This document shows, piece after piece, positions 1 through 64,000 of a stretch of DNA of 64,000 nt. Source of the stretch: Gammaproteobacteria bacterium (GTDB lineage Bacteria > Pseudomonadota > Gammaproteobacteria > Natronospirales > DASSBR01); assembly GCA_035690945.1 (NCBI GenBank), contig DASSJY010000018.1, forward strand, positions 48,590 through 112,589, in the 5' to 3' direction. The notes beneath the pieces were generated by a model. It was not told where the DNA came from and ran no database searches. It was given only the letters and a program-made list of their open reading frames with translations. The position numbers and the translations under genes are program-made. How positions within the stretch are numbered: the stretch's first letter is position 1; each line of letters begins with the position of its first letter.

Positions 1-1
1 G

Positions 2-433
2 CTGACGGCGCAACTGTTCAAGGAGTCGGACCTGATCCTGGCGCAGGAATATGTTTATACTGCGTTCGATTGGCGCATCGGCATTCTCAACCGCCGGGCG
101 ATTTTCGCGTGCCGGTATTTCATGTCGAAAAATCACTGGCAGATCGTCAATCATAAGGCCGGCGGACGATTTACCGAGGGCGGCTTCGATACGCTGCCGG
201 TCGAGGACGCACCCGCCGAGGTGGTGGACGCCGCGCTCAAGGCCGCCAACCTGATCGGCGACGGCCTTTACGGCGTGGACATCAAGCAGCATGACGGCAA
301 GCTGTACGTGATCGAAGTAAACGACAACCCGAACATCGACGCGGGCGTCGAAGACAAGCTGCTCGACGAGGCGCTGTACCGCACGATCCTGCTCGAGTTT
401 GCCGCGCGGCTCGATCGCAAGCGGCAGGTCTGA
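2..433 (+). CDS. RimK-type ATP-grasp ligase, C-terminal part (5' end outside the window)
   Basis: The frame is open from the window edge to the stop at 431-433. 'YGVDIKQHDGKLYVIEVNDNPNIDAGVED' is the typical C-lobe of RimK/glutathione-synthetase-like ATP-grasp enzymes. Confidence 0.6.
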   Translation: MTAQLFKESDLILAQEYVYTAFDWRIGILNRRAIFACRYFMSKNHWQIVNHKAGGRFTEGGFDTLPVEDAPAEVVDAALKAANLIGDGLYGVDIKQHDGKLYVIEVNDNPNIDAGVEDKLLDEALYRTILLEFAARLDRKRQV

Positions 434-445
434 GCCGCAAGCCAG

Positions 446-1834
446 ATGCTGGGGAACTATATAGCCAAACGATGGCTCGACCGGCTCTGGGGTATCAAGA
501 CTGCCGACCTGCCGTGGTATCGGCGCGTGCCGATCAACATCACGCGCATCGGCTTCGTCGTGGTGCGCGACGCGCTCGAGGGACAGCTGACGCTGCAGGC
601 GATGAGCCTTGTCTACACGACGCTGCTCGCGCTGGTGCCGCTGATTGCGCTGAGCTTTTCGCTGCTCAAGGGCTTCGGCATGCACAACGTGCTGGAGCCC
701 ACGCTGTACCAGTTCCTCGCGCCGCTCGGCACGAAAGGCCAGCAACTCGCCGACCAGATCGCCTCCTTCGTCAACAACGTCAACGCGAGCGTGCTCGGCG
801 GCGTCGGCGTGGTGCTGCTGATCATCACGGTCATCTCGATGCTGCAGAAGGTCGAAGGCGCCTTCAACCGCATCTGGCACGTACACCGTGCGCGGCTCTT
901 GCTACGCCGCTTCAGCGACTACCTGAGCGTGGTCATCATTGGTCCGGTACTCACGGTCGGCGCGCTCACGCTGACGGCGACGATCAGTAGCCAGAAGGCC
1001 GTCGCGCACCTGACCAGCATCGAGCCGTTCGGCACGCTGGCGCTGATCGGCGCGCATGTTGCGCCCTACATCCTGGTGATCGGCGCGTTCATATTTATCT
1101 ATATCTTTGCGCCCAACACGCGCGTCAGGTTCAAGCCTGCGCTGATCGGCGGCATCATCGGCGGCGCGCTGTGGCAGACCGCCGGTCTCGCCTTTACGCT
1201 CTTCACCGGCTCGACGACGCGCGTAACCGCGATTTACTCCGGTTTCGCCATTGTCATTTTCTTTCTGATATGGCTCTATCTCAGCTGGCTGATTCTGCTG
1301 ATTGGCGCGGAGATCACGTTCTACGCGCAGAATCCGGACTTCGTCAGCCGCTACCACATTCATCACTACCTCGGCAGCCGTCTGCGCGAAAAACTCGCCC
1401 TGCTGGTGATGGTCGCGATCGGCGGTACGTTCCATCGGCGCGAGACACCGTTGTCGATAAACGACCTGACGCACCTCACCCACGCCTCAGGCGATGCGGT
1501 CTCCAATATTTGCGACCAGCTTTACGCCGCCAGCCTGTTGCTCACGATCGAGGAGCCGAAGCCCGGCTACGTGCCCGGGCGCGACATGAGCGACATTCCG
1601 CTCGCCGAAATACTGATGGCGGTACGTCATTACGAGCCGCAGCCAGGCACAGGCGAACGCGCGCTGCACTCACTCGCGTCGGTGGACCGGATAGCGAACG
1701 CCGTGGATCGCGCCATTACCGCCGCGGCCGAGCCGAAGACACTGCGGGACCTCGTGCTGGAGATCGAGAATGAAAAAGTGGACCCAGCGCTGCGCTGGTA
1801 CGACGGAACGGACAGGCGACGCCATGAACAATAA
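446..1834 (+). CDS. YihY/BrkB family inner-membrane protein with a ~150-aa C-terminal extension
   Basis: 462-aa ORF with 'LTLQAMSLVYTTLLALVPLIALSFSLL', 'KVEGAFNRIW' and about six hydrophobic spans, as in YihY-family proteins. Confidence 0.8.
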   Translation: MLGNYIAKRWLDRLWGIKTADLPWYRRVPINITRIGFVVVRDALEGQLTLQAMSLVYTTLLALVPLIALSFSLLKGFGMHNVLEPTLYQFLAPLGTKGQQLADQIASFVNNVNASVLGGVGVVLLIITVISMLQKVEGAFNRIWHVHRARLLLRRFSDYLSVVIIGPVLTVGALTLTATISSQKAVAHLTSIEPFGTLALIGAHVAPYILVIGAFIFIYIFAPNTRVRFKPALIGGIIGGALWQTAGLAFTLFTGSTTRVTAIYSGFAIVIFFLIWLYLSWLILLIGAEITFYAQNPDFVSRYHIHHYLGSRLREKLALLVMVAIGGTFHRRETPLSINDLTHLTHASGDAVSNICDQLYAASLLLTIEEPKPGYVPGRDMSDIPLAEILMAVRHYEPQPGTGERALHSLASVDRIANAVDRAITAAAEPKTLRDLVLEIENEKVDPALRWYDGTDRRRHEQ

Positions 1835-3056
1835 ACTCGACATCGACTACGTCCGCAGCCGCTTTCCGGCACTCGCCGACGGCTGGGCCTATTTCGACAA
1901 CGCCGGCGGCACACAGGTGCTGGACAGCGTGATCGAACGCGTTGCCGAATACATGACCACCTCGCCCGTGCAGATCGGCGCCACCTACGCCGTGTCGGAA
2001 CTGGCGACCCGGCGCCAGGACGAAGCCGCCGCGACGATGGCCGCCTTCATCAACGCGCGCGAGCCGAGCGAGGTCGTCTTCGGCCCGTCGAGCAGCGTGA
2101 TGATCGGCCGGCTGGCGCGAGCGCTTCTGCCGCAATTGAAGGTGGGCGACGAAATTATCGTGACGGACCTTGACCACGAGGCGAACATCACGCCGTGGCG
2201 GCGCCTGGCGGCGGCCGGTATCGAAATTCGCGAATGGCGGGTGCGCCCGGAGACGTATCAGCTGCACGTCGAGGACCTCGTCTCACTGTTGAGTGCACGC
2301 ACGCGGCTGGTGTGCTGCCCGCAGGCCTCGAACGTCATTGGCAGCCTGACGCCGGTCGCCGACATCGTCCACGTAGCGCACGAGCATGGCGCGGACGTGT
2401 GTGTGGACGGTGTCGCGGCGGCGGCGCATGGCGCGATCGATGTCACGGCGAGCGATGTGGACTATTACGTCTTCAGCACCTACAAGGTGTTCGGGCCGCA
2501 CCTCTCAGTGTTGTACGGCAAGCGTGACAAGCTGTTCGCGCTCGCCAATCTCAACCATGAATTCTTTGATCGGGATGCGGTCCCGCTCAAGCTGCAGCCG
2601 GGCGGCGCGACGCACGAGCTGGTCTGGGGCACGACCGGCGTGGCCGCGTATTTCCGCGATCTCGGCGAGGATCTCGGCGCCGCACCCGACACGCCGCTAC
2701 GCGCACATGTCGAGGCCGTCGGGGCGGCCTTCTCGACGCACGAACGCGCCCTCGCGGGCCGGCTGCTCGATTATCTGCGCGACAAGTCCGGCGTGACGAT
2801 TGTGGGCGACAGACAGGCCGGCAACGATCGCCTGCCAACTATTTCGTTCACCGTCACCGGGCGCGATTCCGGCACGATTCCGCCGCAACTCGACCCGCAC
2901 CGCGTCGCAGTCCGCTACGGCCATTTTTATGCCAAGCGGCTGATCGACCACCTCGGCCTCGCGCCGCAAAACGGCGTGGTGCGGGTGTCAATGGCGCATT
3001 ACAACACGCCCGACGAAGTGAACCGGTTAATCGAATGTCTCGAGCGGGTGTTGTAA
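1824..3056 (+). CDS. Class-V aminotransferase-fold PLP enzyme (cysteine desulfurase-like)
   Basis: Start moved to ATG 1824 (MNNKLDIDYVRSRFP...). 'FDNAGGTQV', 'HEANITPW' and 'YYVFSTYKVFGPH' (PLP-lysine context) resemble NifS/CsdA-like proteins. Confidence 0.75.
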   Translation: MNNKLDIDYVRSRFPALADGWAYFDNAGGTQVLDSVIERVAEYMTTSPVQIGATYAVSELATRRQDEAAATMAAFINAREPSEVVFGPSSSVMIGRLARALLPQLKVGDEIIVTDLDHEANITPWRRLAAAGIEIREWRVRPETYQLHVEDLVSLLSARTRLVCCPQASNVIGSLTPVADIVHVAHEHGADVCVDGVAAAAHGAIDVTASDVDYYVFSTYKVFGPHLSVLYGKRDKLFALANLNHEFFDRDAVPLKLQPGGATHELVWGTTGVAAYFRDLGEDLGAAPDTPLRAHVEAVGAAFSTHERALAGRLLDYLRDKSGVTIVGDRQAGNDRLPTISFTVTGRDSGTIPPQLDPHRVAVRYGHFYAKRLIDHLGLAPQNGVVRVSMAHYNTPDEVNRLIECLERVL

Positions 3057-3065
3057 GCTGGAGCC

Positions 3066-3629
3066 ATGTCGAAACAAAGCTTTCTCACCAACCAATTCCT
3101 GATCGCGATGCCGACGCTCGGCGATCCCAACTTCCACGAAACGGTGACGTGGATCTGGGCGCACAACGCGGAGGGCGCCGCCGGTGTCGTCATCAACCGG
3201 CCGATGGAAATCACCCTCGGCGAAGTATTTTCGCAGTTGGAGCTGGAGGTGACCGCGCCCGAAGCCGCGTCGCAGACGGTCTTCGCCGGCGGTCCGGTAC
3301 AGCAGCAACGCGGTTTCGTGGTTCACCGGCCGATCGGCGAGTGGCAGGGCACCATGCAGGTCGCCGATGACATCGGCATCACCAGCTCACAGGACATCGT
3401 CGCCGCGATGGCGCAGGGCAACGGGCCAGCGGACAGCCTGTTCGCGCTCGGCTGCGCCGGCTGGGGCGCCGGCCAGCTTGAAGAGGAATTCGCGGCCAAC
3501 GCCTGGCTGACCACGGCGGCGGATGCATCGCTGCTGTTCGACACGCCGCCCGGCGAGCGGTGGCGGGCGGCGGCGCGGCTGATCGGCATCGATATCAACA
3601 TGATCTCCGGCGATGCCGGGCATGCATGA
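3066..3629 (+). CDS. yqgE: YqgE/AlgH family protein (UPF0301)
   Basis: 'FLIAMPTLGDPNFHETVTWIWAHNAEGAAGVVINRP' is the family N-terminal signature. It lies directly upstream of ruvX, as in many proteobacteria. Confidence 0.85.
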   Translation: MSKQSFLTNQFLIAMPTLGDPNFHETVTWIWAHNAEGAAGVVINRPMEITLGEVFSQLELEVTAPEAASQTVFAGGPVQQQRGFVVHRPIGEWQGTMQVADDIGITSSQDIVAAMAQGNGPADSLFALGCAGWGAGQLEEEFAANAWLTTAADASLLFDTPPGERWRAAARLIGIDINMISGDAGHA

Positions 3630-4066
3630 CTTCTATCCCTCCTCCGCCCACTACCGCTCTTGCATTCGATTTCGGCTTACGGCGCATCGGCGTCGCCGTG
3701 GGCCAGAGCGTAACGCAAACCGCCGGCGGCCTAGGCGTAATCGCCGCCCGGGACGGCGAGCCGGACTGGGCGACGATCGAGCGGCTGGCGGCCGAGTGGC
3801 ATCCGCGAGCACTGGTCGTCGGGCTTCCGTATAATGCCGACGGCAGCGAGCAGCCGCTGACGGCGCGGGCGCGCGATTTCGCGCAGGCGCTCGGCGAGCG
3901 CCTCGATCTGCCGGTCTCCCTGGTGGACGAACGCCTGTCGTCACACGCGGCCGAGGCGGAGCTCAAGACCGAGCGCCAGGCCGGCCGGCGGCGGCTGCGC
4001 AAGGGCGACATCGACAGCCGCGCGGCGCGGCTGATTCTGGAATCGTGGCTGCGAGAGCGTGAATAA
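3626..4066 (+). CDS. ruvX: Holliday junction resolvase-like protein RuvX (YqgF)
   Basis: ATG 3626 overlaps the yqgE stop (ATGA). It carries the YqgF motif 'ALAFDFGLRRIGVAVG'. The longer ORF starting at 3560 overlaps yqgE and was rejected. Confidence 0.85.
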   Translation: MTSIPPPPTTALAFDFGLRRIGVAVGQSVTQTAGGLGVIAARDGEPDWATIERLAAEWHPRALVVGLPYNADGSEQPLTARARDFAQALGERLDLPVSLVDERLSSHAAEAELKTERQAGRRRLRKGDIDSRAARLILESWLRERE

Positions 4067-5039
4067 CCCATTACCACAGTTCGACGCACAGGGACGCCTG
4101 CGCCATCTGCTGACGCTCGACGCCATGCCGGCGGCGGAGCTTGAGGCGTTGCTGACGGCCGCGGAGTCGCTGGTGGCGGCGCCGGGCGAGCCGGTGCATT
4201 ATCCGCCGGCTCTCGAAGGCCGCACCGTGGCAACATTATTTTTCGAGCCCAGCACGCGTACGCGCTGCTCGTTCGAGTTGGCCGCCAAGCGGCTCGGCGC
4301 TCAGGTCGTCAACCTCGGCGTCGCCGGCTCATCCACGGTCAAAGGCGAATCGCTGGCCGATACGCTGTACACGCTTGAAGCGATGAACGTCGATCTGCTG
4401 ATCGTGCGGCATCGGGAAGCGGGCGTGTGCGCGGAGCTCGCCGCGCTGGCCGGACCCCACACGGCAATCATCAACGCCGGCGAAGGCCGGCGCGATCACC
4501 CGACGCAGGGCCTGCTGGACGCGCTGACGATCCGGCGGCACAAGCCGGATTTCGCCAACCTGCGCGTCGCGATCGTCGGCGATATCGCCCATTCGCGCGT
4601 CGCCCGCTCGACAATCGCCGCGTTGCGAACGCTCGGCGTCGCCGATCTGCGCCTCGTCGGCCCGGCCGAATGGCTGCCGGACGACCATGCGCCGTTCGGA
4701 GGCGCAGCGCAGTTTACCCAGCTTGAAGAAGGCATCGCCGGCGCGGATGTCGTGATGGCGCTGCGCATTCAGAAAGAGCGCATGCAAAGCGCCGAGCTGC
4801 CGGACTTCGCCAGCTATTTCGCGCGCTACGGCCTGACCGAGGCGCGCCTTGCGGCCGCCGCGCCGGATGCGATCGTGATGCACCCGGGGCCCATGAACCG
4901 CGGCGTCGAAATCGACGACGAAGTCGCCGACGGCTGGCGCTCGGTCATCCGCGAACAGGTCCGCCACGGTGTCGCGGTACGGATGGCCGTCATGCTGCGG
5001 CTGCTCGAAAACAATCCGCACCCGCACGACATGATATGA
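4059..5039 (+). CDS. pyrB: Aspartate carbamoyltransferase catalytic subunit
   Basis: 'FFEPSTRTRCSFELAAKRLG', 'HPTQGLLD' and 'HPGPMNRGVEI' are ATCase signatures. Confidence 0.95.
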   Translation: MNNPLPQFDAQGRLRHLLTLDAMPAAELEALLTAAESLVAAPGEPVHYPPALEGRTVATLFFEPSTRTRCSFELAAKRLGAQVVNLGVAGSSTVKGESLADTLYTLEAMNVDLLIVRHREAGVCAELAALAGPHTAIINAGEGRRDHPTQGLLDALTIRRHKPDFANLRVAIVGDIAHSRVARSTIAALRTLGVADLRLVGPAEWLPDDHAPFGGAAQFTQLEEGIAGADVVMALRIQKERMQSAELPDFASYFARYGLTEARLAAAAPDAIVMHPGPMNRGVEIDDEVADGWRSVIREQVRHGVAVRMAVMLRLLENNPHPHDMI

Positions 5040-5917
5040 ATTCGAATCGCAATTCCATTCTGGTCGAGGAAGCCAAGGTCCTGAGCCAGGAGGCGCATCC
5101 GGGCGACCAGTACATCATGCGTTTCAAGGCGCCGCAGGTGGCCGCGCGCGCGCAGCCCGGCAGCTTCGTGCACGTGAGTTGCGACCCGGCGCTGCCCATG
5201 CGCCGCCCGATGTCGGTAATGCGCGTCGATGCCAAAATCGGCTGGATCGACGTGCTCTACAAGGTCGTCGGCGACGGCACGCGCCTGCTTGCGCGCCAGC
5301 AGGCGGGTGATCTGCTGAGCATCATGGGCCCGATCGGACGGCCGTTCGAACTGCATCCCGAGCGCCCGCGGCCGCTGCTGATCGGCGGCGGCGTCGGCAT
5401 GCCGCCGATGATCTTTGTCGCCGAGGCGCTGCGCAACGACGACCGGGCCGACTGGCGGCCGCTGGTCGTGCTGGGTTCCGAAGTGCCGTTTCCGTTTCGC
5501 AGCCAGCCGTCGGAAATCATGGTGCAGGGGATGCCGGACGGCGTGATCGCCGCGATGCCGCAGCTCGAAGATTGGGGCGTACCCAGCCGCCTTGCCAGCC
5601 TGTCAGGCTTTCCCGGCTGCTACGAAGGCTACGTGCCGGACCTCGCGCGCCTCTGGCTCGCGGGCCTGGACGACCCGGCACTCAACGAAATCGAAATCTT
5701 CGCCTGCGGTCCCACGCCAATGCTCAAGGCCACCGCGCATCTCGCGCAGGAATACGACCTGCCCTGCCAGGTGTCGCTGGAGGAATTCATGGCATGTGCG
5801 GTCGGCGGCTGCGCCGGCTGCACCGTGCTGGTCGAAACGGAGAATGGCCCGGCGATGAAACGCGTCTGCGTGGACGGGCCGGTGTTCGAGGGAAAGACTG
5901 TCTTTCCACTTTCGTAG
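5036..5917 (+). CDS. PyrK-type FAD/[2Fe-2S] electron-transfer subunit (dihydroorotate dehydrogenase B-like partner)
   Basis: ATGA overlap with the pyrB stop. Ferredoxin-reductase-like N-terminal half. The C-terminal 'CAVGGCAGCTVLV...VCVDGPVF' matches the PyrK C-x-G-x-C-x-x-C...C cluster motif. Confidence 0.7.
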   Translation: MNSNRNSILVEEAKVLSQEAHPGDQYIMRFKAPQVAARAQPGSFVHVSCDPALPMRRPMSVMRVDAKIGWIDVLYKVVGDGTRLLARQQAGDLLSIMGPIGRPFELHPERPRPLLIGGGVGMPPMIFVAEALRNDDRADWRPLVVLGSEVPFPFRSQPSEIMVQGMPDGVIAAMPQLEDWGVPSRLASLSGFPGCYEGYVPDLARLWLAGLDDPALNEIEIFACGPTPMLKATAHLAQEYDLPCQVSLEEFMACAVGGCAGCTVLVETENGPAMKRVCVDGPVFEGKTVFPLS

Positions 5918-5940
5918 GCAACGTAAGGCCGGAATGCGAA

Positions 5941-6548
5941 TCATCCCGCCGAGTCGGTCCCGTTCTCGCTAAAATCGGCCGGGAAGCGCCCATTGAAGAG
6001 CGTGTAGAAACCATCAGTCTGATTAAGACTGAGTCTGGTTTGCAGATACAGCTTTCCTTGCGCCCGCGCACGCTTCCTTGCGGCACCGCTCAAGTCCAGC
6101 CCTTGGACATTAACCGAAAAGGTGAAAGTGCCGTGCGGGAAATTCCCGTCTGGACCAATATGCGTCCGCAAGTATTTTTGCAGGCGCCGGAATGACTGGA
6201 CGCCCGCGGCAGACAGCGCGAACAGATACCAATGTTTGCCGGTCTTCGCTGCACCAACATCCGGCCCCAGCGAAATCCCGGCTCGAATTTTTCCCAGAGG
6301 TGCTTGAAACGTCGTGGCCGGCTCTCCGTTGAACACAAGCTTGACGGTCAGGGCGGGCGGTTCGCTGAGGCTGACGCCGTTGTCGAGCTGAACGGCCGCC
6401 CTGACATCGGCGGGTTTCACCTGGAGTAGATCATCAGGGCCGAATGAACGGAAATGCCAGAGCGTTGAAGTGGAATACCGGCGCAACCGGTCAGCAGACA
6501 TGCCCCGATGACGACGCAAACCCACGGCGCCGGAAACACCTTTGTCAT
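5941..6548 (-). pseudogene. Lipoprotein gene of unknown function, apparently frameshifted near its 5' end
   Basis: ATG at 6548 encodes 'MTKVFPAPWVCVVIGACLLTGCA' (signal peptide plus lipobox L-T-G-C). That frame stops at 6417. The 194-aa body ORF (6525..5941) is in another frame, offset by 23 nt, and has no signal peptide. Confidence 0.5.
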
Positions 6549-6585
6549 TTTTTACCCCCTCGGCGCAGCCCCCGCCGCGCTTGAA

Positions 6586-7347
6586 TCAATCCGCCCCCTC
6601 GGTCGCCTCGTCTTTCTTCGCCGGCACCATGATCTTCGCGAAGATAATGCCCAGTTCGTAAAGCCCATACATCGGTAGCGCCAGAAGCGTTTGCGACACC
6701 ACGTCCGGCGGGGTCAGCAGCATGCCGATCACGAACACGCCTAGCAGCACGTAGGGCCGGTTCTTCTTCAGCCAGGCGACGTTGACGACACCGATCCAGA
6801 CCAGCAGCACCGTCGCGACCGGGATTTCGAACGCGAAACCGAATGCGAACAGCAGCGCGAACACGAAGTCAAGGTACGCGTTGATGTCGGTCATTACCGT
6901 CACACCCTCGGGCGCAGCATGGGCGAAAAAGCCGAACATCATCGGGAACACGACGAAGTAGGCGAACACCATTCCGGTGTAGAACAGCACGGTGCTCGAT
7001 GCGAGCAGCGGCAGAACCATGCGCCGCTCGGAGCGGTACAGACCAGGAGCGACGAACGCCCACATCTGGTAGAGCAGGATCGGCACCGCGATGAAGATGG
7101 CGGTGACCAGCGCGAGCTTGACCGGCGCAATGAACGGCGAGGTTACCTGGGTCGCAATCATGTGGCTGCCGGCCGGCATCTGGTCGATCAGCGGAATCGC
7201 AATCCAGGTGAACAGCCGATTGGCGAACGGCACGAGCGCGACGAACACGATGACGACGGCGATGATCGCGTACATCAGCCGCCGGCGCAGTTCGAGCAGG
7301 TGCGACAGCAGCGTGCCGGTGCCGAGCGTTTCTTCCGGATCAGCCAT
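6586..7347 (-). CDS. tatC: Twin-arginine translocase subunit TatC
   Basis: 253 aa, six TM spans. '[12 protein letters not shown]' and 'LTPPDVVSQ' are TatC motifs. It follows tatA-tatB. Confidence 0.95.
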
Positions 7348-7597
7348 CGCGGCTGGCGGGCTCCCGTTTGGATTCTATCGTGGCGGGCGGCGGCTCGGCA
7401 GGCAGGGTCTTATTCTTTTTCTGCTCCTCGAAATTGATTTCTTCTTCAAGCTGCGCCTGCAGCGAGTGCATCATCGCCCGTCCGCGCGCGGCGAAGCGGC
7501 CCAGCTTGCGCGCAAGGTCGGGCAGCCGCTCGGGGCCGAACACGACCACCGCCAGCACGAAGATGAGGACCAGCTCCCAGAAGCCGATGTCGAACAT
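7340..7597 (-). CDS. tatB: Twin-arginine translocase subunit TatB (short form)
   Basis: '[26 protein letters not shown]' is the TatB-type N-terminus. It lies between tatA and tatC and overlaps tatC by 8 nt. Confidence 0.8.
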
Positions 7598-7615
7598 ACC
7601 GAGTTCGACCCAGCG

Positions 7616-7849
7616 TCAGTCTTTGGAAGTGGACGTGGAGCTGGATTTGGTGTCGGCCTGCCGGTCGGCCGCAGTGAATTGGGCGTCCTGCTGGGCCGGC
7701 ACTTCTTCGTCCTCATGCATGGCTTTTTTGAAGCTCTTGATCGCCTTGCCGACGTCGCCGCCGACATTCGCCAGCCGCTTGGTGCCGAAGATGACGATGG
7801 CGATCGCCAGAATGAGGAGTAGTTCCCAGATACCGATTCCGTCAAACAT
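7616..7849 (-). CDS. tatA: Twin-arginine translocase subunit TatA
   Basis: 'MFDGIGIWELLLILAIAIVIFGTKRL' is the TatA/E signature. 77 aa. Confidence 0.9.
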   Translation of the reverse strand: MFDGIGIWELLLILAIAIVIFGTKRLANVGGDVGKAIKSFKKAMHEDEEVPAQQDAQFTAADRQADTKSSSTSTSKD

Positions 7850-7897
7850 GATGTCTCCTGACCGCGCCCCGATTGGCGGCGGTCGAGACCCATTGTA

Positions 7898-8605
7898 CTA
7901 CGCCGACAGGGAACCGACGAGTTGCTGGGCTTCGCCGAGGTCCAGGTCGCCTTCGTAGAGCGCCCGGCCTATCACGGCGCCCATTACCCCATCGTCACGC
8001 GCCGCGCAGAGACTGCGGATGTCGTCGAGACTGGCGATACCGCCGGCGGCAATGACCGGGATCGCGATTTCCCGCGCCAGCGCTGCGGCCGCTTCCGCAT
8101 TGACCCCGTTCCGCTTTTCGTCATAATCCAGATCGGTCAGCAGGACTGCTGCAACGCCGTCGCGTTCGAATCTTTGCGCCACTTCGACGACGTCGTGATG
8201 GGCCAGCTTGGACCAGCCGTCGGTCGCGATCTTGCCGTCGCGGGCGTCGAGTCCGACGATAACGTGGCCGGCGAATTCGATGCACAGGTCGCGCACGAAG
8301 TGCGGCGTGCCGAATGCCCGCGGACCCAGGATGACATAGTCGGCCCCGGCCGAGAGCCAGGCCTCGACACCATCCTCGTCCCGCAACGCGCCTGCGACCT
8401 GCAACTCCAGGTCCGGATGCCGCGCCACGATCTCGCGAATCGCCTCGGCGTTCGCAATGCCGCTCTCCGCGCCGTCGAGATCGGCGATATGCAGGCGCCG
8501 CGCGCCCGCTTCGACCCAGCGATCGGCGACGGCCGCGGCGTCGCGCTCATCCTCCGTGCACACGCATTGGCCGTCTTTGAGGTCAATGGACGGGATCAGC
8601 AACAT
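7898..8605 (-). CDS. HisA-like (beta/alpha)8 barrel, ProFAR isomerase family
   Basis: 'MLLIPSIDLKDGQCV', 'LHIADLDGA' and 'AGGIASLDDI...GAVIGRALYEG' match HisA/HisF-family motifs. The loop after strand 1 looks about 10 aa shorter than in E. coli HisA. No other his genes are nearby. Confidence 0.65.
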   Translation of the reverse strand: MLLIPSIDLKDGQCVCTEDERDAAAVADRWVEAGARRLHIADLDGAESGIANAEAIREIVARHPDLELQVAGALRDEDGVEAWLSAGADYVILGPRAFGTPHFVRDLCIEFAGHVIVGLDARDGKIATDGWSKLAHHDVVEVAQRFERDGVAAVLLTDLDYDEKRNGVNAEAAAALAREIAIPVIAAGGIASLDDIRSLCAARDDGVMGAVIGRALYEGDLDLGEAQQLVGSLSA

Positions 8606-8712
8606 GATCAGAATCCCCAGTCAGACTTTCAATCGTCGTATCTATCGAGCGGAACCGGTGCCCTTAATATGCATGAATTCGGCGCGGCTGTCTCCCCATG
8701 GTTGCGCCGCTC

Positions 8713-9156
8713 TCAGGCGCCGGTCTGTAGCCAGAATGTCACCGGCCCATCATTGGTCAGCCGCACCTGCATGTTCGCGCCGAAGCGGCCGCACGCCGTC
8801 TTGGCGTGCCGCGCGGTGACAATCGCCGCCAGCCGCTCGAACAGCCGCCGAGCCTCGGTCGGCGGTGCCGCGCTGGCGAAGCTCGCGCGCCGGCCCTTGC
8901 GGGTATCGGCCGCGAGTGTGAACTGCGGCACCAGCAGAACAGCGCCGCCGATGTCGGTAACGTCCCGGTTCATCTTGCCCGCGGCGTCGGCAAATACGCG
9001 GTAGACGAGCAGCCGCTCGGCGAGCCGCGCCGCGGCGCCCTCGTCATCGCCACGTTCGACGCCGACCAGCACCAGTATGCCTCGGCCGATCACGGCAATG
9101 TCCTCGCCGTCGACGGCCACTGCGGCCTCGGCGACGCGCTGCAGCAGGCCGATCAC
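8713..9156 (-). CDS. dtd: D-aminoacyl-tRNA deacylase
   Basis: 'MIGLLQRV', 'LVLVGVERGD' and 'LLVPQFTLAADTRKGRRASF' are Dtd signatures. 147 aa. Confidence 0.9.
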   Translation of the reverse strand: MIGLLQRVAEAAVAVDGEDIAVIGRGILVLVGVERGDDEGAAARLAERLLVYRVFADAAGKMNRDVTDIGGAVLLVPQFTLAADTRKGRRASFASAAPPTEARRLFERLAAIVTARHAKTACGRFGANMQVRLTNDGPVTFWLQTGA

Positions 9157-10103
9157 GCCAGACGATCGGCCAGCGCGTCGGTGGCGTTCAGTAATGCCGT
9201 CTGAATTCCCGGCTCGCTGCTCGCATGGCCGGCATCGTTGACGAATTCAAAGCGCGCCTTCGGCCAGGCGCGATGCAGCGCCCACGCGCCATCCGACGGA
9301 CAGACGACGTCGTAGCGGCCCTGCACGATGACACCCGGGATATCGGCCAGCCGGCCGGCTTCCTCGATCAACTGGTTGGGACGCATGAAAATATCGTTGA
9401 CGAAGTAGTGGCACTCGATACGCGCAATCGCGAGCGCGACGTCCGGGTCGGAGAAGAAGCTGACTACCTCCTCGCTCGGCAGCAGCGTCGAGCAACGGCC
9501 TTCCCACAACGACCACGCCTTGGCGGCGCGATGGCGGACTTCCGGATCCTCGTCCGTCAGGCGGCGATAATACGCCTGCATCATGTCGCCGCGCTCGGCT
9601 TCGGGAATCGGCGCAAGAAAGTCCTCGAAATGATCGGGAAAGATGTGGCTCGCGCCTTCCTGGTAAAACCATTCGAGATCGGAGCGCCGGCACAGGAAAA
9701 TGCCGCGCAATGTCAGATCGAGCACCCGGTCGGGATGCGCCTCGGCGTAGGCGAGCGCCAGGGTCGAACCCCACGAACCGCCGAACACGGCCCAGCGATC
9801 GATGCCGAGCATTTCGCGCACGGTTTCAATGTCGGCAACCAGTGCCTGCGTGTTGTTGTCCGTCAATTCCGCGTGCGGCGTCGAACGCCCCGAGCCGCGC
9901 TGGTCGAACAGCACGATCCGAAAGCGCTGGGGGTCGAAGTAGCGCCGGTTGCGGGCCTCGCAGCCGCCGCCGGGGCCGCCGTGCAGGAACACGACCGGGA
10001 TGCCGTCGGGATTGCCGCACTCCTCGGCGTAAAGGTTGTGAATGTCACTGACCTGAATGCGACGCGTGTCGTAAGGCTCAATCGCGGGATACAAATCTCG
10101 CAT
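9153..10103 (-). CDS. pip: Prolyl aminopeptidase (proline iminopeptidase)
   Basis: 'VVFLHGGPGGG' and 'FGGSWGSTLALAYA' (nucleophile elbow). 316 aa alpha/beta hydrolase. 4-nt overlap with dtd. Confidence 0.9.
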   Translation of the reverse strand: MRDLYPAIEPYDTRRIQVSDIHNLYAEECGNPDGIPVVFLHGGPGGGCEARNRRYFDPQRFRIVLFDQRGSGRSTPHAELTDNNTQALVADIETVREMLGIDRWAVFGGSWGSTLALAYAEAHPDRVLDLTLRGIFLCRRSDLEWFYQEGASHIFPDHFEDFLAPIPEAERGDMMQAYYRRLTDEDPEVRHRAAKAWSLWEGRCSTLLPSEEVVSFFSDPDVALAIARIECHYFVNDIFMRPNQLIEEAGRLADIPGVIVQGRYDVVCPSDGAWALHRAWPKARFEFVNDAGHASSEPGIQTALLNATDALADRLA

Positions 10104-10186
10104 GGGGGCGCTCCGGGTGATTGGTGAGCCCCAGCCTAATTTGACAATGCGGTTATATCAAGCGGACGGCGTATGATAGTGGGCAA

Positions 10187-10426
10187 ATGGAAGAATACGT
10201 CACGATTGCGACTTATGGCACGGCGCCCCAAGCCGATATTGCGGTGGGCCGGCTGCGGGCCGAGGGCGTGAAGGCGCGCCTCGTCGACGAGCATGTCGCC
10301 TGGATCGGCTATTCGGTTGCCGTCGGTGGCGTCAAGCTGCAGGTGCCGGAACGCAATGTCGAAAGTGCGAAGCGGATATTGGAAACGGATTATTCGGACG
10401 AGCTGAGTTCGTCTGATGAAGGGTAA
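10187..10426 (+). CDS. DUF2007-like small protein (putative signal-transducing fold)
   Basis: 79-aa ORF. 'ADIAVGRLRAEGVKARLVDEH...GGVKLQVPERNVESAKRIL' resembles the DUF2007 pattern. Confidence 0.55.
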   Translation: MEEYVTIATYGTAPQADIAVGRLRAEGVKARLVDEHVAWIGYSVAVGGVKLQVPERNVESAKRILETDYSDELSSSDEG

Positions 10427-10467
10427 GCGGTAAAGGAACCATTAACCTCGTACCACTAACCGCTTCC

Positions 10468-11202
10468 CTACAGTTCCAGCAGCGTTTCCTGCTCTTCCGC
10501 CGACGGCTCGAAGCCCCGGTCGCCGTAGTGCTCGAAAATCGCGGCGACGACTTCTTCCGGCTTGTCCACCACCTTCATGAAATCCACGTCGTTCGGGTCA
10601 ATCATTTCCTCATGGCCGAGGTGATCGCGCATCCAGTCGAGGAAATCGCACCAGAACGCGGAGCCCACCATCAGGATCGGGATCGGCCGCGTCTTGCCCG
10701 TCTGCACCAGCGTCAGGATTTCGGCGAGTTCATCGAGCGTGCCGAACCCGCCGGGCATCACGACATAGGCCGAGGCATATTTGACGAACATGACCTTGCG
10801 GACGAAGAAATGCTTGAAGGTCAGCGACAGGTCCTGGTACGGGTTGGCCCGCTGCTCGTGCTTGAGCTGGATGTTGAGGCCGATGCTCGGCGACTTGCCG
10901 GCGTAAGCGCCCTTGTTCGCTGCTTCCATCAGCCCGGGGCCGCCGCCGGTGACAACCGAAAAGCCGGCGTCGGAGAGCGCGCGGCCGATCTGCTCCGCGA
11001 GATCGTAATACGGATGCTCGGGCGCGGTACGCGCCGAGCCGAAGATGCTGACCGACGGCCGAATGCGCGCCAGGCGCTCGTAGCCCTCGACGAACTCGGC
11101 CATGATCTGGAAGATTTTCCAGGATTCGCGGTTCAGCATGCCGGTTTCGAGCGGCAACATGCGCGGGTCGTGGGCGCGGTCGTTGAAGTTGTCTATGTCC
11201 AT
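10468..11202 (-). CDS. LOG family protein (TIGR00730 Rossmann fold, nucleotide 5'-monophosphate nucleosidase-like)
   Basis: Start set at ATG 11202 (MDIDNFNDRAHD...). 'SIFGSAR', 'VVTGGGPGLMEAANKGA' and 'VVMPGGFGTLDELAEI' are LOG motifs. The 326-aa upstream extension overlaps the TPR gene. Confidence 0.85.
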   Translation of the reverse strand: MDIDNFNDRAHDPRMLPLETGMLNRESWKIFQIMAEFVEGYERLARIRPSVSIFGSARTAPEHPYYDLAEQIGRALSDAGFSVVTGGGPGLMEAANKGAYAGKSPSIGLNIQLKHEQRANPYQDLSLTFKHFFVRKVMFVKYASAYVVMPGGFGTLDELAEILTLVQTGKTRPIPILMVGSAFWCDFLDWMRDHLGHEEMIDPNDVDFMKVVDKPEEVVAAIFEHYGDRGFEPSAEEQETLLEL

Positions 11203-11227
11203 TATCCCTCGCGGCCAGCGGCCGCTC

Positions 11228-11542
11228 CTACAATTTTTCCAATCGGCGCAGGAAAACCTGCATTTCCTTTGCCGCCTGTTTGTCGCCGCGACCGTTCGCG
11301 ACGTCGATGCCGCGCGTGTACGCCTCGGCGGCATCGGCTTGGCGGCCGGCGGCAACCAGCGCCTTGCCGTACAGCTTCCACGCCGCCGAATAATCGGGAT
11401 CGAGCTCGACCGCGCGTGCGAGGTGCTCGGCGGCGCGATCGGGCGCATCGACCTTCAGATACTCATTGCCGAGCGAAAAGCGCAGCAGCGCCGAGTCGCG
11501 GCCCGCGCTCAGCATCTTCTCGAAGTTGTCGATGGCAGTCAT
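11228..11542 (-). CDS. Small tetratricopeptide-repeat protein
   Basis: 104 aa. 'AAEHLARAVELDPDYSAAWKLYGKALVAAGRQADAAEAY' is a canonical TPR unit. Confidence 0.6.
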   Translation of the reverse strand: MTAIDNFEKMLSAGRDSALLRFSLGNEYLKVDAPDRAAEHLARAVELDPDYSAAWKLYGKALVAAGRQADAAEAYTRGIDVANGRGDKQAAKEMQVFLRRLEKL

Positions 11543-11572
11543 GGCGAACGGCCATGATAGCGCATCGTAGCC

Positions 11573-13021
11573 TCAGCGCTTCCAGAACGCCGGCGTGAAC
11601 AGGATCAGCAGCGGGTAGATTTCGAGTCGCCCCAGCAGCATCGCGGCGATCAGCGTCCATTTGGCGACACTGCTCACTCCCTCGAAGCCGAATGTGACAC
11701 TGCCGAGGCCAGGACCGACATTGTTCATGCAGGTCGCGAGCCCCGAAAAGGCCTCCAGCGGCTGCATCCCGGTCGCCAGCAGGATCATCATCATGATCGC
11801 GAACAGCGCGAAATAGGTCGCAACGAAACCGAGCACCGCCTGCAGAATACGGTTCGGCACCGGCGACCGGCCGCTCTTGACGGGGATTTCGGCGCTCGGG
11901 TGCAGCAGCCGGCGGATTTCGCGCAGCGCCTGCTTGGTCATCAGGTGGATACGCAGCACCTTGAGGCCGCCGGTCGTGGAACCGACGCAGGCACCCATGA
12001 AGCCGATGAAAATCAGCATCATCGGAATGAAGCCGGGCCACTGGCTGAAGTCGGCGGACAGAAAGCCGGTGGTCGTCATCATCGATGTGTACTGGAACAC
12101 GGACTCGACAAACGATTTGAACGCCGTCGGATAGACATGGCGAAAATACAGGTCGCCGGTCATCGTCGCAACCAGCAAAACGGTGATGCCAAGATAGAAG
12201 CGGAATTCGGGATCGCGGAAATAGGTTTTGATTGAACCGGTACGCAGCGCGGCGAAATGCAGCGCAAAATTGGCGCCGGATATGAACATAAAAAATGAGG
12301 CGATCAATTCCAGCGCATTGCTGTCGTAGTAACCGAAACTGGCATCGTGCATCGAGAAGCCGCCGGTGGCCACGGTGGCGAAGCTGTTGCCGATCGCGTC
12401 GAACAACGGCATGCCTCCCAGCCAGTAGGACAGCGCGCAAGTGAAGGTGATGCCGAGATAGATCAGCCACAGCGCTTTCGCCGTTTCCTGCACGCGCGGC
12501 GTCAGCTTGTCCTTGACCGGGCCGGGGGTCTCGGCGCGATAGAGCTGCATGCCGCCCACGCCGAGGATCGGCAGCACCGCGAGCGCCAGCACGATAATGC
12601 CCATGCCGCCGAACCAGTGCAGTTGCTGGCGGTAGTAGAGGATCGAATGCGGCAGCTTGTCGAGACCGGTCAGGACGGTCGCGCCCGTGGTCGTGAGGCC
12701 GGAGACGGTTTCGAACACGGCATCGGTATACGACATCTGCGGATGGACGGCGAACCAGAACGGCAGCGCGCCCAGCAGCCCGCACAGCACCCAGATCGCC
12801 GCAACGATCAGGAAGCCGTCGCGCAGCCGCAAGTCTGGGTGATGATGAGGAGCAAGGGTCCACGCGATCAGGCCGACGCCGACGATAATCGCGAAGCCAT
12901 ACACGAACGGCATCAGCGCGCCGTCGCCGTAAATCCAGTACACCAGCATCGGCACGGCCAATGTCAGCCCGAACAGGGTCAGCATCAGGCCGAGAATGCG
13001 TTGGACGGCACCGAGATGCAT
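11573..13021 (-). CDS. trkH: Trk system K+ uptake protein TrkH
   Basis: 482-aa polytopic protein. '[10 protein letters not shown]' and 'TTTGF' selectivity-filter-like repeats. Directly downstream of trkA. Confidence 0.9.
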
Positions 13022-13039
13022 CGGGATCAGCAGCCGGCG

Positions 13040-14416
13040 CTACACAAAATCGACGCCCACCTGGAATAGCTTTTCGACCGCCGCGATGTGCTTGCGCTCA
13101 ATCACGAACAGGATTACGTGGTCGCCGTTTTCGATTACGATGTCGTCGTGCGCCATGAGCACCTCGTCGCCACGAACGATCGCGCTCATCGTCGCCCCCG
13201 GCGGCAGGTCGATCTCGTCGACCCGGCGGCCGACGACGCGCGACTTGCCGTTGCCGCCGTGCGCGACCGCCTCGATGGCCTCGGCCGCGCCGCCGCGCAG
13301 CGAGTGCACGTTAAGCACGTCGCCACGGCGGATGTAGGTCAAAAGCGCGCCGATCGTCACCTGTTGAGGCGACAGCGCGATGTCGATCGAGCCACTCTGC
13401 ACCAGATCGACGTACGCCGGCCGGTTGATCAGCGCGAGCACCTTGCGCGCGCCCAGTCGCTTGGCCAGCATCGCCGACAGGATGTTCGCTTCCTCGGCGT
13501 TGGTAACGCCGCAGAACACATCGACGTTTTCGATGCTCTCCTCGCGCAGCAATTCCTCGTCGGCAGCGTCGCCGTTGAGCACGATGGTATTGTCGAGCAG
13601 TTCGGACACCTTCCGCGCGCGGTCGCGATTGCGCTCGATCAGCTTGACGTTGTGATTGTCCTCGAGCGCATCGGCGAGGCGCACGCCAATATTGCCGGCA
13701 CCGGCGATAATCACGCGCCGGATCGGCTTGTCAAGCTTGCGCAACTCGCTGATTACGGTCCGGATGTCGCGCCGCGCGGCGATAAAAAAGACCTCGTCGT
13801 CCGCCTCGATCACCGTATCGCCAGTCGGAATAATCGGCTGGCCGCGGCGGTAAATCGCCGCCACGCGCGCCTCCACCTGCGGTACATGATCGCGGAGCGC
13901 ACGCAACTGCTTGCCGACCAAGGGCCCGCCATAGTACGCCTCCACCGCAACAAGGCGCACCTTGCCGTCGGCGAAATCCAGCACCTGCAGCGCGCCGGGG
14001 TAATTCATCAGCCGGCTGATGTAGTCGGTGACGAGCTGCTCTGGGCTGATCAGCCGGTCGATACCGAGCGCCCCCTGCTGGAATATTTCCCCGGCGGCGA
14101 GATATTCGCTCGCGCGGACCCGTGCGATCTTGGTTGGCGTATGAAACAACGCGTGGGCGATCTGGCAGGCGACGATGTTGACCTCGTCGCTGTCGGTGAC
14201 GGCGATGAGCATGTCGGCGTCATCGGCGCCGGCTTCGCGGAGGATATTCGGGAACGCCCCTGACCCATGCACGGTGCCGAGATCGAGCCGTTTTTCGAGG
14301 TCACCAAGCACTGCCTCGTTGTTGTCGACCACGGTGATGTCGTTGTCGGTCTCCGTGACCAGCTTGTGGGCCACGGTCGTCCCCACCTGGCCGGCACCGA
14401 GGATGATTATTTTCAT
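13040..14416 (-). CDS. trkA: Trk system K+ uptake protein TrkA (tandem RCK/NAD-binding)
   Basis: 'MKIIILGAGQVGTTVA' and a second 'VIIAGAGNIGVRLA' Rossmann motif. 458 aa, as for TrkA. Confidence 0.95.
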   Translation of the reverse strand: MKIIILGAGQVGTTVAHKLVTETDNDITVVDNNEAVLGDLEKRLDLGTVHGSGAFPNILREAGADDADMLIAVTDSDEVNIVACQIAHALFHTPTKIARVRASEYLAAGEIFQQGALGIDRLISPEQLVTDYISRLMNYPGALQVLDFADGKVRLVAVEAYYGGPLVGKQLRALRDHVPQVEARVAAIYRRGQPIIPTGDTVIEADDEVFFIAARRDIRTVISELRKLDKPIRRVIIAGAGNIGVRLADALEDNHNVKLIERNRDRARKVSELLDNTIVLNGDAADEELLREESIENVDVFCGVTNAEEANILSAMLAKRLGARKVLALINRPAYVDLVQSGSIDIALSPQQVTIGALLTYIRRGDVLNVHSLRGGAAEAIEAVAHGGNGKSRVVGRRVDEIDLPPGATMSAIVRGDEVLMAHDDIVIENGDHVILFVIERKHIAAVEKLFQVGVDFV

Positions 14417-14449
14417 GGCGGCGAGCCTACTGCATTACCGAGCGGAAGG

Positions 14450-16372
14450 CTAGATTCGGACCTGCAAGCCCATCTCGACTGTCTGATCCGACGGAATCTG
14501 ATAGTACGCGGTCGCCTTGACGGAATTTCGCACCATGAAGGCGAACAACTGGTCGCGCCAGGTCGGCATGCCCCCCTTCTTGCGGCCGACCAGCAGCGAC
14601 TGGCGGCCGATGTAGTAGGTGGCGTCGTTGACGTTGATATCGATACCCAACGCCCCGCACGCGGCCAGCTCGGACGGAATATTCGGCCCCTGCATGTAGC
14701 CGTAATGCAGGATCACGCGGTAAAAGCCCTGCGGGAAAAACTTGATTTCGATGCGCTCGTCCGCCGGCACCCGCGACGCGTTGCTGGTGAGCACCGTCAG
14801 CAGTATCACCTGCTCGTGCAGCACCTTGTTGCGCGCGATGTGGTGGCGTAATGCCGATGGCGTCGCGGTCAGTCTCCCGGTCAGGAATACCGCCGTGCCC
14901 GGCACGCGCTGCACTTTCGACTGCGCAAACTCGCCGATAAACGTTTCCAGCTTATCGGCACTTTTCGCGGTTTGCGCCTGCAACAGCGCGCCGCCACGCC
15001 GCCAGGTGGACATCAGCGTGAAAAAGATGATGCCGACGATCACCGGGAACCAGCCGCCGTCCGCCAGCTTGACCAGGTTGGACCCGAAGAAGCTCAGGTC
15101 AATGAACAGGAAGCCGACGAGAAATGCCACCGCCGCCGGCCAGCGCCAGCCGCCGCGTTCGCGGGCGACGTTGAACGCGAGAATCGTCGTCACCACCATG
15201 GTGCCGTTGACGGCGATGCCGTAGGCCGCGGCGAGGTTGCTCGAACTCTGGAAGCCCACGACCAGCCCGATTGCGGCGATCATCAGCACCCAATTGACCG
15301 CCGGTACATAAATCTGTCCGCGTGTCTCGGCGGACGTCTGCACGACCCGGAAACGCGGCATCTGGCCGAGCTGGATCGCTTGGCGGGTGAGCGAAAACGA
15401 GCCGCTGATAGTCGCCTGCGACGCGATCACGGTGGCAACCGTCGTCAGCACCACCAGCGGATACAGCGCCCAGCCGGGCGCCAGGTTGAAGAACGGCTGC
15501 ACCGCTTGGTGGGGGTGCGCGAGCAGCATCGCGCCCTGGCCGAAATAGTTGAGCAGCACTGCCGGCAGCACGAACCTGAACCAGGCGCGGCGGATCGGCC
15601 CGCGGCCGAAATGACCCATATCCGCGTACAGCGCCTCGCCGCCGGTCGTCACGAGGAAGATCGCGTACAACACCAGGAATGCCGCCCAGCCGGCATGGTG
15701 AAAGAACTCGAACGCGTACAGCGGGTTGATGGCCTTGAGCACTTGCGGTTCGTTGACGATGGCGCTTATCCCGAGGCCCGCAAGCACCACAAACCAGACC
15801 ACCATGATCGGGCCGAACACCGCGCCCACCTTGGCGGTGCCATGCTTCTGGAACGCGAACAGCAGCAGCAGGATGATGATCGTGAGCGGGATCACATAGG
15901 GCGCAAATGCCGGCGTGGCCACCTCCAGACCTTCGACGGCGCTGAGGATGGAAATTGCCGGGGTGATCATGATGCCGCCGTACAGGAGCGCGGCGCCGAA
16001 CAGGCCGGTCATGATCAGCAGCCAGCGCCGTCGGCGTTCGAGGCCCTTCCACGGCCGGAGCAAGCCGATCAGGGCGAAGATGCCGCCTTCGCCGCGGTTG
16101 TCCGCGCGCAGCACGAAGGTCATGTACTTGAGCGAGATGACCAGGATCAGCGTCCAGAAAATCAGCGACAGCACGCCGAGGACGTCAGTAGGGTTCACCG
16201 GCACCGGGTTCGCACCTTCGAAGCAGGCACGGAACGAATAAATCGGGCTCGTGCCAATGTCGCCATAAACGACGCCCAGGACGGCCAGGCCGGCCGCGAT
16301 ACGTTTGCGGCGATCGCCTTGCGCTGTGCCGGCGCGGCCCCGCAGCGCGATATCCTGCATCGATTTGCTCAT
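14450..16372 (-). CDS. kup: KUP/HAK/KT family potassium transporter
   Basis: 'LGVVYGDIGTSPIY' signature, 12 TM spans plus a cytoplasmic C-domain. 640 aa. Confidence 0.95.
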   Translation of the reverse strand: MSKSMQDIALRGRAGTAQGDRRKRIAAGLAVLGVVYGDIGTSPIYSFRACFEGANPVPVNPTDVLGVLSLIFWTLILVISLKYMTFVLRADNRGEGGIFALIGLLRPWKGLERRRRWLLIMTGLFGAALLYGGIMITPAISILSAVEGLEVATPAFAPYVIPLTIIILLLLFAFQKHGTAKVGAVFGPIMVVWFVVLAGLGISAIVNEPQVLKAINPLYAFEFFHHAGWAAFLVLYAIFLVTTGGEALYADMGHFGRGPIRRAWFRFVLPAVLLNYFGQGAMLLAHPHQAVQPFFNLAPGWALYPLVVLTTVATVIASQATISGSFSLTRQAIQLGQMPRFRVVQTSAETRGQIYVPAVNWVLMIAAIGLVVGFQSSSNLAAAYGIAVNGTMVVTTILAFNVARERGGWRWPAAVAFLVGFLFIDLSFFGSNLVKLADGGWFPVIVGIIFFTLMSTWRRGGALLQAQTAKSADKLETFIGEFAQSKVQRVPGTAVFLTGRLTATPSALRHHIARNKVLHEQVILLTVLTSNASRVPADERIEIKFFPQGFYRVILHYGYMQGPNIPSELAACGALGIDINVNDATYYIGRQSLLVGRKKGGMPTWRDQLFAFMVRNSVKATAYYQIPSDQTVEMGLQVRI

Positions 16373-16378
16373 CGGTGG

Positions 16379-17938
16379 TCAGACTTCATGCATGCGGATC
16401 CGCTTGTCGGGCTGCATGAGTGCGTTGCTGTCCTCAAGTTGCTTGAGCGCCGCCTGATAGCTGCTGAAATCGATCGCGCCGCTGAGCGCGTGCGCGCGCA
16501 CCAGCATGCGCACAAACGGCTCGGGGTCGTTCTGGCGCGTCAGCGCGCGCAGCGCGAGCCAGTAATCGCCGCAATAGACCGGCGGAATCAGGACGCGCAT
16601 CTGGTCGGCCGCGGACAGTTCAGCGTTCATCATCACCCGGGCGATGCGTCCGCTGCCGGAATCGAACGGGTGACACTCGCGGACCAGGAACAACATGAAT
16701 GCTGCACGGGTAAAGGGCTCCTGCAATTCCCGGTACAACTCGTAGCCGCGCAGCAGCGTCGGGCGAATGTGCTCGGCGGCGATGAAGCGGGTGATGTCGG
16801 TCTGCTCGCCCGGCTGGCGAAAGCGTCCAGCCGGCTGGTCGTCGCGCTCCGCGAACAGGACCTGGTGGCGGCGCGTCAGCAGCGTAAGGAAGTCGTCGCC
16901 GCTGACCGGCCGCCTACCGAGATCGTTACCGGTCTCGACCAGCCGGAACGTGTTGAGCAGCACCGCCGAGTCCATCGGCCGTTCCGCCAGCGGGCGTTCA
17001 TCAACAATGACCTCGTGGGCCGCGTCCACGTCGAATTCAAGACCGGCGAGGTAATTGGAAAAGTATGCCTCGAAAAATGCACGGTTGATGTGCCAGCCGG
17101 GCGCATGCTCGCCGCGCGGCCGCCCGATGTACTTGCGCTCGCGGAGCACCCGGAACAGGTTCTGAAACAGTTGCAGTCGCTCGCGATCGCAGCCGGCATC
17201 GGCGTCGCCCTTCGCAGCATCCGGTTCGGCCGTCGCGCGCCGCGCCAATGCGCCTACCTGTGACAGCGACGAGCGCACCTTCTTCGTGTGCTGCGTGACG
17301 CCGCGAAACCGCGTCCAGGCGGCCCTGACGCCGCTGCCGTCCGGCGCGCAGACGTTGTCCAGCAGGTCTTCCAGCAGCCGGAACTCTTCATGCCAGTCGA
17401 ACTGTGCGGCCAGCTCGCGGGCCCGGCTGCGCAGCCGCTCGCGATCGGCCGGATCGGTGATGCCCCGCAGGTACGCCTGAAGCGCATCGGCCGGCAGGGC
17501 GCGCGGTGCGTCCTTACGATGCCGCGACGCCGCCAGGTTCTCGAGAAATGCGCGTGCCGGCGAGGCGAGGTGCAGGTCGTGGGTAAAGGGCCGGTCGCCG
17601 GCCAGCGGACCTGGCGCGTTGATTAGCTTCAACGTGTGGCCCGGCAGGGAGACCTTGCGGGTGCCGTGATAGCTCAGGTAAACACAGCCGTCCGGCGACG
17701 GCGCCTGCTCGAATGCGGTGCGCCAGCCCACCACCGCGCCCGGCCAGAAGTGCCCCGCGATCGCAAAGATATTGCGGCCGACGATCGCCTCGGGCGGTTC
17801 ATCGAGATTGGAGGTATAGAGCTTCGGCCCCAGCTTGCGCAACTGGCCGCGGCGGACCAACTCCTCGACGGCATCCGGCGTGAAGCTCGTATCGGTATCG
17901 AAGACGATTTCCGGCAGGCTGCCAGCAGTTTTTTCCAT
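16379..17938 (-). CDS. Fic/DOC family protein with an N-terminal AbiEi-like winged-helix region and a degenerate Fic motif
   Basis: 'HPFDSGSGRIAR' at 16637-16672, compared with the canonical HPFx(D/E)GNGRxxR. N-terminal 'VEELVRRGQLRKLGPKLYT' resembles AbiEi-type wHTH. The start is uncertain (ATG 17938 or TTG 17992). Confidence 0.7.
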   Translation of the reverse strand: MEKTAGSLPEIVFDTDTSFTPDAVEELVRRGQLRKLGPKLYTSNLDEPPEAIVGRNIFAIAGHFWPGAVVGWRTAFEQAPSPDGCVYLSYHGTRKVSLPGHTLKLINAPGPLAGDRPFTHDLHLASPARAFLENLAASRHRKDAPRALPADALQAYLRGITDPADRERLRSRARELAAQFDWHEEFRLLEDLLDNVCAPDGSGVRAAWTRFRGVTQHTKKVRSSLSQVGALARRATAEPDAAKGDADAGCDRERLQLFQNLFRVLRERKYIGRPRGEHAPGWHINRAFFEAYFSNYLAGLEFDVDAAHEVIVDERPLAERPMDSAVLLNTFRLVETGNDLGRRPVSGDDFLTLLTRRHQVLFAERDDQPAGRFRQPGEQTDITRFIAAEHIRPTLLRGYELYRELQEPFTRAAFMLFLVRECHPFDSGSGRIARVMMNAELSAADQMRVLIPPVYCGDYWLALRALTRQNDPEPFVRMLVRAHALSGAIDFSSYQAALKQLEDSNALMQPDKRIRMHEV

Positions 17939-18052
17939 GAGGAAGCGCCTGTTCGCGGACGCGTAGTTTACGCTGCCGAATGTGCTGGACAAATCTTTAA
18001 AGCCACGCCCGTGACGTCGCCACCTGTCAGACGGATCGGAGGAGCCGCATGC

Positions 18053-18814
18053 TCAGTGATCCAGTCGCGGCTGCTCCGCCTCTTCGGGTGCGGTGTAGCT
18101 GACCAGGCGATAGCCCACACCGGGCTCGGTCTGAATGTAGCGCGGTTCGGTAGGATCGTCACCCAGCTTGTGTCGCAACCGCGCGACGATAACGCGCAGG
18201 TAATGGGTGTCTTCTTCGTGAGTCGGACCCCAGATTTCGCGCAGCAGATGTGTTTGCGTCACGACGCGGTCGCGATTCGCAAACAGCGACTTCAGGACCG
18301 CGAACTCCTTGCGTGTGAACCGTACCCCCTCGCCGGCCACCTCCACCTGTCGGTGAGCCATATCGATGCTCAGGTAACCGTCATTGTAAAGGCCGCCGCC
18401 CGAATCTTCGGGTACCACCACGCGAAGCAGGTTACGTACGCGGGCGAGGAACTCCTGCAATCCGAACGGTTTAGTGACATAGTCATTGGCGCCGGCATCG
18501 AGAGCGCGCACTTTCTCGTTTTCGTCGGCGCGCACCGAAAGGATAATTACCGGTACGCTGGACCAACTCCGAATTTCCCGGAGCACGTCCTTACCGTCCA
18601 CACCGCGCAGGCCGAGGTCCAATACGACGAGTTCGGGCGACCGCGTAGCCGCCAGCTTCATGCCTTCGTCGGCGGTGGCGGCCTCCATGACTTCGTATCC
18701 CTGGCTTCCCAAGCTGATGCGCAGGAAGCGTCGGATCTGGACTTCGTCGTCGATGACGAGAATCCGGGTCGGCGGCGCGCCGACTTCATCGTCGCTGATC
18801 GCACCGACCATCAA
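18053..18814 (-). CDS. kdpE: OmpR-family response regulator, KdpE-like
   Basis: 'ILVIDDEVQIRRFL', 'VVLDLGL', 'VIILSVRADENEKVRALDAGANDYVTKPFG' and a C-terminal 'YIQTEPGVGYRL' wHTH are closest to the KdpE pattern. Confidence 0.8.
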   Translation of the reverse strand: MMVGAISDDEVGAPPTRILVIDDEVQIRRFLRISLGSQGYEVMEAATADEGMKLAATRSPELVVLDLGLRGVDGKDVLREIRSWSSVPVIILSVRADENEKVRALDAGANDYVTKPFGLQEFLARVRNLLRVVVPEDSGGGLYNDGYLSIDMAHRQVEVAGEGVRFTRKEFAVLKSLFANRDRVVTQTHLLREIWGPTHEEDTHYLRVIVARLRHKLGDDPTEPRYIQTEPGVGYRLVSYTAPEEAEQPRLDH

Positions 18815-18933
18815 CCGAGTCTGACCCTGTTGGCCGCATTCCCGCCGGCAGTGTGCCGCGGCAGGAACTGTCGTACCCGATTCAGTAGGCGATCAAGGGG
18901 CTTCACTTCAGACGGCATGGCCCTTGCCGCCCC

Positions 18934-20517
18934 TCATCTACTCGCTCTGTGCGGATCGCCTTCGCCGCCGAGTAATGCACCGGCCGCGCTGCCTGCGCGA
19001 CCTTTCATCTGCTCGGCAAGCAGTGAATTGCCGAATTCGTCGAGCGTCTGCGTGATGCTGCCGGAGAATGCCGCAAGCCCGGTGTTGATGAACAAGAGCG
19101 GGATAGCGATGCTGAGGCCCAGTACGGTGGCAATCATGGCGTGACCGATACCGGTGGCCATCACCGTCGGATCGCCGCCGCCGGAGGCCACGATCGCATA
19201 GAAAGTGATGATCATGCCGGTCACGGTGCCGATCAGCCCAAGGAGTGGACCTGCCGCCACCGCCAGCCGGAGGAACCACTGGAAACGTTCCAGCTTCGGC
19301 ACTTCCTGCTGGATCGCTTCGTGCAGGTGCAACGCGGCTACGTCGGCGCTTTCCGCCGCCTTCTTGTCGCTGAGATAGGTTGCCAGCAAGCGGCCGAGCG
19401 GGTTATCCAGTTTTGGCTCGGATGGATTTTTGAGCTGTGCGCGGACGCCACGGCGCGTCTTCAGCAAATAAAGAACCTGGTACAACGCCAGCAGTACGCC
19501 GATGATACCGACCGCAATGATGATGTAGCCCACCATCTGACCCAGCTGTATCCGCTCGAGCCAACTCGGGCGCTGCAGGTACCGGTGAAACAGTCCGCCT
19601 CGGGTTACATCGACGACGGCGGGAACATAGCCGGGGCCCGGCGCGGTTTGCGCCAAATCGTGGGCGATGTCCTGGAAATTGCCTGGCATAGAGCCATCAA
19701 GTTCCGTTAAGGATTTTACAGTCGAAAGGTAGCCGAGATATTCATCGTCGTGGACGACCGTGAACGGCCCGACCCGCACGACATCGGTAGGCACCGCGGT
19801 TCCGGTCGGCTGGCCGTTATCGAGCTGCAGCACATCGGTCCGGTAGCGCACTACCTTGCCTTCACCGACCGTCTCTCTCAGGATTTCAAACCACATCCGC
19901 TCCAGATTCTTGATCGAAGGCAGCGACTTCGCCTGGGCCATCCGCAACAGGAACTTCGAGCGCTCTTCCTCTCCCGGCTTCGGTTGAAACTGGGTGCTCA
20001 ACAACGAGTCGCGCAATTCCTTGGCCGCCTTTGATGAAGCTACCCGGACGACGCCGAACAGCTCACCGAGATCCCCTTGGCGCTGCGTCAGCAATTTGCT
20101 GAGCGAGTCGATTTGCGCGTTGTTGTCCTTCAATTGTTTCTGGAGTGCGTCGGCGCGGGCGTTGGCGGCATCCCGACGCGCAACAGCCTTGCGCACCAGT
20201 TCTTGCTCATGCGCGAGCTTCTGCTTGGCGTCGTGCAGGCGTTGCGCCGCGGTGGCCGATTGCTTCTTGCGAATCTGACGCACTTCATCGGATAGCTCCG
20301 CCAGCGTCTTGGCTCGCTGGCGCGCGGCGGCGGCAGCGGCGGCCTTCGCCTTGGCCGCTTCGGACGCGGAATTTTGCTGTGCCCAAGCCGTGCCCGAGAG
20401 CCCTACGGCAATCGAGGCTATGCTCGCCACCAGCAGGGCGCGCGCGCCGCGGCGCAGAGTGACCTTGCCATTTCGATTCAAATTTTTGCACGTCATAGCG
20501 GTGCCGTCTCTCTCCAC
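18934..20517 (-). CDS. Large MotA/TolQ/ExbB-family protein with a signal peptide and ~300-aa periplasmic coiled-coil N-domain (TtpC-like, copy 2)
   Basis: Signal peptide '...SIAVGLSGTAWA', A/K/Q-rich coiled coil, then 'GPLLGLIGTVTGMIITF...MATGIGHAMIATVLGLSIAIPLLF' (ExbB channel motif). GTG 20517 lies 1 nt after the exbD stop (alternative ATG 20496). Confidence 0.8.
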   Translation of the reverse strand: MERDGTAMTCKNLNRNGKVTLRRGARALLVASIASIAVGLSGTAWAQQNSASEAAKAKAAAAAAARQRAKTLAELSDEVRQIRKKQSATAAQRLHDAKQKLAHEQELVRKAVARRDAANARADALQKQLKDNNAQIDSLSKLLTQRQGDLGELFGVVRVASSKAAKELRDSLLSTQFQPKPGEEERSKFLLRMAQAKSLPSIKNLERMWFEILRETVGEGKVVRYRTDVLQLDNGQPTGTAVPTDVVRVGPFTVVHDDEYLGYLSTVKSLTELDGSMPGNFQDIAHDLAQTAPGPGYVPAVVDVTRGGLFHRYLQRPSWLERIQLGQMVGYIIIAVGIIGVLLALYQVLYLLKTRRGVRAQLKNPSEPKLDNPLGRLLATYLSDKKAAESADVAALHLHEAIQQEVPKLERFQWFLRLAVAAGPLLGLIGTVTGMIITFYAIVASGGGDPTVMATGIGHAMIATVLGLSIAIPLLFINTGLAAFSGSITQTLDEFGNSLLAEQMKGRAGSAAGALLGGEGDPHRASR

Positions 20518-20518
20518 G

Positions 20519-20938
20519 TCAGTCGCTGCCGCCAGGCTGACTGGCCGCTATCGCGATCTGGTCTATGCCGCCGGCGTGCACCTTATTCATGACTTTCGCC
20601 ACCACCCCGGCCTGCGAGTCCTTGTCCGCGACAATGACCACGGTGTCGTGCGGGCGCTCGATATGCAGTCGCTGAACCATCGCCGGCAGGTCGTCCAGGC
20701 CCACCTGATGCCCGCCCATCCAGATGTCTCCGTTGGGCTCGATGGCAATCAGCAGCTTGCCGGATTTCATTTCCTGGGCGGTCGTGGCATTCGGCCTGAA
20801 AACCGTGACGCCGGGCCGGTTGATGAACGACGTCGTGATAATGAAAAAAATCAACAGGTTGATGGTGAAGTCCAGCATCGGGGCGAGGTCGATGCCATGG
20901 TGCTCCGATTCAGTCTTTATCCGGCGTTGTCGTATCAT
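20519..20938 (-). CDS. exbD: ExbD/TolR family protein (copy 2)
   Basis: 'HGIDLAPMLDFTINLLIFFIIT' N-terminal TM motif, 139 aa. Its start overlaps the upstream exbD stop by 1 nt (TGATG). Confidence 0.85.
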   Translation of the reverse strand: MIRQRRIKTESEHHGIDLAPMLDFTINLLIFFIITTSFINRPGVTVFRPNATTAQEMKSGKLLIAIEPNGDIWMGGHQVGLDDLPAMVQRLHIERPHDTVVIVADKDSQAGVVAKVMNKVHAGGIDQIAIAASQPGGSD

Positions 20939-21351
20939 CAGGTTCCGCCCGCTGTCGCGAAGGTTACGTTGTAAACGCCCGCCATATGCGCCTGGTCCAC
21001 CACCTGTACCAGCACCCCGGTGGGGGCGCGTTGATCCGCGACGATCAATACGGTGGCATTAGGGGTGGCGGCAAGCGAGTGTTCAATATCGGCGCGCACC
21101 GCTTGCACATCGACGACGCGGCTGCCGATCGATATCTTGCCATCGGCACCGATCTGGACCTGGACCACCTTTTGCTTCGTCTGCTTCTGCTGCTGCTGCT
21201 GCGAGGACGGCCGATTGACCACCACCCCGTACTGCTGGATGAACACCGCCGTGATGATGAAAAAGATGAGCAAATTGATACAGAAGTCCAGCATCGGCGC
21301 AAGGTCGATACCATGCGTCGCCACTTCGGCATCTGATTGTCGCCGACGCAT
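20938..21351 (-). CDS. exbD: ExbD/TolR family protein (copy 1, with a poly-Gln linker)
   Basis: Start set at ATG 21351 (MRRRQSDAEVATHGIDLAPMLDFCINLLIFFIIT). The 257-aa ORF-track version runs through exbB in another frame and was rejected. Confidence 0.85.
   Translation of the reverse strand: MRRRQSDAEVATHGIDLAPMLDFCINLLIFFIITAVFIQQYGVVVNRPSSQQQQQKQTKQKVVQVQIGADGKISIGSRVVDVQAVRADIEHSLAATPNATVLIVADQRAPTGVLVQVVDQAHMAGVYNVTFATAGGT
21181..21201. repeat. In-frame CTG/CAG trinucleotide run inside exbD copy 1
   Basis: CTGCTT(CTG)5 on the plus strand, which is (CAG)5 on the coding strand and encodes QQQQQ in the linker 'SSQQQQQKQTKQK'. Confidence 0.9.
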
Positions 21352-21359
21352 ACGCACGG

Positions 21360-21884
21360 CTATACGCTCAACTCGTCCGCCAGCTGCTCGGTTTCCCGAG
21401 TCGCCCGCGAGCGGAAATAGTAAACGGGGTAGAGACCACTGACCGCGACGGCGAGTCCGGTCATGGTGTTGATCATCGCGGCCGACACGCCGGCGGCCAT
21501 GGCACGGGCGTCGGCGGTGCCGAGTATGGACATGGAACTGAACACCTGCAGCATACCGGTGACCGTGCCGACCAGTCCGATGAGTGGCGCCATCGCCACC
21601 AGCACCGAGAGTACCGGGTGGCCCTTCGTCATGGAGACGTTCAGCCGGGAAATCAGGCCTTCGCGGATTTGCCGCGCGCACCAGGACGTGTGATCCTCGC
21701 GGGCATCCCATTCAGCGCGCACTGCTGCCTTTTCCTTTGGCAGCACCCGCCAGAAATACCAGGTGCGCTCAGCGGTGAGGGTCCATAGCAGGACCCCCGT
21801 CGCGAAGATCCACAAGACGAGCGTTCCGCCCTGACCGGCGAGGTACGCAATGCTGTCGAGAAGAGGGATATGGCTGAACATCAC
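21360..21884 (-). CDS. exbB: ExbB/TolQ-type proton channel (small form)
   Basis: 174 aa, 3 TM spans. 'MAPLIGLVGTVTGMLQVF' and 'AAGVSAAMINTMTGLAVAV' are MotA/TolQ/ExbB motifs. Confidence 0.85.
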   Translation of the reverse strand: MMFSHIPLLDSIAYLAGQGGTLVLWIFATGVLLWTLTAERTWYFWRVLPKEKAAVRAEWDAREDHTSWCARQIREGLISRLNVSMTKGHPVLSVLVAMAPLIGLVGTVTGMLQVFSSMSILGTADARAMAAGVSAAMINTMTGLAVAVSGLYPVYYFRSRATRETEQLADELSV

Positions 21885-23338
21885 GCTGTCCCTCCGCGCC
21901 GCTCCTTCGCCTTTCCCGCACCGCCTTTGCTCTGTTGCTGCTCAATCCTTTCAGCAAGCATGCCGCTGCTCTGCTTGTCGAGAATCTGCACGATGCTGTC
22001 CGACAGGGACTTCAGCAGCGCGTTGCCGAACAACAAGGGGATGGCGACACCGAGGCCGAGCACCGTCGCAATCATCGCGTGGCCAATACCGGTGGCCATC
22101 AGCCGCGGATCGGCGGAGCCGGTGTCAGTGATGGTCTGGAACGTCTCAATCATGCCGACCACGGTGCCGATCAGGCCGAGCAGCGGTCCGGAGGCGACGG
22201 CGAGACGCAGGTACGACTGGAATCGCTCGAGTCTCGGCTCCTCGCGCAGCACCTGTTCAGTGATGCGCAACTCCGCGATATCGGCTTCTTCCTCGATGCG
22301 GTCCGGATCGCCCTTGAACGCCAGCAACACGCGGCCCAACGGATTGTCATTCCTGGGATTGTTCAGATCCTTGAGCTGCTTGTTGACGGCCATCCTCGCG
22401 GCGATCAGCCTGAAGATCTGGAAGAAGAACAGGATCGCGCCAATCACGCCGACGGCGATGATGACGTATCCCACCCCTTGGCCGAGCTGGATTCGCTGCA
22501 GCCACGTCGGGCGGTTGATGTACAACCCGATCAGCGCTCCGGTGCCGCTCGAATCGATGACCGCACGAGCGTAGCCCTGATGAGTGTCCTGAAAATCAGC
22601 CAGGATGCTCCGGAAATTGCCCGGCAGTTCGCGCGGCAGCACGCTCAGAGTGTTGAGATCCGGCAGATATTGAAGGAAGCGACCCTCGGACGTCGCCGTG
22701 AACGGCCCGACCCGGGTAACCTTGCTGACAACGCTCTTGTTGTTGGCCTGCACCACCGGCGCCTGGTAACTCACCACCTGCCCCTGGGCGGTCATTTCAT
22801 GTTGAATGACGTACCACAGCCGCTGGAGATCATCCAGCGTCGGCGTGCCGTTTGAGTTGGCAAGGCCCTGCAGAAACGCAAGACGACCCGTCTTGCCCTG
22901 CGGCGGCGAGAACTGGGTATTGGTCAGCGCATTCTGAAGGGTGGTGGCGAGATTATCCGCGTCTTTCTGAGCGGTGCTGAACACGCCCGACAGGTCTGCT
23001 GCCTGGGCTTGCGCATTGATCTGATCTTCCATCTTCCCGATCTGCATTTCGTTCGCCGAATACTGATCGGAGGCTTGCGACGCAGCCGCCTTGGCCTGGT
23101 TAAGCGCGGCCTCCGCCTGCTTCATCATGGCCTGTTGCTGGTCCGGCGACGCCGCGGCGAATTGCGCGCGGGCCTGGTTCATTTGTGCCTGCTGCTGCTG
23201 GCTTACCGATTGAACCTGGTTGAGCAACTGTTCGAGTGAATTTGCATTTGCAGTCGCCGGCGCAGCCTCGGCGAACGTGGAAGCAGCGACGAAAGCAGCG
23301 AGTACGATGCCGGTAGCGGCGGCCAACGATTTCCTCAC
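21881..23338 (-). CDS. Large MotA/TolQ/ExbB-family protein with a periplasmic coiled-coil N-domain (TtpC-like, copy 1)
   Basis: Signal peptide 'AAFVAASTFAEA', Q/A-rich coiled coil, C-terminal 'GPLLGLIGTVVGMIETF...MATGIGHAMIATVLGLGVAIPLLF'. 4-nt overlaps with both neighbours. Confidence 0.8.
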   Translation of the reverse strand: MRKSLAAATGIVLAAFVAASTFAEAAPATANANSLEQLLNQVQSVSQQQQAQMNQARAQFAAASPDQQQAMMKQAEAALNQAKAAASQASDQYSANEMQIGKMEDQINAQAQAADLSGVFSTAQKDADNLATTLQNALTNTQFSPPQGKTGRLAFLQGLANSNGTPTLDDLQRLWYVIQHEMTAQGQVVSYQAPVVQANNKSVVSKVTRVGPFTATSEGRFLQYLPDLNTLSVLPRELPGNFRSILADFQDTHQGYARAVIDSSGTGALIGLYINRPTWLQRIQLGQGVGYVIIAVGVIGAILFFFQIFRLIAARMAVNKQLKDLNNPRNDNPLGRVLLAFKGDPDRIEEEADIAELRITEQVLREEPRLERFQSYLRLAVASGPLLGLIGTVVGMIETFQTITDTGSADPRLMATGIGHAMIATVLGLGVAIPLLFGNALLKSLSDSIVQILDKQSSGMLAERIEQQQSKGGAGKAKERRGGTA

Positions 23339-24195
23339 GACTGCGCCCCCTGTTGCGCCGCTTGCGACGCCGGCTGCGGCGCGGGCACGGGCACGGTCAA
23401 CAACTGGGGCGTGCCCTTCTGGTTAGCCATATTCACGGCATTCTGGAAGGCATCGGCGTAGTCGTTATCGACCACCCATTTGTGTTCGTTCTTGTTCCAG
23501 TAGCCCGTTTCGGAGCCGTCGAGGGTCTGGTACATCAGGGATACGCGGCCGATGTGGACAAATTTGACTGCCCGGGCGTTCTGGCCGGTGCCCAGCGTGC
23601 CGTCGTAGGAACTAAGAGTCCGTCCGTAATCGAGTTCGGCCAGATAGTCCTGCAGGATGACGCGGTACTTCTCGGAGATCGACACGTCGGGGCGCGTCAT
23701 CAGGTCCTCGAGATCCTGTATCCGCTTCTCGCGCTCCTTGGGCAGGAAAGGCAGGTCGAGCTTCACGAAGTTCGCCAGCGTCTGGACCATGTTGGCCATC
23801 AGCGGCTGGATGCCGCGCTTGGTCACATCGATCTGCTGCATTTGCCGCTTGATCGACGCGATCCGCTCCTGCTGCGCTTGCACCAGGCCGCTCAGCGTCT
23901 TGCTGTAGTGTTCGTAGCTTCTGGCTGCCGCCAGCGCTTCCGCATACTTGGTGGCAGCGTCCTGCGTCTTGTCAGTGAGATCGTTGATCTGCTGCTGAGA
24001 CTTCGCGGCGGCTTTGTTGGCTGCAGCCATCGATGCCATTACGTCGTCGAGGTTTTTGTTGTTGGCAGACATGGCCGGGAAGGCCGCGGCTACCGCGAAC
24101 ATAGCCACTACTGCTACGCAGATCGACTTGGGGGCCGATCTCCGGCGGGCAATCGTCTTGCTCGCATTGGGGTTGCTGGAACGGAAATTCCTCAT
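23335..24195 (-). CDS. DUF3450-like periplasmic coiled-coil protein (TtpB-like first gene of TonB2-type clusters)
   Basis: 'LDLPFLPKEREKRIQDLEDLMTRPDVSISEKYRVILQDYLAELDYGRT' is the DUF3450 core pattern. It has a signal peptide, and AGGAGG lies 9 nt upstream of the ATG. Confidence 0.75.
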   Translation of the reverse strand: MRNFRSSNPNASKTIARRRSAPKSICVAVVAMFAVAAAFPAMSANNKNLDDVMASMAAANKAAAKSQQQINDLTDKTQDAATKYAEALAAARSYEHYSKTLSGLVQAQQERIASIKRQMQQIDVTKRGIQPLMANMVQTLANFVKLDLPFLPKEREKRIQDLEDLMTRPDVSISEKYRVILQDYLAELDYGRTLSSYDGTLGTGQNARAVKFVHIGRVSLMYQTLDGSETGYWNKNEHKWVVDNDYADAFQNAVNMANQKGTPQLLTVPVPAPQPASQAAQQGAQS

Positions 24196-24403
24196 GGCAA
24201 TTCATGCCTCCTGTCGCACGCCTTCGGCATCAACGGCGTTGGCTCATTTCTGTCTGGATATTCCCGGCTGGCGTCCGTGACATACGCCGGAACTTGACTT
24301 GGTTAATCGCTCGGATTCGAGCGAAAAGCCATTCTGTAGGCGCGGGGTGTATAAAAACTATGGCAAAAGTTGGACGGATGCGTAAAAAATTCGTAAAAAA
24401 ACA

Positions 24404-26470
24404 TTACCCAACATGGGCGCGCTCCTCCCTGGACTCCTGCGGCAAGGCGATCAACGGCAACCGAATAGCGATCACGGCACCGCGGCTATTCGGCCCCGGC
24501 AGAGCCTCAATACTACCTCCGTGCGCAGCTATTATGCCTTGACAGATTGCCAGGCCCAACCCGCTGCCGTGCGGCCCGGTATCGCCGTCGCCACCGGTGA
24601 AAAACATGTCGAAGACCCGATCGCGATCGGCTTCCGGTATGCCCGCACCCTGATCGGCCACCGTGATCAGCAACTGCCCGCCTTCCTGTCGGGCGGCGAT
24701 GCGGACCTCGCCGCCCGACGGCGAAAAGCGTGCGGCATTTTCGATCACATTCACCAGCGCCTGCTCAATGAGCGCGGAGTTCACGTAAAGCAGGGGCAGG
24801 TCGGCAGGGATATCGCGCACGATGTGCACTTCCGTCAGCATGTCGCGGGCGCGCTGCAGTGCTGAAGCCACGACGTCCGCCAGCGTCACCCAGTCACGCG
24901 GCAGTTTGAGCGTGGTGCCGTCGCCAAGCCGGGTCATGTCAAGGAGATTTTCAATATATCGGTTGAGCCGGAGGCCTTCGCTCAGCACCGCATCGAGCAT
25001 CTCGTACTTGTCCGTTTCCGAGAGCCGGTCGCCCAGATCGCGCAAGGTGCTCGCCGAGCCGATCATCGACGCGAGCGGCGTGCGCAGGTCATGCGACACC
25101 GAGGACAGCAGCGCCGAGCGCAGCCGTTCGGTCTCTTCGGCCACCCGCGCGCGCTCGAGATTCGAGGTCAGTTCCGTGCGCGCGAGGGTCAGCGTCACCT
25201 GGTTGGCCAGCGCATCCAGCAGCAGCAGTTGCTCGTTGCGCGGCCTGATCGGCAGTTCGCCAAACTTGACGCCCAGCACGCCATAACGGCTCTCTTCGAG
25301 GGTCAGCGGCACGAACCGCCAGCCGACGCCCGGCAGCGTTTCGCCGAGGTAGCCACTCGGCCGGTCGTGTTCGAACGCCCAGTTTGCCGCCGCCTGCAAT
25401 CTGTCACTCAGGGCGACAGGTTCCGGTGCGGAGGCAGAGAGTTCGATGCCGCCCCGTCCGATTGTCGTCAACAGGCACGTCGGCACGCGCTCGATTTTTG
25501 CGATCGCCTCGACCGCCGCGCGACGCACGGCGGCCGAGTCGGGCGCCTCGGCGAGTTGCTTGCTGAACGCAAGCAGGGCCTGGCTCTGGGCGTTCGTTGC
25601 GCGCAGTGCCGCAACCTGGACACGCAGACGATGCGCCAGATTGCTGCCGATAATCGCGGCCGCCAGGAACAGCAGCACGGCGATGAACTCGTTGGCGGGA
25701 TAATTCGCGAGTCCGGATATCGGTCCGATAAACAGGAAGTTGTACGCCAGCGAAGTCAGCACTGCGGCGACCAGCGCGGGCGCCAGCGAGGTACGTACCG
25801 CTACGATCAACACACCCACGAGCAGGACCAGCGAAAGGTTGGACAAATCCAACGGCAGCGTGAACGCCAACATCTCCGAAATCGCGGTGCAAATTGCAAC
25901 GACTATCAGGGCGTAGGAATAGTGACGCCAGGGCGATCCGCGCAGTTCGTCGAGCCACGCTCCCCAGCGTCCCCGCAGCGTCGCGGCCTCGGCCGGCGCC
26001 GCACTGACGATGGTAATCTCGAAATCCCCGTGATCCCGCAACAGCCGCTGCGTGAACGTCTGGCGGAAGAACCCCGCGAGAGGCCGTCTGCGGGTGCGGC
26101 CGATGACAATCGTGGTGGCGTTGTGGTCGCGCGCATAGGCGACGATCTCGGCGTCGACGGATCGTCCGCGCAGAACAATTGCGTCGCCGCCAAGCCGCTC
26201 CACGAGCCGAAAAGCGCGTTCGATGCGCTCCCGCACCGCGGCGCCGGGACGACCGGTTTCGACATGGACCACCGTCCATGGCGCACGCCGTTGATCGGCG
26301 ATCCGTTTCCCGGCCCGCACGACCCGCTCCGAGTTGCGCCCGCCGTCGATGGCGACCACTACCCGCTTGCGGGCCGCGGTTTCCGGCTTCTCACGAACCG
26401 CGCCGCCGGCCGCGCGCGGCCGACGTTCACCATAGTGCCGGACTACCGGCTGCACGTCGGGCGATCGCAT
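24404..26470 (-). CDS. kdpD: KdpD-like sensor histidine kinase lacking the N-terminal KdpD P-loop domain (Usp-TM-GAF-like-HisKA-HATPase)
   Basis: It starts directly with a Usp-like region ('VVVAIDGGRNSERVV...TTIVIGRTRRR'), then four TM spans, then the H-box 'LLSSVSHDLRTPLASMIGS' and G-boxes 'DQGAGIP'/'GSGLGLAI'. 688 aa, versus about 890 aa for E. coli KdpD. Confidence 0.75.
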   Translation of the reverse strand: MRSPDVQPVVRHYGERRPRAAGGAVREKPETAARKRVVVAIDGGRNSERVVRAGKRIADQRRAPWTVVHVETGRPGAAVRERIERAFRLVERLGGDAIVLRGRSVDAEIVAYARDHNATTIVIGRTRRRPLAGFFRQTFTQRLLRDHGDFEITIVSAAPAEAATLRGRWGAWLDELRGSPWRHYSYALIVVAICTAISEMLAFTLPLDLSNLSLVLLVGVLIVAVRTSLAPALVAAVLTSLAYNFLFIGPISGLANYPANEFIAVLLFLAAAIIGSNLAHRLRVQVAALRATNAQSQALLAFSKQLAEAPDSAAVRRAAVEAIAKIERVPTCLLTTIGRGGIELSASAPEPVALSDRLQAAANWAFEHDRPSGYLGETLPGVGWRFVPLTLEESRYGVLGVKFGELPIRPRNEQLLLLDALANQVTLTLARTELTSNLERARVAEETERLRSALLSSVSHDLRTPLASMIGSASTLRDLGDRLSETDKYEMLDAVLSEGLRLNRYIENLLDMTRLGDGTTLKLPRDWVTLADVVASALQRARDMLTEVHIVRDIPADLPLLYVNSALIEQALVNVIENAARFSPSGGEVRIAARQEGGQLLITVADQGAGIPEADRDRVFDMFFTGGDGDTGPHGSGLGLAICQGIIAAHGGSIEALPGPNSRGAVIAIRLPLIALPQESREERAHVG

Positions 26471-26611
26471 GGGCGGGAGGCCGTTGCCGGCAGAAGATGC
26501 TGAGCGTCGGCGCGCCGACCTTCAAGACACACGCTGAGAACCATCCATAGAAGAGTTCATCCCGAATGATAACTCCGAAACGGGATCATGGAGCGCCTGC
26601 ACATCACCGTT

Positions 26612-28765
26612 TCAGCAGACTTGCAGGTTCGCGTAACCGAGTACGAGCCACTTGGTGCCGACGTCGGCGAAGTTGACTTCAACCCGGGCTTGCGTACCGC
26701 TCCCCTCACAATTCAGCACCACGCCTTCGCCGAACTTGGGATGCAGCACGCGCTGCCCCAGGTTGAGGCCGCCCGGCAGCGGCTCGTTCGGGCTCGCACC
26801 GCGGTACAGCGGCCGCGATACCTGCACATTGGGGCGCACTTCGTCCACCTCGTCGGCGGGCAGTTCGCGCAGGAAGCGCGACGGCATCGCGTACGTTTCG
26901 CGCCCGTGCAGGCGGCGCTTCTCCGCGTAACTTAAATAGAGTGTCTGCATCGCACGCGTCATGCCGACGTAGGCGAGACGCCGCTCTTCCTCGATGCCGG
27001 CCGGATCCTCGATGGAACGCTGGTGCGGAAACAGGCCCTCTTCGAGGCCGGCGATGAATACCAGAGGAAATTCGAGGCCCTTGGCCGAGTGCAACGTCAT
27101 CAGTTGCACGGAATCCTCGCCGGCGTCGGCCTGGTTGTCGCCGGCTTCGAGCGCCGCCTGCGTCAGGAATGCCGTCAGCGGCGGCAGGTCCACTTCCGGA
27201 TCGGGCTCGAACAGGCGCGCGGCATTGACCAGTTCCTCGAGGTTCTCGACGCGCGCCTCGCCGCGCTCGCCTTTTTCCTGCCGGTAATGCTCAAGCAAGC
27301 CGCTGGTCTCGATGACGTGAGCGACCTGCTCGGCGAGCGGCAGCGTCGCGGTCTCCGCTGCCAGCCGGTCGACCAGATCAAGGAAGCCGGTCAGCGCGTT
27401 GCCGGCGCGCCCGCCCAACGCATCGTCCTCCACGAGGTGCCGTGAGGCGCTCCACAGCGAAACCCGCCGGTCGCGCGCCTCGGCACGCAACCGTTCAAGC
27501 GTGCGTGCGCCGATACCCCGCGCCGGCTGGTTTACCGCGCGCTCGAACGACGGGTCGTCGTCGCAGTTGGCTATCAGGCGCAGATACGCGAGCGCGTCCT
27601 TGATTTCGGCGCGTTCGAAGAAGCGCACACCGCCGTAGACACGGTATGGCACGCCCGCAACGATCAGCGCTTCTTCAAAGACGCGCGACTGCGCATTCGA
27701 GCGATACAGCACCGCCGCCTCGCGGCGCAGTCCGCCTTCCGCGGCCCAGCGCTGGACGCGCTCGACGACGAACGCCGCCTCGTCCTGTTCGTTGAACGCA
27801 GCATATATATGTACCGGCTCGCCGGCCGCGCCGGCGGTCCACAGATTCTTGCCGAGCCGGTCGCGGTTGTTGGCGATCAGCGTGTTGGCCGCGGTCAGGA
27901 TACGGCCGGTGGAGCGGTAATTCTGTTCGAGACGAATCGTCGTCAGACCTGGGAAATCCTTCTGCAACCGGTGCAGGTTCTCGATCTTCGCGCCGCGCCA
28001 GCCGTAGATCGATTGATCGTCGTCGCCGACGATGAACGGCTGTCCGGTCGTGCCGGCGAGCAGCCGCACCCACGCGTACTGGATCGCATTGGTGTCCTGG
28101 AACTCGTCGACGAGGATGTGCCGGAAACGCTCGCGGTAGTGCGCGAGCACCTCAGGGTTGTCGCGCCACAACTCGTGTGCGCGCAGCAGCAGTTCGGCGA
28201 AATCGACGCAGCCGGAGCGCTCGCAGGTCTCCTCGTAGGCGCGATAGACGCGTACCAGGTGGCGCCGGTAGGGATCGTCGCCTTCGGCAAGATGCGCCGC
28301 ACGCAGCCCCTCGTCCTTGCGCGCGTTGATGTACCACTGCATCTGCCGCGCGGGCCAGCGTGCCTCATCGATATCCATTTGCTTGAGGATGCGCTTGATG
28401 ATGCGCAACTGATCTTCGGAGTCGATGATCTGAAAATTCTGCGGCAGGCCGACATCGCGCCAGTGCGCGCGCAGCAACCGGTGGGCGATGCCGTGAAACG
28501 TGCCGACCCACAAATGACCCGTCGGCATGCCGAGCAGCGTCTCGATGCGCGACCGCATCTCGCCAGCCGCCTTGTTGGTGAACGTGACGGCGAGAATGCC
28601 GTAGGGCGACACGCCCTGCACCCGGATCAACCACGCGATGCGGTGCACCAGCACCCGCGTCTTGCCGCTGCCGGCGCCGGCCAGCACCAGCAGCGGGCCC
28701 GGGTCCGCGGTGACGGCTTTACGCTGGGCGTCGTTGAGGGGCTGAAGGATAGACGTGACATCCAT
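26612..28765 (-). CDS. uvrD: DNA helicase II (UvrD)
   Basis: Start set at ATG 28765 (MDVTSILQPLNDAQRKAV). 'VLAGAGSGKT', 'ILVDEFQDTN' and 'VTFTNKAAGEM' are SF1 helicase motifs. About 717 aa. Confidence 0.95.
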   Translation of the reverse strand: MDVTSILQPLNDAQRKAVTADPGPLLVLAGAGSGKTRVLVHRIAWLIRVQGVSPYGILAVTFTNKAAGEMRSRIETLLGMPTGHLWVGTFHGIAHRLLRAHWRDVGLPQNFQIIDSEDQLRIIKRILKQMDIDEARWPARQMQWYINARKDEGLRAAHLAEGDDPYRRHLVRVYRAYEETCERSGCVDFAELLLRAHELWRDNPEVLAHYRERFRHILVDEFQDTNAIQYAWVRLLAGTTGQPFIVGDDDQSIYGWRGAKIENLHRLQKDFPGLTTIRLEQNYRSTGRILTAANTLIANNRDRLGKNLWTAGAAGEPVHIYAAFNEQDEAAFVVERVQRWAAEGGLRREAAVLYRSNAQSRVFEEALIVAGVPYRVYGGVRFFERAEIKDALAYLRLIANCDDDPSFERAVNQPARGIGARTLERLRAEARDRRVSLWSASRHLVEDDALGGRAGNALTGFLDLVDRLAAETATLPLAEQVAHVIETSGLLEHYRQEKGERGEARVENLEELVNAARLFEPDPEVDLPPLTAFLTQAALEAGDNQADAGEDSVQLMTLHSAKGLEFPLVFIAGLEEGLFPHQRSIEDPAGIEEERRLAYVGMTRAMQTLYLSYAEKRRLHGRETYAMPSRFLRELPADEVDEVRPNVQVSRPLYRGASPNEPLPGGLNLGQRVLHPKFGEGVVLNCEGSGTQARVEVNFADVGTKWLVLGYANLQVC

Positions 28766-28839
28766 CCGACCGATTTTATCAGACTGCGCCACGCCCCCTG
28801 GTGGCGCGTAGAATAGACTCAAACAACACGGGCAACGGG

Positions 28840-29328
28840 ATGACCAATCATCTGAGCTTCTTCGGCAACTGGGCCGGCCAGATCGACCTGCTGATCCAGA
28901 TCGTCTGCGCGATGGTGCTGGGCGCGGCACTGGGGCTGGAACGTGAGCGCGCGCACAAGCCGGCCGGCTTTCGCACGCTGGTGCTGATCGCCGGCAGCAC
29001 GACGCTGCTGGTCGGACTGGCCCGCGTAATGACCGCCGATTTCGGCGCGATCTTCCCGACCGGCCTCGCCCGCGCCGATCCGGTGCGCGTCATCCAGTCG
29101 ATCGTCACCGCTGTCGGCTTTCTCGGCGCCGGCACCATCTTCCGCCGCAAGGATGACGACATGGTCGAGGGCCTGACCACCGCCGCGACCGTGCTGCTCG
29201 CGGCGGCTGTCGGTATCGCCTGCGCGCTCAACCAGTTCATCGTCGCCATTGGAGTGACGGTTATCGCGTTGATCGTGCTGCGCGCGCTGAGCGTGGTCGA
29301 GCGCGCGCGGCGGCACGCCAGGAAATAG
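28840..29328 (+). CDS. MgtC/SapB family membrane protein
   Basis: 'GAALGLERERAHKPAGFRTLVLIAGSTTLL' is the MgtC-family signature. Start at ATG 28840 (an upstream GTG at 28801 is possible). Confidence 0.8.
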   Translation: MTNHLSFFGNWAGQIDLLIQIVCAMVLGAALGLERERAHKPAGFRTLVLIAGSTTLLVGLARVMTADFGAIFPTGLARADPVRVIQSIVTAVGFLGAGTIFRRKDDDMVEGLTTAATVLLAAAVGIACALNQFIVAIGVTVIALIVLRALSVVERARRHARK

Positions 29329-29366
29329 GTGACCGCCGGAAACGAAGCATCCGGCGCCACAACCCA

Positions 29367-30344
29367 TCAAAGCAGGTCTTTAATTCCCTCGCGCTCTTCG
29401 CGCAACTCCCGCTCGGTCGCCTGCATCTTTTCGTGGCTGAACTCGTCGACGTCGAGCCCCTGCACGATCTTGTACTCGCCGCCGCTGCACGTCACTGGAT
29501 ACGAATAGATGACGCCCGGCTGGATGCCGTAGCTGCCGTCACTCGCGACTGCCATGCTGGTCCAGTCGCCGTCCGCCGTGCCCAGTGCCCAGAGGCGCAT
29601 GTGGTCGATCGCCGCGGCCGCCGCGGACGCCGCCGACGAGGCGCCGCGCGCCTGGATGATCGCCGCGCCGCGCTTTTGCACTGTCGATATAAAGGTATCC
29701 CGGAACCAGCCCTGATCGACCACGTCCGCCGCTGGCTTGCCGTCGATCTCGGCGTGGTGGATATCTGGATACTGCGTGGAGGAATGATTGCCCCAGATGA
29801 TCATCTTCCTGACCGCCGTCACCGGCTTGCCGGCCTTGGCGGCAAGCTGCGCCAGCGCGCGATTGTGGTCGAGCCGCGTCATCGCGGTGAACTGGTGGTC
29901 GCCAAGATCGGGCGCGTTGCTGCGCGCGATCAGCGCATTGGTATTCGCCGGATTGCCGACCACCAGCACGCGCACGTCGCGGCTCGCGTGATCGTTGAGC
30001 GCCTTGCCCTGCGGGCCGAAAATCTTTGCATTCTCCTGCAGCAGATCCTTGCGCTCCATCCCCGCGCCGCGCGGCTTAGCGCCGACCAGCAGCGCGTAAT
30101 CGGCATCCTTGAACGCTTCCTCGGCCTTGTCTGTCGCGATCGCATCGACCAGCAGCGGGAACGCGCAGTCGCGCAACTCCATCACCACGCCCTTAAGCGC
30201 ATCGAGTGCCGGCGTAATTTCCAGCAGTTGCAGGATCACCGGCTGATCCTTGCCGAGCATTTCGCCGGATGCGATGCGAAACACCAGCGCATAGCCGATA
30301 TGGCCGGCGGCGCCGGTGATTGCGATGCGGACGGGGTCTTTCAT
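29367..30344 (-). CDS. mdh: Malate dehydrogenase
   Basis: '[27 protein letters not shown]' and '[13 protein letters not shown]' match the LDH-like MDH family. ATG 30344 is preferred over the TTG at 30356. Confidence 0.95.
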
Positions 30345-30533
30345 GGTGCGCTCCAATGCAGATTCTTACGGAAGGTAAAACGATAATTTTAACATTCATG
30401 GCCGACAAAAAATTTTACGTCGAGGTCTTGCAATTTCAGATTTTGGCGTTATAGTTATCTACAACACCGCTATGGAACCGCGGTGGGGCGGCGCAACTTG
30501 AGCGGCCGCAACATTGGTTCAGGAGACAAGGCC

Positions 30534-30911
30534 ATGAAAACAGACAGTTTTTACAGAACGGCGGTCGCTGCGGCGGCCATTCTCTGCATTGGCGGCTTTT
30601 CGGTTTCGCGCGCCCGGGCGGCGGACACGCTCGCCCACTCGATGAACACGCTGACCCGCGCCGCGGTGGCGCAGATCAAGGCGGATCAGATCCGGGATCT
30701 GCATCGGCAGGCCGCTGCCGTTATCGCGGCAGCGCCACATCGTCCCCTCCGCCGCCACGAGGCGCGTAAGGTTATCGCCAGCCGCTCGCCCCGGCCGACC
30801 GAACGCGCGGTGCTGGATATGTTGCGTTCAGTCACGGAGAATGCGGCCTTCGACTGGCTACCGGAAATTTCGTTGCAAAGCCTGCTGCCGCACGACTTGA
30901 TCCGGCCATAA
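30534..30911 (+). CDS. Hypothetical secreted protein
   Basis: ATG 30534 is preceded by AGGAGA. Signal peptide 'AAAAILCIGGFSVSRARA'. No family recognised. Confidence 0.45.
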   Translation: MKTDSFYRTAVAAAAILCIGGFSVSRARAADTLAHSMNTLTRAAVAQIKADQIRDLHRQAAAVIAAAPHRPLRRHEARKVIASRSPRPTERAVLDMLRSVTENAAFDWLPEISLQSLLPHDLIRP

Positions 30912-30923
30912 AGGCACCTGCCC

Positions 30924-31298
30924 ATGGACCCGAACTGGAACGACAACCAACCGATATACCGTCAACTCAGGGATCGGGTTGTGGCGATGATTCTTGAGGA
31001 CGCCCTGAGCGAAGGCGACGCGCTGCCGTCGGTACGTACGGTGGCGGCCGAATACCAACTCAACCCGCTGACGGTACTCAAGGGGTACCAGGAGCTGGTG
31101 GATGAGGATTTGGTCGAGAAGCGCCGCGGCCTCGGCATGTTTGTGCGCGAAGGCGCGCGCAAACGGCTGCTGAAGGCCGAGCGCGAACAGTTTCTCAACC
31201 GCGAGTGGCCCGATATCGTGGCACGCATCGGCCGCCTCGAACTCGATTGGCAGAAGCTGGCGGCGGATTTAAAAAAAGCGGCGGGAGACAAGCAATGA
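30924..31298 (+). CDS. GntR family (YtrA-subfamily-like) transcriptional regulator
   Basis: 'PIYRQLRDRVVAMILEDALSEGDALPSVRTVAAEYQLNPLTVLKGYQELVDEDLVEKRRGLGMFV' is a GntR wHTH. Short effector tail. ATGA overlap with the following ABC ATPase. Confidence 0.85.
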   Translation: MDPNWNDNQPIYRQLRDRVVAMILEDALSEGDALPSVRTVAAEYQLNPLTVLKGYQELVDEDLVEKRRGLGMFVREGARKRLLKAEREQFLNREWPDIVARIGRLELDWQKLAADLKKAAGDKQ

Positions 31299-32149
31299 GT
31301 ACGCTGATAACTGCACGCAATCTCGGCAAGCGCTACGGCGATACCGTCGCGCTCGACGACGTGAATTTCCAGATCGACAGCGGCGCGATCGTCGGCCTGA
31401 TCGGCCCGAACGGCGCCGGCAAGACTACCGCGCTGAAAGCGATCCTCGGCCTGACGCGCTACTCCGGCGAACTCGACGTGCTCGGCCGCGATCCCCGCCG
31501 CCAGCGCACCGACCTGATGCGGGACGTCTCGTTCGTAGCCGACGTGGCGGTGCTGCCGCGCTGGTTGAAGGTCGCGAACGCCATCGACTTCGTCGCCGCG
31601 GTGCATCCGAATTTCCGCCGCGACAAGGCCACGCAGTTTCTGGGCCGTACGAAAATCCGCCCGGACCGCAAGGTCGGCCAGCTTTCCAAGGGCATGGTCG
31701 CGCAATTGCATCTCGCGCTGGTGATGGCGATTGACGCACGCCTGCTGGTGCTCGACGAGCCGACGCTGGGCCTCGACATCCTGTATCGCAAGCAGTTCTA
31801 CTCGAGCCTGCTGAACGAGTACTTCGACGAGCAGCGCACGATCATCGTGACTACCCACCAGGTCGAGGAGCTGGAGCGGATTCTCACGCACCTGATGTTC
31901 ATCAACGACGGACGCATCGTGCTCGACGAGTCGATGGATGCGATCGGCGACAAGTACGCCGAACTGCTGACCGGGCCGGAGCATGTCGACGCGGTGCGAG
32001 AACTCGGTCCGATTCACGAACACATGGTATTCGGCAAGCACCTGTTCCTGTTCGAGGGACAAAGCGCGGCGCGGCTCCGTGAATTCGGCGAGTTGCACAG
32101 CCCGAGCATCGCTGACCTGTTCGTGGCCAAGATGGGGGACGGCAAATGA
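31295..32149 (+). CDS. ABC transporter ATP-binding protein
   Basis: Start at ATG 31295. Walker A 'GPNGAGKTT', signature 'LSKGMVAQL', Walker B 'LLVLDEPT'. Confidence 0.9.
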   Translation: MSTLITARNLGKRYGDTVALDDVNFQIDSGAIVGLIGPNGAGKTTALKAILGLTRYSGELDVLGRDPRRQRTDLMRDVSFVADVAVLPRWLKVANAIDFVAAVHPNFRRDKATQFLGRTKIRPDRKVGQLSKGMVAQLHLALVMAIDARLLVLDEPTLGLDILYRKQFYSSLLNEYFDEQRTIIVTTHQVEELERILTHLMFINDGRIVLDESMDAIGDKYAELLTGPEHVDAVRELGPIHEHMVFGKHLFLFEGQSAARLREFGELHSPSIADLFVAKMGDGK

Positions 32150-33066
32150 AAACCTTTATCTGGCTGGTCAAGCGCGAGCTGTGGGAGAACAAAGGTTTCT
32201 GGCTGGTGCCGGTAGTGATCACGGTACTGCTGGTGCTCGCGTACATCGCCGGCATCGTGTTTACCTGGGTGCACGGCATCCACGTCATAATCAACGGCCA
32301 CCCGGCATCCTCACTCGCGACTCTGGCGGCGACGCATCCGGACGATGCGCGCAAGGGGCTGTTTATTTTCTACGTCGTGCTGGCGTCACTATTTAACATC
32401 GTACTGATCTTCATGATGGTGCGTTACCTGCTCGGCTGCCTGTACGACGACAGGCGTGACCGCAGCATCCTCTTTTGGCGTTCGCTGCCGGTGTCCGATG
32501 CTGCCACGACGCTGTCGAAGCTCGCGGTGGTAATGGTCATCGCACCACTTGCAACATTCTCATGCCTGTTGGTGGCTCAATTGATCGGTACCGGCGCCCT
32601 CTCCGCGATTGCGACCCAGTCCGGCGTCAGCGCGACCGCGGTCGTCTGGGGGCAAAGCCATCTGGGCGGCATCTGGGCCTTTCTGATTGTCGGCTTTCTG
32701 GTTCAGTCGCTGTGGTACCTGCCGTTTTACGGCTGGTGCCTGATGGCCTCGGCCTGGGCGCGGCGTGCGCCCTTCCTGTGGGCGGCAGTGCCCATACTGG
32801 TCGGCGGCATTGTCGAAGGCATCCTGTTCCAGACCAACCACTTCTTTACGCTGGTAGGGCTGCACGCCGCGAGTATCGTGCCGGGGATCGGCGCAAATAT
32901 AAACATTGGCGCTACCGAGTACGTTCATCTGGGAAATGTCGGATTCTCGATGCACACGCTCGCGACGACGCTCGGCAGTGCTAGCATGTGGATCGGCGTC
33001 GGCTTCGGCATCGTCTTCGTCGCCGCGGCCAGCGCGATCCGGCGCTGGCGCGCCGAGGACTATTGA
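32146..33066 (+). CDS. ABC-2-type/YtrC-like membrane permease component
   Basis: 306-aa polytopic membrane protein, overlapping the ATPase gene by 4 nt. Typical GntR(YtrA)-ABC-permease operon layout. Confidence 0.6.
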   Translation: MKTFIWLVKRELWENKGFWLVPVVITVLLVLAYIAGIVFTWVHGIHVIINGHPASSLATLAATHPDDARKGLFIFYVVLASLFNIVLIFMMVRYLLGCLYDDRRDRSILFWRSLPVSDAATTLSKLAVVMVIAPLATFSCLLVAQLIGTGALSAIATQSGVSATAVVWGQSHLGGIWAFLIVGFLVQSLWYLPFYGWCLMASAWARRAPFLWAAVPILVGGIVEGILFQTNHFFTLVGLHAASIVPGIGANINIGATEYVHLGNVGFSMHTLATTLGSASMWIGVGFGIVFVAAASAIRRWRAEDY

Positions 33067-33074
33067 GACAGACA

Positions 33075-33458
33075 ATGAGTAGTGTGACCATGAATCGCCT
33101 CGCCCGGCGGGCAATACCGCTCGCCGGCGCGGCCTCACTGCTGATGCTGCTCGCCGGCTGCGTCGTCGCGCTGGATGGCAACTCGCATCCGAAAACCTAC
33201 ACGACCGGCCAGTGGATTCAGCACCAGGCGCAACAGACCAATGCCGAGCGCGGCCTGGCGAGCCGGGTCGCCGCAGCGATCGACGACGACCCGCTGCTGA
33301 GCCAGCTGGATATCAGCGTCCGCGTCACCGACGGCATCGTCACGCTGACCGGCCAAGTCTTCGATCTTGCTACATATCAGCACGCGATTCAGGTCGTCCA
33401 GAAGGTCGATGGCGTCCAGCGCGTGGTGTCCAGAATCGAACTCGATCTCGGTGAATAG
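33075..33458 (+). CDS. BON domain lipoprotein (OsmY-like)
   Basis: ATG 33075. Lipobox 'LMLLAGC'. 'ISVRVTDGIVTLTGQVFDLATYQHAIQVVQKVDGVQRVVSRIEL' is a BON domain. Confidence 0.75.
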   Translation: MSSVTMNRLARRAIPLAGAASLLMLLAGCVVALDGNSHPKTYTTGQWIQHQAQQTNAERGLASRVAAAIDDDPLLSQLDISVRVTDGIVTLTGQVFDLATYQHAIQVVQKVDGVQRVVSRIELDLGE

Positions 33459-33545
33459 TTAAATTCGTGGACTGGCGCATGGATTGTGCCGCGGTCCAGG
33501 CGCTAGGCTGTCGATGAATGGAACACACGTAGCAGGAGGCGCGTT

Positions 33546-33746
33546 ATGGACTGGGACAGAGTCGAGGGCAACTGGAAGCAATTCAAAGGCCAGGCCCGCC
33601 AGAAATGGGGCAAGCTCACCGACGACGAGTGGGACCAGATCGCCGGCAACCGTGAGCGGCTGGCCGGCAAACTGCAGGAAAAGTACGGCTACTCCAAGGA
33701 TATGGCCGACAAGCAGATCAACGAGTTTGGCCAGAGCCTTCACTGA
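33546..33746 (+). CDS. CsbD family stress-response protein
   Basis: 'GNWKQFKGQARQKWGKLTDDEWDQIAGNRERLAGKLQEKYGYSKD' is the CsbD signature. AGGAGG lies 8 nt upstream. Confidence 0.9.
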   Translation: MDWDRVEGNWKQFKGQARQKWGKLTDDEWDQIAGNRERLAGKLQEKYGYSKDMADKQINEFGQSLH

Positions 33747-34062
33747 GATCGGGCGTAGGCGGGTGGTCGATCACCGTCATGTGGTCGACCACCCGCTCAA
33801 CCCCGCTCACCGCACGCGTGGTGGCGAGCGCGCGTTGCCGTACTGCCTGGCTGGGCACGAATCCGCTTAGCTTCACCACCCGGTCGAACGTGCGGACGTC
33901 GATCCTGTTCGCCGGCAGGTTCGCGCCGGCGAGTTGTGCATTGACGTGCATCGTAGTCATCGCATCCTGGACGTAATGATAGGGGCCGCTGGTCGAAGCG
34001 CAGCCGGCACTCAACAACAACGTCCCAAGCATCGCCATACCGGCCGTAAAACGAACTTTCAT
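33718..34062 (-). CDS. BON domain lipoprotein
   Basis: Lipobox 'LLLSAGC'. 'IDVRTFDRVVKLSGFVPSQAVRQRALATTRAVSGVERVVDHMTV' is a BON domain. Its 3' end overlaps csbD convergently by 29 nt. Confidence 0.7.
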   Translation of the reverse strand: MKVRFTAGMAMLGTLLLSAGCASTSGPYHYVQDAMTTMHVNAQLAGANLPANRIDVRTFDRVVKLSGFVPSQAVRQRALATTRAVSGVERVVDHMTVIDHPPTPDLSEGSGQTR

Positions 34063-34064
34063 CT

Positions 34065-34622
34065 CTATCTCCCGGCTGGGGCGCTGCCCGCGGTCCAGCG
34101 CCGCGTATTCAGAATCTGGTCGATCTCGACTACGAGCTCGGCGAGCGCCGGCGGGGCGCTGCGGCAGCCGTAATCATAATGGATAACTTTGGTCCGCTTG
34201 TTGCGGGTGACGCCGATCACTACCTGCGGCTTGCCGCGCTCGGGCGCTTCGCAGCCGGTGCCGCCGGGATGGTAGACGTCGGCGATGGAGAAAAAATCGG
34301 CTTGCACCACCGCCCGGTACAGTGCCCGGAGTTGCTGGTCGGACGCCTGGGCGGTGACGGAGCCCGTCGTCGCCACGTTCTTGTCGCCGGCATATCGTAT
34401 TTTGTGCGAATCACCCTTTACCAGGACCGCGTAGGCTGCGCAACCGCCGATGCAGGGCTGGTGATGCAGGAACACCTGAAAGCCGTGCAGCGCATCCGGC
34501 GGGATCGGCCCGGGCTGCTGGCGGGCCGCCTGTTGCCGGGGCATGGCAATCCAGTACAGCGCGCCGGCCAGAACGATGATGATCGCTACCCGGACCAGCA
34601 GAAAAAAGGTGTTGCGCGGCAT
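34065..34622 (-). CDS. Hypothetical membrane-anchored protein with four conserved-looking Cys
   Basis: N-terminal TM 'FFLLVRVAIIIVLAGALYWI', then 'HHQPCIGGCAAY', 'GGTGCEAP' and 'YDYGCRS'. No family assigned with confidence. Confidence 0.45.
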   Translation of the reverse strand: MPRNTFFLLVRVAIIIVLAGALYWIAMPRQQAARQQPGPIPPDALHGFQVFLHHQPCIGGCAAYAVLVKGDSHKIRYAGDKNVATTGSVTAQASDQQLRALYRAVVQADFFSIADVYHPGGTGCEAPERGKPQVVIGVTRNKRTKVIHYDYGCRSAPPALAELVVEIDQILNTRRWTAGSAPAGR

Positions 34623-34625
34623 GTC

Positions 34626-35153
34626 TCAGGGCGCCAGATCGGCCTGTGCCTGGCGGTGCAGTTCACCTGCGTGCGCGCGAATCGCCGCCGCTTCGCCTGG
34701 CGCGAGCGCAACCTTGCGCCCGTTCAACGTCTTGGCGGCGCGCGTCACGCGGCCGGTGCCGTCGAACGCAATTTGCACATCGATCTGCGCCGGGTGGGGG
34801 TTGACCACGTCTTCACTGCCCGCGCTACCCTGGCCGTGAAAGTAGAACAGCCCGCGCGCGTCATAGTAGTACTTGTTGACGGCATAGCCTTGGGTACGCT
34901 CGCCGCCCGCCGTCTCCATGATGTAACGTACGCGGCCGTGATCGAAATACGCGTGATAGATCGACGCGGTGTCCTCGCTCTGCCAGTGACCGGCAACTTC
35001 GTGAAGTTGCGGCAGCCGGGCGGTAATTGCGCTGACTTCGGCACGCACCGCTTCGGGACCCGCGGTCTGTGGCTGCGCAGGCTCGCGCGACTGCGTGGCA
35101 CAGGCGGCCAGCAACACCGCGGCCGCAATGGGGGCGATACGAACAAATTTCAT
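34626..35153 (-). CDS. Hypothetical lipoprotein
   Basis: ATG 35153 (MKFVRIAPIAAAVLLAAC, lipobox L-A-A-C). There are 3 nt between its stop and the next gene's start. No family recognised. Confidence 0.5.
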   Translation of the reverse strand: MKFVRIAPIAAAVLLAACATQSREPAQPQTAGPEAVRAEVSAITARLPQLHEVAGHWQSEDTASIYHAYFDHGRVRYIMETAGGERTQGYAVNKYYYDARGLFYFHGQGSAGSEDVVNPHPAQIDVQIAFDGTGRVTRAAKTLNGRKVALAPGEAAAIRAHAGELHRQAQADLAP

Positions 35154-35216
35154 GGCTGCCATGATACCCAATCCCGCTCGCCCGGCACGAATAGCCGCGC
35201 CACGTATCCGGTCAGA

Positions 35217-35735
35217 TTAATGCTGCTTCTGCAGGGCAACCTGCACAACCCGCCACTTCTCCAGCTTCTGCTCCCGCGTCAGAGCGGCATTGGCCGGGCT
35301 GGTGGAGGGCAGCGTTCGATAATCCAGTGCCTGCAGACGCTGCGGCAAATCCGGCAGCACCATTCGCTCGTAGAGTGCCGCGGCGGTCTTGCCGTTAAAG
35401 AATACTGAATGAATGCGGGAGCAATGGGAAAACAGGCTGGCGAAGTCGTTGGCCACCACCGACTCGCGCGCGATGCTCGCGTCAAGACTGCCGGGACGAA
35501 AGCAGCGGCCGGCGACGTCCCAGAGGGCAATGCGGTGACGGCGCAGCCTGGCGAGACGTGTGCTGTACGGTAGTTCGCGTCCGGCGCCGAACAACGCACC
35601 CATGATGGGCCAGAAGCTGTTGCGTGGATGGGCGTAATACTGCTTCTGGCGCAGCGATTCGACGCCGGGCATCGAACCCAGGATCAGCACGCGCGCCCGG
35701 GTGTTGGCCGAGCAATCGAAACTTTCCACGATCAT
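35217..35735 (-). CDS. DNA-deoxyinosine (hypoxanthine) glycosylase, UDG superfamily
   Basis: 'RVLILGSMPGVESLRQKQYYAHPRNSFWPIMGALFG' matches the TIGR04274-type hypoxanthine-DNA glycosylase pattern. Confidence 0.7.
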   Translation of the reverse strand: MIVESFDCSANTRARVLILGSMPGVESLRQKQYYAHPRNSFWPIMGALFGAGRELPYSTRLARLRRHRIALWDVAGRCFRPGSLDASIARESVVANDFASLFSHCSRIHSVFFNGKTAAALYERMVLPDLPQRLQALDYRTLPSTSPANAALTREQKLEKWRVVQVALQKQH

Positions 35736-36652
35736 GCCGCGTGACGACGGGCGCGAAAGGCGGTCTTAATGAACAAGAGCACCTGCCACAAGTTTTGTCC
35801 GGCGCAGCGCACAAGCGACGTGCACCAGCGCTGGCGCGTCGACCAGGTTTGCGCCCGCCACGACTGCAGCCAGCTTCGGGCCACGGCACTCAGATCGAGC
35901 CGGCCGTTCCTGCGCGGGTGCGCGTATAGCGCGGGCACCTGCTTCAGGAAAGCTTCGTTCTCCGATCTCCATGCCACCATGATAAACGCCATGAACAAAT
36001 AGACACTCCACGGTCCGAGCGCCTCAAAACGACGTGCCGAGGTCGTGAGCCGGCCCGGCAGCGTAATCCAGCTCCCGGCCGCAAACACGCGGTCAGCAAA
36101 ATCCTGATCCTCCAGAAATGCTCTGCTTTCATCGAAACCGCCCAGCGAGTCGAAAAAGCGGCGCGACAGCAGCATGCCATGGTCGCCGTTAATCGTGGCG
36201 GGGCGGTTGAGTGCGGTTTTGGCTTCCATGTAGCGGAATATCAGCCCGTGCCGCGCCCGATTGCGCTCGAAGCGCAGCGGGAAATGCCCGGCGATGCGAT
36301 CGTGCCCGACTTGCTTTTGCGCCACGGCCAGCGCGCCGATGGCGTCGGCCAGCAGTTGCGGCTCATGGAGTTGCGAATCCGCGTGCAGAAACAGCAGCCA
36401 GCCGGCGCGGCTCAGGCGGGCGGCCGCATTCATCTGCGCGCCCCGGCCGCGCGTCCCCGCCGCGACGCGCACTGCTGCCGGCAACGTGTGCAACGACCCA
36501 TCGGTGGAGCCGCCGTCGGCGACGATGATGTCGAGCGTCACGTCGCGCTGCGCGCCCAGTTGCGCCAGCAGCCGCGGCAGGCGGACGGCTTCGTTCAACG
36601 TCGGAACGCACACCGATACAATGGGCGCTTGCTTGGGGTCGAGCTCGTTCAT
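35732..36652 (-). CDS. Family 2 glycosyltransferase with a C-terminal extension
   Basis: 'VSVCVPTLNEAVRLPRLLAQL...DIIVADGGSTDGS' is the GT-A/GT2 N-terminal motif. 4-nt overlap with the downstream glycosylase gene. Confidence 0.7.
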   Translation of the reverse strand: MNELDPKQAPIVSVCVPTLNEAVRLPRLLAQLGAQRDVTLDIIVADGGSTDGSLHTLPAAVRVAAGTRGRGAQMNAAARLSRAGWLLFLHADSQLHEPQLLADAIGALAVAQKQVGHDRIAGHFPLRFERNRARHGLIFRYMEAKTALNRPATINGDHGMLLSRRFFDSLGGFDESRAFLEDQDFADRVFAAGSWITLPGRLTTSARRFEALGPWSVYLFMAFIMVAWRSENEAFLKQVPALYAHPRRNGRLDLSAVARSWLQSWRAQTWSTRQRWCTSLVRCAGQNLWQVLLFIKTAFRARRHAA

Positions 36653-36787
36653 GACCGATCCATTCTATCTGCTGCGGCTTGCTGCGGCCGGCATGACCGA
36701 TCTGTCCGCCCGCGGCGGCTCGGGCTCGGAATAAGCCAGGCTTCCCTGCTATAGTCCGCTAACGAATTCGACAAATCGGAGAAAGCC

Positions 36788-39292
36788 GTGGCGGCTATTT
36801 TCTGGGCCATTATTGTTGTCGGCGGCGCGATCATCCTCGCCTATCGGCGCGCCAGCCTGGTGACCGCGACAGCCTGGGCGGCGGCGGTCGTGATCGCTTA
36901 TACGTTCGTCGGCGATTCCGGCTGGCTCAAGCTCTTCTGGTGGGCGCTGCTGATTTGCGCGGCCGCGCTGTTCAACCTCGAAGAACTGCGCCGCCGCTGG
37001 CTGACGGAGCCGCTGTTCAATATTTTCCGCAAGGTCATGCCGGAGGTATCAGAAACCGAACGCGCCGCGCTCGAATCCGGCAGCGTCTGGTGGGACGGCG
37101 AGCTGTTCAGCGGCAGGCCGGACTGGGACCGGCTGCTGTCGATGCCGGTGCCGGCGGTCAGCGTCGATGAACAGGCATTTCTCGATGGGCCGACCGAAGA
37201 ACTGTGCGCGATGCTCGACGAGTGGCAGATCACGCACGAGTTGGGCGACCTGCCGCCGGAAGTCTGGACGTTCCTCAAGACGCGTGGATTCTTTTCGATG
37301 ATCATCGCGAAACAGTACGGGGGCCTGGATTTTTCGGCCGTCGCCGTGTCGCAGGTGCTCACCAGGATCGCCACCCGCAGCCCGACGGCGGCGTCGATTG
37401 TGTCGGTACCGAATTCGCTGGGCCCGGCCGAACTGCTGTTGCGCTACGGCACCGAGGAACAGAAGGACCATTACCTGCCGGCGCTGGCGAAGGGCGAAGC
37501 GGTGCCCTGCTTTGCGCTCACCGCGCCGACTGCCGGCTCCGATGCCGGCGCGATCGAGGACACCGGCATCGTCTGTCGCGGCCAGTGGCGTGGCGAAGAA
37601 GTTCTCGGCATGCGGCTCAACTGGAACAAGCGCTACATTACGCTTGCGCCGATCGCCACCATCCTCGGCCTCGCCTTCAAGCTGTACGACCCGGACCACC
37701 TGATCGGCGACAAAGACGCGTATGGCATCACCTGCGCGCTGATTCCGCCCGACCTGCCGGGCGTCACCATCGGCCGGCGCCATTTCCCGCTCAACATTCC
37801 GTTCCAGAACGGCCCGACTGAAGGCCATAACGTGTTCGTGCCGCTCGATGCGATCATCGGCGGTCCGAAGATGGCCGGCCACGGCTGGCGGATGCTGACC
37901 GAGTGCCTGGCGGCGGGTCGTTCGATTTCGCTGCCGTCGAGCGCGACCGGCAGCGCCAAGCTGGCCGTCTTCGCGAGCGGCGCGTACGCCCGCATCCGCA
38001 AGCAGTTCCATTTGCCGATCGCAAAGTTCGGCGGCATCGAGGAAGTGCTCGGCCGCATGGGCGGCACACTGTACGCGATGGAATCGGTGCGGCTGATGAC
38101 CGCGGGCGGCAACGATCTGGGCGAGACGCCGGCGGTACCGTCGGCGATCTCCAAGTACCACGTCACCGAAATGGGCCGCCAGGTCGTCAACGACGCAATG
38201 GACGTGCATGGCGGCAAGGGCATTCAGCTCGGGCCGCGCAATTACCTCGCTCGCCCGTACGAAGCGCTTCCCATCGCGATCACAGTCGAAGGCGCGAACA
38301 TCCTGACGCGCAGCATGATCATCTTCGGCCAGGGCGCGATTCGCAGCCACCCTTACGTGCTCAAGGAAATGGAAGCAGTGGCGGACGACGATCGCGAGCG
38401 CGGCATCGAACGCTTCGACGAAGCCTTCACCGGCCACGCCGGCTTCACACTCAGCAACGCCGCGCGGGCGCTGTGGATGGGCCTGACGCACGCACGCTTC
38501 ACCGGCACGCCCGGCGACGCCGGCACGCGCCGCTATTTCCAGCAGCTCAATCGCTACAGCGCCGCCTTCGCGCTGGCCGCCGACGTGACGATGTCGATGC
38601 TCGGCGGCGGCCTGAAGAAGCGCGAGAAAATTTCGGCACGGCTGGGCGATGTGCTGAGTTATCTGTATATCGCCTCGGCGGTACTCAAACGCTACGAGGA
38701 CCAGGGCCGCCAGCGCGAGGACCTGCCGCTGGTCGAATGGGCCTGCCGCGACGCGCTGTACAAACTGCAGGAGCAGATTCACGGCCTGTTACGCAACTTC
38801 CCCAACCGCTGGGGCGCATTGTTGCTCAGGGTGCTGATCTTCCCGACCGGGCGGACGTTCTCCGCGCCCAGCGACGCCCTCACCGCCGACGTTGCGCAAT
38901 TGATGACGCATCCCGGTCCGGCGCGCGACCGGCTGACCGAGGGCGTCTACGACCGCGACCGCAAGAGCCCGATCGGGTTGATGAATGAAGCACTGACGCT
39001 TGCGGTGCAGGCCGAACCGCTGGAGAAGCGGCTGCATGAAGCCGTGCGCGACGGCAAGCTCCCCCGCGGCGGCGGGCGCGTGCACCTCGATCAGGCGGAA
39101 GCGGCCGGCGTGATCGATGCCGACGAATCCGCGCTGCTCAAGCGGCTGGAAGAACTGACTGCGGCGATCGTCGCGGTCGACGATTTCGCGCCGGATGAAA
39201 TCGGCCGCCGGCCGGTCGTGAAGCGCGCGCGTGTGAAAGCCGCGGCGGCCGAAACAGGTGCCGGCCTCCCCGATGGCGACGACGACGCCTGA
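36788..39292 (+). CDS. fadE: Large acyl-CoA dehydrogenase (FadE type)
   Basis: 834 aa, GTG start after GGAGA. N-terminal TM segments, 'CFALTAPTAGSDAG' and 'TVEGANILTRSMIIFGQGA' as in E. coli FadE. Confidence 0.9.
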   Translation: MAAIFWAIIVVGGAIILAYRRASLVTATAWAAAVVIAYTFVGDSGWLKLFWWALLICAAALFNLEELRRRWLTEPLFNIFRKVMPEVSETERAALESGSVWWDGELFSGRPDWDRLLSMPVPAVSVDEQAFLDGPTEELCAMLDEWQITHELGDLPPEVWTFLKTRGFFSMIIAKQYGGLDFSAVAVSQVLTRIATRSPTAASIVSVPNSLGPAELLLRYGTEEQKDHYLPALAKGEAVPCFALTAPTAGSDAGAIEDTGIVCRGQWRGEEVLGMRLNWNKRYITLAPIATILGLAFKLYDPDHLIGDKDAYGITCALIPPDLPGVTIGRRHFPLNIPFQNGPTEGHNVFVPLDAIIGGPKMAGHGWRMLTECLAAGRSISLPSSATGSAKLAVFASGAYARIRKQFHLPIAKFGGIEEVLGRMGGTLYAMESVRLMTAGGNDLGETPAVPSAISKYHVTEMGRQVVNDAMDVHGGKGIQLGPRNYLARPYEALPIAITVEGANILTRSMIIFGQGAIRSHPYVLKEMEAVADDDRERGIERFDEAFTGHAGFTLSNAARALWMGLTHARFTGTPGDAGTRRYFQQLNRYSAAFALAADVTMSMLGGGLKKREKISARLGDVLSYLYIASAVLKRYEDQGRQREDLPLVEWACRDALYKLQEQIHGLLRNFPNRWGALLLRVLIFPTGRTFSAPSDALTADVAQLMTHPGPARDRLTEGVYDRDRKSPIGLMNEALTLAVQAEPLEKRLHEAVRDGKLPRGGGRVHLDQAEAAGVIDADESALLKRLEELTAAIVAVDDFAPDEIGRRPVVKRARVKAAAAETGAGLPDGDDDA

Positions 39293-39297
39293 CCCGA

Positions 39298-40506
39298 ATG
39301 GCGACAGCGATGAGTGCGGCCAGCGGTGCGGTGGCGACGATAGCGCCGGTCATCTATGAAGTCACACTGACGGCCGACGCTGCAATCGCGGCCGACTTCG
39401 ACGCATGGCTCGCGCGGCACGTCGAAGACATGGTGCATCTGCCCGGCTTTCTGGATGCCGATATCGAGCGCGCCGATCCGCCTGACGCCACGCACGTGAT
39501 GCGCGTGGCGCGCTACCGCGTCGAGAGCCGCGCTGCGCTCGAGCATTATTTCGCCGAATACGCCGCCGGAATGCGCGCCGCCGGCATCGACCGCTTCGGC
39601 GACCGCTTCAGCGCTGCGCGCCGGGTTCTCGAACCGGCAGGCGACGATCCGTCGCCCGGCACTGCCATCCAGTTCTGCGGCAACTGCGAGACCCCGCTTC
39701 GCGGACGCTATTGCCCCGTCTGCGGCCAGGACTCGTATCACCGCGTTACTTCAATCCGCGAACTGCTGACCGACTTCTTCGGCGAGTTTCTCAACCTGGA
39801 TTCGCGCCTCGCCCGCAGCCTTCCGCCGCTGATCGGCCGACCGGGTGTGCTGACAAAGGAATATCTGGCAGGGCGGCGCGCACGCTACATCCCGCCGCTC
39901 AAGCTGTACCTGTTCATCAGCGTGGCATTTTTCTTTCTGCTGTCGCTCGCATCGTTGCGGCCGGAGTGGCTCAACATACACGTAGCGCAGGGCAATGACG
40001 CGCCGGTACATCTGTCGGTCGATGAACAGAACGGGGAGTTGGCCAAGCAACCCGGATGGGTCCAGGAGCTGGTGCGAAAGGGCATGGACGCAAAAAACAA
40101 TCCGCGCGCCTTCGTCTCGACGATGATCGGCAAGCTGCCGACGATGATGTTCCTGCTGCTGCCGCTGTTCGCGTTCTTTCTGAAGTTGCTCTACATCCGC
40201 CGCAAGCGCTACTACGTCGAACATCTGATCTTCAGCCTGCACTACCACGCAGTCGTTTTTATGGCTGCGTTCATATTCCTGGTCGCCTACGCGTTCGCCG
40301 ATCGGTTCGGCATCGCAGCAGTGACCGGCAATGCAGGGTTGGTGTTGTGGATTTATCTGACGCTGTACCTGATCCTCGCGATGCGCAAAGTCTATGCGCA
40401 AGGCTGGATAAAGACCTTCTTCAAATGGTGCGTGCTCGCCTTCTTCTACGGCTTGTCGCTGTCCCTCGTGCTGGCGGGCACCGTAGTGTGGGCGGCGATG
40501 ACCTAG
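39298..40506 (+). CDS. DUF3667-type zinc-ribbon membrane protein fused to an N-terminal DUF4286-like domain
   Basis: 'CGNCETPLRGRYCPVCGQ' zinc ribbon followed by 'LLTDFFGEFLNLDSRLARSLPPLIGRPGVLTKEYLAGRRARYIPPLKLY' (DUF3667 pattern) and 4-5 TM spans. The first ~110 aa look like a separate alpha/beta domain. Confidence 0.6.
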   Translation: MATAMSAASGAVATIAPVIYEVTLTADAAIAADFDAWLARHVEDMVHLPGFLDADIERADPPDATHVMRVARYRVESRAALEHYFAEYAAGMRAAGIDRFGDRFSAARRVLEPAGDDPSPGTAIQFCGNCETPLRGRYCPVCGQDSYHRVTSIRELLTDFFGEFLNLDSRLARSLPPLIGRPGVLTKEYLAGRRARYIPPLKLYLFISVAFFFLLSLASLRPEWLNIHVAQGNDAPVHLSVDEQNGELAKQPGWVQELVRKGMDAKNNPRAFVSTMIGKLPTMMFLLLPLFAFFLKLLYIRRKRYYVEHLIFSLHYHAVVFMAAFIFLVAYAFADRFGIAAVTGNAGLVLWIYLTLYLILAMRKVYAQGWIKTFFKWCVLAFFYGLSLSLVLAGTVVWAAMT

Positions 40507-40525
40507 CCGGGTTTCCGGAAACCTG

Positions 40526-41782
40526 CTACTGCGGCTGCATCGGCTCAACCGCCGACTCCTCTTCCTCGGCACGCGGATCGAGCTGCGCGATAACCGTCGA
40601 TGTGCGCGGCATCGCGACGAACGGCGCCTGCTCTTCCGGCGCGACCGGCTTGCGCCGCGGCACGACGAGCGCCGCCACGCCGAGCGCCGCCGAAATCACG
40701 GCGACGAACAGAAAGAGGCCCGCCGGCCCGGTAATAGCCGACACCGCCGCCGCGCCCATCGGCCCCAGCGCCGCGCCGACGCCGTAGGACAGAATCAGCG
40801 CCGCGCTCGCCGGCACCAGTTCGCTCGCGTCGATGTGGTCGTTGGCGTGCGCGACCGACACCGGATAGGTCGTGAACGTCAGGCCGCCGAAGATGGCGGC
40901 GAACAACAGCAGCAGGATCATGGAGCTGCCGCCGACAGCCAGAATCGCCCAGCTCGCCGCCGCGACAGCCAGGCTCAACACGCCGATGACCCGCTGCCGG
41001 TCGAACCGATCCGATACCATGCCGACCGGCCACTGCAGCGCGAGACCGCTCAGGATGGTCACGCCCATGAAGATCGCAACCTGCACCACCGCGAGCCCCT
41101 CGCGCACCGCGAAGGCCGGCCCGAGCGCATAAAACGCGCCGTTGGCAAGGCCCGCGCCGATGCAACCCCAGATGCCGAATGGCGCTCGTTTGAACAGCTT
41201 GCCCACGCGGATGCGTACGTTCTCGACCGGCTGCGGATGCACGGCACGCGTCAGCGTTACCGGAATCAGGCTGAACGCGAACAGGATCGCCACCACGAGA
41301 AACAGCGTCGCCCCGGAATGTTCGGCGGCACTGAGCAGGAACTGCCCGGTGCCGAGGCCGAGAAAGGTGGTTGCCATGTAGACCGAAAACACCCGGCCGC
41401 GAATGCTGCTCTGCGCGCGTTCGTTGAGCCAGCTTTCGATCACCATGTAAAGGCCCATCATGGCGATGCCGGTACCCAGCCTGAGCAGCCCCCAGGCAAG
41501 CGCCGACAAATACAGCGAATGCAGCAGCACGATGATCGTATTCGCCGCGGCGAACGCGGCGAAGGCGCGAATGTGGCCCACCCGGCGCACGATGCCCGGC
41601 GCGATGAACGAGCCGAACACCAGGCCTGCATAGTAGCCGGACATCACCAAGCCGGTGATGCCGCCGCCGTAGCCTGCGAGCGTCAGACGCAGGCTGATCA
41701 GCGAGCCCAGCAGCCCGCTGCCCAGCATCAGCGCGAGTACGGCGAGAAACAGGGCGCTTAATGACCAGAGGGTGCTTCGCAT
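40526..41782 (-). CDS. MFS transporter
   Basis: Start set at ATG 41782 (MRSTLWSLSALFLAVL). 12 predicted TM spans. 'GIVRRVGHIRAF' resembles MFS motif A. Confidence 0.8.
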   Translation of the reverse strand: MRSTLWSLSALFLAVLALMLGSGLLGSLISLRLTLAGYGGGITGLVMSGYYAGLVFGSFIAPGIVRRVGHIRAFAAFAAANTIIVLLHSLYLSALAWGLLRLGTGIAMMGLYMVIESWLNERAQSSIRGRVFSVYMATTFLGLGTGQFLLSAAEHSGATLFLVVAILFAFSLIPVTLTRAVHPQPVENVRIRVGKLFKRAPFGIWGCIGAGLANGAFYALGPAFAVREGLAVVQVAIFMGVTILSGLALQWPVGMVSDRFDRQRVIGVLSLAVAAASWAILAVGGSSMILLLLFAAIFGGLTFTTYPVSVAHANDHIDASELVPASAALILSYGVGAALGPMGAAAVSAITGPAGLFLFVAVISAALGVAALVVPRRKPVAPEEQAPFVAMPRTSTVIAQLDPRAEEEESAVEPMQPQ

Positions 41783-41847
41783 GGCGCAGCGATGATGCGG
41801 AAAAACGGACGCGAAGTATAACATTGGGCACACCGCTCATCGGGCGT

Positions 41848-41878
41848 TTGACGCCGCTCATCTTGATGTGCTAAAAAT
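41848..41878 (+). promoter_or_regulatory. Putative sigma70-type promoter of the RiPP-like cassette
   Basis: TTGACG (41848-41853), then an 18-nt spacer, then TAAAAA/AAAAAT (41872-41878), about 45 nt upstream of ATG 41924. Confidence 0.35.
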
Positions 41879-41923
41879 CGCTTCAATGTGTCGAATTAGA
41901 ACTAGAAGGGCGGCTAAACAGGG

Positions 41924-42184
41924 ATGAACGGCTTGCTCGGATATTACGAAGGCGTCTTGGCGCTACTCGACGATCGCATCCGCGGCGGCGATGCCGCTTC
42001 CGCTGAAACTACCCCACCCGCCACTGAAACCGCATCGGACGAAACCGATCTCGCCAAACTGATCGCGGCTTCCGTTGAACAGGTCGCCGACAGTGCCACG
42101 CCCGAGGAGCTTCGGGCGATGCGCCTGGACATCTGCACGCAGGCACTGGGCGAAGTGGCACGCATCATGAGAGAGCCGCGATGA
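41924..42184 (+). CDS. Hypothetical acidic 86-aa protein, translationally coupled to the radical SAM gene
   Basis: G/C-biased third positions. Its stop overlaps the rSAM start (ATGA at 42181-42184). 'MNGLLGYYEGVLALLDDRIRGG' is followed by a T/P/A/E/D-rich stretch. Confidence 0.55.
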   Translation: MNGLLGYYEGVLALLDDRIRGGDAASAETTPPATETASDETDLAKLIAASVEQVADSATPEELRAMRLDICTQALGEVARIMREPR

Positions 42185-44103
42185 AGCTGAAGCCGCTGCG
42201 CCCGGACGCGTCGTTTGGCCTTGTCGCCATGCCCTGGTTCTGGTCGACCATGCCATCCATTCAGATCGGCATCGTCCGCCAGTTGCTCGCGGACTTCGGC
42301 ACCACGCGGGCACATGAGTTTTACGTGGACCTGGCCGATCAGGTCGGCTTCGATCTCTATGAAGTGCTTGCCATGGATTCGGGCTTCGTTGCCGAACGGT
42401 TGTTTTCGCTGCTGTATTACGCCGAGGGGCTGGAGCACGATCAGGCGAAGACACCGTTCCTGGGCGTGCAATCGAAGGAAGTCGAAGATGCGCTGTTTAC
42501 CTTCCTGCCGCCGATCATCGACGACCTGATGGAAAAATGGATCGAGGAACTGAGCACGCAAAACTACGATGCCGTGTTCTTCAGCCTGACGATCAACCAG
42601 AACGCCGCATCGATGCTGATGGCGAAGCGGCTCAAGGAAAGACGGCCCGACTTGCCAATCATCTTCGGAGGTTCAAGTTGCGCAGGCCCGATGGGTCGAG
42701 CGCTCGCGGCAGTATGCCCGGAAGCCGACGTCGTCGTGCATGGCGAGGCTGAAGTGACACTGCCGCACCTGATGAAAGCGTTGCAGCAACCTGAGCCCGA
42801 TCTGAGCCTGATTCCGGCAATCAGTTGGCGCGACGGCGACGAAATTCGCACCAATCCGCGCCCACCGCTGCACAATCTGCAAGCGCCACGCAATTCGCTC
42901 TATTTTGGCGACTACTTCAAGCGAGTCGAAGCCGCGAAGAATCTGGATTTAAACGATGTCTGGATTCCATTTGAAAGTAGTCGCGGCTGCTGGTACGGCA
43001 CATACAATCAGTGCACGTTCTGCGGCCTGAATGAAATCATCACCTACCGGGAACGAAATAACGATGCACTGGTGGATGAACTCGCGTCCTACCAGGAACA
43101 ATACGACAGCACGCAGTTCTTCTGCGTCGACCTGATCATGCCGATGCACTTCTTCAAGGACGTGCTGCCGCGGCTCCAACAGGAAGGGAAGGACTGGTCG
43201 ATTTTCTACGAGATCAAGGCCAACCTGAAGCGCGAGCAAATCGCCCAGCTGGCGAAAAGCGGTATTCGGAGAATCCAGCCCGGCATCGAAAGTCTGCATG
43301 ACGACGTCCTCAAGCTGATGAAAAAGGGTGTGTCCGCCCTGCAGAATATCCAAACGCTGAAATGGGGCAAGCAATACGGTATCGACGTCGGCTGGAACAT
43401 CATCACCGGGTTCCCCGGCGAAACGGCGGCCGTATACGAGGACATGGCTGCGCTGATTCCGAAACTGCACCACCTCCAGCCTCCAGTTGACTGCGGCGAC
43501 TTTCAGGTACACCGGTTCAGTCCGTGCTTTACGAAGCCCGCCGAACATGGCATTCGTGTATTGGGCTCGGACCGACGCTATCGATTTGTCTATCCGGTCG
43601 ACGACGTCTTGCTGGACGACCTAGTGTACCGGTTCGAGTACGAGCTGTTGCCGGAGTTTCCTTCGACCAACGGCATGAAAGCGCCGCTTCATACCGCTTT
43701 CCACAGCTGGCAAGAGGCCGTCCGCAGGGGTGCGGCGTTCGAAATGATCGAACACGCCGACGGTTCTTTTGAATTGATTGATTCACGTGCCTCGGAAACG
43801 CCAATACGAACTCATCTTCGGCCGGAAGAAGCAAGCTTATTGGTGTTTCTCGACAATCAGAGAAGCGCCGAAAATATCCCGGATCAATTTGAACGATATG
43901 ACACGAAGTCATTCGCCGCTTTGGGTGGGAGACAAGGCATTCAAGAGCTGATTACGCAATGGGAAAACAAAAATTTCCTGGTGCGTATCGGATCCAGAGT
44001 GGCAGCATTGCCCACCTGGAAGGCGCATGAGCAACAGACTCATGCACACCATGTAAAAAACGGAGGTACCAACGATGAACGCAGTTATGCACAAGCGAGC
44101 TGA
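42181..44103 (+). CDS. B12-binding-domain radical SAM enzyme, RiPP-maturase type (TIGR03975-like), with a C-terminal PqqD/RRE-like region
   Basis: 'FGLVAMPWFWSTMPSIQIGIVRQLL' N-terminus. 'DAVFFSLT...LPIIFGGSSC' Rossmann segment. 'ESSRGCWYGTYNQCTFCGLNE' (Cys270-x7-Cys278-x2-Cys281, nt 42988-43023). C-terminal 'LRPEEASLLVFLDNQRSAENIPDQF...ELITQWENKNFLVRIG'. Confidence 0.75.
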   Translation: MKLKPLRPDASFGLVAMPWFWSTMPSIQIGIVRQLLADFGTTRAHEFYVDLADQVGFDLYEVLAMDSGFVAERLFSLLYYAEGLEHDQAKTPFLGVQSKEVEDALFTFLPPIIDDLMEKWIEELSTQNYDAVFFSLTINQNAASMLMAKRLKERRPDLPIIFGGSSCAGPMGRALAAVCPEADVVVHGEAEVTLPHLMKALQQPEPDLSLIPAISWRDGDEIRTNPRPPLHNLQAPRNSLYFGDYFKRVEAAKNLDLNDVWIPFESSRGCWYGTYNQCTFCGLNEIITYRERNNDALVDELASYQEQYDSTQFFCVDLIMPMHFFKDVLPRLQQEGKDWSIFYEIKANLKREQIAQLAKSGIRRIQPGIESLHDDVLKLMKKGVSALQNIQTLKWGKQYGIDVGWNIITGFPGETAAVYEDMAALIPKLHHLQPPVDCGDFQVHRFSPCFTKPAEHGIRVLGSDRRYRFVYPVDDVLLDDLVYRFEYELLPEFPSTNGMKAPLHTAFHSWQEAVRRGAAFEMIEHADGSFELIDSRASETPIRTHLRPEEASLLVFLDNQRSAENIPDQFERYDTKSFAALGGRQGIQELITQWENKNFLVRIGSRVAALPTWKAHEQQTHAHHVKNGGTNDERSYAQAS

Positions 44104-44272
44104 CGAATGGGTCGGCGAAGTAAGGCGGGATCCGGAACGCTATCAGCAGTTGCGGTCCGGCCTTAATGAAGCCAAAACTGGCCAAGAAAGGCTGAAGTTC
44201 CTGTCGACCTTTGCCGCACAGCAAAATGCGGCGCAGAATCATGTCGGCAAGCCGCCGACAATGATGTGGTAA
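44075..44272 (+). CDS. 65-aa candidate RiPP precursor peptide
   Basis: GGAGG (44062-44066) lies 8 nt before the ATG. It overlaps the rSAM 3' end by 29 nt. Charged helical N-terminal ~50 aa plus the Cys-free tail 'NAAQNHVGKPPTMMW'. It is followed by a 12-bp-stem hairpin. Confidence 0.5.
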   Translation: MNAVMHKRADEWVGEVRRDPERYQQLRSGLNEAKTGQERLKFLSTFAAQQNAAQNHVGKPPTMMW

Positions 44273-44286
44273 GAGTATCTTGAAAA

Positions 44287-44323
44287 TTCCGTCCGCGCTG
44301 AACTCGTTGAAGCGCGGACGGAA
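44287..44323. terminator. Strong hairpin between the convergent peptide ORF and GGDEF gene
   Basis: TTCCGTCCGCGC (44287-44298) pairs perfectly with GCGCGGACGGAA (44312-44323) across a 13-nt loop. A short T-run follows only on the minus strand (TTTTCAAG). Confidence 0.6.
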
Positions 44324-44342
44324 CCTTCCCGCTCTTCGACTT

Positions 44343-46157
44343 TCAGGCGCAAACCCGATCGCGCCCCAAATCCTTCGCTTCGTATAGTTTCTTGTCCGCC
44401 CGCCTTTGCAGTTGCTCCTGGTCGTAACAAGCGCCACCGGCGACGCCAATACTCATCGTAACCCGCAACCCCGGATGCACATACTCCCAGTCATAGTTGC
44501 TCATCATGTGACGGATGCGTTCGCATACGTTTAGAGCGCTGTCGACGTCGGTTTCCGGAAAGCAGATTACAAACTCTTCGCCTCCATAACGGGAAATGAT
44601 GTCGATCGACCGACAGGCGCGCCGTAGAATCTGAGCAGTAATGCGCAAGACTTCGTCGCCGGTGGCGTGCGAGCAACTATCGTTGATTCGTTTGAAGTTG
44701 TCGATATCGGCCATCCCAATGGCGATATCGCGCCCGAAGCGTTCGGCGCGCTGCAATTCGATCGTCAGGCGCTCGTCCATGTAGCGGCGATTGTATAGCC
44801 CCGTCAAGCTGTCTTCCTTGCTAAGGCGATCGAGTGCATCCGTCTTGCGCTGCAACTCCGTCAGCAGTCGTTCCTTCAGCTTGTTGGCTTCGCGGAGCGA
44901 GTCCGTTCGCTCGGCGACCCGATGTTCGAGTTCGAGTTTGTGCTCGGTCAACTCTTCAAAGAGCCGGGCATTGGCAAGTGCCGCGCCCACCTGCCCGGCG
45001 AACGTCACCATCAGATCAAGGTCGCTGCGCGTGAACTTGCCGGGAATAAAGTCCTGTACGCTCATGGCCCCCAGTACTCGACCGCGCCAAGTCACTGGCA
45101 CGCCTAACCAGCACGATGGGGTTTCGCCCACAATTACCGAACGACGCTTCAGCTCGCTGTTATCCCGAGCCCAATTCGAAATCAAGGCCGGCTGATTATG
45201 CTCAACGAGCCAGCCGAGTAACCCCTCTCTGGCAGGCACTTGTCTACGAGGCATCCGGCCGGCGCAACTATGATGTAGCACAAAATCGAGTTGCTGCTTC
45301 GCTTCGTCATAGAGTACCAAGTGAAATGCAGAGAAACTGAGCAACTGACGGCATTGCGTATAAATTAATTCCACCAACTCATCAAGATGAATCGAAGCGT
45401 TAGTCGCTTGCGCCAAGCGGTTCAGCGCCGTCATCTGATGAATGTGCAGTTCCAGGTCACTTCGATTCTGCGCGAATCGCCGCATGAGCAGGGAGAGCAG
45501 CAACAAAACCAGTACCAACAGCAAAAAGCTGCCGAGAGGTAGCCGATCATAGGCAATAGCTGTGAACACGGCCAATGGGACCATCGCCAGATCAACCAGA
45601 TTAGCGAATACCCAAATTGCTTGGCCGAAGGAAAGCCCGCGCACCCGTGACAAGATTCCCATCAATACGTGGTTGACGACTTGCATCGCCAGTGCCATAC
45701 AAATTACCGCTGCAACCGTTTGGCCATCGAGCTCGGTCAGCGGTGTTGTTCCGCCCAGCGCGTGCCATACGACTCCACCGGACAGGAGAACCAAGCTTTG
45801 CATGCCAACATTGTGTAGCGCGCGCCCGGTCGCCAATTTCCAGGAAAAGCCCTTCCTGTAACAGAGCAGAAACGGCCATATCAAATAGGCGAGCGCATTA
45901 ATAAGTATCGCCGTCAGGGGATCGAAAATCAGAAGAAAGGCGATCTGGCTGACGCGGTCGAGCCCGAGATAGCCAAAGAAAGGGGCGGGGAAAGCCATGG
46001 TCAGCGTTAACAGCGTGAACAGGGCAAAGCCGACAATGACAGGGAGTGAGGGTAGCGTTACACCGCCGAGGGCCGCCGTATATAAGAGAGCCGCGCAGCC
46101 GCAAGCCGCCATGAAGACGGCATAAATCATCTCTTTTCGTGTTATTCGTTGCGTCAT
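44343..46157 (-). CDS. Membrane-bound GAF-GGDEF diguanylate cyclase
   Basis: Start set at ATG 46157. About 7 N-terminal TM spans and a GAF-like middle. 'RSIDIISRYGGEEFVICF' (RxxD I-site 5 aa before GGEEF). Confidence 0.85.
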   Translation of the reverse strand: MTQRITRKEMIYAVFMAACGCAALLYTAALGGVTLPSLPVIVGFALFTLLTLTMAFPAPFFGYLGLDRVSQIAFLLIFDPLTAILINALAYLIWPFLLCYRKGFSWKLATGRALHNVGMQSLVLLSGGVVWHALGGTTPLTELDGQTVAAVICMALAMQVVNHVLMGILSRVRGLSFGQAIWVFANLVDLAMVPLAVFTAIAYDRLPLGSFLLLVLVLLLLSLLMRRFAQNRSDLELHIHQMTALNRLAQATNASIHLDELVELIYTQCRQLLSFSAFHLVLYDEAKQQLDFVLHHSCAGRMPRRQVPAREGLLGWLVEHNQPALISNWARDNSELKRRSVIVGETPSCWLGVPVTWRGRVLGAMSVQDFIPGKFTRSDLDLMVTFAGQVGAALANARLFEELTEHKLELEHRVAERTDSLREANKLKERLLTELQRKTDALDRLSKEDSLTGLYNRRYMDERLTIELQRAERFGRDIAIGMADIDNFKRINDSCSHATGDEVLRITAQILRRACRSIDIISRYGGEEFVICFPETDVDSALNVCERIRHMMSNYDWEYVHPGLRVTMSIGVAGGACYDQEQLQRRADKKLYEAKDLGRDRVCA

Positions 46158-46249
46158 GTGCGGCCCCCCAAGGGCCAACCCCGCGGAAAAACTACTCCAC
46201 CCCGCGTCCTTTGGCAAGCAGAGCGGCCTTCGTAGCACTACACCTGGCG

Positions 46250-47719
46250 CTATTTACCCGACGCCCGGCCCGGCCCGAGCAGCCGTTCGGCGATCTCGAA
46301 CAGCCCCTGCACCACCAGGGCCAGCAGCGCCGCGGGCACCGCGCCTTCCAGGATCAGCGGCACCGACGCGAGGCGGATGCCGGTGAGGATCGGCTGGCCG
46401 TAGCCGCCCGCCCCGATCAGCGCCGCGAGCGTGGCGGTGCCGATGTTGATCACCGCGGCGGTCTTGATGCCGGCGAGAATCGGCCGGAGCGCCAGCGGTA
46501 GTTCCACAAGACGCAGCCGAGCCAGTGGCGGCAGGCCCAGTGCCTCTGCCGACTCCGCCAGCGCCGGGTCTATATCGATCAGGCCGGCGTGAGTGTTGCG
46601 CACGATCGGCAGCAGGCTGTACAGGAACAGCGCCAGCATCGCCGGCGGACCGCCGATGCCGAGCAGCGGAATCATGAACACCAGCAGCGCGAGCGCCGGG
46701 ATGGTCTGCGCGATGCCGACGACGGCCAGGATCGTCTGCCCCGCCAGCCGCCAGCGCGCCGCGGCGATCCCGAGCGGAATTGCGATCAGGATCGCCGCGG
46801 CCAGCGATAGGCCAACCAGGTACAGGTGCTCACCGGTGCGCTGCGCCAGCCTGTCCCAAAAATCGGCCTCGGCCTCGCTGGGCTGGCCGATGAATTGCGC
46901 CGCAACAGCTGTGTCCGCGCGACCGTGGAGCTTCACCGCCGCATTCATGCGGCGCATTTCGGCCGTGCTGATCCGGTTGGCGAAGGCCTCGATACGTGCC
47001 ACCACTTTTGGCGCGCGCTGCGCCAGATCGGCACGGTACAGGAACACCGCGCGGTAGTCCGGGAAGTACTGGCGGTCGTCGCGCAGCAGTCGCAGGTGGT
47101 AATAAAGGACGTTGGCGTCGGTCGAGTAGACGTCGGTGACGTCGATCGCGCCGGCTGCCAGCGCCCGGTAGGCCAGCGCGTGCTCGAGCCCCCGCACGTC
47201 CGTTTGCGGCAGGTTGTAGGCGCCCTTGAGGCCGGGCCAGCCGTCGCCCCGGTCCATGAACTCGTTGCTGAAGCCGAGACGCAGGTGCGGGTAACGCTTG
47301 AGATCGCTGACGGTATGAATGCCTAGCCGCCGCGCTACCTTGCTGGCCATGCCGAGCGCATAGGTATTGTTGAAGCCGAGCGGCGGACCCATGCGAATGT
47401 GATGTTTCGCCAGCGCGCGTTCGAGTGCCGCGCGCCGATCCGGCACGTGCTCGCCGGCAAAAATCTCGCGCGCCAGCGTGCCGGTGTAGGCCGCGTAGAT
47501 ATCGATGTCACCGCGCACCAGCGCGTCCCAGACCACGCGCGTACCGCCCAGTTCGCGCCGGTGCGTCACGGTTGCGCCCGCCTCGCGCGCGAGGTCGGCG
47601 GCGATGTCGCCGAGAATGATCGATTCGGTGAACGCCTTGGAGCCGATCACCACGTGCGGCGGCGCCGCATGGGCGGCAAATGCAGCCAGCCCCAGCAGCA
47701 GCCCCGCGAACAGCTTCAC
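46250..47719 (-). CDS. Osmoprotectant (glycine betaine/choline-type) ABC transporter, fused substrate-binding (N) and permease (C) protein
   Basis: Signal peptide plus 'VVIGSKAFTESIILGDI...IDIYAAYTGT' (OpuBC/OsmF-like binding fold), then a permease with 'ESAEALGLPPLARLRLVELPLALRPILAG' (EAA loop). Confidence 0.8.
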   Translation of the reverse strand: MKLFAGLLLGLAAFAAHAAPPHVVIGSKAFTESIILGDIAADLAREAGATVTHRRELGGTRVVWDALVRGDIDIYAAYTGTLAREIFAGEHVPDRRAALERALAKHHIRMGPPLGFNNTYALGMASKVARRLGIHTVSDLKRYPHLRLGFSNEFMDRGDGWPGLKGAYNLPQTDVRGLEHALAYRALAAGAIDVTDVYSTDANVLYYHLRLLRDDRQYFPDYRAVFLYRADLAQRAPKVVARIEAFANRISTAEMRRMNAAVKLHGRADTAVAAQFIGQPSEAEADFWDRLAQRTGEHLYLVGLSLAAAILIAIPLGIAAARWRLAGQTILAVVGIAQTIPALALLVFMIPLLGIGGPPAMLALFLYSLLPIVRNTHAGLIDIDPALAESAEALGLPPLARLRLVELPLALRPILAGIKTAAVINIGTATLAALIGAGGYGQPILTGIRLASVPLILEGAVPAALLALVVQGLFEIAERLLGPGRASGK

Positions 47720-48456
47720 TGCGCGGCCTCGCCGAGGGGCTGGCGCTGCGCGTTGACAAAGCGGCTGACGAACGGCTCGGCGGGCGCGTTGAGCAGGTCG
47801 CTGATCGAGCCGCGCTGGACGATGCGCCCGTCGCGCAGCAGGATAATGTCGTCGCCCAGATAGGCGGCTTCTGCCAGATCGTGCGTCACCAGCACCACGG
47901 TCTTGTCGAGGCGCCCGAAGATGGCTTTCAGCTCGGCCTGCAAATCGTGGCGGATCAGCGGATCGAGTGCGCCCAATGGCTCGTCGAGCAGCAGGACGTC
48001 CGGATCGAGCATCAGCGCGCGCATCAGGGCGACGCGCTGGCGCTGCCCGCCGGACAGCGCCAGCGGATAGCGGTCGAGCTGGTCGTCATCGAGATCTACC
48101 AGGTCGGCCAGCTCGGCGACGCGCCGCTCGATCTCCCGCCGCGAGCGTTTCAGGTAGCGCGCTAGCAGGACGACATTGCCGCGTGCAGTCAGATGCGGAA
48201 ACAGCCCGCCTTCCTGGATGACGTAGCCGAGCCGGCGGCGGTGTTCGAGCGCGTTGGCCGGCGTCAGGGCATGTCCGTCGATTTCGACGCGGCCACCGTC
48301 GGCGAAAATGAGCCCCGCGAGCAGCTTTAACGCGGTGGACTTGCCCGAGCCGCTGGGGCCCAGCAGCACCGTCGTCGCCCGCGGCCGGAGCTCGGCCGTG
48401 ACTCCGCGTAAAGCGGCCACCGGGCCGAACTGCTTGTGTACGTCGCGCAGCAGCAT
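47716..48456 (-). CDS. ABC transporter ATP-binding protein (osmoprotectant system)
   Basis: Walker A 'GPSGSGKST', signature 'LSGGQRQRVAL', Walker B 'VLLLDEPLGALD'. 4-nt overlap with the permease gene. Confidence 0.9.
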   Translation of the reverse strand: MLLRDVHKQFGPVAALRGVTAELRPRATTVLLGPSGSGKSTALKLLAGLIFADGGRVEIDGHALTPANALEHRRRLGYVIQEGGLFPHLTARGNVVLLARYLKRSRREIERRVAELADLVDLDDDQLDRYPLALSGGQRQRVALMRALMLDPDVLLLDEPLGALDPLIRHDLQAELKAIFGRLDKTVVLVTHDLAEAAYLGDDIILLRDGRIVQRGSISDLLNAPAEPFVSRFVNAQRQPLGEAAQ

Positions 48457-48558
48457 GACCGCAATGTACCTTATTTCAGGCCGTGTCGAATCCGGTTAGA
48501 CTGGTTTCACAGTCGACTGGAGCAACCGCCGCCACGGATCAGGCGTCAGGAGTCCGCA

Positions 48559-49131
48559 ATGAAAACGGCATTTCGTCTCATGGTTCTACTGGCCGCCGCC
48601 GCGCTGGCGGCCTGCGCGACCGTCCCGCAGGTGCAATACAGCCCGCAGGCCAATTTTGCCTCGTACCATTCCTTTTACTGGGAGCCGGTCAAGCACGGGC
48701 AACCGGTCAAGAATCCGGTGCTCGACAGCCAGATCCTCGATCAGCGCGTGGAAAGCGCCATAGTCACCACACTCACCAGTCACGGCTACCGGCAGGTCGG
48801 CAGCGCCGACCAGGCAGATTTCATTGTCACCTACCGCACCGCCAGTGAGCAGCAGTTGCGCTCGGCGGGCGGCTTTCGCTTCGGCATCGGCTACGGCTAT
48901 CCATTCGGCTACCCTGTCTTCAACCCCTGGTTCGGCGCGACTTATTATCCGTATGCACCCCAGGTCGAGTCCTACCAGGAAGGTGATTTGATCGTCGACG
49001 TCATCGACGCCCGCACGAAGAAGCTGGTCTGGCGCGGCTGGACCAGCGCCGTCGTCAGACCGCAGAACTTCACGCAGCAGGCGGTCAATCAGATGGTCGC
49101 GGCGATCCTGGACCGTTTCCCGCCGGGATAA
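48559..49131 (+). CDS. DUF4136-like lipoprotein
   Basis: ATG 48559. Lipobox 'LAAC'. 'ADFIVTYR' and 'QEGDLIVDVIDARTKKLVWRGW' match the DUF4136 pattern. Confidence 0.65.
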   Translation: MKTAFRLMVLLAAAALAACATVPQVQYSPQANFASYHSFYWEPVKHGQPVKNPVLDSQILDQRVESAIVTTLTSHGYRQVGSADQADFIVTYRTASEQQLRSAGGFRFGIGYGYPFGYPVFNPWFGATYYPYAPQVESYQEGDLIVDVIDARTKKLVWRGWTSAVVRPQNFTQQAVNQMVAAILDRFPPG

Positions 49132-49194
49132 CCCTTGCAACATGATGGCGAGTGGAGCAGGCTTTGATTCGATAGCAATGCTGTCGGATCACGC

Positions 49195-50766
49195 ATGTAC
49201 GCCAATTACTTCGGGCTCAAGGAAAACGCGTTCACGATCACGCCGAACCCGCGCTATCTTTATCTGAGCGCGCGGCACGCGGAGGCGCTGGCGCATCTCG
49301 TCTATGGCGTTACCGAAAGCGGCGGCTTCATCCAGCTTACCGGCGAAGTCGGCACCGGCAAGACCACACTGATCCGCAGCCTGCTGGAACAACTGCCGGA
49401 ACATGCCGACATCGCGCTGATCGTCAATCCGAAAATGGCGCTGACGGAGTTCCTGCGCGCGATCTGCCGCGAACTCGGCGTGCCGCTGGAAGCCGACCTG
49501 TCCAGCGCAGACATCACCCAAAAGCTCAACGCCCACCTGCTCGACGCCCATGCGCGGGGCCGCCGCGTGGTGCTGATCGTCGACGAGGCGCAGGGACTGT
49601 CGGCGGACCTGCTCGAACAGATCCGGCTGCTGACCAACCTCGAAACCGAAAGCGCCAAGCTGATGCAGATCATCCTGGTCGGTCAGCCGGAACTGCGTGA
49701 GGTGCTGGCGCAGCGGGATTTGCGCCAGCTTGCCCAACGCGTCACCGGCCGTTATCACCTGACGCCGCTCGATGCTGCCGAGGCCGGGGCCTACGTCAAC
49801 CACCGCCTTGAAGTCGCCGGCGCCGGAGGGCCCATTTTTACGCCGGGCGCGTTGCGGCAACTGTATCGCCTCTCCGGCGGCATTCCGCGGTTGATCAACA
49901 TCCTTGCCGACCGCGCGCTGCTGGGCGCCTATGCCGCACAACGCCGCCAGTGCAATGCGCGGTTGGTGCGGCGCGCGGCGCACGAGGCGCTGGATACGTC
50001 GCCCCGACCACGACTTTGGATGGCGACGGCGGCGGCGTTGGTGGCCGTAACGCTGGCGCTGGCCGGACTGATCGTGTACGAGCACGCACTCGTCGCCGCG
50101 CCCAAGGCAGCGGCCGACCCGCCCGCCGCTCAACGAACCGACACCCTCACCCAATGGCTGACGCAAGCAGGCACCGCCGCCGACACCGACAGCGCATTTG
50201 CGACATTATTTTCGTTATGGGGCACGGCTTACGCCCCCGGCAGCGGCACGCCGGCCTGCCGGCAGGCGGACAATGCGGGACTGCGTTGTCTGTATCAGCA
50301 TGCATCGTGGCAGGACCTGGTCGCCTACGACCGTCCCGCGATTCTCACCCTGACGCTCGCCAACGGCACCCAGTACCAGGCCGTGATCAGCGGGCTGTCC
50401 GGCGGCCTCGTGACCCTGACCGCCGGCACCCATACGCGGACGTTCCCGCTCGCTGCGCTGCGCCGCGACTGGAACGGCGAATTCCTGCTGCTGTGGCAGC
50501 CGCCGCCGCACAGTGGCGGTGTGCTGCACGAAGGCATGTCCGGCCCGGCGGTCGCCTGGCTCGATAAACAGCTTGCCAAAGTTGATGGCGGGTCGCTGCC
50601 CGGCAGCGGGCTCGCCTACAATGCGGCCCTTGCCGATGCCGTGCGGCAGTTTCAAAAGACGCGCGGCCTGCAAGTTGACGGTATCGCCGGCGAGCAGACG
50701 CTGATCGAACTTAACAGCGTACTCAACCGTGCCGGCATTCCTCGATTAACGAAGGGATCGTCATGA
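49195..50766 (+). CDS. exeA: ExeA/GspA-type AAA ATPase with a C-terminal peptidoglycan-binding domain
   Basis: 'MYANYFGLKENAFTITPNPRYLYLSARHAEAL' and Walker A 'GEVGTGKTT'. C-terminal 'AVRQFQKTRGLQVDGIAGEQTL' (PG_binding_1-like). Confidence 0.85.
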   Translation: MYANYFGLKENAFTITPNPRYLYLSARHAEALAHLVYGVTESGGFIQLTGEVGTGKTTLIRSLLEQLPEHADIALIVNPKMALTEFLRAICRELGVPLEADLSSADITQKLNAHLLDAHARGRRVVLIVDEAQGLSADLLEQIRLLTNLETESAKLMQIILVGQPELREVLAQRDLRQLAQRVTGRYHLTPLDAAEAGAYVNHRLEVAGAGGPIFTPGALRQLYRLSGGIPRLINILADRALLGAYAAQRRQCNARLVRRAAHEALDTSPRPRLWMATAAALVAVTLALAGLIVYEHALVAAPKAAADPPAAQRTDTLTQWLTQAGTAADTDSAFATLFSLWGTAYAPGSGTPACRQADNAGLRCLYQHASWQDLVAYDRPAILTLTLANGTQYQAVISGLSGGLVTLTAGTHTRTFPLAALRRDWNGEFLLLWQPPPHSGGVLHEGMSGPAVAWLDKQLAKVDGGSLPGSGLAYNAALADAVRQFQKTRGLQVDGIAGEQTLIELNSVLNRAGIPRLTKGSS

Positions 50767-51389
50767 GTCTGCTGCTCGACGCCCTCAAGCGATCCGAGCA
50801 GGAGCGCGAACAGACGCTGGAAGGCCGGCTGAGCCATGCCGGCCGCGCACCCGGGCTGGCGCGCACACGTACGCCATGGGCGGTTATCATCGCGCTGCTG
50901 CTGTGCGTGAATATCGGCCTGCTTGCGATCTGGTTTGATTCGTCGCGACACAAGGTGGCCTCGCAGCGCGTTGAAGCGTCGGTGCCTGCAACCTTGGCGG
51001 TGCCCCATGAGGTTCGGTCGCTGGCGCGTGAAGCCGCCCTCGGGGTGACGGCGCAGACTGCCGGCGCGACGCCTGCGCCCGCGCCTCAAGCGGTGGCGGC
51101 AGGGACGACTGCTGCATCGAGCAGCGCGCCCAAGGCGTCAGCGGCGGCGCCGGGTGACGCACCGCCCTTGGAGACGCTGCCCCAGTCGGTCCAGCACCAA
51201 CTGCCGGAACTGCAGATGGAGATTCATGTTTATGCGCCCGATCCGGCCAAGCGTTTCGTGATGATCAACATGCATCGATATGTCGAGGGGGATACGCTTG
51301 CTGATGGGCCGAAAGTGGTTTCGATTACGGCTGATGGGGTGGTGTTGCGTTACCAGGGGCAAACGTTCCTGTTACCCGTTCGGGAGTAG
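50763..51389 (+). CDS. gspB: General secretion pathway protein B (GspB/ExeB)
   Basis: 'MSLLLDALKRSEQERE' N-terminus, one TM span, C-terminal 'FVMINMHRYVEGDTLADGPKVVSITADGVVLRYQG'. 4-nt overlap with exeA. Confidence 0.75.
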   Translation: MSLLLDALKRSEQEREQTLEGRLSHAGRAPGLARTRTPWAVIIALLLCVNIGLLAIWFDSSRHKVASQRVEASVPATLAVPHEVRSLAREAALGVTAQTAGATPAPAPQAVAAGTTAASSSAPKASAAAPGDAPPLETLPQSVQHQLPELQMEIHVYAPDPAKRFVMINMHRYVEGDTLADGPKVVSITADGVVLRYQGQTFLLPVRE

Positions 51390-51398
51390 GCACAAAAC

Positions 51399-52304
51399 CT
51401 AATGAGAGCCTCGGCCACGCGGTCCGTTCAGCAAATTCACCGGTGCGTACTGATCGGTCAACACCGGCGCATCGGGATTCCAGTCGACTTTGTCGCTGGC
51501 CAAATCGGCGATGTGATCAATATCTATTCCGAAGCGGCCGAGGTCGTGCGGGTAATCAGCCGCTTGCTTTTGCAGCTCGGCCGGCGACACCGGCTCGCCC
51601 TTGCGCGTCAGAATAATCCGGTTGCCGCTTAATCCCTTGACGTTCAGAAACCAGCCGAAGGCTTTTTTATAGGTCACCGATTCGCTGTCGTAGAGATCGC
51701 TCGACGAAAAGGTGTTCGCCACCAGCACTCCATTTGATGAGAGCAGCTTACGACATTCCTGCAAAAACTCGACCGTCATCAGGTGCGGTGGAATGTAGTC
51801 GCCGTTGAACGCGTCGAGAATAATCATGTCGTAGTGCTCGCCGCCGGCGATCGCATGCTTTATATAGACGCGCGCGTCGCTGACGATGATGTGCTGCGTC
51901 CCCGCCGGGTGATAATCGAAGAAGCGCTTGGCGACGTCGACCACCGCCGGGTCGATCTCAACCGTGTCGATCCGGGCCTTCGGATACAGCTCATGCAGCG
52001 TATACGGCAGCACTGCGCCGCCCAACCCGGCAATCAGGATGCGCTGCGGGTGGGGATCGAGGATCACGCCGCTCATCGCGTACTCGGTGTACGGAAACAC
52101 CATCTCGTCGCGGTTGAAATCGTAAATGCAGGACTGCTCCAACGGCACGTGGCGGTGCACCGAAAACTTGAGGCAGCGCACGTGACCGTCGTCAGTCACG
52201 ACGATGTTGCGGTACAGCGAGGTTTTCTTGTAAACGACCTGCGCATGAAGCAGCGCGGGGGCCAGCAGCAACCCCGCGGCGATCGCGAACAGGTGCAGTC
52301 TCAT
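51399..52304 (-). CDS. Spermidine synthase-like SAM-dependent transferase with its own signal peptide
   Basis: Start at ATG 52304 (MRLHLFAIAAGLLLAPALLHA). 'ILIAGLGGAVLP', 'IDTVEIDPAVV' and 'DMIILDAF' are spermidine-synthase-fold motifs. The longer 410-aa ORF was rejected. Confidence 0.7.
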   Translation of the reverse strand: MRLHLFAIAAGLLLAPALLHAQVVYKKTSLYRNIVVTDDGHVRCLKFSVHRHVPLEQSCIYDFNRDEMVFPYTEYAMSGVILDPHPQRILIAGLGGAVLPYTLHELYPKARIDTVEIDPAVVDVAKRFFDYHPAGTQHIIVSDARVYIKHAIAGGEHYDMIILDAFNGDYIPPHLMTVEFLQECRKLLSSNGVLVANTFSSSDLYDSESVTYKKAFGWFLNVKGLSGNRIILTRKGEPVSPAELQKQAADYPHDLGRFGIDIDHIADLASDKVDWNPDAPVLTDQYAPVNLLNGPRGRGSH

Positions 52305-52909
52305 GCCGGCTCCGGGACCGCGCTCGGCAAGCGGGCTGTCCACGCTACGACTCCGCCCAACAGCAGGATGCCGGCCAGTGCGAGAAGAATGTGATTCACT
52401 TCGAAATACAGCACCAGGTAAAACGACGTCGTGAGCGTACCGAGCGCGCTGCCGAGCGTGGAAACGAAATATAATTTGCCGGCGACCTGACCGCTTTCGG
52501 CGGTGGTCGCCACCAGCAGGCGGATAGCATAGGGCGAGATCACGCCAAGTATCAACGTCGGCAGCAGGAACAGCAGCAGCGCCGCACAGAGCGAGCCGTA
52601 GCGCGGGTCGTAGATGCTGGCGAAAATCCATTGCATCACCGGCTCGGCAAACAACACCAGCGGCACGATCGCCGCAGCGGCGAGCGCGAACACCAGCCCC
52701 AACTTGCGCAGACTGGGCCGCCTGAGAGACAACTGACCGCCGGCGAGATAGCCTAGCGCGAGCGCCAGCATGAAGACGGTGATGATGCTGCCCCAGACGT
52801 AAATGCTGTTGCCGAAGTACGGTGCGAGGATGCGCCCGCCGAGCAACTCGATCGACATGACGCTGTAGCCGGCGATAAAAACCAGCGCGAAGACCAGGCC
52901 CCGGAACAT
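52301..52909 (-). CDS. Polytopic membrane protein (membrane module of 'fused MFS/spermidine synthase' proteins)
   Basis: 202 aa, about 6 TM spans. Its stop overlaps the downstream start (ATGA at 52301-52304). Confidence 0.55.
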   Translation of the reverse strand: MFRGLVFALVFIAGYSVMSIELLGGRILAPYFGNSIYVWGSIITVFMLALALGYLAGGQLSLRRPSLRKLGLVFALAAAAIVPLVLFAEPVMQWIFASIYDPRYGSLCAALLLFLLPTLILGVISPYAIRLLVATTAESGQVAGKLYFVSTLGSALGTLTTSFYLVLYFEVNHILLALAGILLLGGVVAWTARLPSAVPEPA

Positions 52910-52989
52910 GTCGCTCCCTCGGAATGGCTAAGCAGTTCGGCTATCATAGCGGTTTTACCCGAACGACTTCTTCCTGTCTGGAGATTTAG

Positions 52990-54153
52990 GTGAGATCGCT
53001 GAACCCTTCCGATCTGTACGATGTGCGCGCAATGCTCGGCGAAGACGAGCAGATGGTGGCCGACACCGTCGCCCGCTTTATTGACGAACAGGCCCTGCCG
53101 ATTGTCGCAGAGGCTTTTGAAGCCGCGCGCTTTCCCAAGGAACTGGTGCCGGAAATGGCCAAACTCGGCATTCTCGGCAGCTCGATCGAAGGCTACGGTT
53201 GCGCCGGGCTGTCCGGCACTGCGTACGGGCTGATCTGCCAGGAACTGGAGCGCGGCGACAGTGGCTTGCGCAGTTTCGCGTCGGTGCAGTCGAGCCTGGT
53301 GATGTTCCCGATTCACGCTTACGGCTCCGAGGAGCAGAAAGAGCGCTGGCTGCCGGCGATGGCCGCGGCCGAGGCGATCGGCTGCTTCGGACTGACCGAG
53401 CCGCACGGCGGCTCCGACCCGTCGAACATGAAAACCGTCGCCAAAAAGCAGGGCGGCGACTGGGTGCTGAACGGCGCCAAGATGTGGATCACCAACGGCT
53501 CGATCGCCGATGTGGCGCTCGTCTGGGCGATGACCGATGACGGCGTCCGCGGCTTTCTGGTCGAGAAGGATATGAAAGGCTTCGCCGCACCGGAAGTGCA
53601 TCACAAGATGTCGCTGCGCGCGTCGATCACGTCGGCGCTGTACTTCGACAACGTGCATGTGCCGGAAGCCAATTTGCTGCCGGGCGTCAAAGGCCTCAAG
53701 GGCCCGTTGTCGTGCCTGACGCAGGCGCGCTACGGCATCGCCTGGGGCGCGATCGGCGCGGCGCTCGCCTGCTACAACGAGGTGCGCGAATACGTGAAGA
53801 CGCGCGAGCTGTTCGGTAAGACGCTCGACCACACCCAGTTGGTCCAGCTCCGCCTCGCCGACATGGCGCGGCGCATCACCATGGCGCAGGTACTGGCGAT
53901 TCGCCTCGGCCAGCTCAAGGACCAGGACCAGTTGCACCCGACGCAGGTGTCGATGGCCAAGTGGAACAACGTCCGCATGGCGCTCGATATTGCCCGCGAG
54001 GCGCGTGACATGCTGGGCGGCAGCGGCATAACCACTGAGTTCTGCCCGATCCGCCATGCATTGAATCTGGAAAGCGTGATCACCTATGAAGGGACTGAAT
54101 CGGTCCATCAGCTGGTGGTCGGCAAGGAAATCACTGGAGTGTCGGCTTTTTAA
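52990..54153 (+). CDS. gcdH: Glutaryl-CoA dehydrogenase
   Basis: GTG start. 'GCFGLTEPHGGSDPSNM', 'GLKGPLSCLTQARYGIAWGA' and 'TYEGTESVHQLVVG' follow the GcdH pattern closely. Confidence 0.8.
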   Translation: MRSLNPSDLYDVRAMLGEDEQMVADTVARFIDEQALPIVAEAFEAARFPKELVPEMAKLGILGSSIEGYGCAGLSGTAYGLICQELERGDSGLRSFASVQSSLVMFPIHAYGSEEQKERWLPAMAAAEAIGCFGLTEPHGGSDPSNMKTVAKKQGGDWVLNGAKMWITNGSIADVALVWAMTDDGVRGFLVEKDMKGFAAPEVHHKMSLRASITSALYFDNVHVPEANLLPGVKGLKGPLSCLTQARYGIAWGAIGAALACYNEVREYVKTRELFGKTLDHTQLVQLRLADMARRITMAQVLAIRLGQLKDQDQLHPTQVSMAKWNNVRMALDIAREARDMLGGSGITTEFCPIRHALNLESVITYEGTESVHQLVVGKEITGVSAF

Positions 54154-56412
54154 ATGAGCGCCGCCAACAAATCCGCCGCGCGCGCCATCAACCGCGCCGA
54201 AATTGTCGATAACAACTTCACCGCCTTCGTCGAATCCTGGGACGAAGACCAGCCGTCGCGGCCGGCGCTCGACGCCCCGCTCGTCGACGGCAGCCCGCTG
54301 ACCGGCGCAGTTTTCCTCGAATTATTCGAATCCCAACTGCTCTCGCGGCATCTCGACCTGATCGCGCGTGCGATGCGGCTGCGCAACGAGGGCTTTTACA
54401 CGATCGGCAGCTCGGGGCACGAATGCAACGCGGCGGTGGCGCGGGTCGCCCGCCACACCGACCCGGCGTTTCTGCACTACCGCAGCGGCGGTTTCATGAT
54501 GGAGCGCGCACGCCATGTGCCGGGCATCGACCCCGTCTACGACACCGCGCTGTCGCTGGCGGCCGGCGCCGAGGACCCGATTTCCGGCGGTCGGCACAAG
54601 GTCTGGGGCAGCGTACCGTTATGGGTGCCGCCGCAGACCAGCACCATCGCGAGCCACTTGCCCAAGGCCGTCGGTACCGCGATTGCGATCGCACAATCCA
54701 CCCGCCTCAAGGCGGGCTTGCCGGTGCCGGCGGACAGCATCGTACTCGCCAGCTTCGGCGATGCGAGCGCCAATCACAGCACCGCGCTGGGCGCGTTCAA
54801 CGCCGCCCAGTGGACGGCATATCAAAAGCTGCCGGCGCCGATCGTGTTTGTTTGCGAGGACAACGACACCGGTATTTCGGTGAGCACGCCGGCCGGCTGG
54901 ATCGAAGCAAACTTCAAGACGCGCCCGGGGCTGAAATACTTCCAGGCCGACGGCCTCGATCTCGTCGACACCTACGCAGTCACGAAAGAAGCGATCGACT
55001 GGTGCCGCGCGCATCGCGCGCCGGTGTTCCTGCACCTGCGCATGAAGCGGCTGCTCGGTCATGCCGGCACTGATTTCGAAACCGAGTATCGCTCGGTCGA
55101 GGCAGTCGAGGCAGTCGAGGCGCAGGACCCGCTGCTGATGAGCGCGGAGACGGCGCTGGAAACGGGGTTGCTGCAGCCTGCCGAAATCGTCGAACGTTAC
55201 GAAGCGGCCCGCGAGCGCGTCGCTGCGGCCGCCGCGAAAGCGGCCGGCCGACCCAAGTTGACCAGCGCCAAAGCGGTCATGGCACCGCTCGCGCCGTATC
55301 ACCCGCACGAAGTGAATACCGAAGCGACGCGCGCCGATTACGATGACGCGCGCGACGCAGCCTTCGGCGGTCGTCTGCCGGAAAACGACCCACCGCGCCA
55401 TCTTGCCATCCAGATCAACCGCGCGCTCGCCGACCTGATGGCGAAGTATCCCGAAGCGACCATTTTCGGCGAGGACGTGGCGCAGAAAGGCGGCGTCTAC
55501 ACCGTCACTACCGGCCTGATGAAAACCTTCAAGTCGGCGCGTGTGTTCAATACGCTGCTCGACGAACAGACCATTCTCGGGATGGCGCAAGGTGCGGCCT
55601 ACATGGGCCTCTTGCCGATTCCCGAAATCCAGTATCTCGCCTACCTGCACAACGCCTGCGACCAGATTCGCGGCGAAGCGGCGTCGATGCAGTTTTTCTC
55701 CAACAACCAGTACCGCAACGGGTTGGTCGCGCGCATCGCCTCGCTCGGCTACCAGAAGGGTTTCGGCGGCCACTTCCACAACGACAACAGCACGACCGCG
55801 CTGCGCGACATTCCCGGGCTGATCGTCGCCTGCCCCAGCCGCGGCGACGACGCAGCGATGATGCTGCGCACCTGCACTGCGCTCGCCAAAATCGACGGCC
55901 GCGTCGTTATATTCCTCGAGCCGATCGCGCTCTACATGACCAAGGACCTGCACGAGCCGAAGGACGGCGGCTGGCTGTTCGATTACCCGGCGCCGGACCG
56001 GGCCGTGCCGCTGGGCGAAGGGCGCGTGTACAACCCGAAGGCGAAAGACCTGCTGATCGTCACCTACGGCAACGGCGTAGTGATGTCGCTACGCGTCGCC
56101 AAACGTATCGAGGATGAAACCGGTAAAAAGATTCGTGTACTCGACCTGCGCTGGCTCAAGCCGCTCAACGTCGAGCAGATCGCCCAGCATGCCAACGATG
56201 TCGGCAAGGTACTGGTCGTCGACGAGGGCCGCCGCACCGGCGGAATCGCGGAAGAAATTTTCACGGCGCTCGATGAACATGCCGCGCCCGGCGTGCAAAA
56301 ACGCCGCGTCGCCGGCGAGGACAGCTTTATCCCGCTCGCTGATGCAGCGAATCTGGTGCTGCCTTCGGAAGACCAGATCTATTCAAACGCAATCGCAATC
56401 ATTAACGTCTGA
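54154..56412 (+). CDS. TPP-dependent 2-oxoacid dehydrogenase E1 component, fused alpha/beta subunits
   Basis: 752 aa. The N-terminal half is an E1-alpha-like TPP-binding region ('FGDASANHS'). The C-terminal half is a transketolase-like pyrimidine-binding region ('VFNTLLDEQTILGMAQGAA'). It starts 1 nt after the gcdH stop. Confidence 0.75.
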   Translation: MSAANKSAARAINRAEIVDNNFTAFVESWDEDQPSRPALDAPLVDGSPLTGAVFLELFESQLLSRHLDLIARAMRLRNEGFYTIGSSGHECNAAVARVARHTDPAFLHYRSGGFMMERARHVPGIDPVYDTALSLAAGAEDPISGGRHKVWGSVPLWVPPQTSTIASHLPKAVGTAIAIAQSTRLKAGLPVPADSIVLASFGDASANHSTALGAFNAAQWTAYQKLPAPIVFVCEDNDTGISVSTPAGWIEANFKTRPGLKYFQADGLDLVDTYAVTKEAIDWCRAHRAPVFLHLRMKRLLGHAGTDFETEYRSVEAVEAVEAQDPLLMSAETALETGLLQPAEIVERYEAARERVAAAAAKAAGRPKLTSAKAVMAPLAPYHPHEVNTEATRADYDDARDAAFGGRLPENDPPRHLAIQINRALADLMAKYPEATIFGEDVAQKGGVYTVTTGLMKTFKSARVFNTLLDEQTILGMAQGAAYMGLLPIPEIQYLAYLHNACDQIRGEAASMQFFSNNQYRNGLVARIASLGYQKGFGGHFHNDNSTTALRDIPGLIVACPSRGDDAAMMLRTCTALAKIDGRVVIFLEPIALYMTKDLHEPKDGGWLFDYPAPDRAVPLGEGRVYNPKAKDLLIVTYGNGVVMSLRVAKRIEDETGKKIRVLDLRWLKPLNVEQIAQHANDVGKVLVVDEGRRTGGIAEEIFTALDEHAAPGVQKRRVAGEDSFIPLADAANLVLPSEDQIYSNAIAIINV
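55096..55122. repeat. Three tandem 9-bp units inside the E1 gene
   Basis: GTCGAGGCA GTCGAGGCA GTCGAGGCG, encoding VEAVEAVEA. Confidence 0.9.
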
Positions 56413-56430
56413 CACCTGACATAGAAGAAT

Positions 56431-56494
56431 CCCCTCCAACCCCCTTTGCCACCGCAGGCGGGAAAGGGGAGTTGAAGGGGGTTCCTTGTTTTTT
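56431..56494 (+). terminator. Long imperfect hairpin plus T-run between convergent genes
   Basis: CCCCTCCAACCCCCTTT...AAAGGGGAGTTGAAGGGGG followed by TTCCTTGTTTTTT, immediately after the E1 gene stop. Confidence 0.5.
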
Positions 56495-58094
56495 ATCGAA
56501 CCCGCCGCCAGCGGAAGTCGCGAAGAATCTCCCTGGCCGCGTTGTGACCCGGCGCGCCAGTCACTCCGCCGCCCGGATGCGAGCCTGATCCGCACATATA
56601 CAGCCCTGCAATCGGACCGCGATAATCGCCATGGCCCAGCACCGGGCGCGCGCTGAACAGTTGGTCCAGGCTCAACGCACCATGGAAAATATCGCCGCCG
56701 ACCAGACCGAATTTCCGTTCCAGGTCGAGCGGTGACAGCGTTTGCCGGCCCAGCACGCTTGCCTTGAAGTTCGGCGCGTAGTCGTTGACGGTGTCGATAA
56801 TCCGGTCGGCCGCCGCGTCGCGCTCGTCGTCCCACCGCCGCCCCTGCGGCAATTCGTAACGAAAATGCTGACAGAACAGGCTCGCGACATGCTGGCCCGG
56901 CGGCGCGAGCGTATCGTCGAGCGTGCTCGGAATCACCATCTCGACTACCGGTTGACGCGACCATCCGTCATCGCTTGCGTCGCGCCAGGCAGCGTCCATG
57001 TATTCGAGTGACGGCGCGATGATGATGCCGGCGCTGTGCTGTGGCTGCGGCCCATCCGGCAAACTCGTAAACCGCGGCAGTTCCGACAGCGCGACGTTCA
57101 TCCGAAACGTGGCGGATTCGCAGCGGTATTGACGGATGCGCTCCACGAAATCCGCGTCCAGCTCGGTGCATTCCATCAGCCCCAGGTACAACAGCTTCGG
57201 ATTGACGTTCGCGGCCACGGCGCGTGCGCGAAACTCGCGTCCATCCACCAGCGTCACGCCCGCCGCACGACCATGCCGGACATCGACCCGCGCGACCGGC
57301 GTCTCCGTATGCACCTCAACGCCCAGCCGCCGCGCCTCGGCCGCCATCGCCTGAGTGATGGCGCCCATGCCGCCGATCGCATGCCCCCAGACGCCCTGAC
57401 GGCCGTTCACTTCGCCGAACACGTGGTGCAGCAGCACGTAGGCCGAGCCGGGCGTGTAGGGGCTGGCGAAATTGCCGACGATGGAATCGAACCCAAACAC
57501 TGCCTTGATCGGATCCGATTCGAACCAGGCATCCAGCATCTCGCCCGCGCTCTTGGTGAACAGCGCCAGCACATCGCGGCGCGTCGCGATCGGCAGCTTT
57601 TCGAAGCGCCGTCCGAGGGAAACAGCGCGCAGCAGATCGGTAATACCGCCGCCGCTGTTCGGCGGAGTCTTGAGTATCTGTTCACGCAACAGATTTGCGA
57701 CAGCGTCCAGCATCGTGGCGTAGCTTGGCAATGCCTCGGCATCGCGCTTCGAAAACCGCGCCACCTCGCGTTGATCGGCCTGCGCCTCGCCCGTCAGCGT
57801 CAACGAGCGGCCGTCCGCGAGCGGCAGAAAATTGTTCGCCCGCCGCGGCACGATGCGCAAGCCATGCCTGGCGAGTCGCAAGTCGCGAATGACTTTTGGA
57901 TTGAGCAGACTGACGGTGTAGCTTGCGACGGAGTTGCGAAAATCCGGATAAAACTCTTCCGTGACCGCCGCGCCGCCGATCACAGGCCGGCGCTCGAACA
58001 CCGCCACCTTGAGCCCCGCGCGTGCCAGATAGCACGCGCATGTCAGACCGTTGTGGCCGCCGCCGATGATGATGACGTCGTAGTTCATGGACAT
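56493..58094 (-). CDS. Phytoene-desaturase-family NAD(P)/FAD-dependent oxidoreductase
   Basis: 'YDVIIIGGGHNGLTCACYLARAGLKVAVFERR' dinucleotide fold and 'GSGSHPGGGVTGAPG' C-terminal motif of CrtI-like enzymes. Confidence 0.75.
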   Translation of the reverse strand: MSMNYDVIIIGGGHNGLTCACYLARAGLKVAVFERRPVIGGAAVTEEFYPDFRNSVASYTVSLLNPKVIRDLRLARHGLRIVPRRANNFLPLADGRSLTLTGEAQADQREVARFSKRDAEALPSYATMLDAVANLLREQILKTPPNSGGGITDLLRAVSLGRRFEKLPIATRRDVLALFTKSAGEMLDAWFESDPIKAVFGFDSIVGNFASPYTPGSAYVLLHHVFGEVNGRQGVWGHAIGGMGAITQAMAAEARRLGVEVHTETPVARVDVRHGRAAGVTLVDGREFRARAVAANVNPKLLYLGLMECTELDADFVERIRQYRCESATFRMNVALSELPRFTSLPDGPQPQHSAGIIIAPSLEYMDAAWRDASDDGWSRQPVVEMVIPSTLDDTLAPPGQHVASLFCQHFRYELPQGRRWDDERDAAADRIIDTVNDYAPNFKASVLGRQTLSPLDLERKFGLVGGDIFHGALSLDQLFSARPVLGHGDYRGPIAGLYMCGSGSHPGGGVTGAPGHNAAREILRDFRWRRVR

Positions 58095-58161
58095 CCTGAA
58101 CTTTTGGTAACCTTCACCGCCTAAACCACGGCGGCGGGTTTGCCAGCAAAAGGAAAATTAC

Positions 58162-61011
58162 GTGCATTATACAAACAGACTTCGCCGCGCCTGCGGCGTC
58201 AGCCTGACAGTCGGCCTGATGATCGCCGGCCTCGCCCATGCGGCCACGCCGAATGCGACCGAACCGGCGGCGCAGATGGGCCAAATAACTGTGGTCGGTA
58301 TGCCGCTGCAGCCGCTCGCCGCAGACAACGCAACGCCGGTATTGAACATCGACCAGGCCGAGATCAAGGCGACCGGCCTGAAGTCCGTCGGCGAAATTCT
58401 GCAGCGCCTGACGATCGCCGGCTCCGCGCCCAACGCGACCTTCAATTTCAATTCGACCGGCGAAACCAATGTCGATCTCCGCAATCTCGGCAGCCAGCGC
58501 GTGCTGGTGCTGGTCAACGGCCGTCGCTGGGTGACCGGCCTCGACGGCAATGTCGATCTGAACACGATTCCGCTGGCGATGATCGACCACATCGAAATCT
58601 ACAAGGGCGGTCACGCCGCACGCTTCGGCTCCGGCGCGATCACCGGCGTCATCAACCTCGTAACCCGCAAGAACTTTTCCGGTGCAGAGGCAAATGCCTA
58701 CTATGGCGAATACGTCGAAGGCAGCCACCGGGACGGGCGCACGCAATCCTACAGCTTCACGCTCGGCGCGAGCACCGACCGGGCCAACGTGGTGCTGAAC
58801 GCGTCGTACTTCGACCGCGAACCGATCTTCGGCGGCGACCGCGCGATCTCGTCGCTACCCCGCTTCGGCACCGGCACGACGCGCGGCAGTTCGACGACAC
58901 CGCAGGGCCGGTTCATCATCCGGAATCCGAACAGCGGTGAGACGCTCGATTTGACGGTCCGGCAGGGGCAGCCGGGCACGAATCCCGGCGATTTCCGGCC
59001 GTTCAACACGCTGACCGACCGCTACAACTTCGCGCCGGTCAACTACCTGCTGACGCCATCGGAGCGCAGCGGAATGTACGTGCAGGGCCTGTACCAGATC
59101 GCGCCGGAGGTGGTGTTTCACGCCGATGCGGTGTTCAACCGGCGCAAGTCCGAGCAGCGCGACGGGCCGTCCGAAATCGGGATCGGCGCAAACACCGCGT
59201 TCCCGCTGTCGATTGCCGCGTCCAACCCGTACAACCCGTTCGGCTACGACCTGGCCGCGACCGGCCCGGCCCCGACGCTGCTGCTGCTGACCCGCCAGAT
59301 CACTGAAACCGGTCCGCGGTTTTTTAACGAAAATGTCGACACGTACCAGTTCAGCGGCGGGTTCTCCGGCACCTTCGGCGCCGCTGCCGACGCGATCGGC
59401 TGGGGCGTGACCTATCTGTACAACCACAACGAGATGGGTGTGCTGGCGCAGAACCTGCTGAATGTCGCCCGCGTCCGCAACGCCCTCGGCCCGGCCGACC
59501 AGTGCGGTCCCGGGTCGGCGCATCCCGACTGCGTACCGCTCGACTTGTTCGGTGGGCAATACCAGGGCGGCACGATCACACCGGCGATGCTCAACTACAT
59601 CACCTACACCGGACAGCGTCAGGTCAACAGTTCGCTGCGCGACTACACCGCCCGCATGGGCGGCCGGATCGTGAACCTGCCGGCGGGTCCACTCGCGTTT
59701 ACCGTCGGCTACGAACATCGTGCCGAACGCGGCCAGGATGTACCCGATTCCATCAGCGCCGCCGGCAACTCGTTCGGCGATTTCGAGTCTCCCGCCGCTG
59801 GCGGCTTCGACGTCGATGCCGAATTTGCCGGCCTCGACGTGCCGCTGCTCGCCGATCTGCCGGGGGCGCAACAACTTGCTGTTTCGCTCGAAGCGCGCCA
59901 CGCCGAATTCAACACCTTCGGCAGCGTAGACGCCCATCGCGCCGGTCTCCAATGGCAGCCGAGCGAAAACTGGCTGGTGCGCGCGCACTGGTCGACGGAT
60001 TTCCGGGCGCCGACAATTCGGGAAATGTTCGGCGGCTCGGGCGTCGGCGCGCCGATGCTCACCGACCCGTGCAGCAACTACAAGGCCGCGGGCGTGGCCG
60101 CCGCGGCCTGCGCGGCCGCCGGAGTACCTTCAGGTTACACGCAACAGCCCGCGCAGCAGATACGTACCGTCAGCGGTGCCAATCCGGGCTTGAACCCGGA
60201 AACCTCGACCTCGCGCGGCATCGGTCTGGTGTTCGCGCCGACATGGCTGGACACGCTGCAAATCAGCGTCGATTACTGGAAGATCGAAGTCGACAACGCC
60301 ATCACTCAATTGGACCCGCAGCAGATCCTGAACGGTTGCTACGTCGGTGGCGTGCAAGGCTACTGCGCGCAGATCGAACGTGCCGCGAGCGGCGTCATCA
60401 CCAGCATCGACAACCGGATGACCAATGCCGGCAATGTGTTGACGTCAGGTTTCGACACCGGCGTCGCCTACGCCTTCCCCGCCACCGACTGGGGCCGGTT
60501 CGGCCTCGACTGGCGCACCACCTGGTTGCGCGAGTTCCGGGAAACGCTGACGCACTACTCGGAGAAGGGAGCGAACCCGCTTGCGACCCGCCGGGCCGGC
60601 GAGGAATTCGGCCGTATCGGCGGCTTTCCACGGGTGCGCTCGAACCTGGACCTCAACTGGCACCTCGGGGCATGGTCGACGGATCTGCTGATGCGCTATA
60701 TCAGCGACATGAGCGAAAGCTGCAGTGACTCGTTCGACGGCACCCCGCTGAGCTTCACCAGCCTGGGGCTGTGCTCGTACCCGAACACGACCGACCAGAG
60801 CCTGTCGCGCAACAAGCTGGGCGCGACGACGTATTTCGATGTTCGGGCAAGCTACGACTTCAAGGCAATCGATACGACGGTGTCGTTCGGCATTCGCAAC
60901 TTGTTTGACCGTCAGCCGCCAGTGTCGATGACCGCAAGCGGGAGCTTTGAGCACACGATTTATCCCGTGCCGGGACGGTTTCCGTATGTGAGTCTTGAAG
61001 CGCGGTTCTAA
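58162..61011 (+). CDS. TonB-dependent outer-membrane receptor
   Basis: Signal peptide 'MIAGLAHA'. Plug motifs 'QITVVG', 'VLVLVNGRRW' and 'IEIYKGG'. 949 aa, ending in '...VSLEARF' (terminal Phe). Confidence 0.9.
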   Translation: MHYTNRLRRACGVSLTVGLMIAGLAHAATPNATEPAAQMGQITVVGMPLQPLAADNATPVLNIDQAEIKATGLKSVGEILQRLTIAGSAPNATFNFNSTGETNVDLRNLGSQRVLVLVNGRRWVTGLDGNVDLNTIPLAMIDHIEIYKGGHAARFGSGAITGVINLVTRKNFSGAEANAYYGEYVEGSHRDGRTQSYSFTLGASTDRANVVLNASYFDREPIFGGDRAISSLPRFGTGTTRGSSTTPQGRFIIRNPNSGETLDLTVRQGQPGTNPGDFRPFNTLTDRYNFAPVNYLLTPSERSGMYVQGLYQIAPEVVFHADAVFNRRKSEQRDGPSEIGIGANTAFPLSIAASNPYNPFGYDLAATGPAPTLLLLTRQITETGPRFFNENVDTYQFSGGFSGTFGAAADAIGWGVTYLYNHNEMGVLAQNLLNVARVRNALGPADQCGPGSAHPDCVPLDLFGGQYQGGTITPAMLNYITYTGQRQVNSSLRDYTARMGGRIVNLPAGPLAFTVGYEHRAERGQDVPDSISAAGNSFGDFESPAAGGFDVDAEFAGLDVPLLADLPGAQQLAVSLEARHAEFNTFGSVDAHRAGLQWQPSENWLVRAHWSTDFRAPTIREMFGGSGVGAPMLTDPCSNYKAAGVAAAACAAAGVPSGYTQQPAQQIRTVSGANPGLNPETSTSRGIGLVFAPTWLDTLQISVDYWKIEVDNAITQLDPQQILNGCYVGGVQGYCAQIERAASGVITSIDNRMTNAGNVLTSGFDTGVAYAFPATDWGRFGLDWRTTWLREFRETLTHYSEKGANPLATRRAGEEFGRIGGFPRVRSNLDLNWHLGAWSTDLLMRYISDMSESCSDSFDGTPLSFTSLGLCSYPNTTDQSLSRNKLGATTYFDVRASYDFKAIDTTVSFGIRNLFDRQPPVSMTASGSFEHTIYPVPGRFPYVSLEARF

Positions 61012-61036
61012 AGGTTTGTGCCGCAGACGGCTCAAC

Positions 61037-61561
61037 CTACTGCCGCCGGTACAAGCCTACCAACTCGGCCTCACCAAGTTCATGCCCCCGCATGGCGTGC
61101 AAAAGCTCGGCCTTCGTCAGATGACCCTGCGCCGGCAGACGCGCATCCAACGCATAAAGCTTGAAATGATAATGATGAACACCGGAAGGCGGGCACATGC
61201 CGGTGTAGGCGGCATCACCGTGGCTGTTGGTGCCGAATTGCGGCGCGCCCGTCGAGGACGTGATGTCCGGTGCGAGATGCGTCATCGCCGCGGGCAAATT
61301 ATATAGTACCCAGTGGACAAACGTGCCATGCGGCGCGTCCGGATCGTCGACGATCAACGCCAGGCTCTGCGTGCCGCTGGGGACGCCCTGCCACGCGAGG
61401 GGCGGCGAAATCCCGCTTCCGTCGCAGGTGTAGCGCACCGGAATGGCATCGCCGGCGGTAAATGCCGGCGACGTTAATTGAAAACCGCCGGCCGCGAGAG
61501 CCGCGCCGGCGGTCACCAGAAGCATCGCGGCCGTGTATGCGGCCGCAAGTTTGGATTTCAT
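61037..61561 (-). CDS. YbhB/YbcL family (PEBP/Raf kinase inhibitor-like) periplasmic protein
   Basis: Signal peptide. 'IPVRYTCDGSGISPPLAW', 'LALIVDDPDAP' and 'FVHWVLYNLP' are PEBP-family motifs. Confidence 0.85.
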   Translation of the reverse strand: MKSKLAAAYTAAMLLVTAGAALAAGGFQLTSPAFTAGDAIPVRYTCDGSGISPPLAWQGVPSGTQSLALIVDDPDAPHGTFVHWVLYNLPAAMTHLAPDITSSTGAPQFGTNSHGDAAYTGMCPPSGVHHYHFKLYALDARLPAQGHLTKAELLHAMRGHELGEAELVGLYRRQ

Positions 61562-61599
61562 GGCGACATCTCCATATGCTGCCCGACTTCCGGTTCGGC

Positions 61600-62130
61600 T
61601 TACTTCTCGCCTTCGAACTCGTTCAAAGCCTTGACCATCTCGTCATTGAGATCGTAGCTGTCAGAGGCAAACGCGACGGCTTCGGTGGTGCGATTCAGGA
61701 TCAGCGTATAGCCGTGCTTCTTGGCGTACTGGGCCAGCACCTTTTTCATATCTTGAATGATCGGCTTCAGCAGATCCGAGCGGCGCTTCTCAACTTCGTT
61801 CTGGCTGTTCTGGATATCCTGCTGAAACGCGCCGGCAGACTGCTGAAACGCCGCAACCTTCTTCTTGAACGCGTCGCTCTTCTTGTCCTTGGCTGCCTGC
61901 AGGTCCGCCTTGGTGGCCTCGAGCTTTGCCTTTTCCTTGTCGAGTGACGCCTTCTTCTTGTTGTAAAGCGCCTGCAGGGCGTCGTGAGCCGCCTGGCCGC
62001 GCTTGGAATGAGAGACGATGTAGTTCACGTCGATGACGCCGATCTTCGGCGTTGTCGCAGCTGCGGCCGCGCCGCTGGCAAATAGTGCTGCGGCGGCGAA
62101 CAGACCAATCAAAAACTTGTAACGTTGCAT
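61600..62130 (-). CDS. OmpH/Skp family periplasmic chaperone
   Basis: Signal peptide, 'KIGVIDVNYIVSHSKRGQAA' and a long K/A/E/Q coiled-coil arm. 176 aa. Confidence 0.8.
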   Translation of the reverse strand: MQRYKFLIGLFAAAALFASGAAAAATTPKIGVIDVNYIVSHSKRGQAAHDALQALYNKKKASLDKEKAKLEATKADLQAAKDKKSDAFKKKVAAFQQSAGAFQQDIQNSQNEVEKRRSDLLKPIIQDMKKVLAQYAKKHGYTLILNRTTEAVAFASDSYDLNDEMVKALNEFEGEK

Positions 62131-62150
62131 GAACCGTACCTGTCAGTTGT

Positions 62151-62176
62151 AAACAAAAGGCGGCAAGCAGGCCGCC
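62151..62176 (-). terminator. Intrinsic-terminator-like hairpin in the leader of the skp-like gene
   Basis: On the minus strand: GGCGGC-CTGCTT-GCCGCC followed by TTTTGTTT. It ends 20 nt upstream of the skp-like ATG (62130). Confidence 0.6.
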
Positions 62177-62240
62177 GGGCGCTAGTATAACGTGCGCGCC
62201 GGCGTATTCCAGCCATTTTGCGCGTGTCGCGCCGAGCGCC

Positions 62241-62269
62241 TTTATACACAATGCCGCGATCCGTGTAAA
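62241..62269 (-). promoter_or_regulatory. Sigma70-type promoter reading toward the skp-like gene
   Basis: On the minus strand: TTTACA (62269-62264), then a 17-nt spacer, then TATAAA (62246-62241). Confidence 0.55.
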
Positions 62270-62433
62270 AAACCGGTCGCAATGTTGACGGCAGTCACCG
62301 GTGGAACTGCCGCAGCATCCGGTAAGTTATTGAAAAACAGAGCGTTACATGATCTGGCCAAGTTTTGACCGTTTTGAAGAGAAGCCGCTGACGATGCGCC
62401 TTCGACCGTGGCGGATGGCCTTCGTCCACAGAG

Positions 62434-62456
62434 TTATCCACAAATTTTGTGGATAA
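62434..62456. promoter_or_regulatory. Perfect 23-bp palindrome made of two inverted consensus DnaA boxes
   Basis: TTATCCACA-AATTT-TGTGGATAA. A third, weaker box (TCGTCCACA) lies at 62422-62430 in the orientation of the first box. Confidence 0.7.
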
Positions 62457-62535
62457 GCTGGATTCACTTTGCGTTACAGTCGCTTAGGCGTAACTCGTAA
62501 GGTTCTGCCTCACCGATACGCGCTAAGCCGGTGCG

Positions 62536-62549
62536 GATTGTTAACAATC
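62536..62549. repeat. Perfect 14-bp palindrome GATTGTTAACAATC
   Basis: Read directly from the sequence. It lies about 70 nt upstream of the rpmE -35 element. Confidence 0.8.
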
Positions 62550-62615
62550 GCTGCCGACGGCCGGTTTCCCGGGGCCGACGAACGGTCATGGGCCTGCACC
62601 GCCCTTATCCAGGGA

Positions 62616-62645
62616 TTGCTTCGCACCCTGGTGGCCCACTATAAT
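62616..62645 (+). promoter_or_regulatory. Sigma70-type promoter of rpmE
   Basis: TTGCTT (62616-62621), then an 18-nt spacer, then TATAAT (62640-62645), 44 nt upstream of the ATG. Confidence 0.6.
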
Positions 62646-62689
62646 GCGTGGTTCCATCGCATCAGGCGAACCCAGATTCAGAGGCAACG

Positions 62690-62887
62690 ATGAAACCCGA
62701 GATTCATCCCGAATACAAAGAGGTCACTGTGACTTGCAGTTGCGGCGATACCTTCAAGACCCGCTCGACCGCGGGCCACGACCTGCACGTCGAAGTCTGC
62801 TCGCAGTGCCACCCGTTTTTTACCGGCAAGCAGAAGATCGTCGACACCGCCGGCCGCGTGGACAAGTTCCGCCGCAAGTACGGCTAA
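62690..62887 (+). CDS. rpmE: 50S ribosomal protein L31 (Cys-containing, Zn-ribbon type)
   Basis: Start at ATG 62690 ([19 protein letters not shown]...[13 protein letters not shown]). The upstream extension from 62648 was rejected. A promoter and a terminator were both found. Confidence 0.95.
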
Positions 62888-62897
62888 GGCGACGCGG

Positions 62898-63707
62898 ATG
62901 CGGATCCAACCGGAAAAGGGCGCGTTACTGCGCCCTTTTTTGTGGACGGTCGTGGCGCTGGTTGCCGCGAGTGCGCCGTTTGCCGCGCGGGCTGCCGATT
63001 GCTCCCCGGTTGGCGTACGCCACCGCGCGCACGTGCGGTACGTCATCGACGGCGACACGGTGATCCTCGACGGCGGGCGGCACATTCGCATCGTCGGGTT
63101 GAACGCGCCGGAGATCGGCCATGACGGCGCGCCCGACCAGCCGTTCGCCCGCGCTGCGCGCGACCGGTTGATCGCGCTGCTCGCAAATGCGCACGGCCGC
63201 ATCGTCTGGAGCACGGCTCCCGACCGCCGCGACCATTACGGTCGCACGCTGGCGCACGTTTATATAGATGGTCGCGATGCCGCAGCTCTGCTGCTCAAGG
63301 CGGGCCTGGCGGCGGTTATCGCGATCCCGCCCAACGTGCGCCGAAGCGCCTGCTACGACGCCGCCGAAGGGGTGGCGCGCGGAGCACACCGCGGCCTCTG
63401 GTCGCGCACCGCCGCCGTGGTGCGCGGCGGAGATGTCGCCGCTACCGGTTTCCAGATTGTGCGCGGCCATGTTGCGCGCGTTTCCGTCAAGCATGCCGGC
63501 ACGCTGCTGACGCTGGCGGGCGGCCTCGATATCTGGATTCCCGCCGCCGATCGGCCCTTTTTCCGGCGCCCGCCAAAGCGCCTGGATGGCCACGAGGTGT
63601 TGGTGCGCGGCTGGCTGCACGACTACCACGGCCGCCCGGAGATCACCGTGCGTCATCCGGCCGTGCTGACGATGCTCGACGGCGCGGCACCTGCATCCGG
63701 CTACTGA
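62898..63707 (+). CDS. Thermonuclease (SNase-like) family secreted protein
   Basis: 'VIDGDTVILDGG', 'IRIVGLNAPEI' and 'DRRDHYGRTLAHVYIDGRDAAALLLKAGLA' are SNase motifs. The true start may be TTG 62940, because the rpmE terminator lies at 62914-62941. Confidence 0.7.
   Translation: MRIQPEKGALLRPFLWTVVALVAASAPFAARAADCSPVGVRHRAHVRYVIDGDTVILDGGRHIRIVGLNAPEIGHDGAPDQPFARAARDRLIALLANAHGRIVWSTAPDRRDHYGRTLAHVYIDGRDAAALLLKAGLAAVIAIPPNVRRSACYDAAEGVARGAHRGLWSRTAAVVRGGDVAATGFQIVRGHVARVSVKHAGTLLTLAGGLDIWIPAADRPFFRRPPKRLDGHEVLVRGWLHDYHGRPEITVRHPAVLTMLDGAAPASGY
62914..62941 (+). terminator. Rho-independent terminator of rpmE
   Basis: AAAAGGGCGC-GTTACT-GCGCCCTTTTTT, 27 nt after the rpmE stop. Confidence 0.85.
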
Positions 63708-63877
63708 ATTACCTTATAATTCCGGCTTGGCTTGCGCGCGCTTCGCGTGCGCCGTCCCGACCACCCCGGTTTTTCGACACGGCCTCTCGCGAGAGGCTCC
63801 GGCGTTCGCCCGCTCGCCTTGTCCAGCTTCCCGAGCTGGAGGTTAGGGACGCTCAAAATTACCAGGAGTTTTTCCAG

Positions 63878-64000
63878 ATGAGCAACAAGACATACAAATT
63901 GGCTGGCCCGGAGGGTGGTGAATCGATCGAGCTTGAAGGCCGCACGCCTGCCATCGGCGCGCCCGCGTTCGATATCACCAAGCTGTACAACCAGCATCAC
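63878..64000 (+). CDS. gltA: Citrate synthase, N-terminal 41 codons (3' end outside the window)
   Basis: AGGAG lies 9 nt upstream. 'MSNKTYKLAGPEGGESIELEGRTPAIGAPAFDITKLY' parallels the N-terminus of type II citrate synthases. Confidence 0.65.
   Translation, partial: MSNKTYKLAGPEGGESIELEGRTPAIGAPAFDITKLYNQHH

Follow-up and report, generated by a model that had tools for sequence, protein, structure and literature searches.

A KdpD/KdpE pair separated by a TonB-less motor operon that lies behind a predicted KdpE-type operator

The genes of the locus

The window (the whole 64-kb stretch of DNA analysed) carries a sensor kinase gene and a response regulator gene on the same strand with six genes between them, as the initial annotation had described, and we identified these six as DUF3450, MotA/ExbB, ExbB, ExbD, ExbD and MotA/ExbB genes. 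The kinase gene (24404-26470, minus strand) encodes 688 aa which, by Pfam, NCBIfam and homologue comparison, correspond to a KdpD lacking the KdpD/P-loop (serine kinase) domain. Pfam places Usp at residues 34-145, DUF4118 with its four transmembrane (TM) helices at 184-290, HisKA at 451-518 and HATPase_c at 566-673, all above their cut-offs. The annotated order of Usp, TM and HisKA/HATPase modules therefore stands, but the protein does not open directly with Usp, as a leader of 35 aa comes first, and the GAF_3 match at residues 344-429 is weak, scoring 20.3 bits where 27 would be the cut-off. The annotation also held that the KdpD N-domain is missing, and this was confirmed: the Pfam search gave no match in the kinase to PF02702, the N-terminal KdpD domain with its Walker A motif, and of the 895 positions of NF007793, the KdpD model of NCBIfam, the kinase aligns to 249-887. 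The low score against that model (333 bits for an equivalog cut-off of 1123) reflects divergence from the enterobacterial model together with the 248 missing positions. In E. coli this N-domain is a serine kinase that phosphorylates KdpB (PMC11018627).

Among its homologues the kinase is closest to full-length KdpDs, with 70-75% identity for the best; the range is 64-75% when the classical-operon KdpDs of loci L005 and L008 are counted in. It clusters with classical-operon KdpDs in a tree, its top PDB match is KdpD (entry 6lgq), and it has the motif SHDLRTPL with the phospho-accepting His in a DHp helix that resembles that of classical KdpD. On these comparisons, and with a shared leader, the kinase is a KdpD orthologue whose N-terminal P-loop domain was removed by an in-frame internal deletion in kdpD.

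The regulator gene kdpE lies at 18053-18811 (minus strand, 252 aa). It had been placed at 18053-18814, and while its identity as KdpE holds, its start does not; the true start is the ATG at 18811, and the product is an exact match to NCBI protein HET7307775.1. Pfam finds REC and Trans_reg_C domains, and the top NCBIfam match is KdpE, at 231 bits below the equivalog cut-off of 325. The protein is 74-78% identical to relatives' KdpEs encoded beside kdpD, including those of the classical kdpFABC-kdpDE loci L005 and L008, and 74-79% identical to classical-operon KdpEs overall. E. coli KdpE (entries 4kny and 4kfc) leads the named PDB matches; the best match overall, 6lgq_D, carries just the label 'DNA-binding response regulator', and the aligned residues agree with 4kny. 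Residues R193, R200 and T215 are DNA contacts of E. coli KdpE (PMC3264566), and their equivalents are all kept. Taken together, these matches identify the regulator as a true KdpE.

The motor operon runs on the minus strand from a DUF3450 (TtpB-like) gene at 23335-24195 (PF11932, 250 bits) through a long TtpC-like MotA/ExbB protein of 485 aa (21881-23338, PF01618), an ExbB-like protein of 174 aa (21360-21884, PF01618) and two ExbD-like proteins of 138 aa (20938-21354) and 139 aa (20519-20938), both with PF02472, to a second TtpC-like MotA/ExbB protein of 527 aa (18934-20517, PF01618). A mechanical ORF at 20938-21711 is too long for the first ExbD-like protein, whose orthologues are 137-138 aa. 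The two ExbD-like proteins are 37% identical and the two TtpC-like paralogues 46%. Vibrio TonB2-type clusters have the composition TtpB-TtpC-ExbB-ExbD-TonB2-TtpD (PMC6957404), and DUF3450 (TtpB), long MotA/ExbB (TtpC), ExbB and ExbD occur here in the same order, but the window has an additional ExbD and an additional TtpC-like protein instead of TonB and the TPR protein. It is the second TtpC-like gene that occupies the place of the TonB and TPR genes; TonB_C and TPR proteins stand at this position in the ordinary clusters L020 and L026, and neither TonB nor a TPR protein (TtpD) is found in the cluster in the window or in its relatives of gene orders A, B and C, described below.

On one side the locus is bounded by uvrD (26612-28930, minus strand; Pfam UvrD-helicase, UvrD_C and PcrA_UvrD_tudor), directly upstream of the kinase gene as annotated and in the same position in L001, L004, L006 and L007. 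The 141-bp gap between the two (26471-26611) has no KdpE box in a position weight matrix (PWM) scan and contains the motif GTTATCAT, conserved in type C and in L001; the kinase gene probably has its own promoter there. On the other side, and also on the minus strand, kdpE is followed by genes for a Fic-domain protein (16379-17992, motif HPFDSGSGRIAR), which sits between kdpE and kup in every arrangement, and for the potassium transporters kup (14450-16372; PF02705, PF22776 and TIGR00794 above cut-off), trkA (13040-14416; two TrkA_N and two TrkA_C domains) and trkH (11573-13021; PF02386). Searches with tblastn gave no match to kdpA, kdpB, kdpC or the KdpD N-domain in the 64-kb window, in agreement with the earlier statement that kdpFABC is not present; a copy may still lie in another part of the genome.

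A predicted kdp-type promoter ahead of the motor operon

The gap between the kinase gene and the motor operon (24196-24403) is 208 bp long and indeed A/T-richer, as first reported, with a GC of 0.50 (0.41 in the 90 nt beside the kinase gene) compared with 0.63 for the window. The two 11-bp-spaced repeats described at 24381-24400 are also real, with copies of CGTAAAAAA at 24381-24389 and 24392-24400 on the plus strand. Read on the minus strand, 24381-24397 is TTTACG-AATTT-TTTACG, two hexamers with an 11-bp period, which resembles the E. coli KdpE half-sites TTTATA-N5-TTTACA, described as 6-bp AT-rich direct repeats 5 bp apart (PMC3264566). TTTACG-N5-TTTACG has this one exact match in 64 kb and occurs in none of 100 shuffles, and the PWM score of the box is 36, the shuffle maximum being 16.6.

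Further promoter elements follow on the minus strand. The sequence TTTTGCCATAGTTTTTATAC at 24349-24368 overlaps the -35 position, has a core that is invariant in four lineages and also occurs in the Marinobacter kdpF and Nitrococcus promoters; it could be either a second KdpE site or a kdp-promoter core. A -10-like hexamer, CAGAAT, lies at 24331-24336, 44 nt after the first site compared with 42 nt in E. coli, with positions 2 (A) and 6 (T) the same in all eight aligned promoters. Transcription is predicted to start near 24324, which would place a conserved stem-loop, UCGCUCG-AAUC-CGAGCGA (24307-24324), at the 5′ end of the mRNA; this stem-loop is conserved across lineages and has a compensatory C-G in L004 where the window has U-A. 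The eight promoters align almost without gaps, and have three hexamers in common besides the two invariant -10 positions. The E. coli kdpFABC promoter (CTTTTGCCATTTTTATAC...ACCCCGCCCG) likewise has a pair of TTTAxx hexamers with an 11-bp period, some 42-44 nt ahead of the -10, and shares CTTTTGCCAT..TTTTATAC..ACCCCGC with the promoter in the window. A point against the regulation proposed below is that the box lies about 185 bp ahead of the motor operon start codon, compared with 66-102 bp in classical kdp promoters; at this distance the 5′ UTR would be about 130 nt long.

Elsewhere the same motif stands ahead of kdp, trk or kdpD genes (L005, L008, L009, L010 and L043). In Marinobacter subterrani it precedes kdpF by 74 bp, in L008 it precedes trkH-kdpFABCDE, in Nitrococcus (L005) a match from outside the PWM training set precedes kdpD, and in L008, L009, L010 and L043 the motif is found ahead of trk genes. 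It also precedes the motor operon in L001, L004, L006, L007 and L042, and this box with its promoter is kept across three gene orders and four diverged lineages, despite variable spacers and a protein identity of only about 70%. Unlike the cluster in the window, none of 29 ordinary DUF3450-TtpC-ExbB-ExbD clusters scanned has a KdpE box ahead of it. Motif, spacing and conservation together identify the repeat between the kinase gene and the motor operon as a KdpE-type operator within a kdp-type promoter, and KdpE would be expected to bind it. The genes behind this promoter are those of the DUF3450, MotA/ExbB and ExbD types and then kdpE-fic-kup-trkAH, not kdpFABC.

Gene orders in relatives and readings of the split

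The initial annotation offered two accounts of the split pair: that the Ton-like operon had inserted into an ancestral kdpDE pair, or that the two-component system had been recruited to the motor operon and/or to fic-kup. The presence of a KdpE-type operator in a kdp-type promoter conserved in four lineages, and the lack of intrinsic-terminator-like sites in the intergenic gaps downstream, lead us to favour the second. We think it probable that this is a cognate KdpD/KdpE system that has lost its usual target kdpFABC at this locus and acquired a new one, the motor operon, which it would regulate. The kinase would keep a K+-responsive core and phosphorylate KdpE upon K+ limitation; phosphorylated KdpE would then bind the direct repeat TTTACG-N5-TTTACG at 24381-24397 and activate the kdp-type promoter with its -10 at 24331-24336, from which the TonB-less motor operon (DUF3450, TtpC-like, ExbB, ExbD, ExbD and TtpC-like) would be transcribed. 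Transcription may read through into kdpE, fic, kup, trkA and trkH, and this read-through would give positive feedback on kdpE and a greater capacity for K+ uptake. As a whole, the proposal that KdpDE of this uncultured lineage of Gammaproteobacteria has exchanged its target, such that the ancestral kdpFABC promoter now drives the motor (TtpB, two TtpC-like proteins, ExbB and two ExbDs) along with kdpE, Fic, Kup and TrkAH, is put forward tentatively.

How far transcription extends matters for this proposal. The box might drive the motor operon only, with kdpE, fic, kup, trkA and trkH on promoters of their own and not regulated by K+, in which case the transporters would be mere neighbours. A 122-bp gap with conserved blocks does precede kdpE (18812-18933, aligning with the one ahead of the second kdpE in L001; GC 0.655 for 18815-18933, the gap as first drawn), a 60-bp gap precedes fic, and in E. 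coli the expression of kup and trk is constitutive (PMC5934670). We nevertheless consider this doubtful. DUF3450 through trkH share a strand and are separated by 0-122 bp, no intrinsic-terminator-like site was found in the intergenic gaps from the motor operon to kdpE-fic-kup-trkA-trkH, and for the gap before kdpE in particular neither a terminator-like hairpin nor a box (PWM scan) was found; the RNA of the gaps before kdpE and fic folds no better than shuffles. Furthermore, the order kdpE-fic-kup(-trkA) is kept right after the motors or kdpD in every arrangement, and KdpE boxes stand ahead of trk genes elsewhere, as noted above.

If the operon had simply inserted into an adjacent kdpD-kdpE pair, the pair could still regulate something else and its embedding would be incidental. 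In the window, and likewise in two close relatives, the kinase and regulator genes do flank the six-gene operon directly, and kdpD and kdpE are adjacent or overlapping at classical loci, where the expectation that kdpDE sits downstream of kdpFABC was borne out in the nearest classical relatives. The comparison of synteny speaks against insertion, and we regard it as improbable. An intact kdpD-kdpE pair is found on either side of the same operon: relatives of type A (L004, L040 and L041) have the order box-motors-kdpD-kdpE, those of type B (L001 and L042) kdpD-kdpE-box-motors-kdpE2, and the window, of type C, kdpD-box-motors-kdpE. What is constant is the backbone of box, motors, fic and kup with its uvrD and fic-kup flanks, and it is the kinase gene that shifts position; the operon has its own kdp-type promoter and box, conserved also in L004, where the kinase gene is not upstream. 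Since promoter and backbone are conserved under three gene orders, the split appears to result from reshuffled regulatory genes and not from an operon landing inside kdpDE. Judged against the classical box-kdpFABC-kdpD-kdpE, type A looks nearest to the ancestral order. The order of the rearrangements is uncertain, as the kinase tree lacks resolved branching and the regulator tree joins A and B against C. In type B relatives this neighbourhood encodes a KdpD of full length, so the association with the motor can exist without loss of the N-domain.

It is also conceivable that the locus has been decaying since the loss of kdpFABC, and that its truncated kinase, its regulator and its old kdp promoter are relics without a regulatory role. 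The N-domain deletion and the absence of pump genes nearby would fit this, as would Marinobacter sp. SS13-12, in which a truncation of a like kind resembles a plain deletion of pump genes. However, among three species-level relatives the kinase, regulator and motor genes give dN/dS values of 0.01-0.14 (0.09 for the kinase and 0.01-0.06 for the regulator), and these genes are under purifying selection; the reading frames are intact, with dN/dS 0.01-0.10 at dS 0.27-0.43. The 208-bp gap is 95% identical among the same genomes, at dS 0.23-0.43, a conservation exceeding that of synonymous sites, the catalytic His and ATP-binding (CA) domain are present, and the box has been retained in four lineages with proteins only about 70% identical, which leaves us giving very little credence to decay.

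Kinase and regulator are most likely a cognate KdpD/KdpE pair between which phosphotransfer would occur. Their NCBI accession numbers are 7 apart, in agreement with the six intervening genes. That each instead has its partner at another place in the genome is suggested by their non-adjacent genes but is extremely unlikely, given that DHp helix 1 of the kinase and receiver helix alpha-1 of the regulator (QIRRFLRISL) are essentially identical to those of relatives' adjacent kdpD-kdpE pairs, that no second kinase or regulator was matched in the 64-kb window, and that the orthologous kdpD and kdpE overlap in type A relatives. The same parts are carried in three gene orders in this lineage, so whether two genes are adjacent there says little about whether they are partners.

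Few two-component systems are as widespread or as well studied as KdpDE. The locus would provide a natural example of sensor, regulator and even promoter being kept and the regulated genes replaced, offering a K+-responsive regulon without Kdp. Induction by K+ limitation would be a functional clue for the TonB-less ExbB/ExbD/TtpC motor, which would then be a previously unrecognised envelope machine that might energise outer-membrane K+ scavenging or adapt the envelope in the absence of an ATP-driven pump. The locus would further be an evolutionary test of the role of the N-domain in KdpB phosphorylation, with the prediction that the domain is lost along with the pump; its natural loss would be independent evolutionary support for that function.

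Comparison with known systems

The window has the kinase core of E. coli KdpD (Usp, four TM helices and DHp/CA, with the weakly matching GAF-like segment) and also an OmpR-type KdpE in which the DNA-contact residues are the same, but the serine kinase domain acting on KdpB is missing. In E. coli, kdpFABC is the sole target of KdpE (PMC5934670), whereas the promoter in the window faces the motor operon and kdpE-fic-kup-trkAH, and the kinase gene lies upstream of this promoter and not at the operon end. Our literature search returned no paper linking KdpE to Ton systems and no described KdpE regulon with trkH or kup.

Variants of KdpD described by Silberberg et al. 2024 (PMC11018627) indicate that the serine kinase and the histidine kinase (TM/GAF/DHpCA) are separable and can be lost independently of each other. 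Their survey covered species with an annotated Kdp pump only, and nearly every version there retains the KdpD domain; the window has the reciprocal form, with the histidine kinase kept, the serine kinase lost and the pump absent at the locus. An E. coli KdpD truncation lacking R12-D228 (Jung, Heermann, Altendorf), and so the same domain as is missing here, still responds to K+ limitation, and engineered truncations have deregulated phosphatase activity and repress poorly at high K+ (PMC2714519). Those are laboratory constructs, whereas the form in the window is natural, conserved and under purifying selection.

Two other natural pairs, in Marinobacter sp. SS13-12 and Thiocystis violacea, also have a kinase that begins from the Usp domain, a KdpE box directly upstream and trkH and trkA as neighbours at a locus without kdpFABC. 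They differ in that their truncations are independent with unrelated leaders, the pair is adjacent and the motor operon is absent. In Marinobacter sp. SS13-12, loss of the N-domain coincides with loss of trkA-trkH-kdpFABC.

A kinase and a KdpE-like regulator flanking a Ton-like operon

From 28930 down to 11573, every gene in the window is carried on the minus strand. Downstream of uvrD (26612-28930) lies the gene for a 688-aa histidine kinase (24404-26470) with Usp, DUF4118, weak GAF, HisKA and HATPase_c domains, followed after a 208-bp gap by the six-gene Ton-like motor operon, which encodes DUF3450 (23335-24195), a MotA/ExbB protein of 485 aa (21881-23338), ExbB (21360-21884), two ExbDs (20938-21354 and 20519-20938) and a second MotA/ExbB protein of 527 aa (18934-20517). 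A 122-bp gap separates this operon from the gene of an OmpR-type response regulator whose best curated match is KdpE (18053-18811), and genes for a Fic protein (16379-17992), kup (14450-16372), trkA (13040-14416) and trkH (11573-13021) follow. The initial annotation had described a kinase and KdpE split by the Ton-like operon on the same strand, and this gene order was borne out; corrections were limited to the starts of the regulator and of the first ExbD. The regulator, placed earlier at 18053-18814, was correctly identified but starts at the ATG at 18811, giving a protein of 252 aa identical to HET7307775.1.

The absence of kdpFABC from the locus also held, as tblastn with KdpA, KdpB, KdpC and the KdpD N-domain gave no match in the 64-kb window; no other kinase or regulator was found in the 64 kb. 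Among the matches listed in a search for KdpB homologues (68-77% identity), none could be assigned to these MAGs. The kinase was rightly said to lack the N-terminal KdpD domain (PF02702); its alignment to the KdpD model, 895 positions long, runs from 249 to 887. Its nearest homologues are full-length KdpDs of ~905 aa (70-75% identity), some annotated Nitrococcus sp., and the regulator is 74-78% identical to relatives' KdpEs whose genes overlap kdpD, including those of two classical loci with kdpA, kdpB and kdpC (L005 and L008). The best solved relatives of the regulator are E. coli KdpE, and equivalents of the E. coli DNA contacts R193, R200 and T215 (PMC3264566) are conserved in it. The regulator's alpha-1 helix in the receiver domain (QIRRFLRISL) hardly differs from that of adjacent pairs, and neither does the DHp helix of the kinase around SHDLRTPL. 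Across three species-level genomes (the window's and those of two relatives), the kinase gene has a dN/dS of 0.09 and the regulator gene one of 0.01-0.06, with dS between 0.27 and 0.43; both are therefore maintained by selection. By these sequence comparisons the kinase is a genuine KdpD orthologue and the regulator a genuine KdpE orthologue, and they appear to be a cognate pair.

A predicted kdp-type promoter upstream of the motor operon

The gap between the kinase gene and DUF3450 has a GC content of 0.50 (0.41 in its first 90 nt) compared to 0.63 overall, and contains CGTAAAAAA twice, in agreement with the A/T-richer gap and two repeats 11 bp apart noticed at first. The coding-strand sequence of the repeat, TTTACG-AATTT-TTTACG (24397-24381), has the architecture of two hexamers and an N5 spacer defined for the E. 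coli KdpE operator, TTTATA-N5-TTTACA (PMC3264566). This exact sequence occurs once in 64 kb and in 0 of 100 shuffles, and the window box has a weight-matrix score of 36, with shuffled sequence reaching at most 16.6. The same motif is found 74 bp 5′ of kdpF in M. subterrani, 5′ of trkH-kdpFABCDE in L008 and 5′ of truncated kdpD genes in Marinobacter and Thiocystis; in the Nitrococcus-like L005 a box lies 5′ of kdpD, a match outside the matrix training set.

Eight promoters align nearly gap-free, with three common hexamers and a -10-like hexamer with invariant A and T, which in the window is CAGAAT (24336-24331, minus strand). It follows the end of the operator box (site 1) by 44 nt, and 42 nt separate the end of TTTACA from TACCCT, which we take to be the -10, in the E. 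coli kdpFABC promoter. A second conserved element, site 2 (24349-24368, minus strand), reads CTTTTGCCATAGTTTTTATACACCCCGCGCC and is closely resembled by the E. coli promoter stretch CTTTTGCCATTTTTATAC...ACCCCGCCCG. The repeat is thus best read as a KdpE-type operator in a predicted kdp-type promoter. Another reading of the gap was rejected: the T-run 3′ of the kinase is not a mere terminator tail, since the repeats are conserved in L004 with no kinase gene upstream. Nor did a search reveal any remnant of a deleted kdpE ahead of the box, just 6 nt from the kinase stop; the C-terminal tails of the kinases could not be aligned.

A conserved stem-loop (24324-24307) lies at the predicted mRNA start, and in L004 one of its base pairs has undergone a compensatory change. 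The motor operon's 5′ UTR as a whole has a somewhat more stable fold than shuffled sequence (z = -1.8) and no Rfam match. Over 13000-29500, Rfam (E<=1) gave no known riboswitch or leader in the gaps, with two chance-level sRNA matches only. The gap 5′ of kdpE was rejected as a structured RNA or terminator because it folds no better than shuffled sequence (z = 0.09). A ribosome-binding-site block in 24193-24226, CC.AAGGCGTGCG..AGGAG.CATGAA...CCATGA, does not vary among four diverged lineages.

The operon itself departs from ordinary DUF3450-TtpC-ExbB-ExbD clusters (L020 and L026), which end in TonB and a TPR protein, whereas the window operon, without either, has its second ExbD and second TtpC-like gene there. 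The two TtpC-like (MotA/ExbB) proteins are paralogues, 46% identical. Box, kinase and regulator were found in 0 of 29 ordinary metagenome clusters of this kind, and when metagenomes were scanned with the 527-aa motor protein, the clusters recovered were all ordinary DUF3450-TtpC-ExbB-ExbD(-TonB-TPR) ones, with no kup and no new KdpDE-linked loci.

Gene order in relatives and loss of the KdpD N-domain

Three arrangements were found: uvrD-hyp-box-motors-kdpD(truncated)-kdpE-fic-kup-trkA in type A (L004, L040 and L041), uvrD-kdpD(full)-kdpE-box-motors-(second kdpE)-fic-kup in type B (L001-L003 and L042), and uvrD-kdpD(truncated)-box-motors-kdpE-fic-kup-trkA-trkH in type C (the window, L006 and L007). 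We compared the region upstream of DUF3450 in six loci representing four diverged lineages (the three of type C, L001, L042 and L004). The half-sites are invariant in all six while the spacers vary, and the proteins are only ~70% identical; within type C, identity in the gap is 95% against a synonymous divergence of 0.23-0.43. Conserved in this way, the putative promoter goes with the motor operon in every arrangement. Of the two explanations offered initially, recruitment of the two-component system to control the embedded operon is supported by the kdp-type promoter and box 5′ of the motors, by their conservation in relatives and by the lack of the box in ordinary clusters, and we consider recruitment of KdpDE to be the core explanation with reasonable, though not high, confidence. 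The other, insertion of the operon into an ancestral kdpDE pair, has in its favour the operon's position between kinase and regulator in type C, but it does not fit a constant box-motors-fic-kup backbone around which the regulatory genes move or duplicate, nor the pair being intact on either side of the motors in types A and B. The original observation is therefore confirmed and its interpretation supported in part, for recruitment and not for insertion.

Type A has the classical layout (box-X-kdpD-kdpE) with the motor operon in place of kdpFABC, suggesting that the kdp promoter stayed while the pump genes behind it were exchanged for others; the comparison also suggests that type C arose later, with the kinase gene relocated beside uvrD. 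The window gap 5′ of kdpE aligns with the gap 5′ of the second kdpE of L001. In the kinase tree support is 15-34%, and the two L001 KdpEs group weakly (48%, neighbour-joining). The regulator tree joins A and B at 100% support, conflicting with a 35-aa leader shared by the truncated kinases that favours A and C, and the trees do not put the rearrangements in order.

In the truncated kinases of the window clade, L004, L040 and L041, exactly 35 residues precede RVVVAIDG, with a common leader MxSPDVQPV[IV]R..RRP that is recognisable at the N-terminus of the full-length L001 KdpD (MRPSNAQPTKRSHGARR). The N-domain was thus lost through an internal, in-frame deletion leaving the start codon in place, probably a single time. 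In E. coli, KdpD residues 1-230 are a serine kinase phosphorylating KdpB Ser162, and a survey confined to pump-carrying species found the N-domain kept in nearly every version of KdpD (PMC11018627); KdpDs truncated there in the laboratory still answer K+ limitation (PMC2714519). Other N-truncated KdpDs, independent of the window form, exist in Marinobacter sp. SS13-12, where a kdpD-kdpE pair lies directly behind the box and beside trkH, and in Thiocystis violacea, where a similar pair adjoins a TrkA_N gene. The homologous place in M. subterrani reads trkA-trkH-kdpFABC-kdpD(full)-kdpE, which argues that in SS13-12 one deletion took the pump genes and the N-domain together. Comparing L010 9685-10001 with L043 1990-9004, trkA-trkH-kdpFABC and the 5′ third of kdpD appear to have been lost from SS13-12 in a single deletion, which fused the upstream box to the truncated kdpD. 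That type B keeps the N-domain in this same neighbourhood is a warning not to tie its loss too strictly to loss of the pump.

Proposed control of the locus and minor observations

In the mechanism we propose, the truncated KdpD would become active when K+ is limiting, with KdpE~P binding to site 1 and perhaps also to site 2, an element overlapping the -35 position. From a start near 24324, at the stem-loop, transcripts would cover the six motor genes and may read through into kdpE-fic-kup-trkA-trkH. No terminator-like sites were found in the intergenic gaps (0-122 bp) down to trkH, which makes such read-through plausible; its E. coli counterpart would be the transcription that continues from kdpFABC into kdpDE, described as kdpED induction (PMC5934670). 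Our literature search found nothing linking KdpE with TonB/ExbB (Ton systems), and nothing relevant on natural kdpDE without kdpFABC or a KdpE regulon with trkH or kup. What would be new here is a natural histidine-kinase-only KdpD form of the KdpDE system, and a putative kdp-type promoter serving Ton-like motor and Kup/Trk genes instead of the Kdp pump.

The Fic protein (16379-17992) is 537 aa long and has a degenerate active-site motif, HPFDSGSGRIAR, the canonical Fic motif being HPFx[D/E]GNGRxxR. Its gene is kept between kdpE and kup in 3/3 gene arrangements, and it may be a member of the same regulon. Elsewhere in the window, 43001-46000 has a GC content of 0.54-0.56 against 0.63 and two large ORFs (42181-44103, plus strand; 44343-46238, minus strand), and may be acquired DNA.

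Further box-like sites occur in the relatives. In L042 (479-500), one (TTTGTAACGCTGCTTTTACGTT) and a TTTACG-TAAAT-TTTGTA repeat lie 5′ of the full-length kdpD, which suggests kdpDE autoregulation in this type B relative. In L004, two weaker sites (2643-2764; scores 19 and 18) fall between uvrD and the gene of a 262-aa hypothetical protein, which stands in the position that kdpD has in types B and C. The classical locus L008 has a 70-aa ORF (2865-3077) separating the box from trkH-kdpFABCDE. The pump gene order in L005 (1-6120) is kdpA-kdpC-kdpB, with a PhdYeFM antitoxin/PIN toxin-antitoxin pair and small ORFs between kdpB and kdpD, a separate KdpE box ahead of the kdpD segment, and a second PhdYeFM/PIN pair 3′ of kdpE.

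Follow-up and report, generated by a model that had tools for sequence, protein, structure and literature searches.

The six-gene operon described here belongs, in reduced form, to a large and as yet uncharacterised sister group of the Vibrio TonB2 system. Its lineage, a small group of uncultured Gammaproteobacteria, has lost tonB, the TPR gene and a second DUF3450 gene from an 8- or 9-gene cluster; the six genes that remain are all intact and evolve under purifying selection. We put the probability of this reading, with descent, gene loss and retained function taken together, at about 90%. Since tonB and the TPR gene were lost and the operon is still selected, it must either use a TonB encoded elsewhere or work independently of TonB.

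The operon lies in a 64-kb stretch of DNA, called the window throughout (Table 1). Its tightly packed genes are transcribed in the order B-C1-ExbB-D1-D2-C2, where B is a TtpB-like DUF3450 protein, C1 and C2 are TtpC-like paralogues, and D1 and D2 are ExbD paralogues. All six reading frames were re-found at the coordinates and on the strand given by a first-pass annotation of this DNA, with the same junctions (overlaps of 4, 4 and 1 nt; gaps of 8 and 1 nt). A Pfam search assigned PF11932 to gene 1, PF01618 to genes 2, 3 and 6, and PF02472 to genes 4 and 5, which bears out the earlier description of a TonB2/Ttp-type cluster with two TtpC-like and two ExbD genes. NCBIfam equivalog scores for ExbB, TolQ, ExbD and TolR were all far under cut-off for the operon proteins, and the small ExbB fell under the cut-off of every ExbB/TolQ equivalog. 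Translation of C2 may instead begin at codon 8 (ATG, nt 20496), giving a protein of 520 aa and a gap between D2 and C2 of 22 nt rather than 1; close C2 homologues start MTCK..., and a length of 520 aa is found in two cluster members.

Table 1. Features of the operon and its surroundings, in window positions
Feature	Position	Strand	Details
Six-gene operon	18934-24195	-	ORF check
TtpB-like DUF3450 protein (B)	23335-24195	-	286 aa; PF11932 E=3e-74
TtpC-like paralogue 1 (C1)	21881-23338	-	485 aa; PF01618 E=3e-26, residues 351-454
Small ExbB	21360-21884	-	174 aa; PF01618 E=2e-22
ExbD paralogue 1 (D1)	20938-21351	-	137 aa; PF02472 E=2e-26
ExbD paralogue 2 (D2)	20519-20938	-	139 aa; PF02472 E=3e-20
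TtpC-like paralogue 2 (C2)	18934-20517	-	527 aa; PF01618 E=3e-25, residues 371-492
KdpD-like sensor kinase	24404-26470	-	688 aa; Usp-DUF4118-GAF-HisKA-HATPase (Pfam); without N-terminal KdpD domain
KdpE-like OmpR-family response regulator	18053-18814	-	Response_reg + Trans_reg_C (Pfam); directly downstream of C2
Candidate promoter	24331-24397	-	Two KdpE/OmpR-type direct-repeat boxes and a -10-like element
Direct-repeat box	24381-24397	-	TTTACG-AATTT-TTTACG
Direct-repeat box	24350-24366	-	TTGCCA-TAGTT-TTTATA
-10-like element	24331-24338	-	TACAGAAT; follows the direct-repeat boxes
Conserved 5' leader	24196-24330	-	~135 nt; predicted stem-loops; five-lineage alignment

Hydropathy agreed with the topology previously proposed for C1 and C2, a signal-like N-terminus and three C-terminal TM segments. 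C1 consists of a signal peptide, a DUF3450-like periplasmic domain of ~290 aa and a 3-TM ExbB/MotA channel domain; in C2 the signal peptide leads into a long helix, after which come a DUF3450-like globular domain and the 3-TM ExbB/MotA domain. The two are full-length paralogues with 42% identity, their periplasmic domain is a remote homologue of DUF3450, and all three ExbB-like proteins (C1, ExbB and C2) keep the PF01618 channel domain. The free DUF3450 protein, B, has a single hydrophobic segment (residues 24-42), a signal or anchor, followed by a coiled coil and then a globular domain. Each ExbD has one TM segment. When D1 was aligned to E. coli ExbD (6tyi_Y), APMLD fell over TPFID in the TM helix with the Asp kept, and the TM Asp of D2 is likewise kept. 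The residue aligned with that of D1 is Asp25 of E. coli ExbD.

To place the operon among its relatives, ~165 related loci were surveyed, including 75 loci from species-representative genomes and 80 from metagenomes. TonB and TPR genes were missing from only four of the ~165 fetched loci (the window, L003, L004 and L081); a fifth TonB-less case is one JGI contig known as a gene list without DNA. Every other locus with enough flanking sequence, more than 150 in all, has both. The TonB-less state is hence unusual: a rare and uncharacterised variant without an adjacent TonB, and not a common, characterised one that uses a neighbouring TonB. Related genomes carry either B-C1-ExbB-D1-D2-TonB-TPR-(B2)-C2, in 9-gene (L001, L002) or 8-gene (L083) form, or the single-TtpC order B-C-ExbB-D1-D2-TonB-TPR. 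The usual place of C2 is after TonB-TPR-(second DUF3450), and the comparison showed the ancestral cluster to be DUF3450(B)-TtpC1-ExbB-ExbD1-ExbD2-TonB-TPR(TtpD)-[DUF3450-2]-TtpC2.

Orthology was clear for each gene. B has orthologues in all related clusters (37-96% identity). C1 orthologues are 55-94% identical, against ~40-45% between C1 and the C2 group; C2 orthologues are 49-60% identical in the 8/9-gene clusters and 66-94% in the TonB-less relatives. D1 orthologues are 54-96% and D2 orthologues 63-95% identical, against 31-40% between D1 and the D2 group and 37% between D1 and D2 themselves. As C1/C2 and D1/D2 are orthologous across loci, both duplications are ancient. By sequence comparison, D1 and D2 are paralogues of long standing that essentially all complete relatives share, and having two ExbD genes is normal for this large uncharacterised group related to the Vibrio TonB2 cluster.

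Selection on the reduced operon was strong. Against L003, dN/dS was 0.07-0.13 for all six genes at a dS of 0.2-0.55 (B 0.078, C1 0.12, ExbB 0.067, D2 0.066 and C2 0.096), a range matched by the flanking trkA, kup and response-regulator genes. Against L004 and L081 it was 0.18-0.30. C2 also has counterparts of at least 90% identity in other assemblies, namely three further NCBI MAG proteins and two Logan proteins.

The reported lack of TonB and TPR genes held for the operon and for the whole window. Three cluster TonB and TtpD proteins used as tblastn queries gave a best E of 0.3 in the window, and profile HMMs trained on the TonBs (111) and TPR proteins (94) of the clusters gave best E values of 0.12 and 0.14, respectively, when run over all six-frame stop-to-stop segments of the 64 kb with a length of 40 aa or more. 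The intergenic gaps of the operon are too short for a gene remnant. Searches with the TonB and TPR proteins of L005 returned no match with the 'MAG TPA' name borne by the annotated C2 proteins of TonB-less MAGs, and none of nine checked TPR matches fell in the HET accession series of these MAGs, which makes it unlikely that the cluster's own TonB-TPR has moved elsewhere in the genome, within the limits set beyond the window by incomplete MAGs and by a word-indexed search that is insensitive under ~30% identity.

L005 (GCA_964554305.1) is the nearest outgroup and the closest TonB-bearing relative with full context. Its order is B-C1-ExbB-D1-D2-C2-TonB-TPR, with the same six genes arranged as in the window and TonB-TPR directly after them, and its identity to the window is 64% for C1, 59-60% for C2, 60% for D1 and 62-64% for D2. 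The TonB and TPR proteins of L005 share 56% identity with their counterparts in a distant 7-gene cluster (L084) but only 25-31% with those of the 8/9-gene relatives, whereas for its other genes identity is 50-65% to the 8/9-gene relatives and 33-44% to L084. By these contrasting identities, the six-gene unit was re-coupled in L005 to a heterologous TonB-TtpD pair.

The operon lies in a neighbourhood of K+ homeostasis genes (KdpD/E-like, Kup, TrkA, TrkH). The best NCBIfam match of the kinase was KdpD (333 bits over KdpD positions 249-887, under the equivalog cut-off), and that of the response regulator was KdpE (231 bits versus 175 for the next family; equivalog cut-off 325). Orthologues of the kinase adjoin the cluster in L002, L003, L004, L081 and L083 and those of the regulator in L002-L005, L081 and L083; the pair is linked to the cluster in nine loci. 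This pair probably controls the operon. In E. coli, the published KdpE site reads TTTATA-N5-TTTACA (PMC3264566), and the direct repeats upstream of the operon are candidate KdpE boxes. TTTAYR-N5-TTTAYR has a single exact match in the 64 kb, at the candidate promoter box; with one mismatch allowed there were 2 matches against 0.46 expected, a number reached in 9 of 100 shuffles. In L003, L004 and L081 the operon is likewise preceded by conserved T-rich repeats and a -10-like element, even though the operon proteins of these loci are only 66-79% identical. No Fur box was found upstream of the operon. Within the leader, the most conserved stretch, AATGAGCCAACGCCGTTGATGCCGAAGGCGTGCGACAGGAGG, lies directly before the start codon; the RNAalifold consensus has 25 pairs, 7 of them with compensatory changes, at a weak energy of -15.4 kcal/mol, and the leader matched no Rfam family.

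As to how the operon works, we give about even odds to a conserved energiser acting with a TonB encoded elsewhere. The three ExbB-type proteins would assemble around D1 and D2 into proton-driven inner-membrane motors of the ExbB5:ExbD2 type, and the DUF3450-like domains of C1 and C2, with the free DUF3450 protein, would project into the periplasm as an adaptor or scaffold. The motor would most likely energise that TonB and through it TonB-dependent outer-membrane transporters, for example the receptor encoded in the window at 58162-61011. Transcription would probably be activated by the flanking KdpD/KdpE-like system through the direct-repeat boxes, and not by Fur and iron. Compatibility with TonB is supported by the TonB-TPR that follows the L005 unit, and the receptor gene of the window also speaks for this explanation. 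The partner in trans is hypothetical, as no TonB was found. In V. vulnificus, TonB2-dependent iron transport is reported to require both TtpB2 and TtpD2 (PMC6957404), so that loss of the TPR protein might disable a canonical TonB2-type function.

A motor independent of TonB seems rather unlikely to us. Here C1 and C2, through their long periplasmic coiled-coil and DUF3450-like domains, would form together with the free DUF3450 protein their own TolA-like force arm and serve an envelope function under KdpDE-like control, e.g. in osmotic or K+ stress. Such a motor would fit strong purifying selection without a cognate TonB/TPR in cis and with none detectable in trans, and also the position of the operon amid K+ homeostasis genes without a Fur box. 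In a low-confidence AF2 model, the N-terminal region of C2 is a helix of ~100 residues (47-145), which would by our own estimate measure ~15 nm if extended and could reach into the periplasm; the globular part (helices and beta-sheet, pLDDT 73.6) yielded no solved structural relative. However, more than 150 other family loci keep TonB and TPR, and the re-coupling in L005 argues that the job is still done via TonB. Moreover, the KdpDE-like linkage also occurs with the TonB-containing L002 and L083 and is not specific to the TonB-less state, and no output partner was identified.

Of the outputs that the first-pass annotation named, a TonB encoded elsewhere and the coiled-coil domains themselves, each corresponds to one of the two readings above. 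In that annotation, an extra ExbD and an extra TtpC-like protein stood in the positions of TonB and TPR, with two possible stators, ExbB/ExbD1 and TtpC2/ExbD2. The gene order of the window alone invites this reading, and both ExbDs are intact with a conserved Asp, but we consider it improbable. D2 and C2 are ancestral and occur alongside TonB and TPR in clusters of 8 and 9 genes, so neither is a replacement. In addition, D1 and D2 coexist with a single TtpC in 7-gene clusters that have their own TonB and TPR; as ExbD copy number does not track TtpC copy number, the pairing has no comparative support, and three ExbB-like proteins face two ExbDs. Finally, a decaying remnant en route to loss or a mis-joined contig, suggested by the three missing ancestral genes, is effectively refuted by the dN/dS values, which show constraint even at 66-79% protein identity, by intact reading frames and a conserved upstream region, and by the same six-gene order in independent assemblies from different samples, which rules out an artefact.

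Among known systems, the Vibrio TonB2 cluster, reported as TtpB2-TtpC2-ExbB2-ExbD2-TonB2-TtpD2 in V. anguillarum, V. cholerae and V. vulnificus (PMC6957404, PMC10734418), is likewise a compact one-strand operon that begins with DUF3450 and continues with a large ExbB-like protein whose N-terminal domain is periplasmic, a small ExbB and ExbD. In contrast, the window has two ExbD paralogues instead of one and a second TtpC at the 3' end, and lacks TonB2 and TtpD; putative KdpE-type repeats and the flanking KdpDE-like system stand in place of a Fur box, and the host belongs to an uncultured, non-marine-type gammaproteobacterial MAG lineage. The uncharacterised 'double ExbD' Ttp clusters of 7, 8 or 9 genes (L001, L002, L006-L080, L083-L165), found in Woeseiaceae, Lysobacterales, Steroidobacteraceae, Pseudomonadales, Myxococcota and other MAGs, hold direct orthologues of the six window genes in the order B-C1-ExbB-D1-D2 ... 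C2. They differ in having TonB and a TtpD-like TPR, usually with a second DUF3450, between D2 and C2, or in some cases TonB-TPR upstream of B, and L005 differs in the TonB-TPR pair appended after C2. With the 5:2 motors ExbB-ExbD and TolQ-TolR (PDB 6tyi, 5sv0, 8odt and others) the operon shares the PF01618 channel domain and the ExbD/TolR fold family with its conserved TM Asp. Unlike these motors, it has no TonB, TolA or Pal partner in cis, and two of its three A subunits bear a DUF3450-like periplasmic extension of ~300 aa.

Pfam placed all six genes of the minus-strand operon in the families that the first-pass annotation had named for them (PF11932, PF01618 and PF02472), and the ORF coordinates, overlaps and gaps proved to be exactly as it had described them (see table). 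Here the DUF3450 (TtpB-like) gene is called B, the two large TtpC-like ExbB paralogues C1 and C2, and the two ExbD paralogues D1 and D2, and the unit reads B-C1-ExbB-D1-D2-C2 in the order of transcription. In NCBIfam, none of the six proteins came near the cut-off of an ExbB, TolQ, ExbD or TolR equivalog, and they are therefore treated as members of these families and not as orthologues of the E. coli proteins. C1 and C2 are 42% identical and paralogous over their full length, and D1 and D2 are 37% identical. By hydropathy analysis, C1 and C2 alike have a signal-like N-terminus and three TM segments towards the C-terminus, where PF01618 also lies; D1 and D2 have one TM helix each, and the DUF3450 protein has a signal or anchor segment. 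The Asp of the TM helix is kept in both D1 and D2, where ...PMLD... aligns over ...PFID... of E. coli ExbD, the aligned residue being Asp25. The start of gene 6 is ambiguous (20496-20517): GTG at 20517 yields 527 aa and ATG at 20496 yields 520 aa, and close homologues start at the MTCK... position. The spacing between D2 and C2 is accordingly 1 nt, or 22 nt with the alternative start.

Table. Features of the motor operon, its control region and other parts of the window
Feature	Coordinates	Strand	Basis or remark
Gene 1, B, DUF3450	23335-24195	minus	Pfam PF11932, E=3e-74, full-length match
Gene 2, C1, MotA_ExbB	21881-23338	minus	Pfam PF01618
Gene 3, small ExbB, 174 aa, MotA_ExbB	21360-21884	minus	Pfam PF01618
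Gene 4, D1, ExbD	20938-21351	minus	Pfam PF02472
Gene 5, D2, ExbD	20519-20938	minus	Pfam PF02472
Gene 6, C2, MotA_ExbB	18934-20517	minus	Pfam PF01618
Conserved 5' leader, ~135 nt	24196-24330	minus	predicted stem-loops
Candidate KdpE/OmpR-type direct repeat, TTTACG-AATTT-TTTACG	24381-24397	minus	sequence match
Weaker second repeat pair, TTGCCA-TAGTT-TTTATA	within 24331-24397	minus	sequence match
-10-like element, TACAGAAT	within 24331-24397	minus	follows the repeats
KdpD-like kinase without N-terminal KdpD domain	24404-26470		best NCBIfam match KdpD, 333 bits, cut-off 1123
KdpE-like OmpR-family regulator	18053-18814		best NCBIfam match KdpE, 231 bits, cut-off 325
Fic-domain protein, 537 aa	16379-17992
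kup, trkA, trkH block	11573-16372
Low-GC stretch	~42000-46300		0.55-0.57
B12-binding radical-SAM gene	42181-44103		in low-GC stretch
GAF-GGDEF diguanylate cyclase gene	44343-46238		in low-GC stretch
AAA_22 ATPase domain with C-terminal PG_binding_1 domain	49195-50766		one protein
TonB-dependent receptor, 949 aa	58162-61011		Plug + beta-barrel

The lack of TonB and TPR genes, previously noted for the operon, was borne out there and in the 64-kb window as a whole. In tblastn searches of the window, the TonB and TPR proteins of three related clusters found no counterpart (best E=0.3). Every six-frame segment of 40 aa or longer across the 64 kb was also searched with two profile HMMs, one made from the TonBs of the clusters (111 sequences) and one from their TPR proteins (94 sequences), and again none was found (best E=0.12 and E=0.14, respectively); the operon junctions leave no room for gene remnants. 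Beyond the operon, a TonB-dependent receptor encoded ~34 kb away was the one part of a TonB system seen in the window, and its presence leads us to expect some TonB in the organism. With the TPR and TonB proteins of L005 (GCA_964554305.1, the nearest outgroup, which does carry the pair) as queries, a clade of ~45 members was recovered from a large protein collection. None of those matches bore the 'MAG TPA' name given to the C2 proteins annotated in the TonB-less MAGs, and among the nine returned TPR matches with accessions that were checked, none belonged to the HET... series of these MAGs. Since no match could be traced to the TonB-less MAGs, a relocated close copy of the TonB-TtpD pair is unlikely, the search being one that reaches close copies and not a distant TonB such as a TonB1-type protein.

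Among the fetched loci, the bare B-C1-ExbB-D1-D2-C2 unit was found only in the window and in three others: L003 (GCA_035708085.1), with C2 94% identical to that of the window, L004 (a Logan assembly; 66-67%) and L081 (GCA_035698405.1; 67-68%). A JGI contig listed alongside L004 has a matching gene order, available as a gene list without DNA, and the 90% cluster of C2 comprises three NCBI MAG proteins and two Logan proteins. As independent assemblies share the arrangement, it is not an artefact. Between the window and L003, all six genes showed a dN/dS of 0.07-0.13 at a dS of 0.2-0.55 (Nei-Gojobori), and the flanking trkA, kup, fic and response-regulator genes fell in a matching range; against L004 and L081 the values were 0.18-0.30. 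Pseudogenization is rejected on these ratios, and decay or an assembly artefact is effectively excluded: the module is maintained and not decaying. The absence of TonB is real, rare and evolutionarily maintained.

We traced the closest homologues of gene 6 back to their contigs. On two complete-genome-scale contigs (L001, L002) the order is DUF3450-TtpC (472 aa)-ExbB-ExbD-ExbD-TonB-TPR-DUF3450-TtpC (517-519 aa), and L083 carries a cluster of this type without the second DUF3450 gene (B2). Pairwise identities and HMM bit scores revealed that C1, C2, D1 and D2 each form an orthologous group of their own across loci: C2 of the window is 49-60% identical to other C2 proteins versus 39-45% to any C1, and its D2 shares 63-79% identity with other D2 proteins versus 38-41% with any D1. 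Given these separate groups, both duplications are old. We then surveyed 75 loci of species-representative genomes, with ORFs classified by HMMs built from cluster proteins. The 7-gene form B-C-ExbB-D-D-TonB-TPR was present in 22 loci, plus variants, and the 9-gene form B-C1-ExbB-D1-D2-TonB-TPR-B2-C2 in 21, plus about five with split ORFs; six to eight loci had the 8-gene form, which is the 9-gene form without B2, a few carried TonB-TPR upstream of B, and the remainder were cut by contig ends. A metagenome scan with a single C2 protein as query gave no match. With an alignment as query, the scan returned 80 loci (at most 53% identical over a full-length match, and at most 56% over partial segments), in which the picture of architectures was that of the genome survey and no TonB-less cluster was present where the contig was complete.

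Two ExbD genes are therefore the rule throughout the surveyed group, and C2 is the normal terminal gene of the 8-/9-gene form. The extra ExbD and the extra TtpC had been read as taking over the positions of TonB and TPR, and against this background that claim does not hold. In L069, L054, L124 and L132, the TonB-TPR pair lies upstream of the DUF3450 gene and not after the second ExbD gene; with its position varying in this manner, the pair behaves as a mobile sub-module within the clusters. A literature search did not find the 7-, 8- and 9-gene 'double ExbD' clusters described. The six-gene paradigm of Vibrio is a single branch of this far larger assemblage, whose clusters of 7, 8 or 9 genes carry two ExbD and, in many cases, two TtpB/TtpC pairs.

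In L005, the six-gene unit stands in the order of the window and is followed by TonB and TPR. This TonB-TPR pair (11546-13590 of L005) is 56% identical to the pair (9289-11338) of L084, a distant 7-gene cluster whose other proteins are 33-44% identical to those of L005. In contrast, it shares 25-31% identity with the pair of the 8-/9-gene relatives, which match L005 at 50-65% in their other proteins. For L005, these identities point to exchange of TonB-TPR as a module between Ttp clusters. On the simplest reading, tonB, the TPR gene and B2 were lost before the lineages of L005 and the window split, and L005 later captured a foreign TonB-TPR; alternatively, the module was replaced in L005 and lost in the window lineage. 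Under either history, a heterologous TonB-TPR pair can be joined to the six-gene unit. The window lineage represents a natural experiment, in which the motor and the DUF3450 parts are selected for and TonB and TtpD are gone. The foreign TonB-TtpD pair of the sister lineage separates an 'energizer plus DUF3450 scaffold' module from a 'TonB plus TPR' module, and suggests that the two are exchangeable.

The 208 bp ahead of the DUF3450 gene hold the two direct-repeat pairs and the -10-like element (table). In the window, the whole six-gene operon separates the KdpD-like kinase from the KdpE-like regulator. They are adjacent downstream of C2 in L081 (9277-12091), and they adjoin the cluster in the TonB-bearing L083 and L002 too; in L004, a full-length KdpD (923 aa) and an extra regulator lie upstream (697-4249). 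Because these genes stand beside TonB-bearing clusters as well, the link predates the loss of TonB. Neither in the window nor in L003, L004 or L081 was kdpFABC seen beside the two-component genes. The pattern TTTAYR-N5-TTTAYR has a single exact match in the window, TTTACG-AATTT-TTTACG, and with one mismatch allowed there were 2 matches versus 0.46 expected by chance. L003, L004 and L081 retain both the T-rich repeats and the -10-like element, and the published E. coli KdpE site reads TTTATA-N5-TTTACA (PMC3264566). A Fur-box-like sequence was not found upstream of the operon, where the best score of 10/19 equals the background mode, and Fur control is considered unlikely on this ground. The repeats suggest that the KdpE-like regulator controls the operon, and at least one subclade appears to be under KdpDE-like two-component control rather than Fur. 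Across the TonB-less lineages, the final 55 nt of the leader that precedes the DUF3450 gene hardly vary, and they can still be recognized in L005; Rfam gave no match to the leader or to any other part of the window, and the window contains no tRNAs.

Around the two-component genes, UvrD is encoded upstream, and the Fic-domain gene, kup, trkA and trkH follow downstream. Like the window, L003, L004 and L081 have the Fic-domain gene between the response regulator and kup. Directly downstream, the potassium-uptake block shares its strand with the KdpE-like regulator and the motor operon, and it is syntenic in L003 and L004, while the L081 contig ends within trkA. Farther off, the low-GC stretch contrasts with ~0.63 elsewhere in the window and may be acquired DNA, and the protein that joins an ATPase domain to a peptidoglycan-binding domain presumably resembles ExeA/GspA.

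We further analyzed the N-terminal ~300 aa of C1 and C2. The profiles of 18 TtpC N-terminal regions and of 15 DUF3450 proteins were collinear over 161 columns (hhalign E=7e-5, probability 63%), and PF11932 was matched directly by a third of these regions (6/18; best E=3e-5) and was the most-matched family. A 2025 survey of the MotA family likewise records DUF3450 among the N-terminal additions to A subunits of the ExbB class (PMC12505986). With moderate confidence, TtpC can be described as an ExbB channel joined to a DUF3450-like module, of which TtpB is the free-standing version. An AF2 model of the whole periplasmic region of C2 (322 aa, 13-sequence alignment) reached a pLDDT of 56 and showed a single long helix at residues 47-145; its secondary structure alone was used, the quality being too poor for fold comparison. 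Residues 138-322 (28 sequences) were modelled at a pLDDT of 73.6 as a domain of helices plus five beta-strands, for which Foldseek found no match in the PDB (best E=0.85, TM <0.2). A PDB sequence search with the DUF3450 profile returned coiled-coil noise alone and no solved DUF3450 structure. For TonB2-type systems, Vibrio genetics has established that TtpB, TtpC and TtpD are essential, and their essentiality alone.

Collectively, the locus holds an intact and conserved set of three ExbB-class proteins, two ExbD-class proteins and a DUF3450 protein, descended from TonB-containing clusters. The most likely explanation, to which we assign a probability of roughly one half, is the ordinary one, with TonB supplied in trans: the ExbB/ExbD-class proteins would form proton-driven motors of the ExbB5:ExbD2 type, the DUF3450-like domains would act as periplasmic scaffolds, and the motors would energize a TonB encoded elsewhere in the genome. 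A TonB-linked function in the window lineage is favoured chiefly because the unit was re-joined to a heterologous TonB-TPR pair in L005. The same observation weakens the main rival, a TonB-independent output via the coiled-coil and DUF3450 domains, as does the universality of TonB in the family; retention of the module without TPR or TonB and its non-iron regulatory context speak for this output, which we regard as a possibility with odds of well under even, and which if true would be a new output type for ExbBD-class motors. Somewhat more doubtful still is a TonB-less proton motor in which the DUF3450-like coiled coils fused to TtpC and the free DUF3450 protein constitute a periplasm-spanning output, driving an envelope process tied to KdpDE-like stress and unrelated to TonB-dependent uptake; TtpC/DUF3450 would then join TonB and TolA as a third type of force-transmitting arm. 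The model of replacement and two stators proposed in the first-pass annotation is improbable, its replacement part being contradicted by the usual pair of ExbD genes and the regular C2.

The closest described system is the TonB2 cluster of Vibrio (PMC6957404, PMC10734418). The window shares with it TtpB (DUF3450) as the first gene, TtpC, here in two copies, and ExbB and ExbD after ttpC, but it is missing TonB2 with its TonB_C domain and TtpD, the TPR protein of ~420 aa that follows tonB. With TonB2 and TtpD missing, the locus is classed as a derivative of this kind of system and not as a TonB2 system itself. With the 8-/9-gene cluster it has in common the orthologous C1, C2, D1 and D2 and the order B-C1-ExbB-D1-D2 ... 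C2; that cluster, however, carries TonB-TPR between D2 and C2, in some cases together with the second DUF3450 gene, whereas the window does not. As for the KdpD/KdpE regulon, two 6-bp T-rich direct repeats upstream of the operon are present here by sequence match, and the linkage to kdpFABC is absent. Finally, both components of the 5:2 motors of the ExbB/ExbD, TolQ/TolR and MotA/MotB kind are present, namely the MotA_ExbB channel A subunit and the single-TM B subunit with its Asp.

Follow-up and report, generated by a model that had tools for sequence, protein, structure and literature searches.

The locus raises the question of whether a short open reading frame at the end of an operon for a cobalamin (B12)-dependent radical SAM (rSAM) enzyme is a gene at all and, if so, whether it encodes the peptide on which that enzyme acts. 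Within the window, by which we mean the whole 64-kb stretch of DNA that was analyzed, the operon comprises three genes: ORF1, an rSAM gene matching TIGR03975 and, last, ORF3 (44075..44272, + strand), after which comes a conserved hairpin. ORF3 encodes a putative precursor peptide of 65 amino acids, with a translation exactly as quoted in the earlier note, which had proposed it as the likely substrate of the enzyme. As described there, the start codon of ORF3 lies inside the 3′ end of the maturase gene (29 nt within the rSAM gene, 42181-44103), and it is preceded by a strong Shine-Dalgarno sequence, GGAGG (44062..44066, + strand), situated 8 nt 5′ of the ATG within the rSAM coding region and kept as cGGAGGta in 5/5 related loci. 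The 29-nt overlap is also seen in L001, L003, L015, and L016, in the case of L015 on a truncated contig. The bias toward G or C at third codon positions is present, as claimed, but modest (GC1/2/3 = 0.61/0.41/0.62); the pattern matches that of the rSAM gene (0.60/0.38/0.68) and therefore fits the ORF3 frame.

The size of ORF3 is not significant on its own, since the surrounding 12 kb contains 105 ORFs of at least 40 amino acids, and it is conservation that identifies it as a real gene. Five diverged copies occur in soil Gammaproteobacteria metagenome-assembled genomes (MAGs) and metagenome contigs; their protein sequences differ by up to about 40%, and all five retain the reading frame, the upstream overlap, the GGAGG site, and the stop codon. 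The dN/dS ratio between the window and L001 is 0.12 (0.085 outside the overlap), variable sites among the five copies number 23, 22, and 42 of 64 at the first, second, and third codon positions, and the ORF3 frame is the only one of six that is open in all five. A profile built from distant relatives only recovers ORF3 residues 7-57 with 39 bits (E = 6e-5 in a search space of 1.8 billion sequences). ORF3 is, on this evidence, a real, conserved gene under purifying selection. The earlier note had stated beforehand that its proposal would fail if related loci had no conserved small ORF in the corresponding place, and such an ORF is present in them: in all five close relatives the homologous peptide gene overlaps or directly follows the rSAM gene. 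The idea that ORF3 is a chance open frame over the rSAM 3′ end and untranslated region, to which we assign next to no probability, is effectively refuted by the comparative data, for although short ORFs are plentiful in this GC-rich window and the antisense frame across ORF3 is likewise open in the window and L001, that frame is interrupted in L003, L015, and L016, and chance explains neither the purifying selection and third-position bias nor the significant homology of ORF3 to an independent peptide family.

The earlier note had divided the peptide into a leader of ~50 residues and a tail of ~15. The division into leader and tail holds, whereas the boundaries do not: the conserved leader spans residues 1-46, residues 47-59 form a hypervariable linker, and the conserved tail consists of the last six residues only. 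The leader (44075..44212, + strand; …ADEWVGEVRRDPERYQQLRSGLNEAKTGQERLKFLSTF) is conserved within the subtype and matches the profile of long-core relatives; an AlphaFold2 (AF2) model predicts it to be helical, with helices at 3-18, 20-32, and 36-57 (pLDDT 84-89). The linker (44213..44251, + strand; AAQQNAAQNHVGK) is the most variable stretch among the five copies and contains in-frame indels. The tail, PPTMMW (residues 60-65; 44252..44269, + strand), is the proposed core and modification site on the basis of the alignment and the AF2 model, in which its pLDDT falls below 50, so that it is predicted to be disordered. Across the five copies it reads PPT[M/V][M/C]W, with no variation at P, P, T, or W, either M or V at position -3, and, at position -2, Met in four copies and Cys in P0140. 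The description of the peptide as Cys-free is thus correct for the window copy but does not apply strictly to the subtype, since P0140 ends in PPTMCW; the reported absence of a Gly-Gly or Gly-Ala motif extends to the four close homologues. A fold search with the ORF3 model returned no meaningful match (best E = 4), and hmmscan of ORF3 against Pfam and NCBIfam gave no match at E ≤ 1. The layout of a conserved recognition part, a variable linker, and a separate tail, with a peptide-modifying enzyme adjoining, fits a generic RiPP precursor. It does not point to a lanthi-, sacti-, or ranthipeptide, ORF3 having no Cys and the enzyme being of the B12 type with no SPASM match.

The rSAM gene (42181..44103, + strand) encodes a B12-binding radical SAM enzyme of 640 amino acids, which matches the HMM of the RiPP maturation C-methyltransferases, TIGR03975, with 501.2 bits (cut-off 281.85; positions 3-605 of 606 aligned). 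It matches PF04055 with 61 bits and PF02310, the N-terminal cobalamin-binding domain, with 32.0 bits against a cut-off of 32.1, the latter region lying within the full-length TIGR03975 alignment. Its translation contains the Fe-S cluster motif Cx7Cx2C (C270, C278, and C281; residues 270-281; CWYGTYNQCTFC; 42988..43023, + strand), invariant across three close homologues. This motif has been described for PoyB/C, the bottromycin methyltransferases, and MpcB (PMC5682303, PMC11285071, PMC10849626), and the characterized enzymes that carry it Cβ-methylate Val, Ile, Thr, Met, Gln, Pro, and Phe in peptides (PMC5682303). Because the enzyme combines the TIGR03975 match with the motif of Cβ-methylating enzymes, C-methylation, which the earlier note had preferred to thioether chemistry, is the best-supported chemistry. 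Among PDB sequences we detected only distant B12-rSAMs (TokK, 1.8e-9, and CysS) and no structure from the family, and proteusin-like plasmid homologues are only 28-30% identical to the window enzyme. Scans of genomes and of metagenomes with the rSAM yielded two loci each, the metagenome scan giving no new locus of the window subtype.

In the AlphaFold2 model, residues 490-640 of the rSAM (mean pLDDT 86) follow the order β1-β2-β3-α1-α2-α3 plus a β-hairpin, and residues ~520-609 (43738..44007, + strand) would form a confidently modeled C-terminal winged-helix domain with an RRE-like topology; no other part of the enzyme evolves as fast (pN 0.17-0.20). Foldseek searches with this domain returned winged-helix proteins only, none of them significant; the match relevant to RiPPs was the lasso-peptide RRE TbiB1 with its leader (5v1u_B; probability 0.80, E = 0.43). 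With that non-significant fold match, the modeled domain is a candidate RRE-like leader-binding site. RREs usually bind extended leaders, and the predicted helicity of the ORF3 leader counts against this role.

Our preferred reading, which sequence comparison makes reasonably probable, is that ORF3 is the ribosomally made precursor peptide on which the enzyme of a minimal RiPP cassette of three genes acts; the presence of homologous peptide genes beside related rSAMs supports the proposal. We infer the modification of ORF3 itself, methylation as the reaction, the residues modified, and the mode of leader binding in the following scheme. ORF3 would be translated from its own ribosome-binding site within the end of the rSAM gene, and its helical leader of ~46 residues would dock on a two-part enzyme composed of ORF1 and the B12-radical-SAM protein, probably, to judge from the model, via the winged-helix domain of the latter. 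A 5′-deoxyadenosyl radical would abstract hydrogen, and the methyl group of methylcobalamin would pass to one or more unactivated carbons, most likely the Cβ of Pro60/Pro61, Thr62, or Met63/Met64 in the disordered PPTMMW tail, in a leader-guided Cβ-methylation as in the clavusporins, polytheonamides, and bottromycins. Leader removal and export would fall to proteins encoded elsewhere. Two features count against ORF3 as a substrate: the cassette has neither a protease nor a dedicated exporter, and antimicrobial RiPPs typically have a variable core, not a conserved one.

The sole neighboring transporter gene is divergently transcribed and encodes a generic YcaD-like MFS protein. We rejected it as a dedicated exporter, as it is generic and its adjacency is inseparable from genome synteny; this adjacency may reflect synteny among related genomes. 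On its other side the operon ends in a 13-bp GC-rich hairpin (44287..44323; ΔG -31.8 kcal/mol, z -4.9), common to it and a convergent GGDEF gene, the stem of which is kept with compensatory changes in L001, L003, L015, and L016. On the + strand the hairpin is followed by a run of 4-5 T in L001, L003, and L016 and of 3 T in L015; in the window the T-run is on the - strand side only. A scan for consensus promoters and terminators called nothing in the operon, including this hairpin without its + strand T-run, and an Rfam search of the operon for riboswitches or other RNAs gave nothing but a miRNA match in the terminator hairpin, which we regard as spurious. The gene that follows ORF3, transcribed convergently, encodes a GAF-GGDEF diguanylate cyclase, and the cassette lies in a segment of lower GC content.

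The second part of the proposed enzyme, ORF1 (86 amino acids; 41924..42184, + strand), has a stop codon that overlaps the rSAM start (ATGA) and belongs to no Pfam or NCBIfam family. It is kept upstream of the rSAM in L001, L003, L004, L006, L009, and L016 and corresponds to the N-terminal ~85 residues of rSAM homologues of 744-750 amino acids (ORF1 HMM: P0018, E = 2e-10; P0022, E = 4e-5). Because it is fused to the rSAM N-terminus in these longer homologues, we take it to be an accessory subunit of the enzyme, and ORF3 therefore remains as the substrate candidate. The converse assignment, with ORF1 as the rSAM substrate and ORF3 as the accessory protein, was rejected on this fusion evidence and is very improbable. 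ORF1 is likewise small, without a family, and translationally coupled to the rSAM, and its middle region is variable and acidic, but its conserved parts are two terminal helices rather than a core-like end, and its homologues lack the repetitive or modifiable C-terminal segment that the homologues of ORF3 possess.

The ORF3 leader (residues 7-57) defines a rare family, with 69 clusters (50% identity) in 1.84 billion proteins. The earlier suggestion of a previously unclassified leader/core type is borne out, in that no Pfam or NCBIfam model significantly matches any of the 63 members scanned. The loose resemblance to Nif11-type leaders does not amount to membership: PF07862 matches 3/63 members at E ≤ 10 (best E 0.054), and of the two models proposed for searching, TIGR03798 and TIGR03793, neither is among the matches listed (25 of the 36 NCBIfam families matched) and neither matches ORF3. 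DUF6800 matches four of the 63 (best E 0.007). As hmmscan of ORF3 and the 63 members gave faint matches only, we rejected membership in the Nif11 or NHLP families.

At the leader-family loci examined, every member lies beside a homologous rSAM. The peptides of loci L004-L014 follow the pattern '…ELRxDPExYxxLR…AKTDxER…LxDFAT…' with a core TTVTVTTV…P[ST]AY, and other family members have a Thr/Val/Ile-rich core (…TTVTVTTVIIIVPSAY). Among six distinct distant loci, the peptide gene comes directly after the rSAM in L004, L006, L008, and L014; in L013 it is two genes downstream, with two transporter-like genes in between, and in L012 it is upstream and on the other strand. The window arrangement recurs with three distinct distant rSAM homologues that are 47-48% identical to the window enzyme, and with three more the peptide gene is no more than a few genes away; the closest rSAM relatives, found in the L004-L014 family, are 45-51% identical. 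The full arrangement of ORF1 partner, rSAM, and peptide occurs in the window, L001, L003, L016, L004, and L006, and also in L009, which shares its rSAM with L008; in L008 itself no ORF1 gene was called.

The L004-L014 family resembles the window in its homologous leader and in its ORF1-type partner, free-standing or fused, whereas the window subtype lacks the T/V/I-rich core and the lyase-kinase gene and ends in PPTxxW instead of [ST]AY. This lyase-kinase, of the class III/IV-lanthipeptide type without a cyclase domain, is encoded near the rSAM and peptide genes in 6/6 distinct long-core loci examined and in 0/4 short-core loci with downstream context. A tblastn search of the 64-kb window for this enzyme (PF25816 RamC_N; N-terminal half of LanKC/LanL) gave no homologue, the best E being 0.93, nor did a lyase-kinase, a nucleotidyltransferase-like gene, or a second precursor turn up elsewhere in the window. 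Neither the window peptide nor any of its four close homologues has the Thr/Val/Ile-alternating core (TTVTVTTV-like). Judged by sequence, ORF3 of the window is a trimmed-down offshoot of a family that usually has a Thr/Val/Ile-rich core, and its subtype descends from the wider family by the loss of both this core and the lyase-kinase.

A tail without the hallmark core of the family speaks against the substrate reading, and because of it ORF3 could be a leader-only relic, no longer modified and either persisting as a helical partner or regulator of the enzyme or in the process of being lost. This is unlikely in our estimation. It is true that the core of almost all other members is missing together with the accompanying lyase-kinase gene, that a few other members (P0185, P0190, P0200, P0203, and P0206) look degenerate or frameshifted, and that the leader is predicted as a folded three-helix unit. 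However, five copies with up to about 40% protein difference keep the stop position and the invariant PPT..W while the 13 residues before the tail vary freely, with indels, and purifying selection acts on the rSAM and ORF1 as well (dN/dS 0.12 and 0.20, respectively). The selective preservation of the last six residues makes decay unlikely.

A further alternative keeps ORF3 as the substrate and changes the chemistry on its tail, which would be either a reaction other than methylation, such as a radical C-C or C-S cross-link between Trp and the residue with sulfur at -2, or a methylation at an sp2 carbon of the Trp indole. All five copies end in Trp, position -2 always contains sulfur, and the short conserved core hints at one defined product; C2 of Trp is the site methylated by TsrM (PMC11285071), and cobalamin-dependent rSAM enzymes are also reported to catalyze ring formations, ring contractions, and thioether formation (PMC13331322). 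Against this, the characterized Cx7Cx2C enzymes that we found (PoyB/C, the bottromycin methyltransferases, and MpcB) are associated with Cβ-methylation at sp3 carbons (PMC5682303, PMC10849626), as are the clusters with the NCBI TIGR03975 product name (pheganomycin type); TsrM is absent from the solved structures that match the rSAM at E ≤ 0.001, and the sulfur pattern comes from five sequences only. We regard such other chemistry as rather doubtful.

For ORF3 as a Cβ-methylated precursor, the nearest precedent is provided by the clavusporins of Streptomyces clavuligerus, with the precursor MpcA, the B12-rSAM MpcB, and the DUF5825 protein MpcC (PMC10849626); the literature yielded no publication on the leader family itself. 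MpcBC β-methylates Pro (twice), Val, Ile, and Thr, in a leader-dependent reaction for which the second protein is needed (PMC10849626). As proposed for the window, a Cx7Cx2C B12-radical-SAM enzyme and a second small or medium protein act there on a short peptide; the clavusporin targets Pro (bis-β-methyl), Thr, Val, and Ile may be compared with the Pro-Pro-Thr of the window tail, the clavusporin core …VGITITVP… resembles the Thr/Val/Ile-alternating cores of the relatives of the window peptide, and an MFS transporter gene adjoins the clavusporin cluster as one does the window operon (PMC10849626). In contrast, the clavusporins have a DUF5825 partner, an S9 peptidase in the cluster, a distribution in Actinobacteria only, and a 39-mer precursor with a different leader, encoded upstream of the enzyme (PMC10849626), whereas the window has an 86-aa ORF1-type partner, an overlapping precursor gene downstream, and a 6-residue tail that ends in Trp; neither DUF5825 nor S9 peptidase domains were found in the window operon or its flanks.

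The proteusins, represented by the polytheonamides (PoyA with its NHLP leader; PoyB and PoyC), share the Cx7Cx2C motif and a long structured leader with the window system, and their Cβ-methylation of Val, Ile, Thr, Met, and Gln includes Met, which is present in the window tail (PMC5682303, PMC11285071). The window differs in having no NHLP or Nif11 leader match, epimerase, N-methyltransferase, or LanM-type dehydratase, and its core has 6 residues against about 48. We also found a pheganomycin-type cluster, the rSAM of which is annotated in its record as 'RiPP maturation radical SAM C-methyltransferase', the TIGR03975 product name. A very short precursor is encoded beside this rSAM, which aligns with 79% of the window enzyme at about 34% identity, but the match covers residues 4-510 only and therefore leaves the C-terminal winged-helix region unmatched; the precursor is encoded upstream and annotated as a distinct family, and the cluster contains peptide ligase and Dpg genes. 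PqqA/PQQ and MftA/mycofactocin have small precursors with a conserved C-terminal motif that ends in or contains an aromatic residue, and a single radical SAM enzyme with a small accessory protein in a compact operon without an immunity gene. Their enzymes are SPASM-type rSAMs whereas that of the window is B12-dependent, so that the likeness is one of logic and not of ancestry, and we found no sequence relationship between the window system and those of PqqA and MftA.

A bolder interpretation, which we advance as speculative and on the whole improbable, is that the locus represents a new minimal RiPP system for one defined small molecule, the modified hexapeptide PPT(M/V)(M/C)W or a fragment of it, serving as a signal or in a redox- or cofactor-like role and not as an antibiotic or surfactant of variable sequence. 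Its two-part B12-radical-SAM enzyme would perhaps perform more than simple Cβ-methylation, and the chemistry could include, for example, multiple methylations together with a cross-link to the terminal Trp. Such single-product logic would be analogous to that of PQQ and mycofactocin but would come from a PoyC/MpcB-like methylase lineage, and the convergent GAF-GGDEF gene in the same lower-GC segment would fit a signaling role.

B12-dependent radical SAM peptide methylases methylate unactivated carbons, and few have been characterized, namely PoyB/C, the bottromycin enzymes, MpcBC, and the pheganomycin enzyme. The locus described here defines a leader family not covered by any database model, which would imply a new mode of substrate recognition, together with a new accessory domain, ORF1, that occurs as a separate protein or as part of the enzyme; with three genes and a conserved target of six residues, it is a tractable test system for this enzyme branch. 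Beyond the window, the rare family of 69 clusters (50% identity) brings together a PoyC-like methylase and a cyclase-less, lanthipeptide-type lyase-kinase on TTVTVTTV-type cores, and its products in Proteobacteria and Actinobacteria may be hydrophobic or surface-active peptides similar to the clavusporins. The TIGR03975 rule of antiSMASH has been dismissed as a source of false positives (PMC9426513); the precursor family would permit the proper annotation of at least one TIGR03975 branch.

The 65-residue peptide that the earlier note had singled out as the likely substrate, here ORF3, translates as quoted from 44075-44272 on the forward strand, and the start signals described for it are present. 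GGAGG lies 8 nt upstream (44062-44066, +), with cGGAGGta in all five distinct copies, and the ATG begins a 29-nt overlap with the 3′ end of the gene before it, which encodes a 640-residue B12-binding radical SAM protein (rSAM; 42181-44103, +). A 65-codon ORF is unremarkable by size, as 105 ORFs of 40 or more residues occur in the 12 kb around it, and it is the comparison across copies that, at the level of sequence, confirms ORF3 as a real gene. The protein database contains an identical peptide and one that is 73% identical, the latter from another Gammaproteobacteria MAG whose contig (L001) shows synteny to the window across 12 kb or more; further copies lie in a third MAG (L003; rSAM 70% identical) and on short soil-metagenome contigs (L015-L018). 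A small ORF thus stands at the equivalent position in all five distinct copies, as the substrate proposal anticipated, and the 29-nt overlap, the ribosome-binding motif, the stop position and a downstream hairpin are kept in 5/5. Between the window and L001, dN/dS is 0.12 for ORF3 (0.085 outside the overlap), equal to that of the enzyme (0.12). Variable sites among the five copies number 23, 22 and 42 of 64 at codon positions 1, 2 and 3, and of the six frames only that of ORF3 is open in 5/5 copies, an antisense frame open in the window being broken in three others. The G/C bias claimed for third positions proved slight (GC3 0.62, only modestly raised), although the GC1/2/3 pattern does resemble that of the neighbouring gene.

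Because the rSAM gene is coupled by an ATGA overlap to ORF1 (86 codons; 41924-42184, +) and itself overlaps ORF3, and because a GC-rich 13-bp hairpin (44287-44323; ΔG -31.8 kcal/mol, z -4.9) follows 17 nt past the ORF3 stop, these three genes form a compact operon. On the opposite strand lie an MFS transporter gene upstream (40526-41782) and a convergent GAF-GGDEF diguanylate cyclase gene downstream (44343-46238). GC content is 0.51-0.61 over the three-gene cassette and the GGDEF gene (window ~41750-46250) compared with 0.64-0.71 in the flanks, and these four genes may have been acquired jointly; since the sources of all copies are related soil Gammaproteobacteria (MAGs or metagenome contigs), the adjacency of the MFS and GGDEF genes is not separable from shared synteny. 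In L001, L003, L015 and L016 the hairpin stands in the corresponding place, with compensatory changes in its stem and a variable loop. A run of 3-5 T follows it on the forward strand in these four loci and is degenerate in the window, whereas every locus, the window included, has an A-run ahead of the hairpin; to judge by these runs, the hairpin reads as a bidirectional terminator common to the operon and the convergent GGDEF gene. ORF1 pS is about half that of the adjacent rSAM gene in closely related pairs (0.22 vs 0.49 for the window and L001; 0.11 vs 0.23 for L003 and L016; both are saturated in distant pairs), which suggests either local recombination or an added constraint near the start of the operon mRNA. 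No Rfam element turned up in this ORF1 region.

The rSAM scores 501 bits on TIGR03975, ‘RiPP maturation radical SAM C-methyltransferase’ (cut-off 282), and matches the Pfam radical-SAM domain and, just under cut-off, the B12-binding domain. Its Fe-S motif, CWYGTYNQCTFC, is of the unconventional Cx7Cx2C type found in PoyB and PoyC (polytheonamide), in the bottromycin methyltransferases and in MpcB (clavusporin), which with MpcC β-methylates Pro (twice), Val, Ile and Thr in a leader-dependent manner (PMC10849626). Among the plasmid homologues is a pheganomycin-type cluster whose rSAM is ~34% identical and bears the TIGR03975 product name in its record annotation; we found no solved structure of a close relative.

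Six further rSAM homologues were looked up and their contigs read, giving six distinct distant loci, each with a peptide of 82-98 residues (L005, L007 and L009 are further contigs with the same rSAMs as L004, L006 and L008 and are not counted apart). The peptide gene directly follows the rSAM gene in three metagenome loci (L004, L006 and L008; 47-48% identity to the window rSAM), overlapping its end in L004 and L008, and in Streptomyces sp. RerS4 (L014, CP097322; 38%). It lies two genes downstream in a MAG (L013; 48%), and upstream on the opposite strand in a Sphingomonas MAG (L012; 46%). The leaders align with ORF3 (consensus …ELRxDPExYxxLR…AKTDxER…LxDF…), and a profile built from 72 long peptides, without any window-type sequence, matched ORF3 residues 7-57 with 39.3 bits and an E value of 5.9e-5, calculated for 1.8 billion sequences. 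The family is rare: searching 1.84 billion representative proteins exhaustively with a profile gave only 69 clusters. None of the 63 members scanned (0/63) had a significant match to Pfam or NCBIfam models, in keeping with the suggestion of an unclassified leader type. The loose resemblance to Nif11 leaders is at most very remote (a Nif11 domain in 3/63 members, best E 0.054), and neither TIGR03798 nor TIGR03793 was among the matches listed for these members. No publication on the leader family was found in the literature searched.

The distant loci share a cluster type (L004 3741-8029; L006 3738-7685; L008 4001-7548; L012 2979-6926; L013 5001-11176; L014 5001-9005) that is apparently undescribed. 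It comprises a TIGR03975 B12-rSAM, an ORF1-like protein that is either separate or part of the enzyme, one or two peptides with TTVTVTTV…SAY-type cores, and a lyase-kinase resembling class III/IV lanthionine synthetases without the cyclase; some loci add a 2OG-Fe(II) oxygenase, a nucleotidyltransferase-like gene or an ABC transporter. Its hosts are Proteobacteria MAGs and Streptomyces sp. RerS4, and its core is strongly conserved, not hypervariable. L004 carries two tandem precursor genes (5892-6140 and 6301-6588) with near-identical leaders and WTITTITT cores, which differ at their C-terminal ends (…ILIPTTAR vs …VLVGDTRKPRKEETA).

Nearly all family members have a core of alternating Thr, Val and Ile (for example …AAITTVTVTTVIIIVPSAY or …WTITTITTVLIPTTAR), often followed at the C-terminus by P-x-[ST]-A-Y; of 80 short family sequences tallied, 39 end in Tyr. 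In 6/6 distinct loci of this long-core kind a lyase-kinase gene lies near the rSAM and peptide genes. Its product matches PF25816 and has the lyase and kinase parts of a class III/IV lanthionine synthetase but no cyclase domain. Of these products only the L006 copy was compared with NCBIfam, and its residues 9-372 match NF038151. The short-core subtype (n=5 sequences, the window peptide and four close homologues) lacks the Thr/Val/Ile core; the 64-kb window holds no lyase-kinase homologue, and wherever context is available for short-core loci the GGDEF gene is directly next, with no lyase-kinase there. Short-core enzymes form a tight clade; its sister clade has 46 members, among them the enzymes that occur with long-core peptides. 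On these sequence comparisons, the simplest reading is that the T-rich segment was lost along with the presumed dehydrating enzyme, and that the methylase was retained with its ORF1 subunit, as were, in the peptide, the leader and a short conserved tail.

Within this subtype the leader (residues 1-46) is conserved, the linker (47-59) is hypervariable with in-frame indels, and the tail (60-65) reads P-P-T-[M/V]-[M/C]-W with P, P, T and W invariant. The window peptide was noted as Cys-free; this does not extend strictly to the subtype, as the L015 homologue P0140 (656-856) ends in PPTMCW rather than PPTMMW, position -2 being Met or Cys and always sulfur-containing. Elsewhere in the window (39997-40149), a membrane protein encoded by a DUF4286/DUF3667 gene (39298-40506) contains …IGKLPTMMF…, similar to the ORF3 tail …VGKPPTMMW (31% identity over 64 columns, E 0.003, tblastn within the window), probably by chance.

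An AlphaFold2 model of ORF3 from a 22-sequence alignment has three helices (residues 3-18, 20-32 and 36-57), with pLDDT 84-89 over residues 11-50 and below 50 over a disordered tail (55-65); it gave no meaningful fold match. Enzyme residues 490-640 (mean pLDDT 86) are modelled as a linker helix, three β-strands, three helices and a β-hairpin, a predicted winged-helix domain in which, as in RiPP recognition elements (RREs), the strands come before the helices. Foldseek returned winged-helix proteins only, all non-significant, the fifth match being the lasso-peptide RRE TbiB1 with its leader (5v1u_B; probability 0.80, E 0.43, TM 0.61 on target), and an RRE-like leader-binding role is plausible but unproven. 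Codons 481-640 (43621-44100), which span this winged-helix region, have the highest pN in the enzyme (0.17-0.20 vs 0.03-0.11 elsewhere), and pS is low (0.30) in the last 80 codons, in part because of the overlap with the ORF3 start and ribosome-binding site. This fast evolution is compatible with co-evolution with the peptide, not evidence for it.

Best supported, and more likely than not, is a model in which ORF3 would be translated in step with the enzyme, its helical leader would dock on ORF1 and the rSAM, and one or more of Pro60, Pro61, Thr62, Met63 and Met64 would be Cβ-methylated. The route would be that of class-B radical SAM enzymes, in which a 5′-deoxyadenosyl radical takes a hydrogen atom and methylcobalamin gives the methyl group; unlinked functions would then remove the leader and export the product. 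For all of these residue types there are precedents among Cx7Cx2C enzymes: Pro and Thr in clavusporin, Pro in bottromycin, and Met and Thr in polytheonamide. The sequence data establish the gene, the layout of the operon, the family assignments and the joint loss of core and lyase-kinase; that ORF3 is modified, by which chemistry and where, we infer. We rank the alternatives by weight. The B12-rSAM might perform different radical chemistry on the tail, as the invariant terminal Trp and the sulfur at position -2 could suggest, but this pattern rests on five sequences and we think this reading unlikely. Slightly less probable still is that ORF3 is a leader-only relic, in line with the missing Thr/Val/Ile core; the tail, however, is selectively conserved beside a freely varying linker.

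That the rSAM acts instead on ORF1 is highly improbable. ORF1 matched no family in Pfam and NCBIfam scans; relatives both close and distant keep it upstream of the enzyme gene, but in some long homologues it is fused to the enzyme N-terminus. A set of enzyme homologues (744-775 residues) is extended by ~85 residues at the N-terminus, and in at least the nearest two this extension is homologous to ORF1: an HMM built from five ORF1 sequences matched P0018 at residues 1-83 (E 2e-10) and P0022 at residues 2-81 (E 4e-5), and several other long homologues gave weaker BLAST matches. This homology argues that ORF1 is a detachable domain or subunit of the enzyme, which leaves ORF3 as the candidate substrate by elimination. 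The two-protein requirement of MpcBC offers a parallel to the enzyme and ORF1, although ORF1 is unrelated to DUF5825. The weakest alternative, a chance ORF3, is effectively refuted by the comparison of its copies.

By analogy, the system would work like the Cβ-methylating B12-rSAM RiPP pathways of clavusporin, proteusins, bottromycin and pheganomycin. The enzyme is a TIGR03975 member, but the partners of those pathways are absent from the window cluster (DUF5825 and an S9 peptidase for clavusporin, an epimerase for proteusins, a peptide ligase for pheganomycin), and ORF3 falls outside the precursor families of the Nif11, NHLP, pheganomycin and Mpc types. Its leader alignments place it in a rare, unnamed leader family, two hallmarks of which, the T/V/I-rich core and the lyase-kinase, it lacks. 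For a RiPP, a conserved core of six residues with Trp at its end is unusual, and it leaves room for a further reading, to which we give a low probability, that the operon makes one defined product, which would serve in signalling or in the manner of a cofactor.
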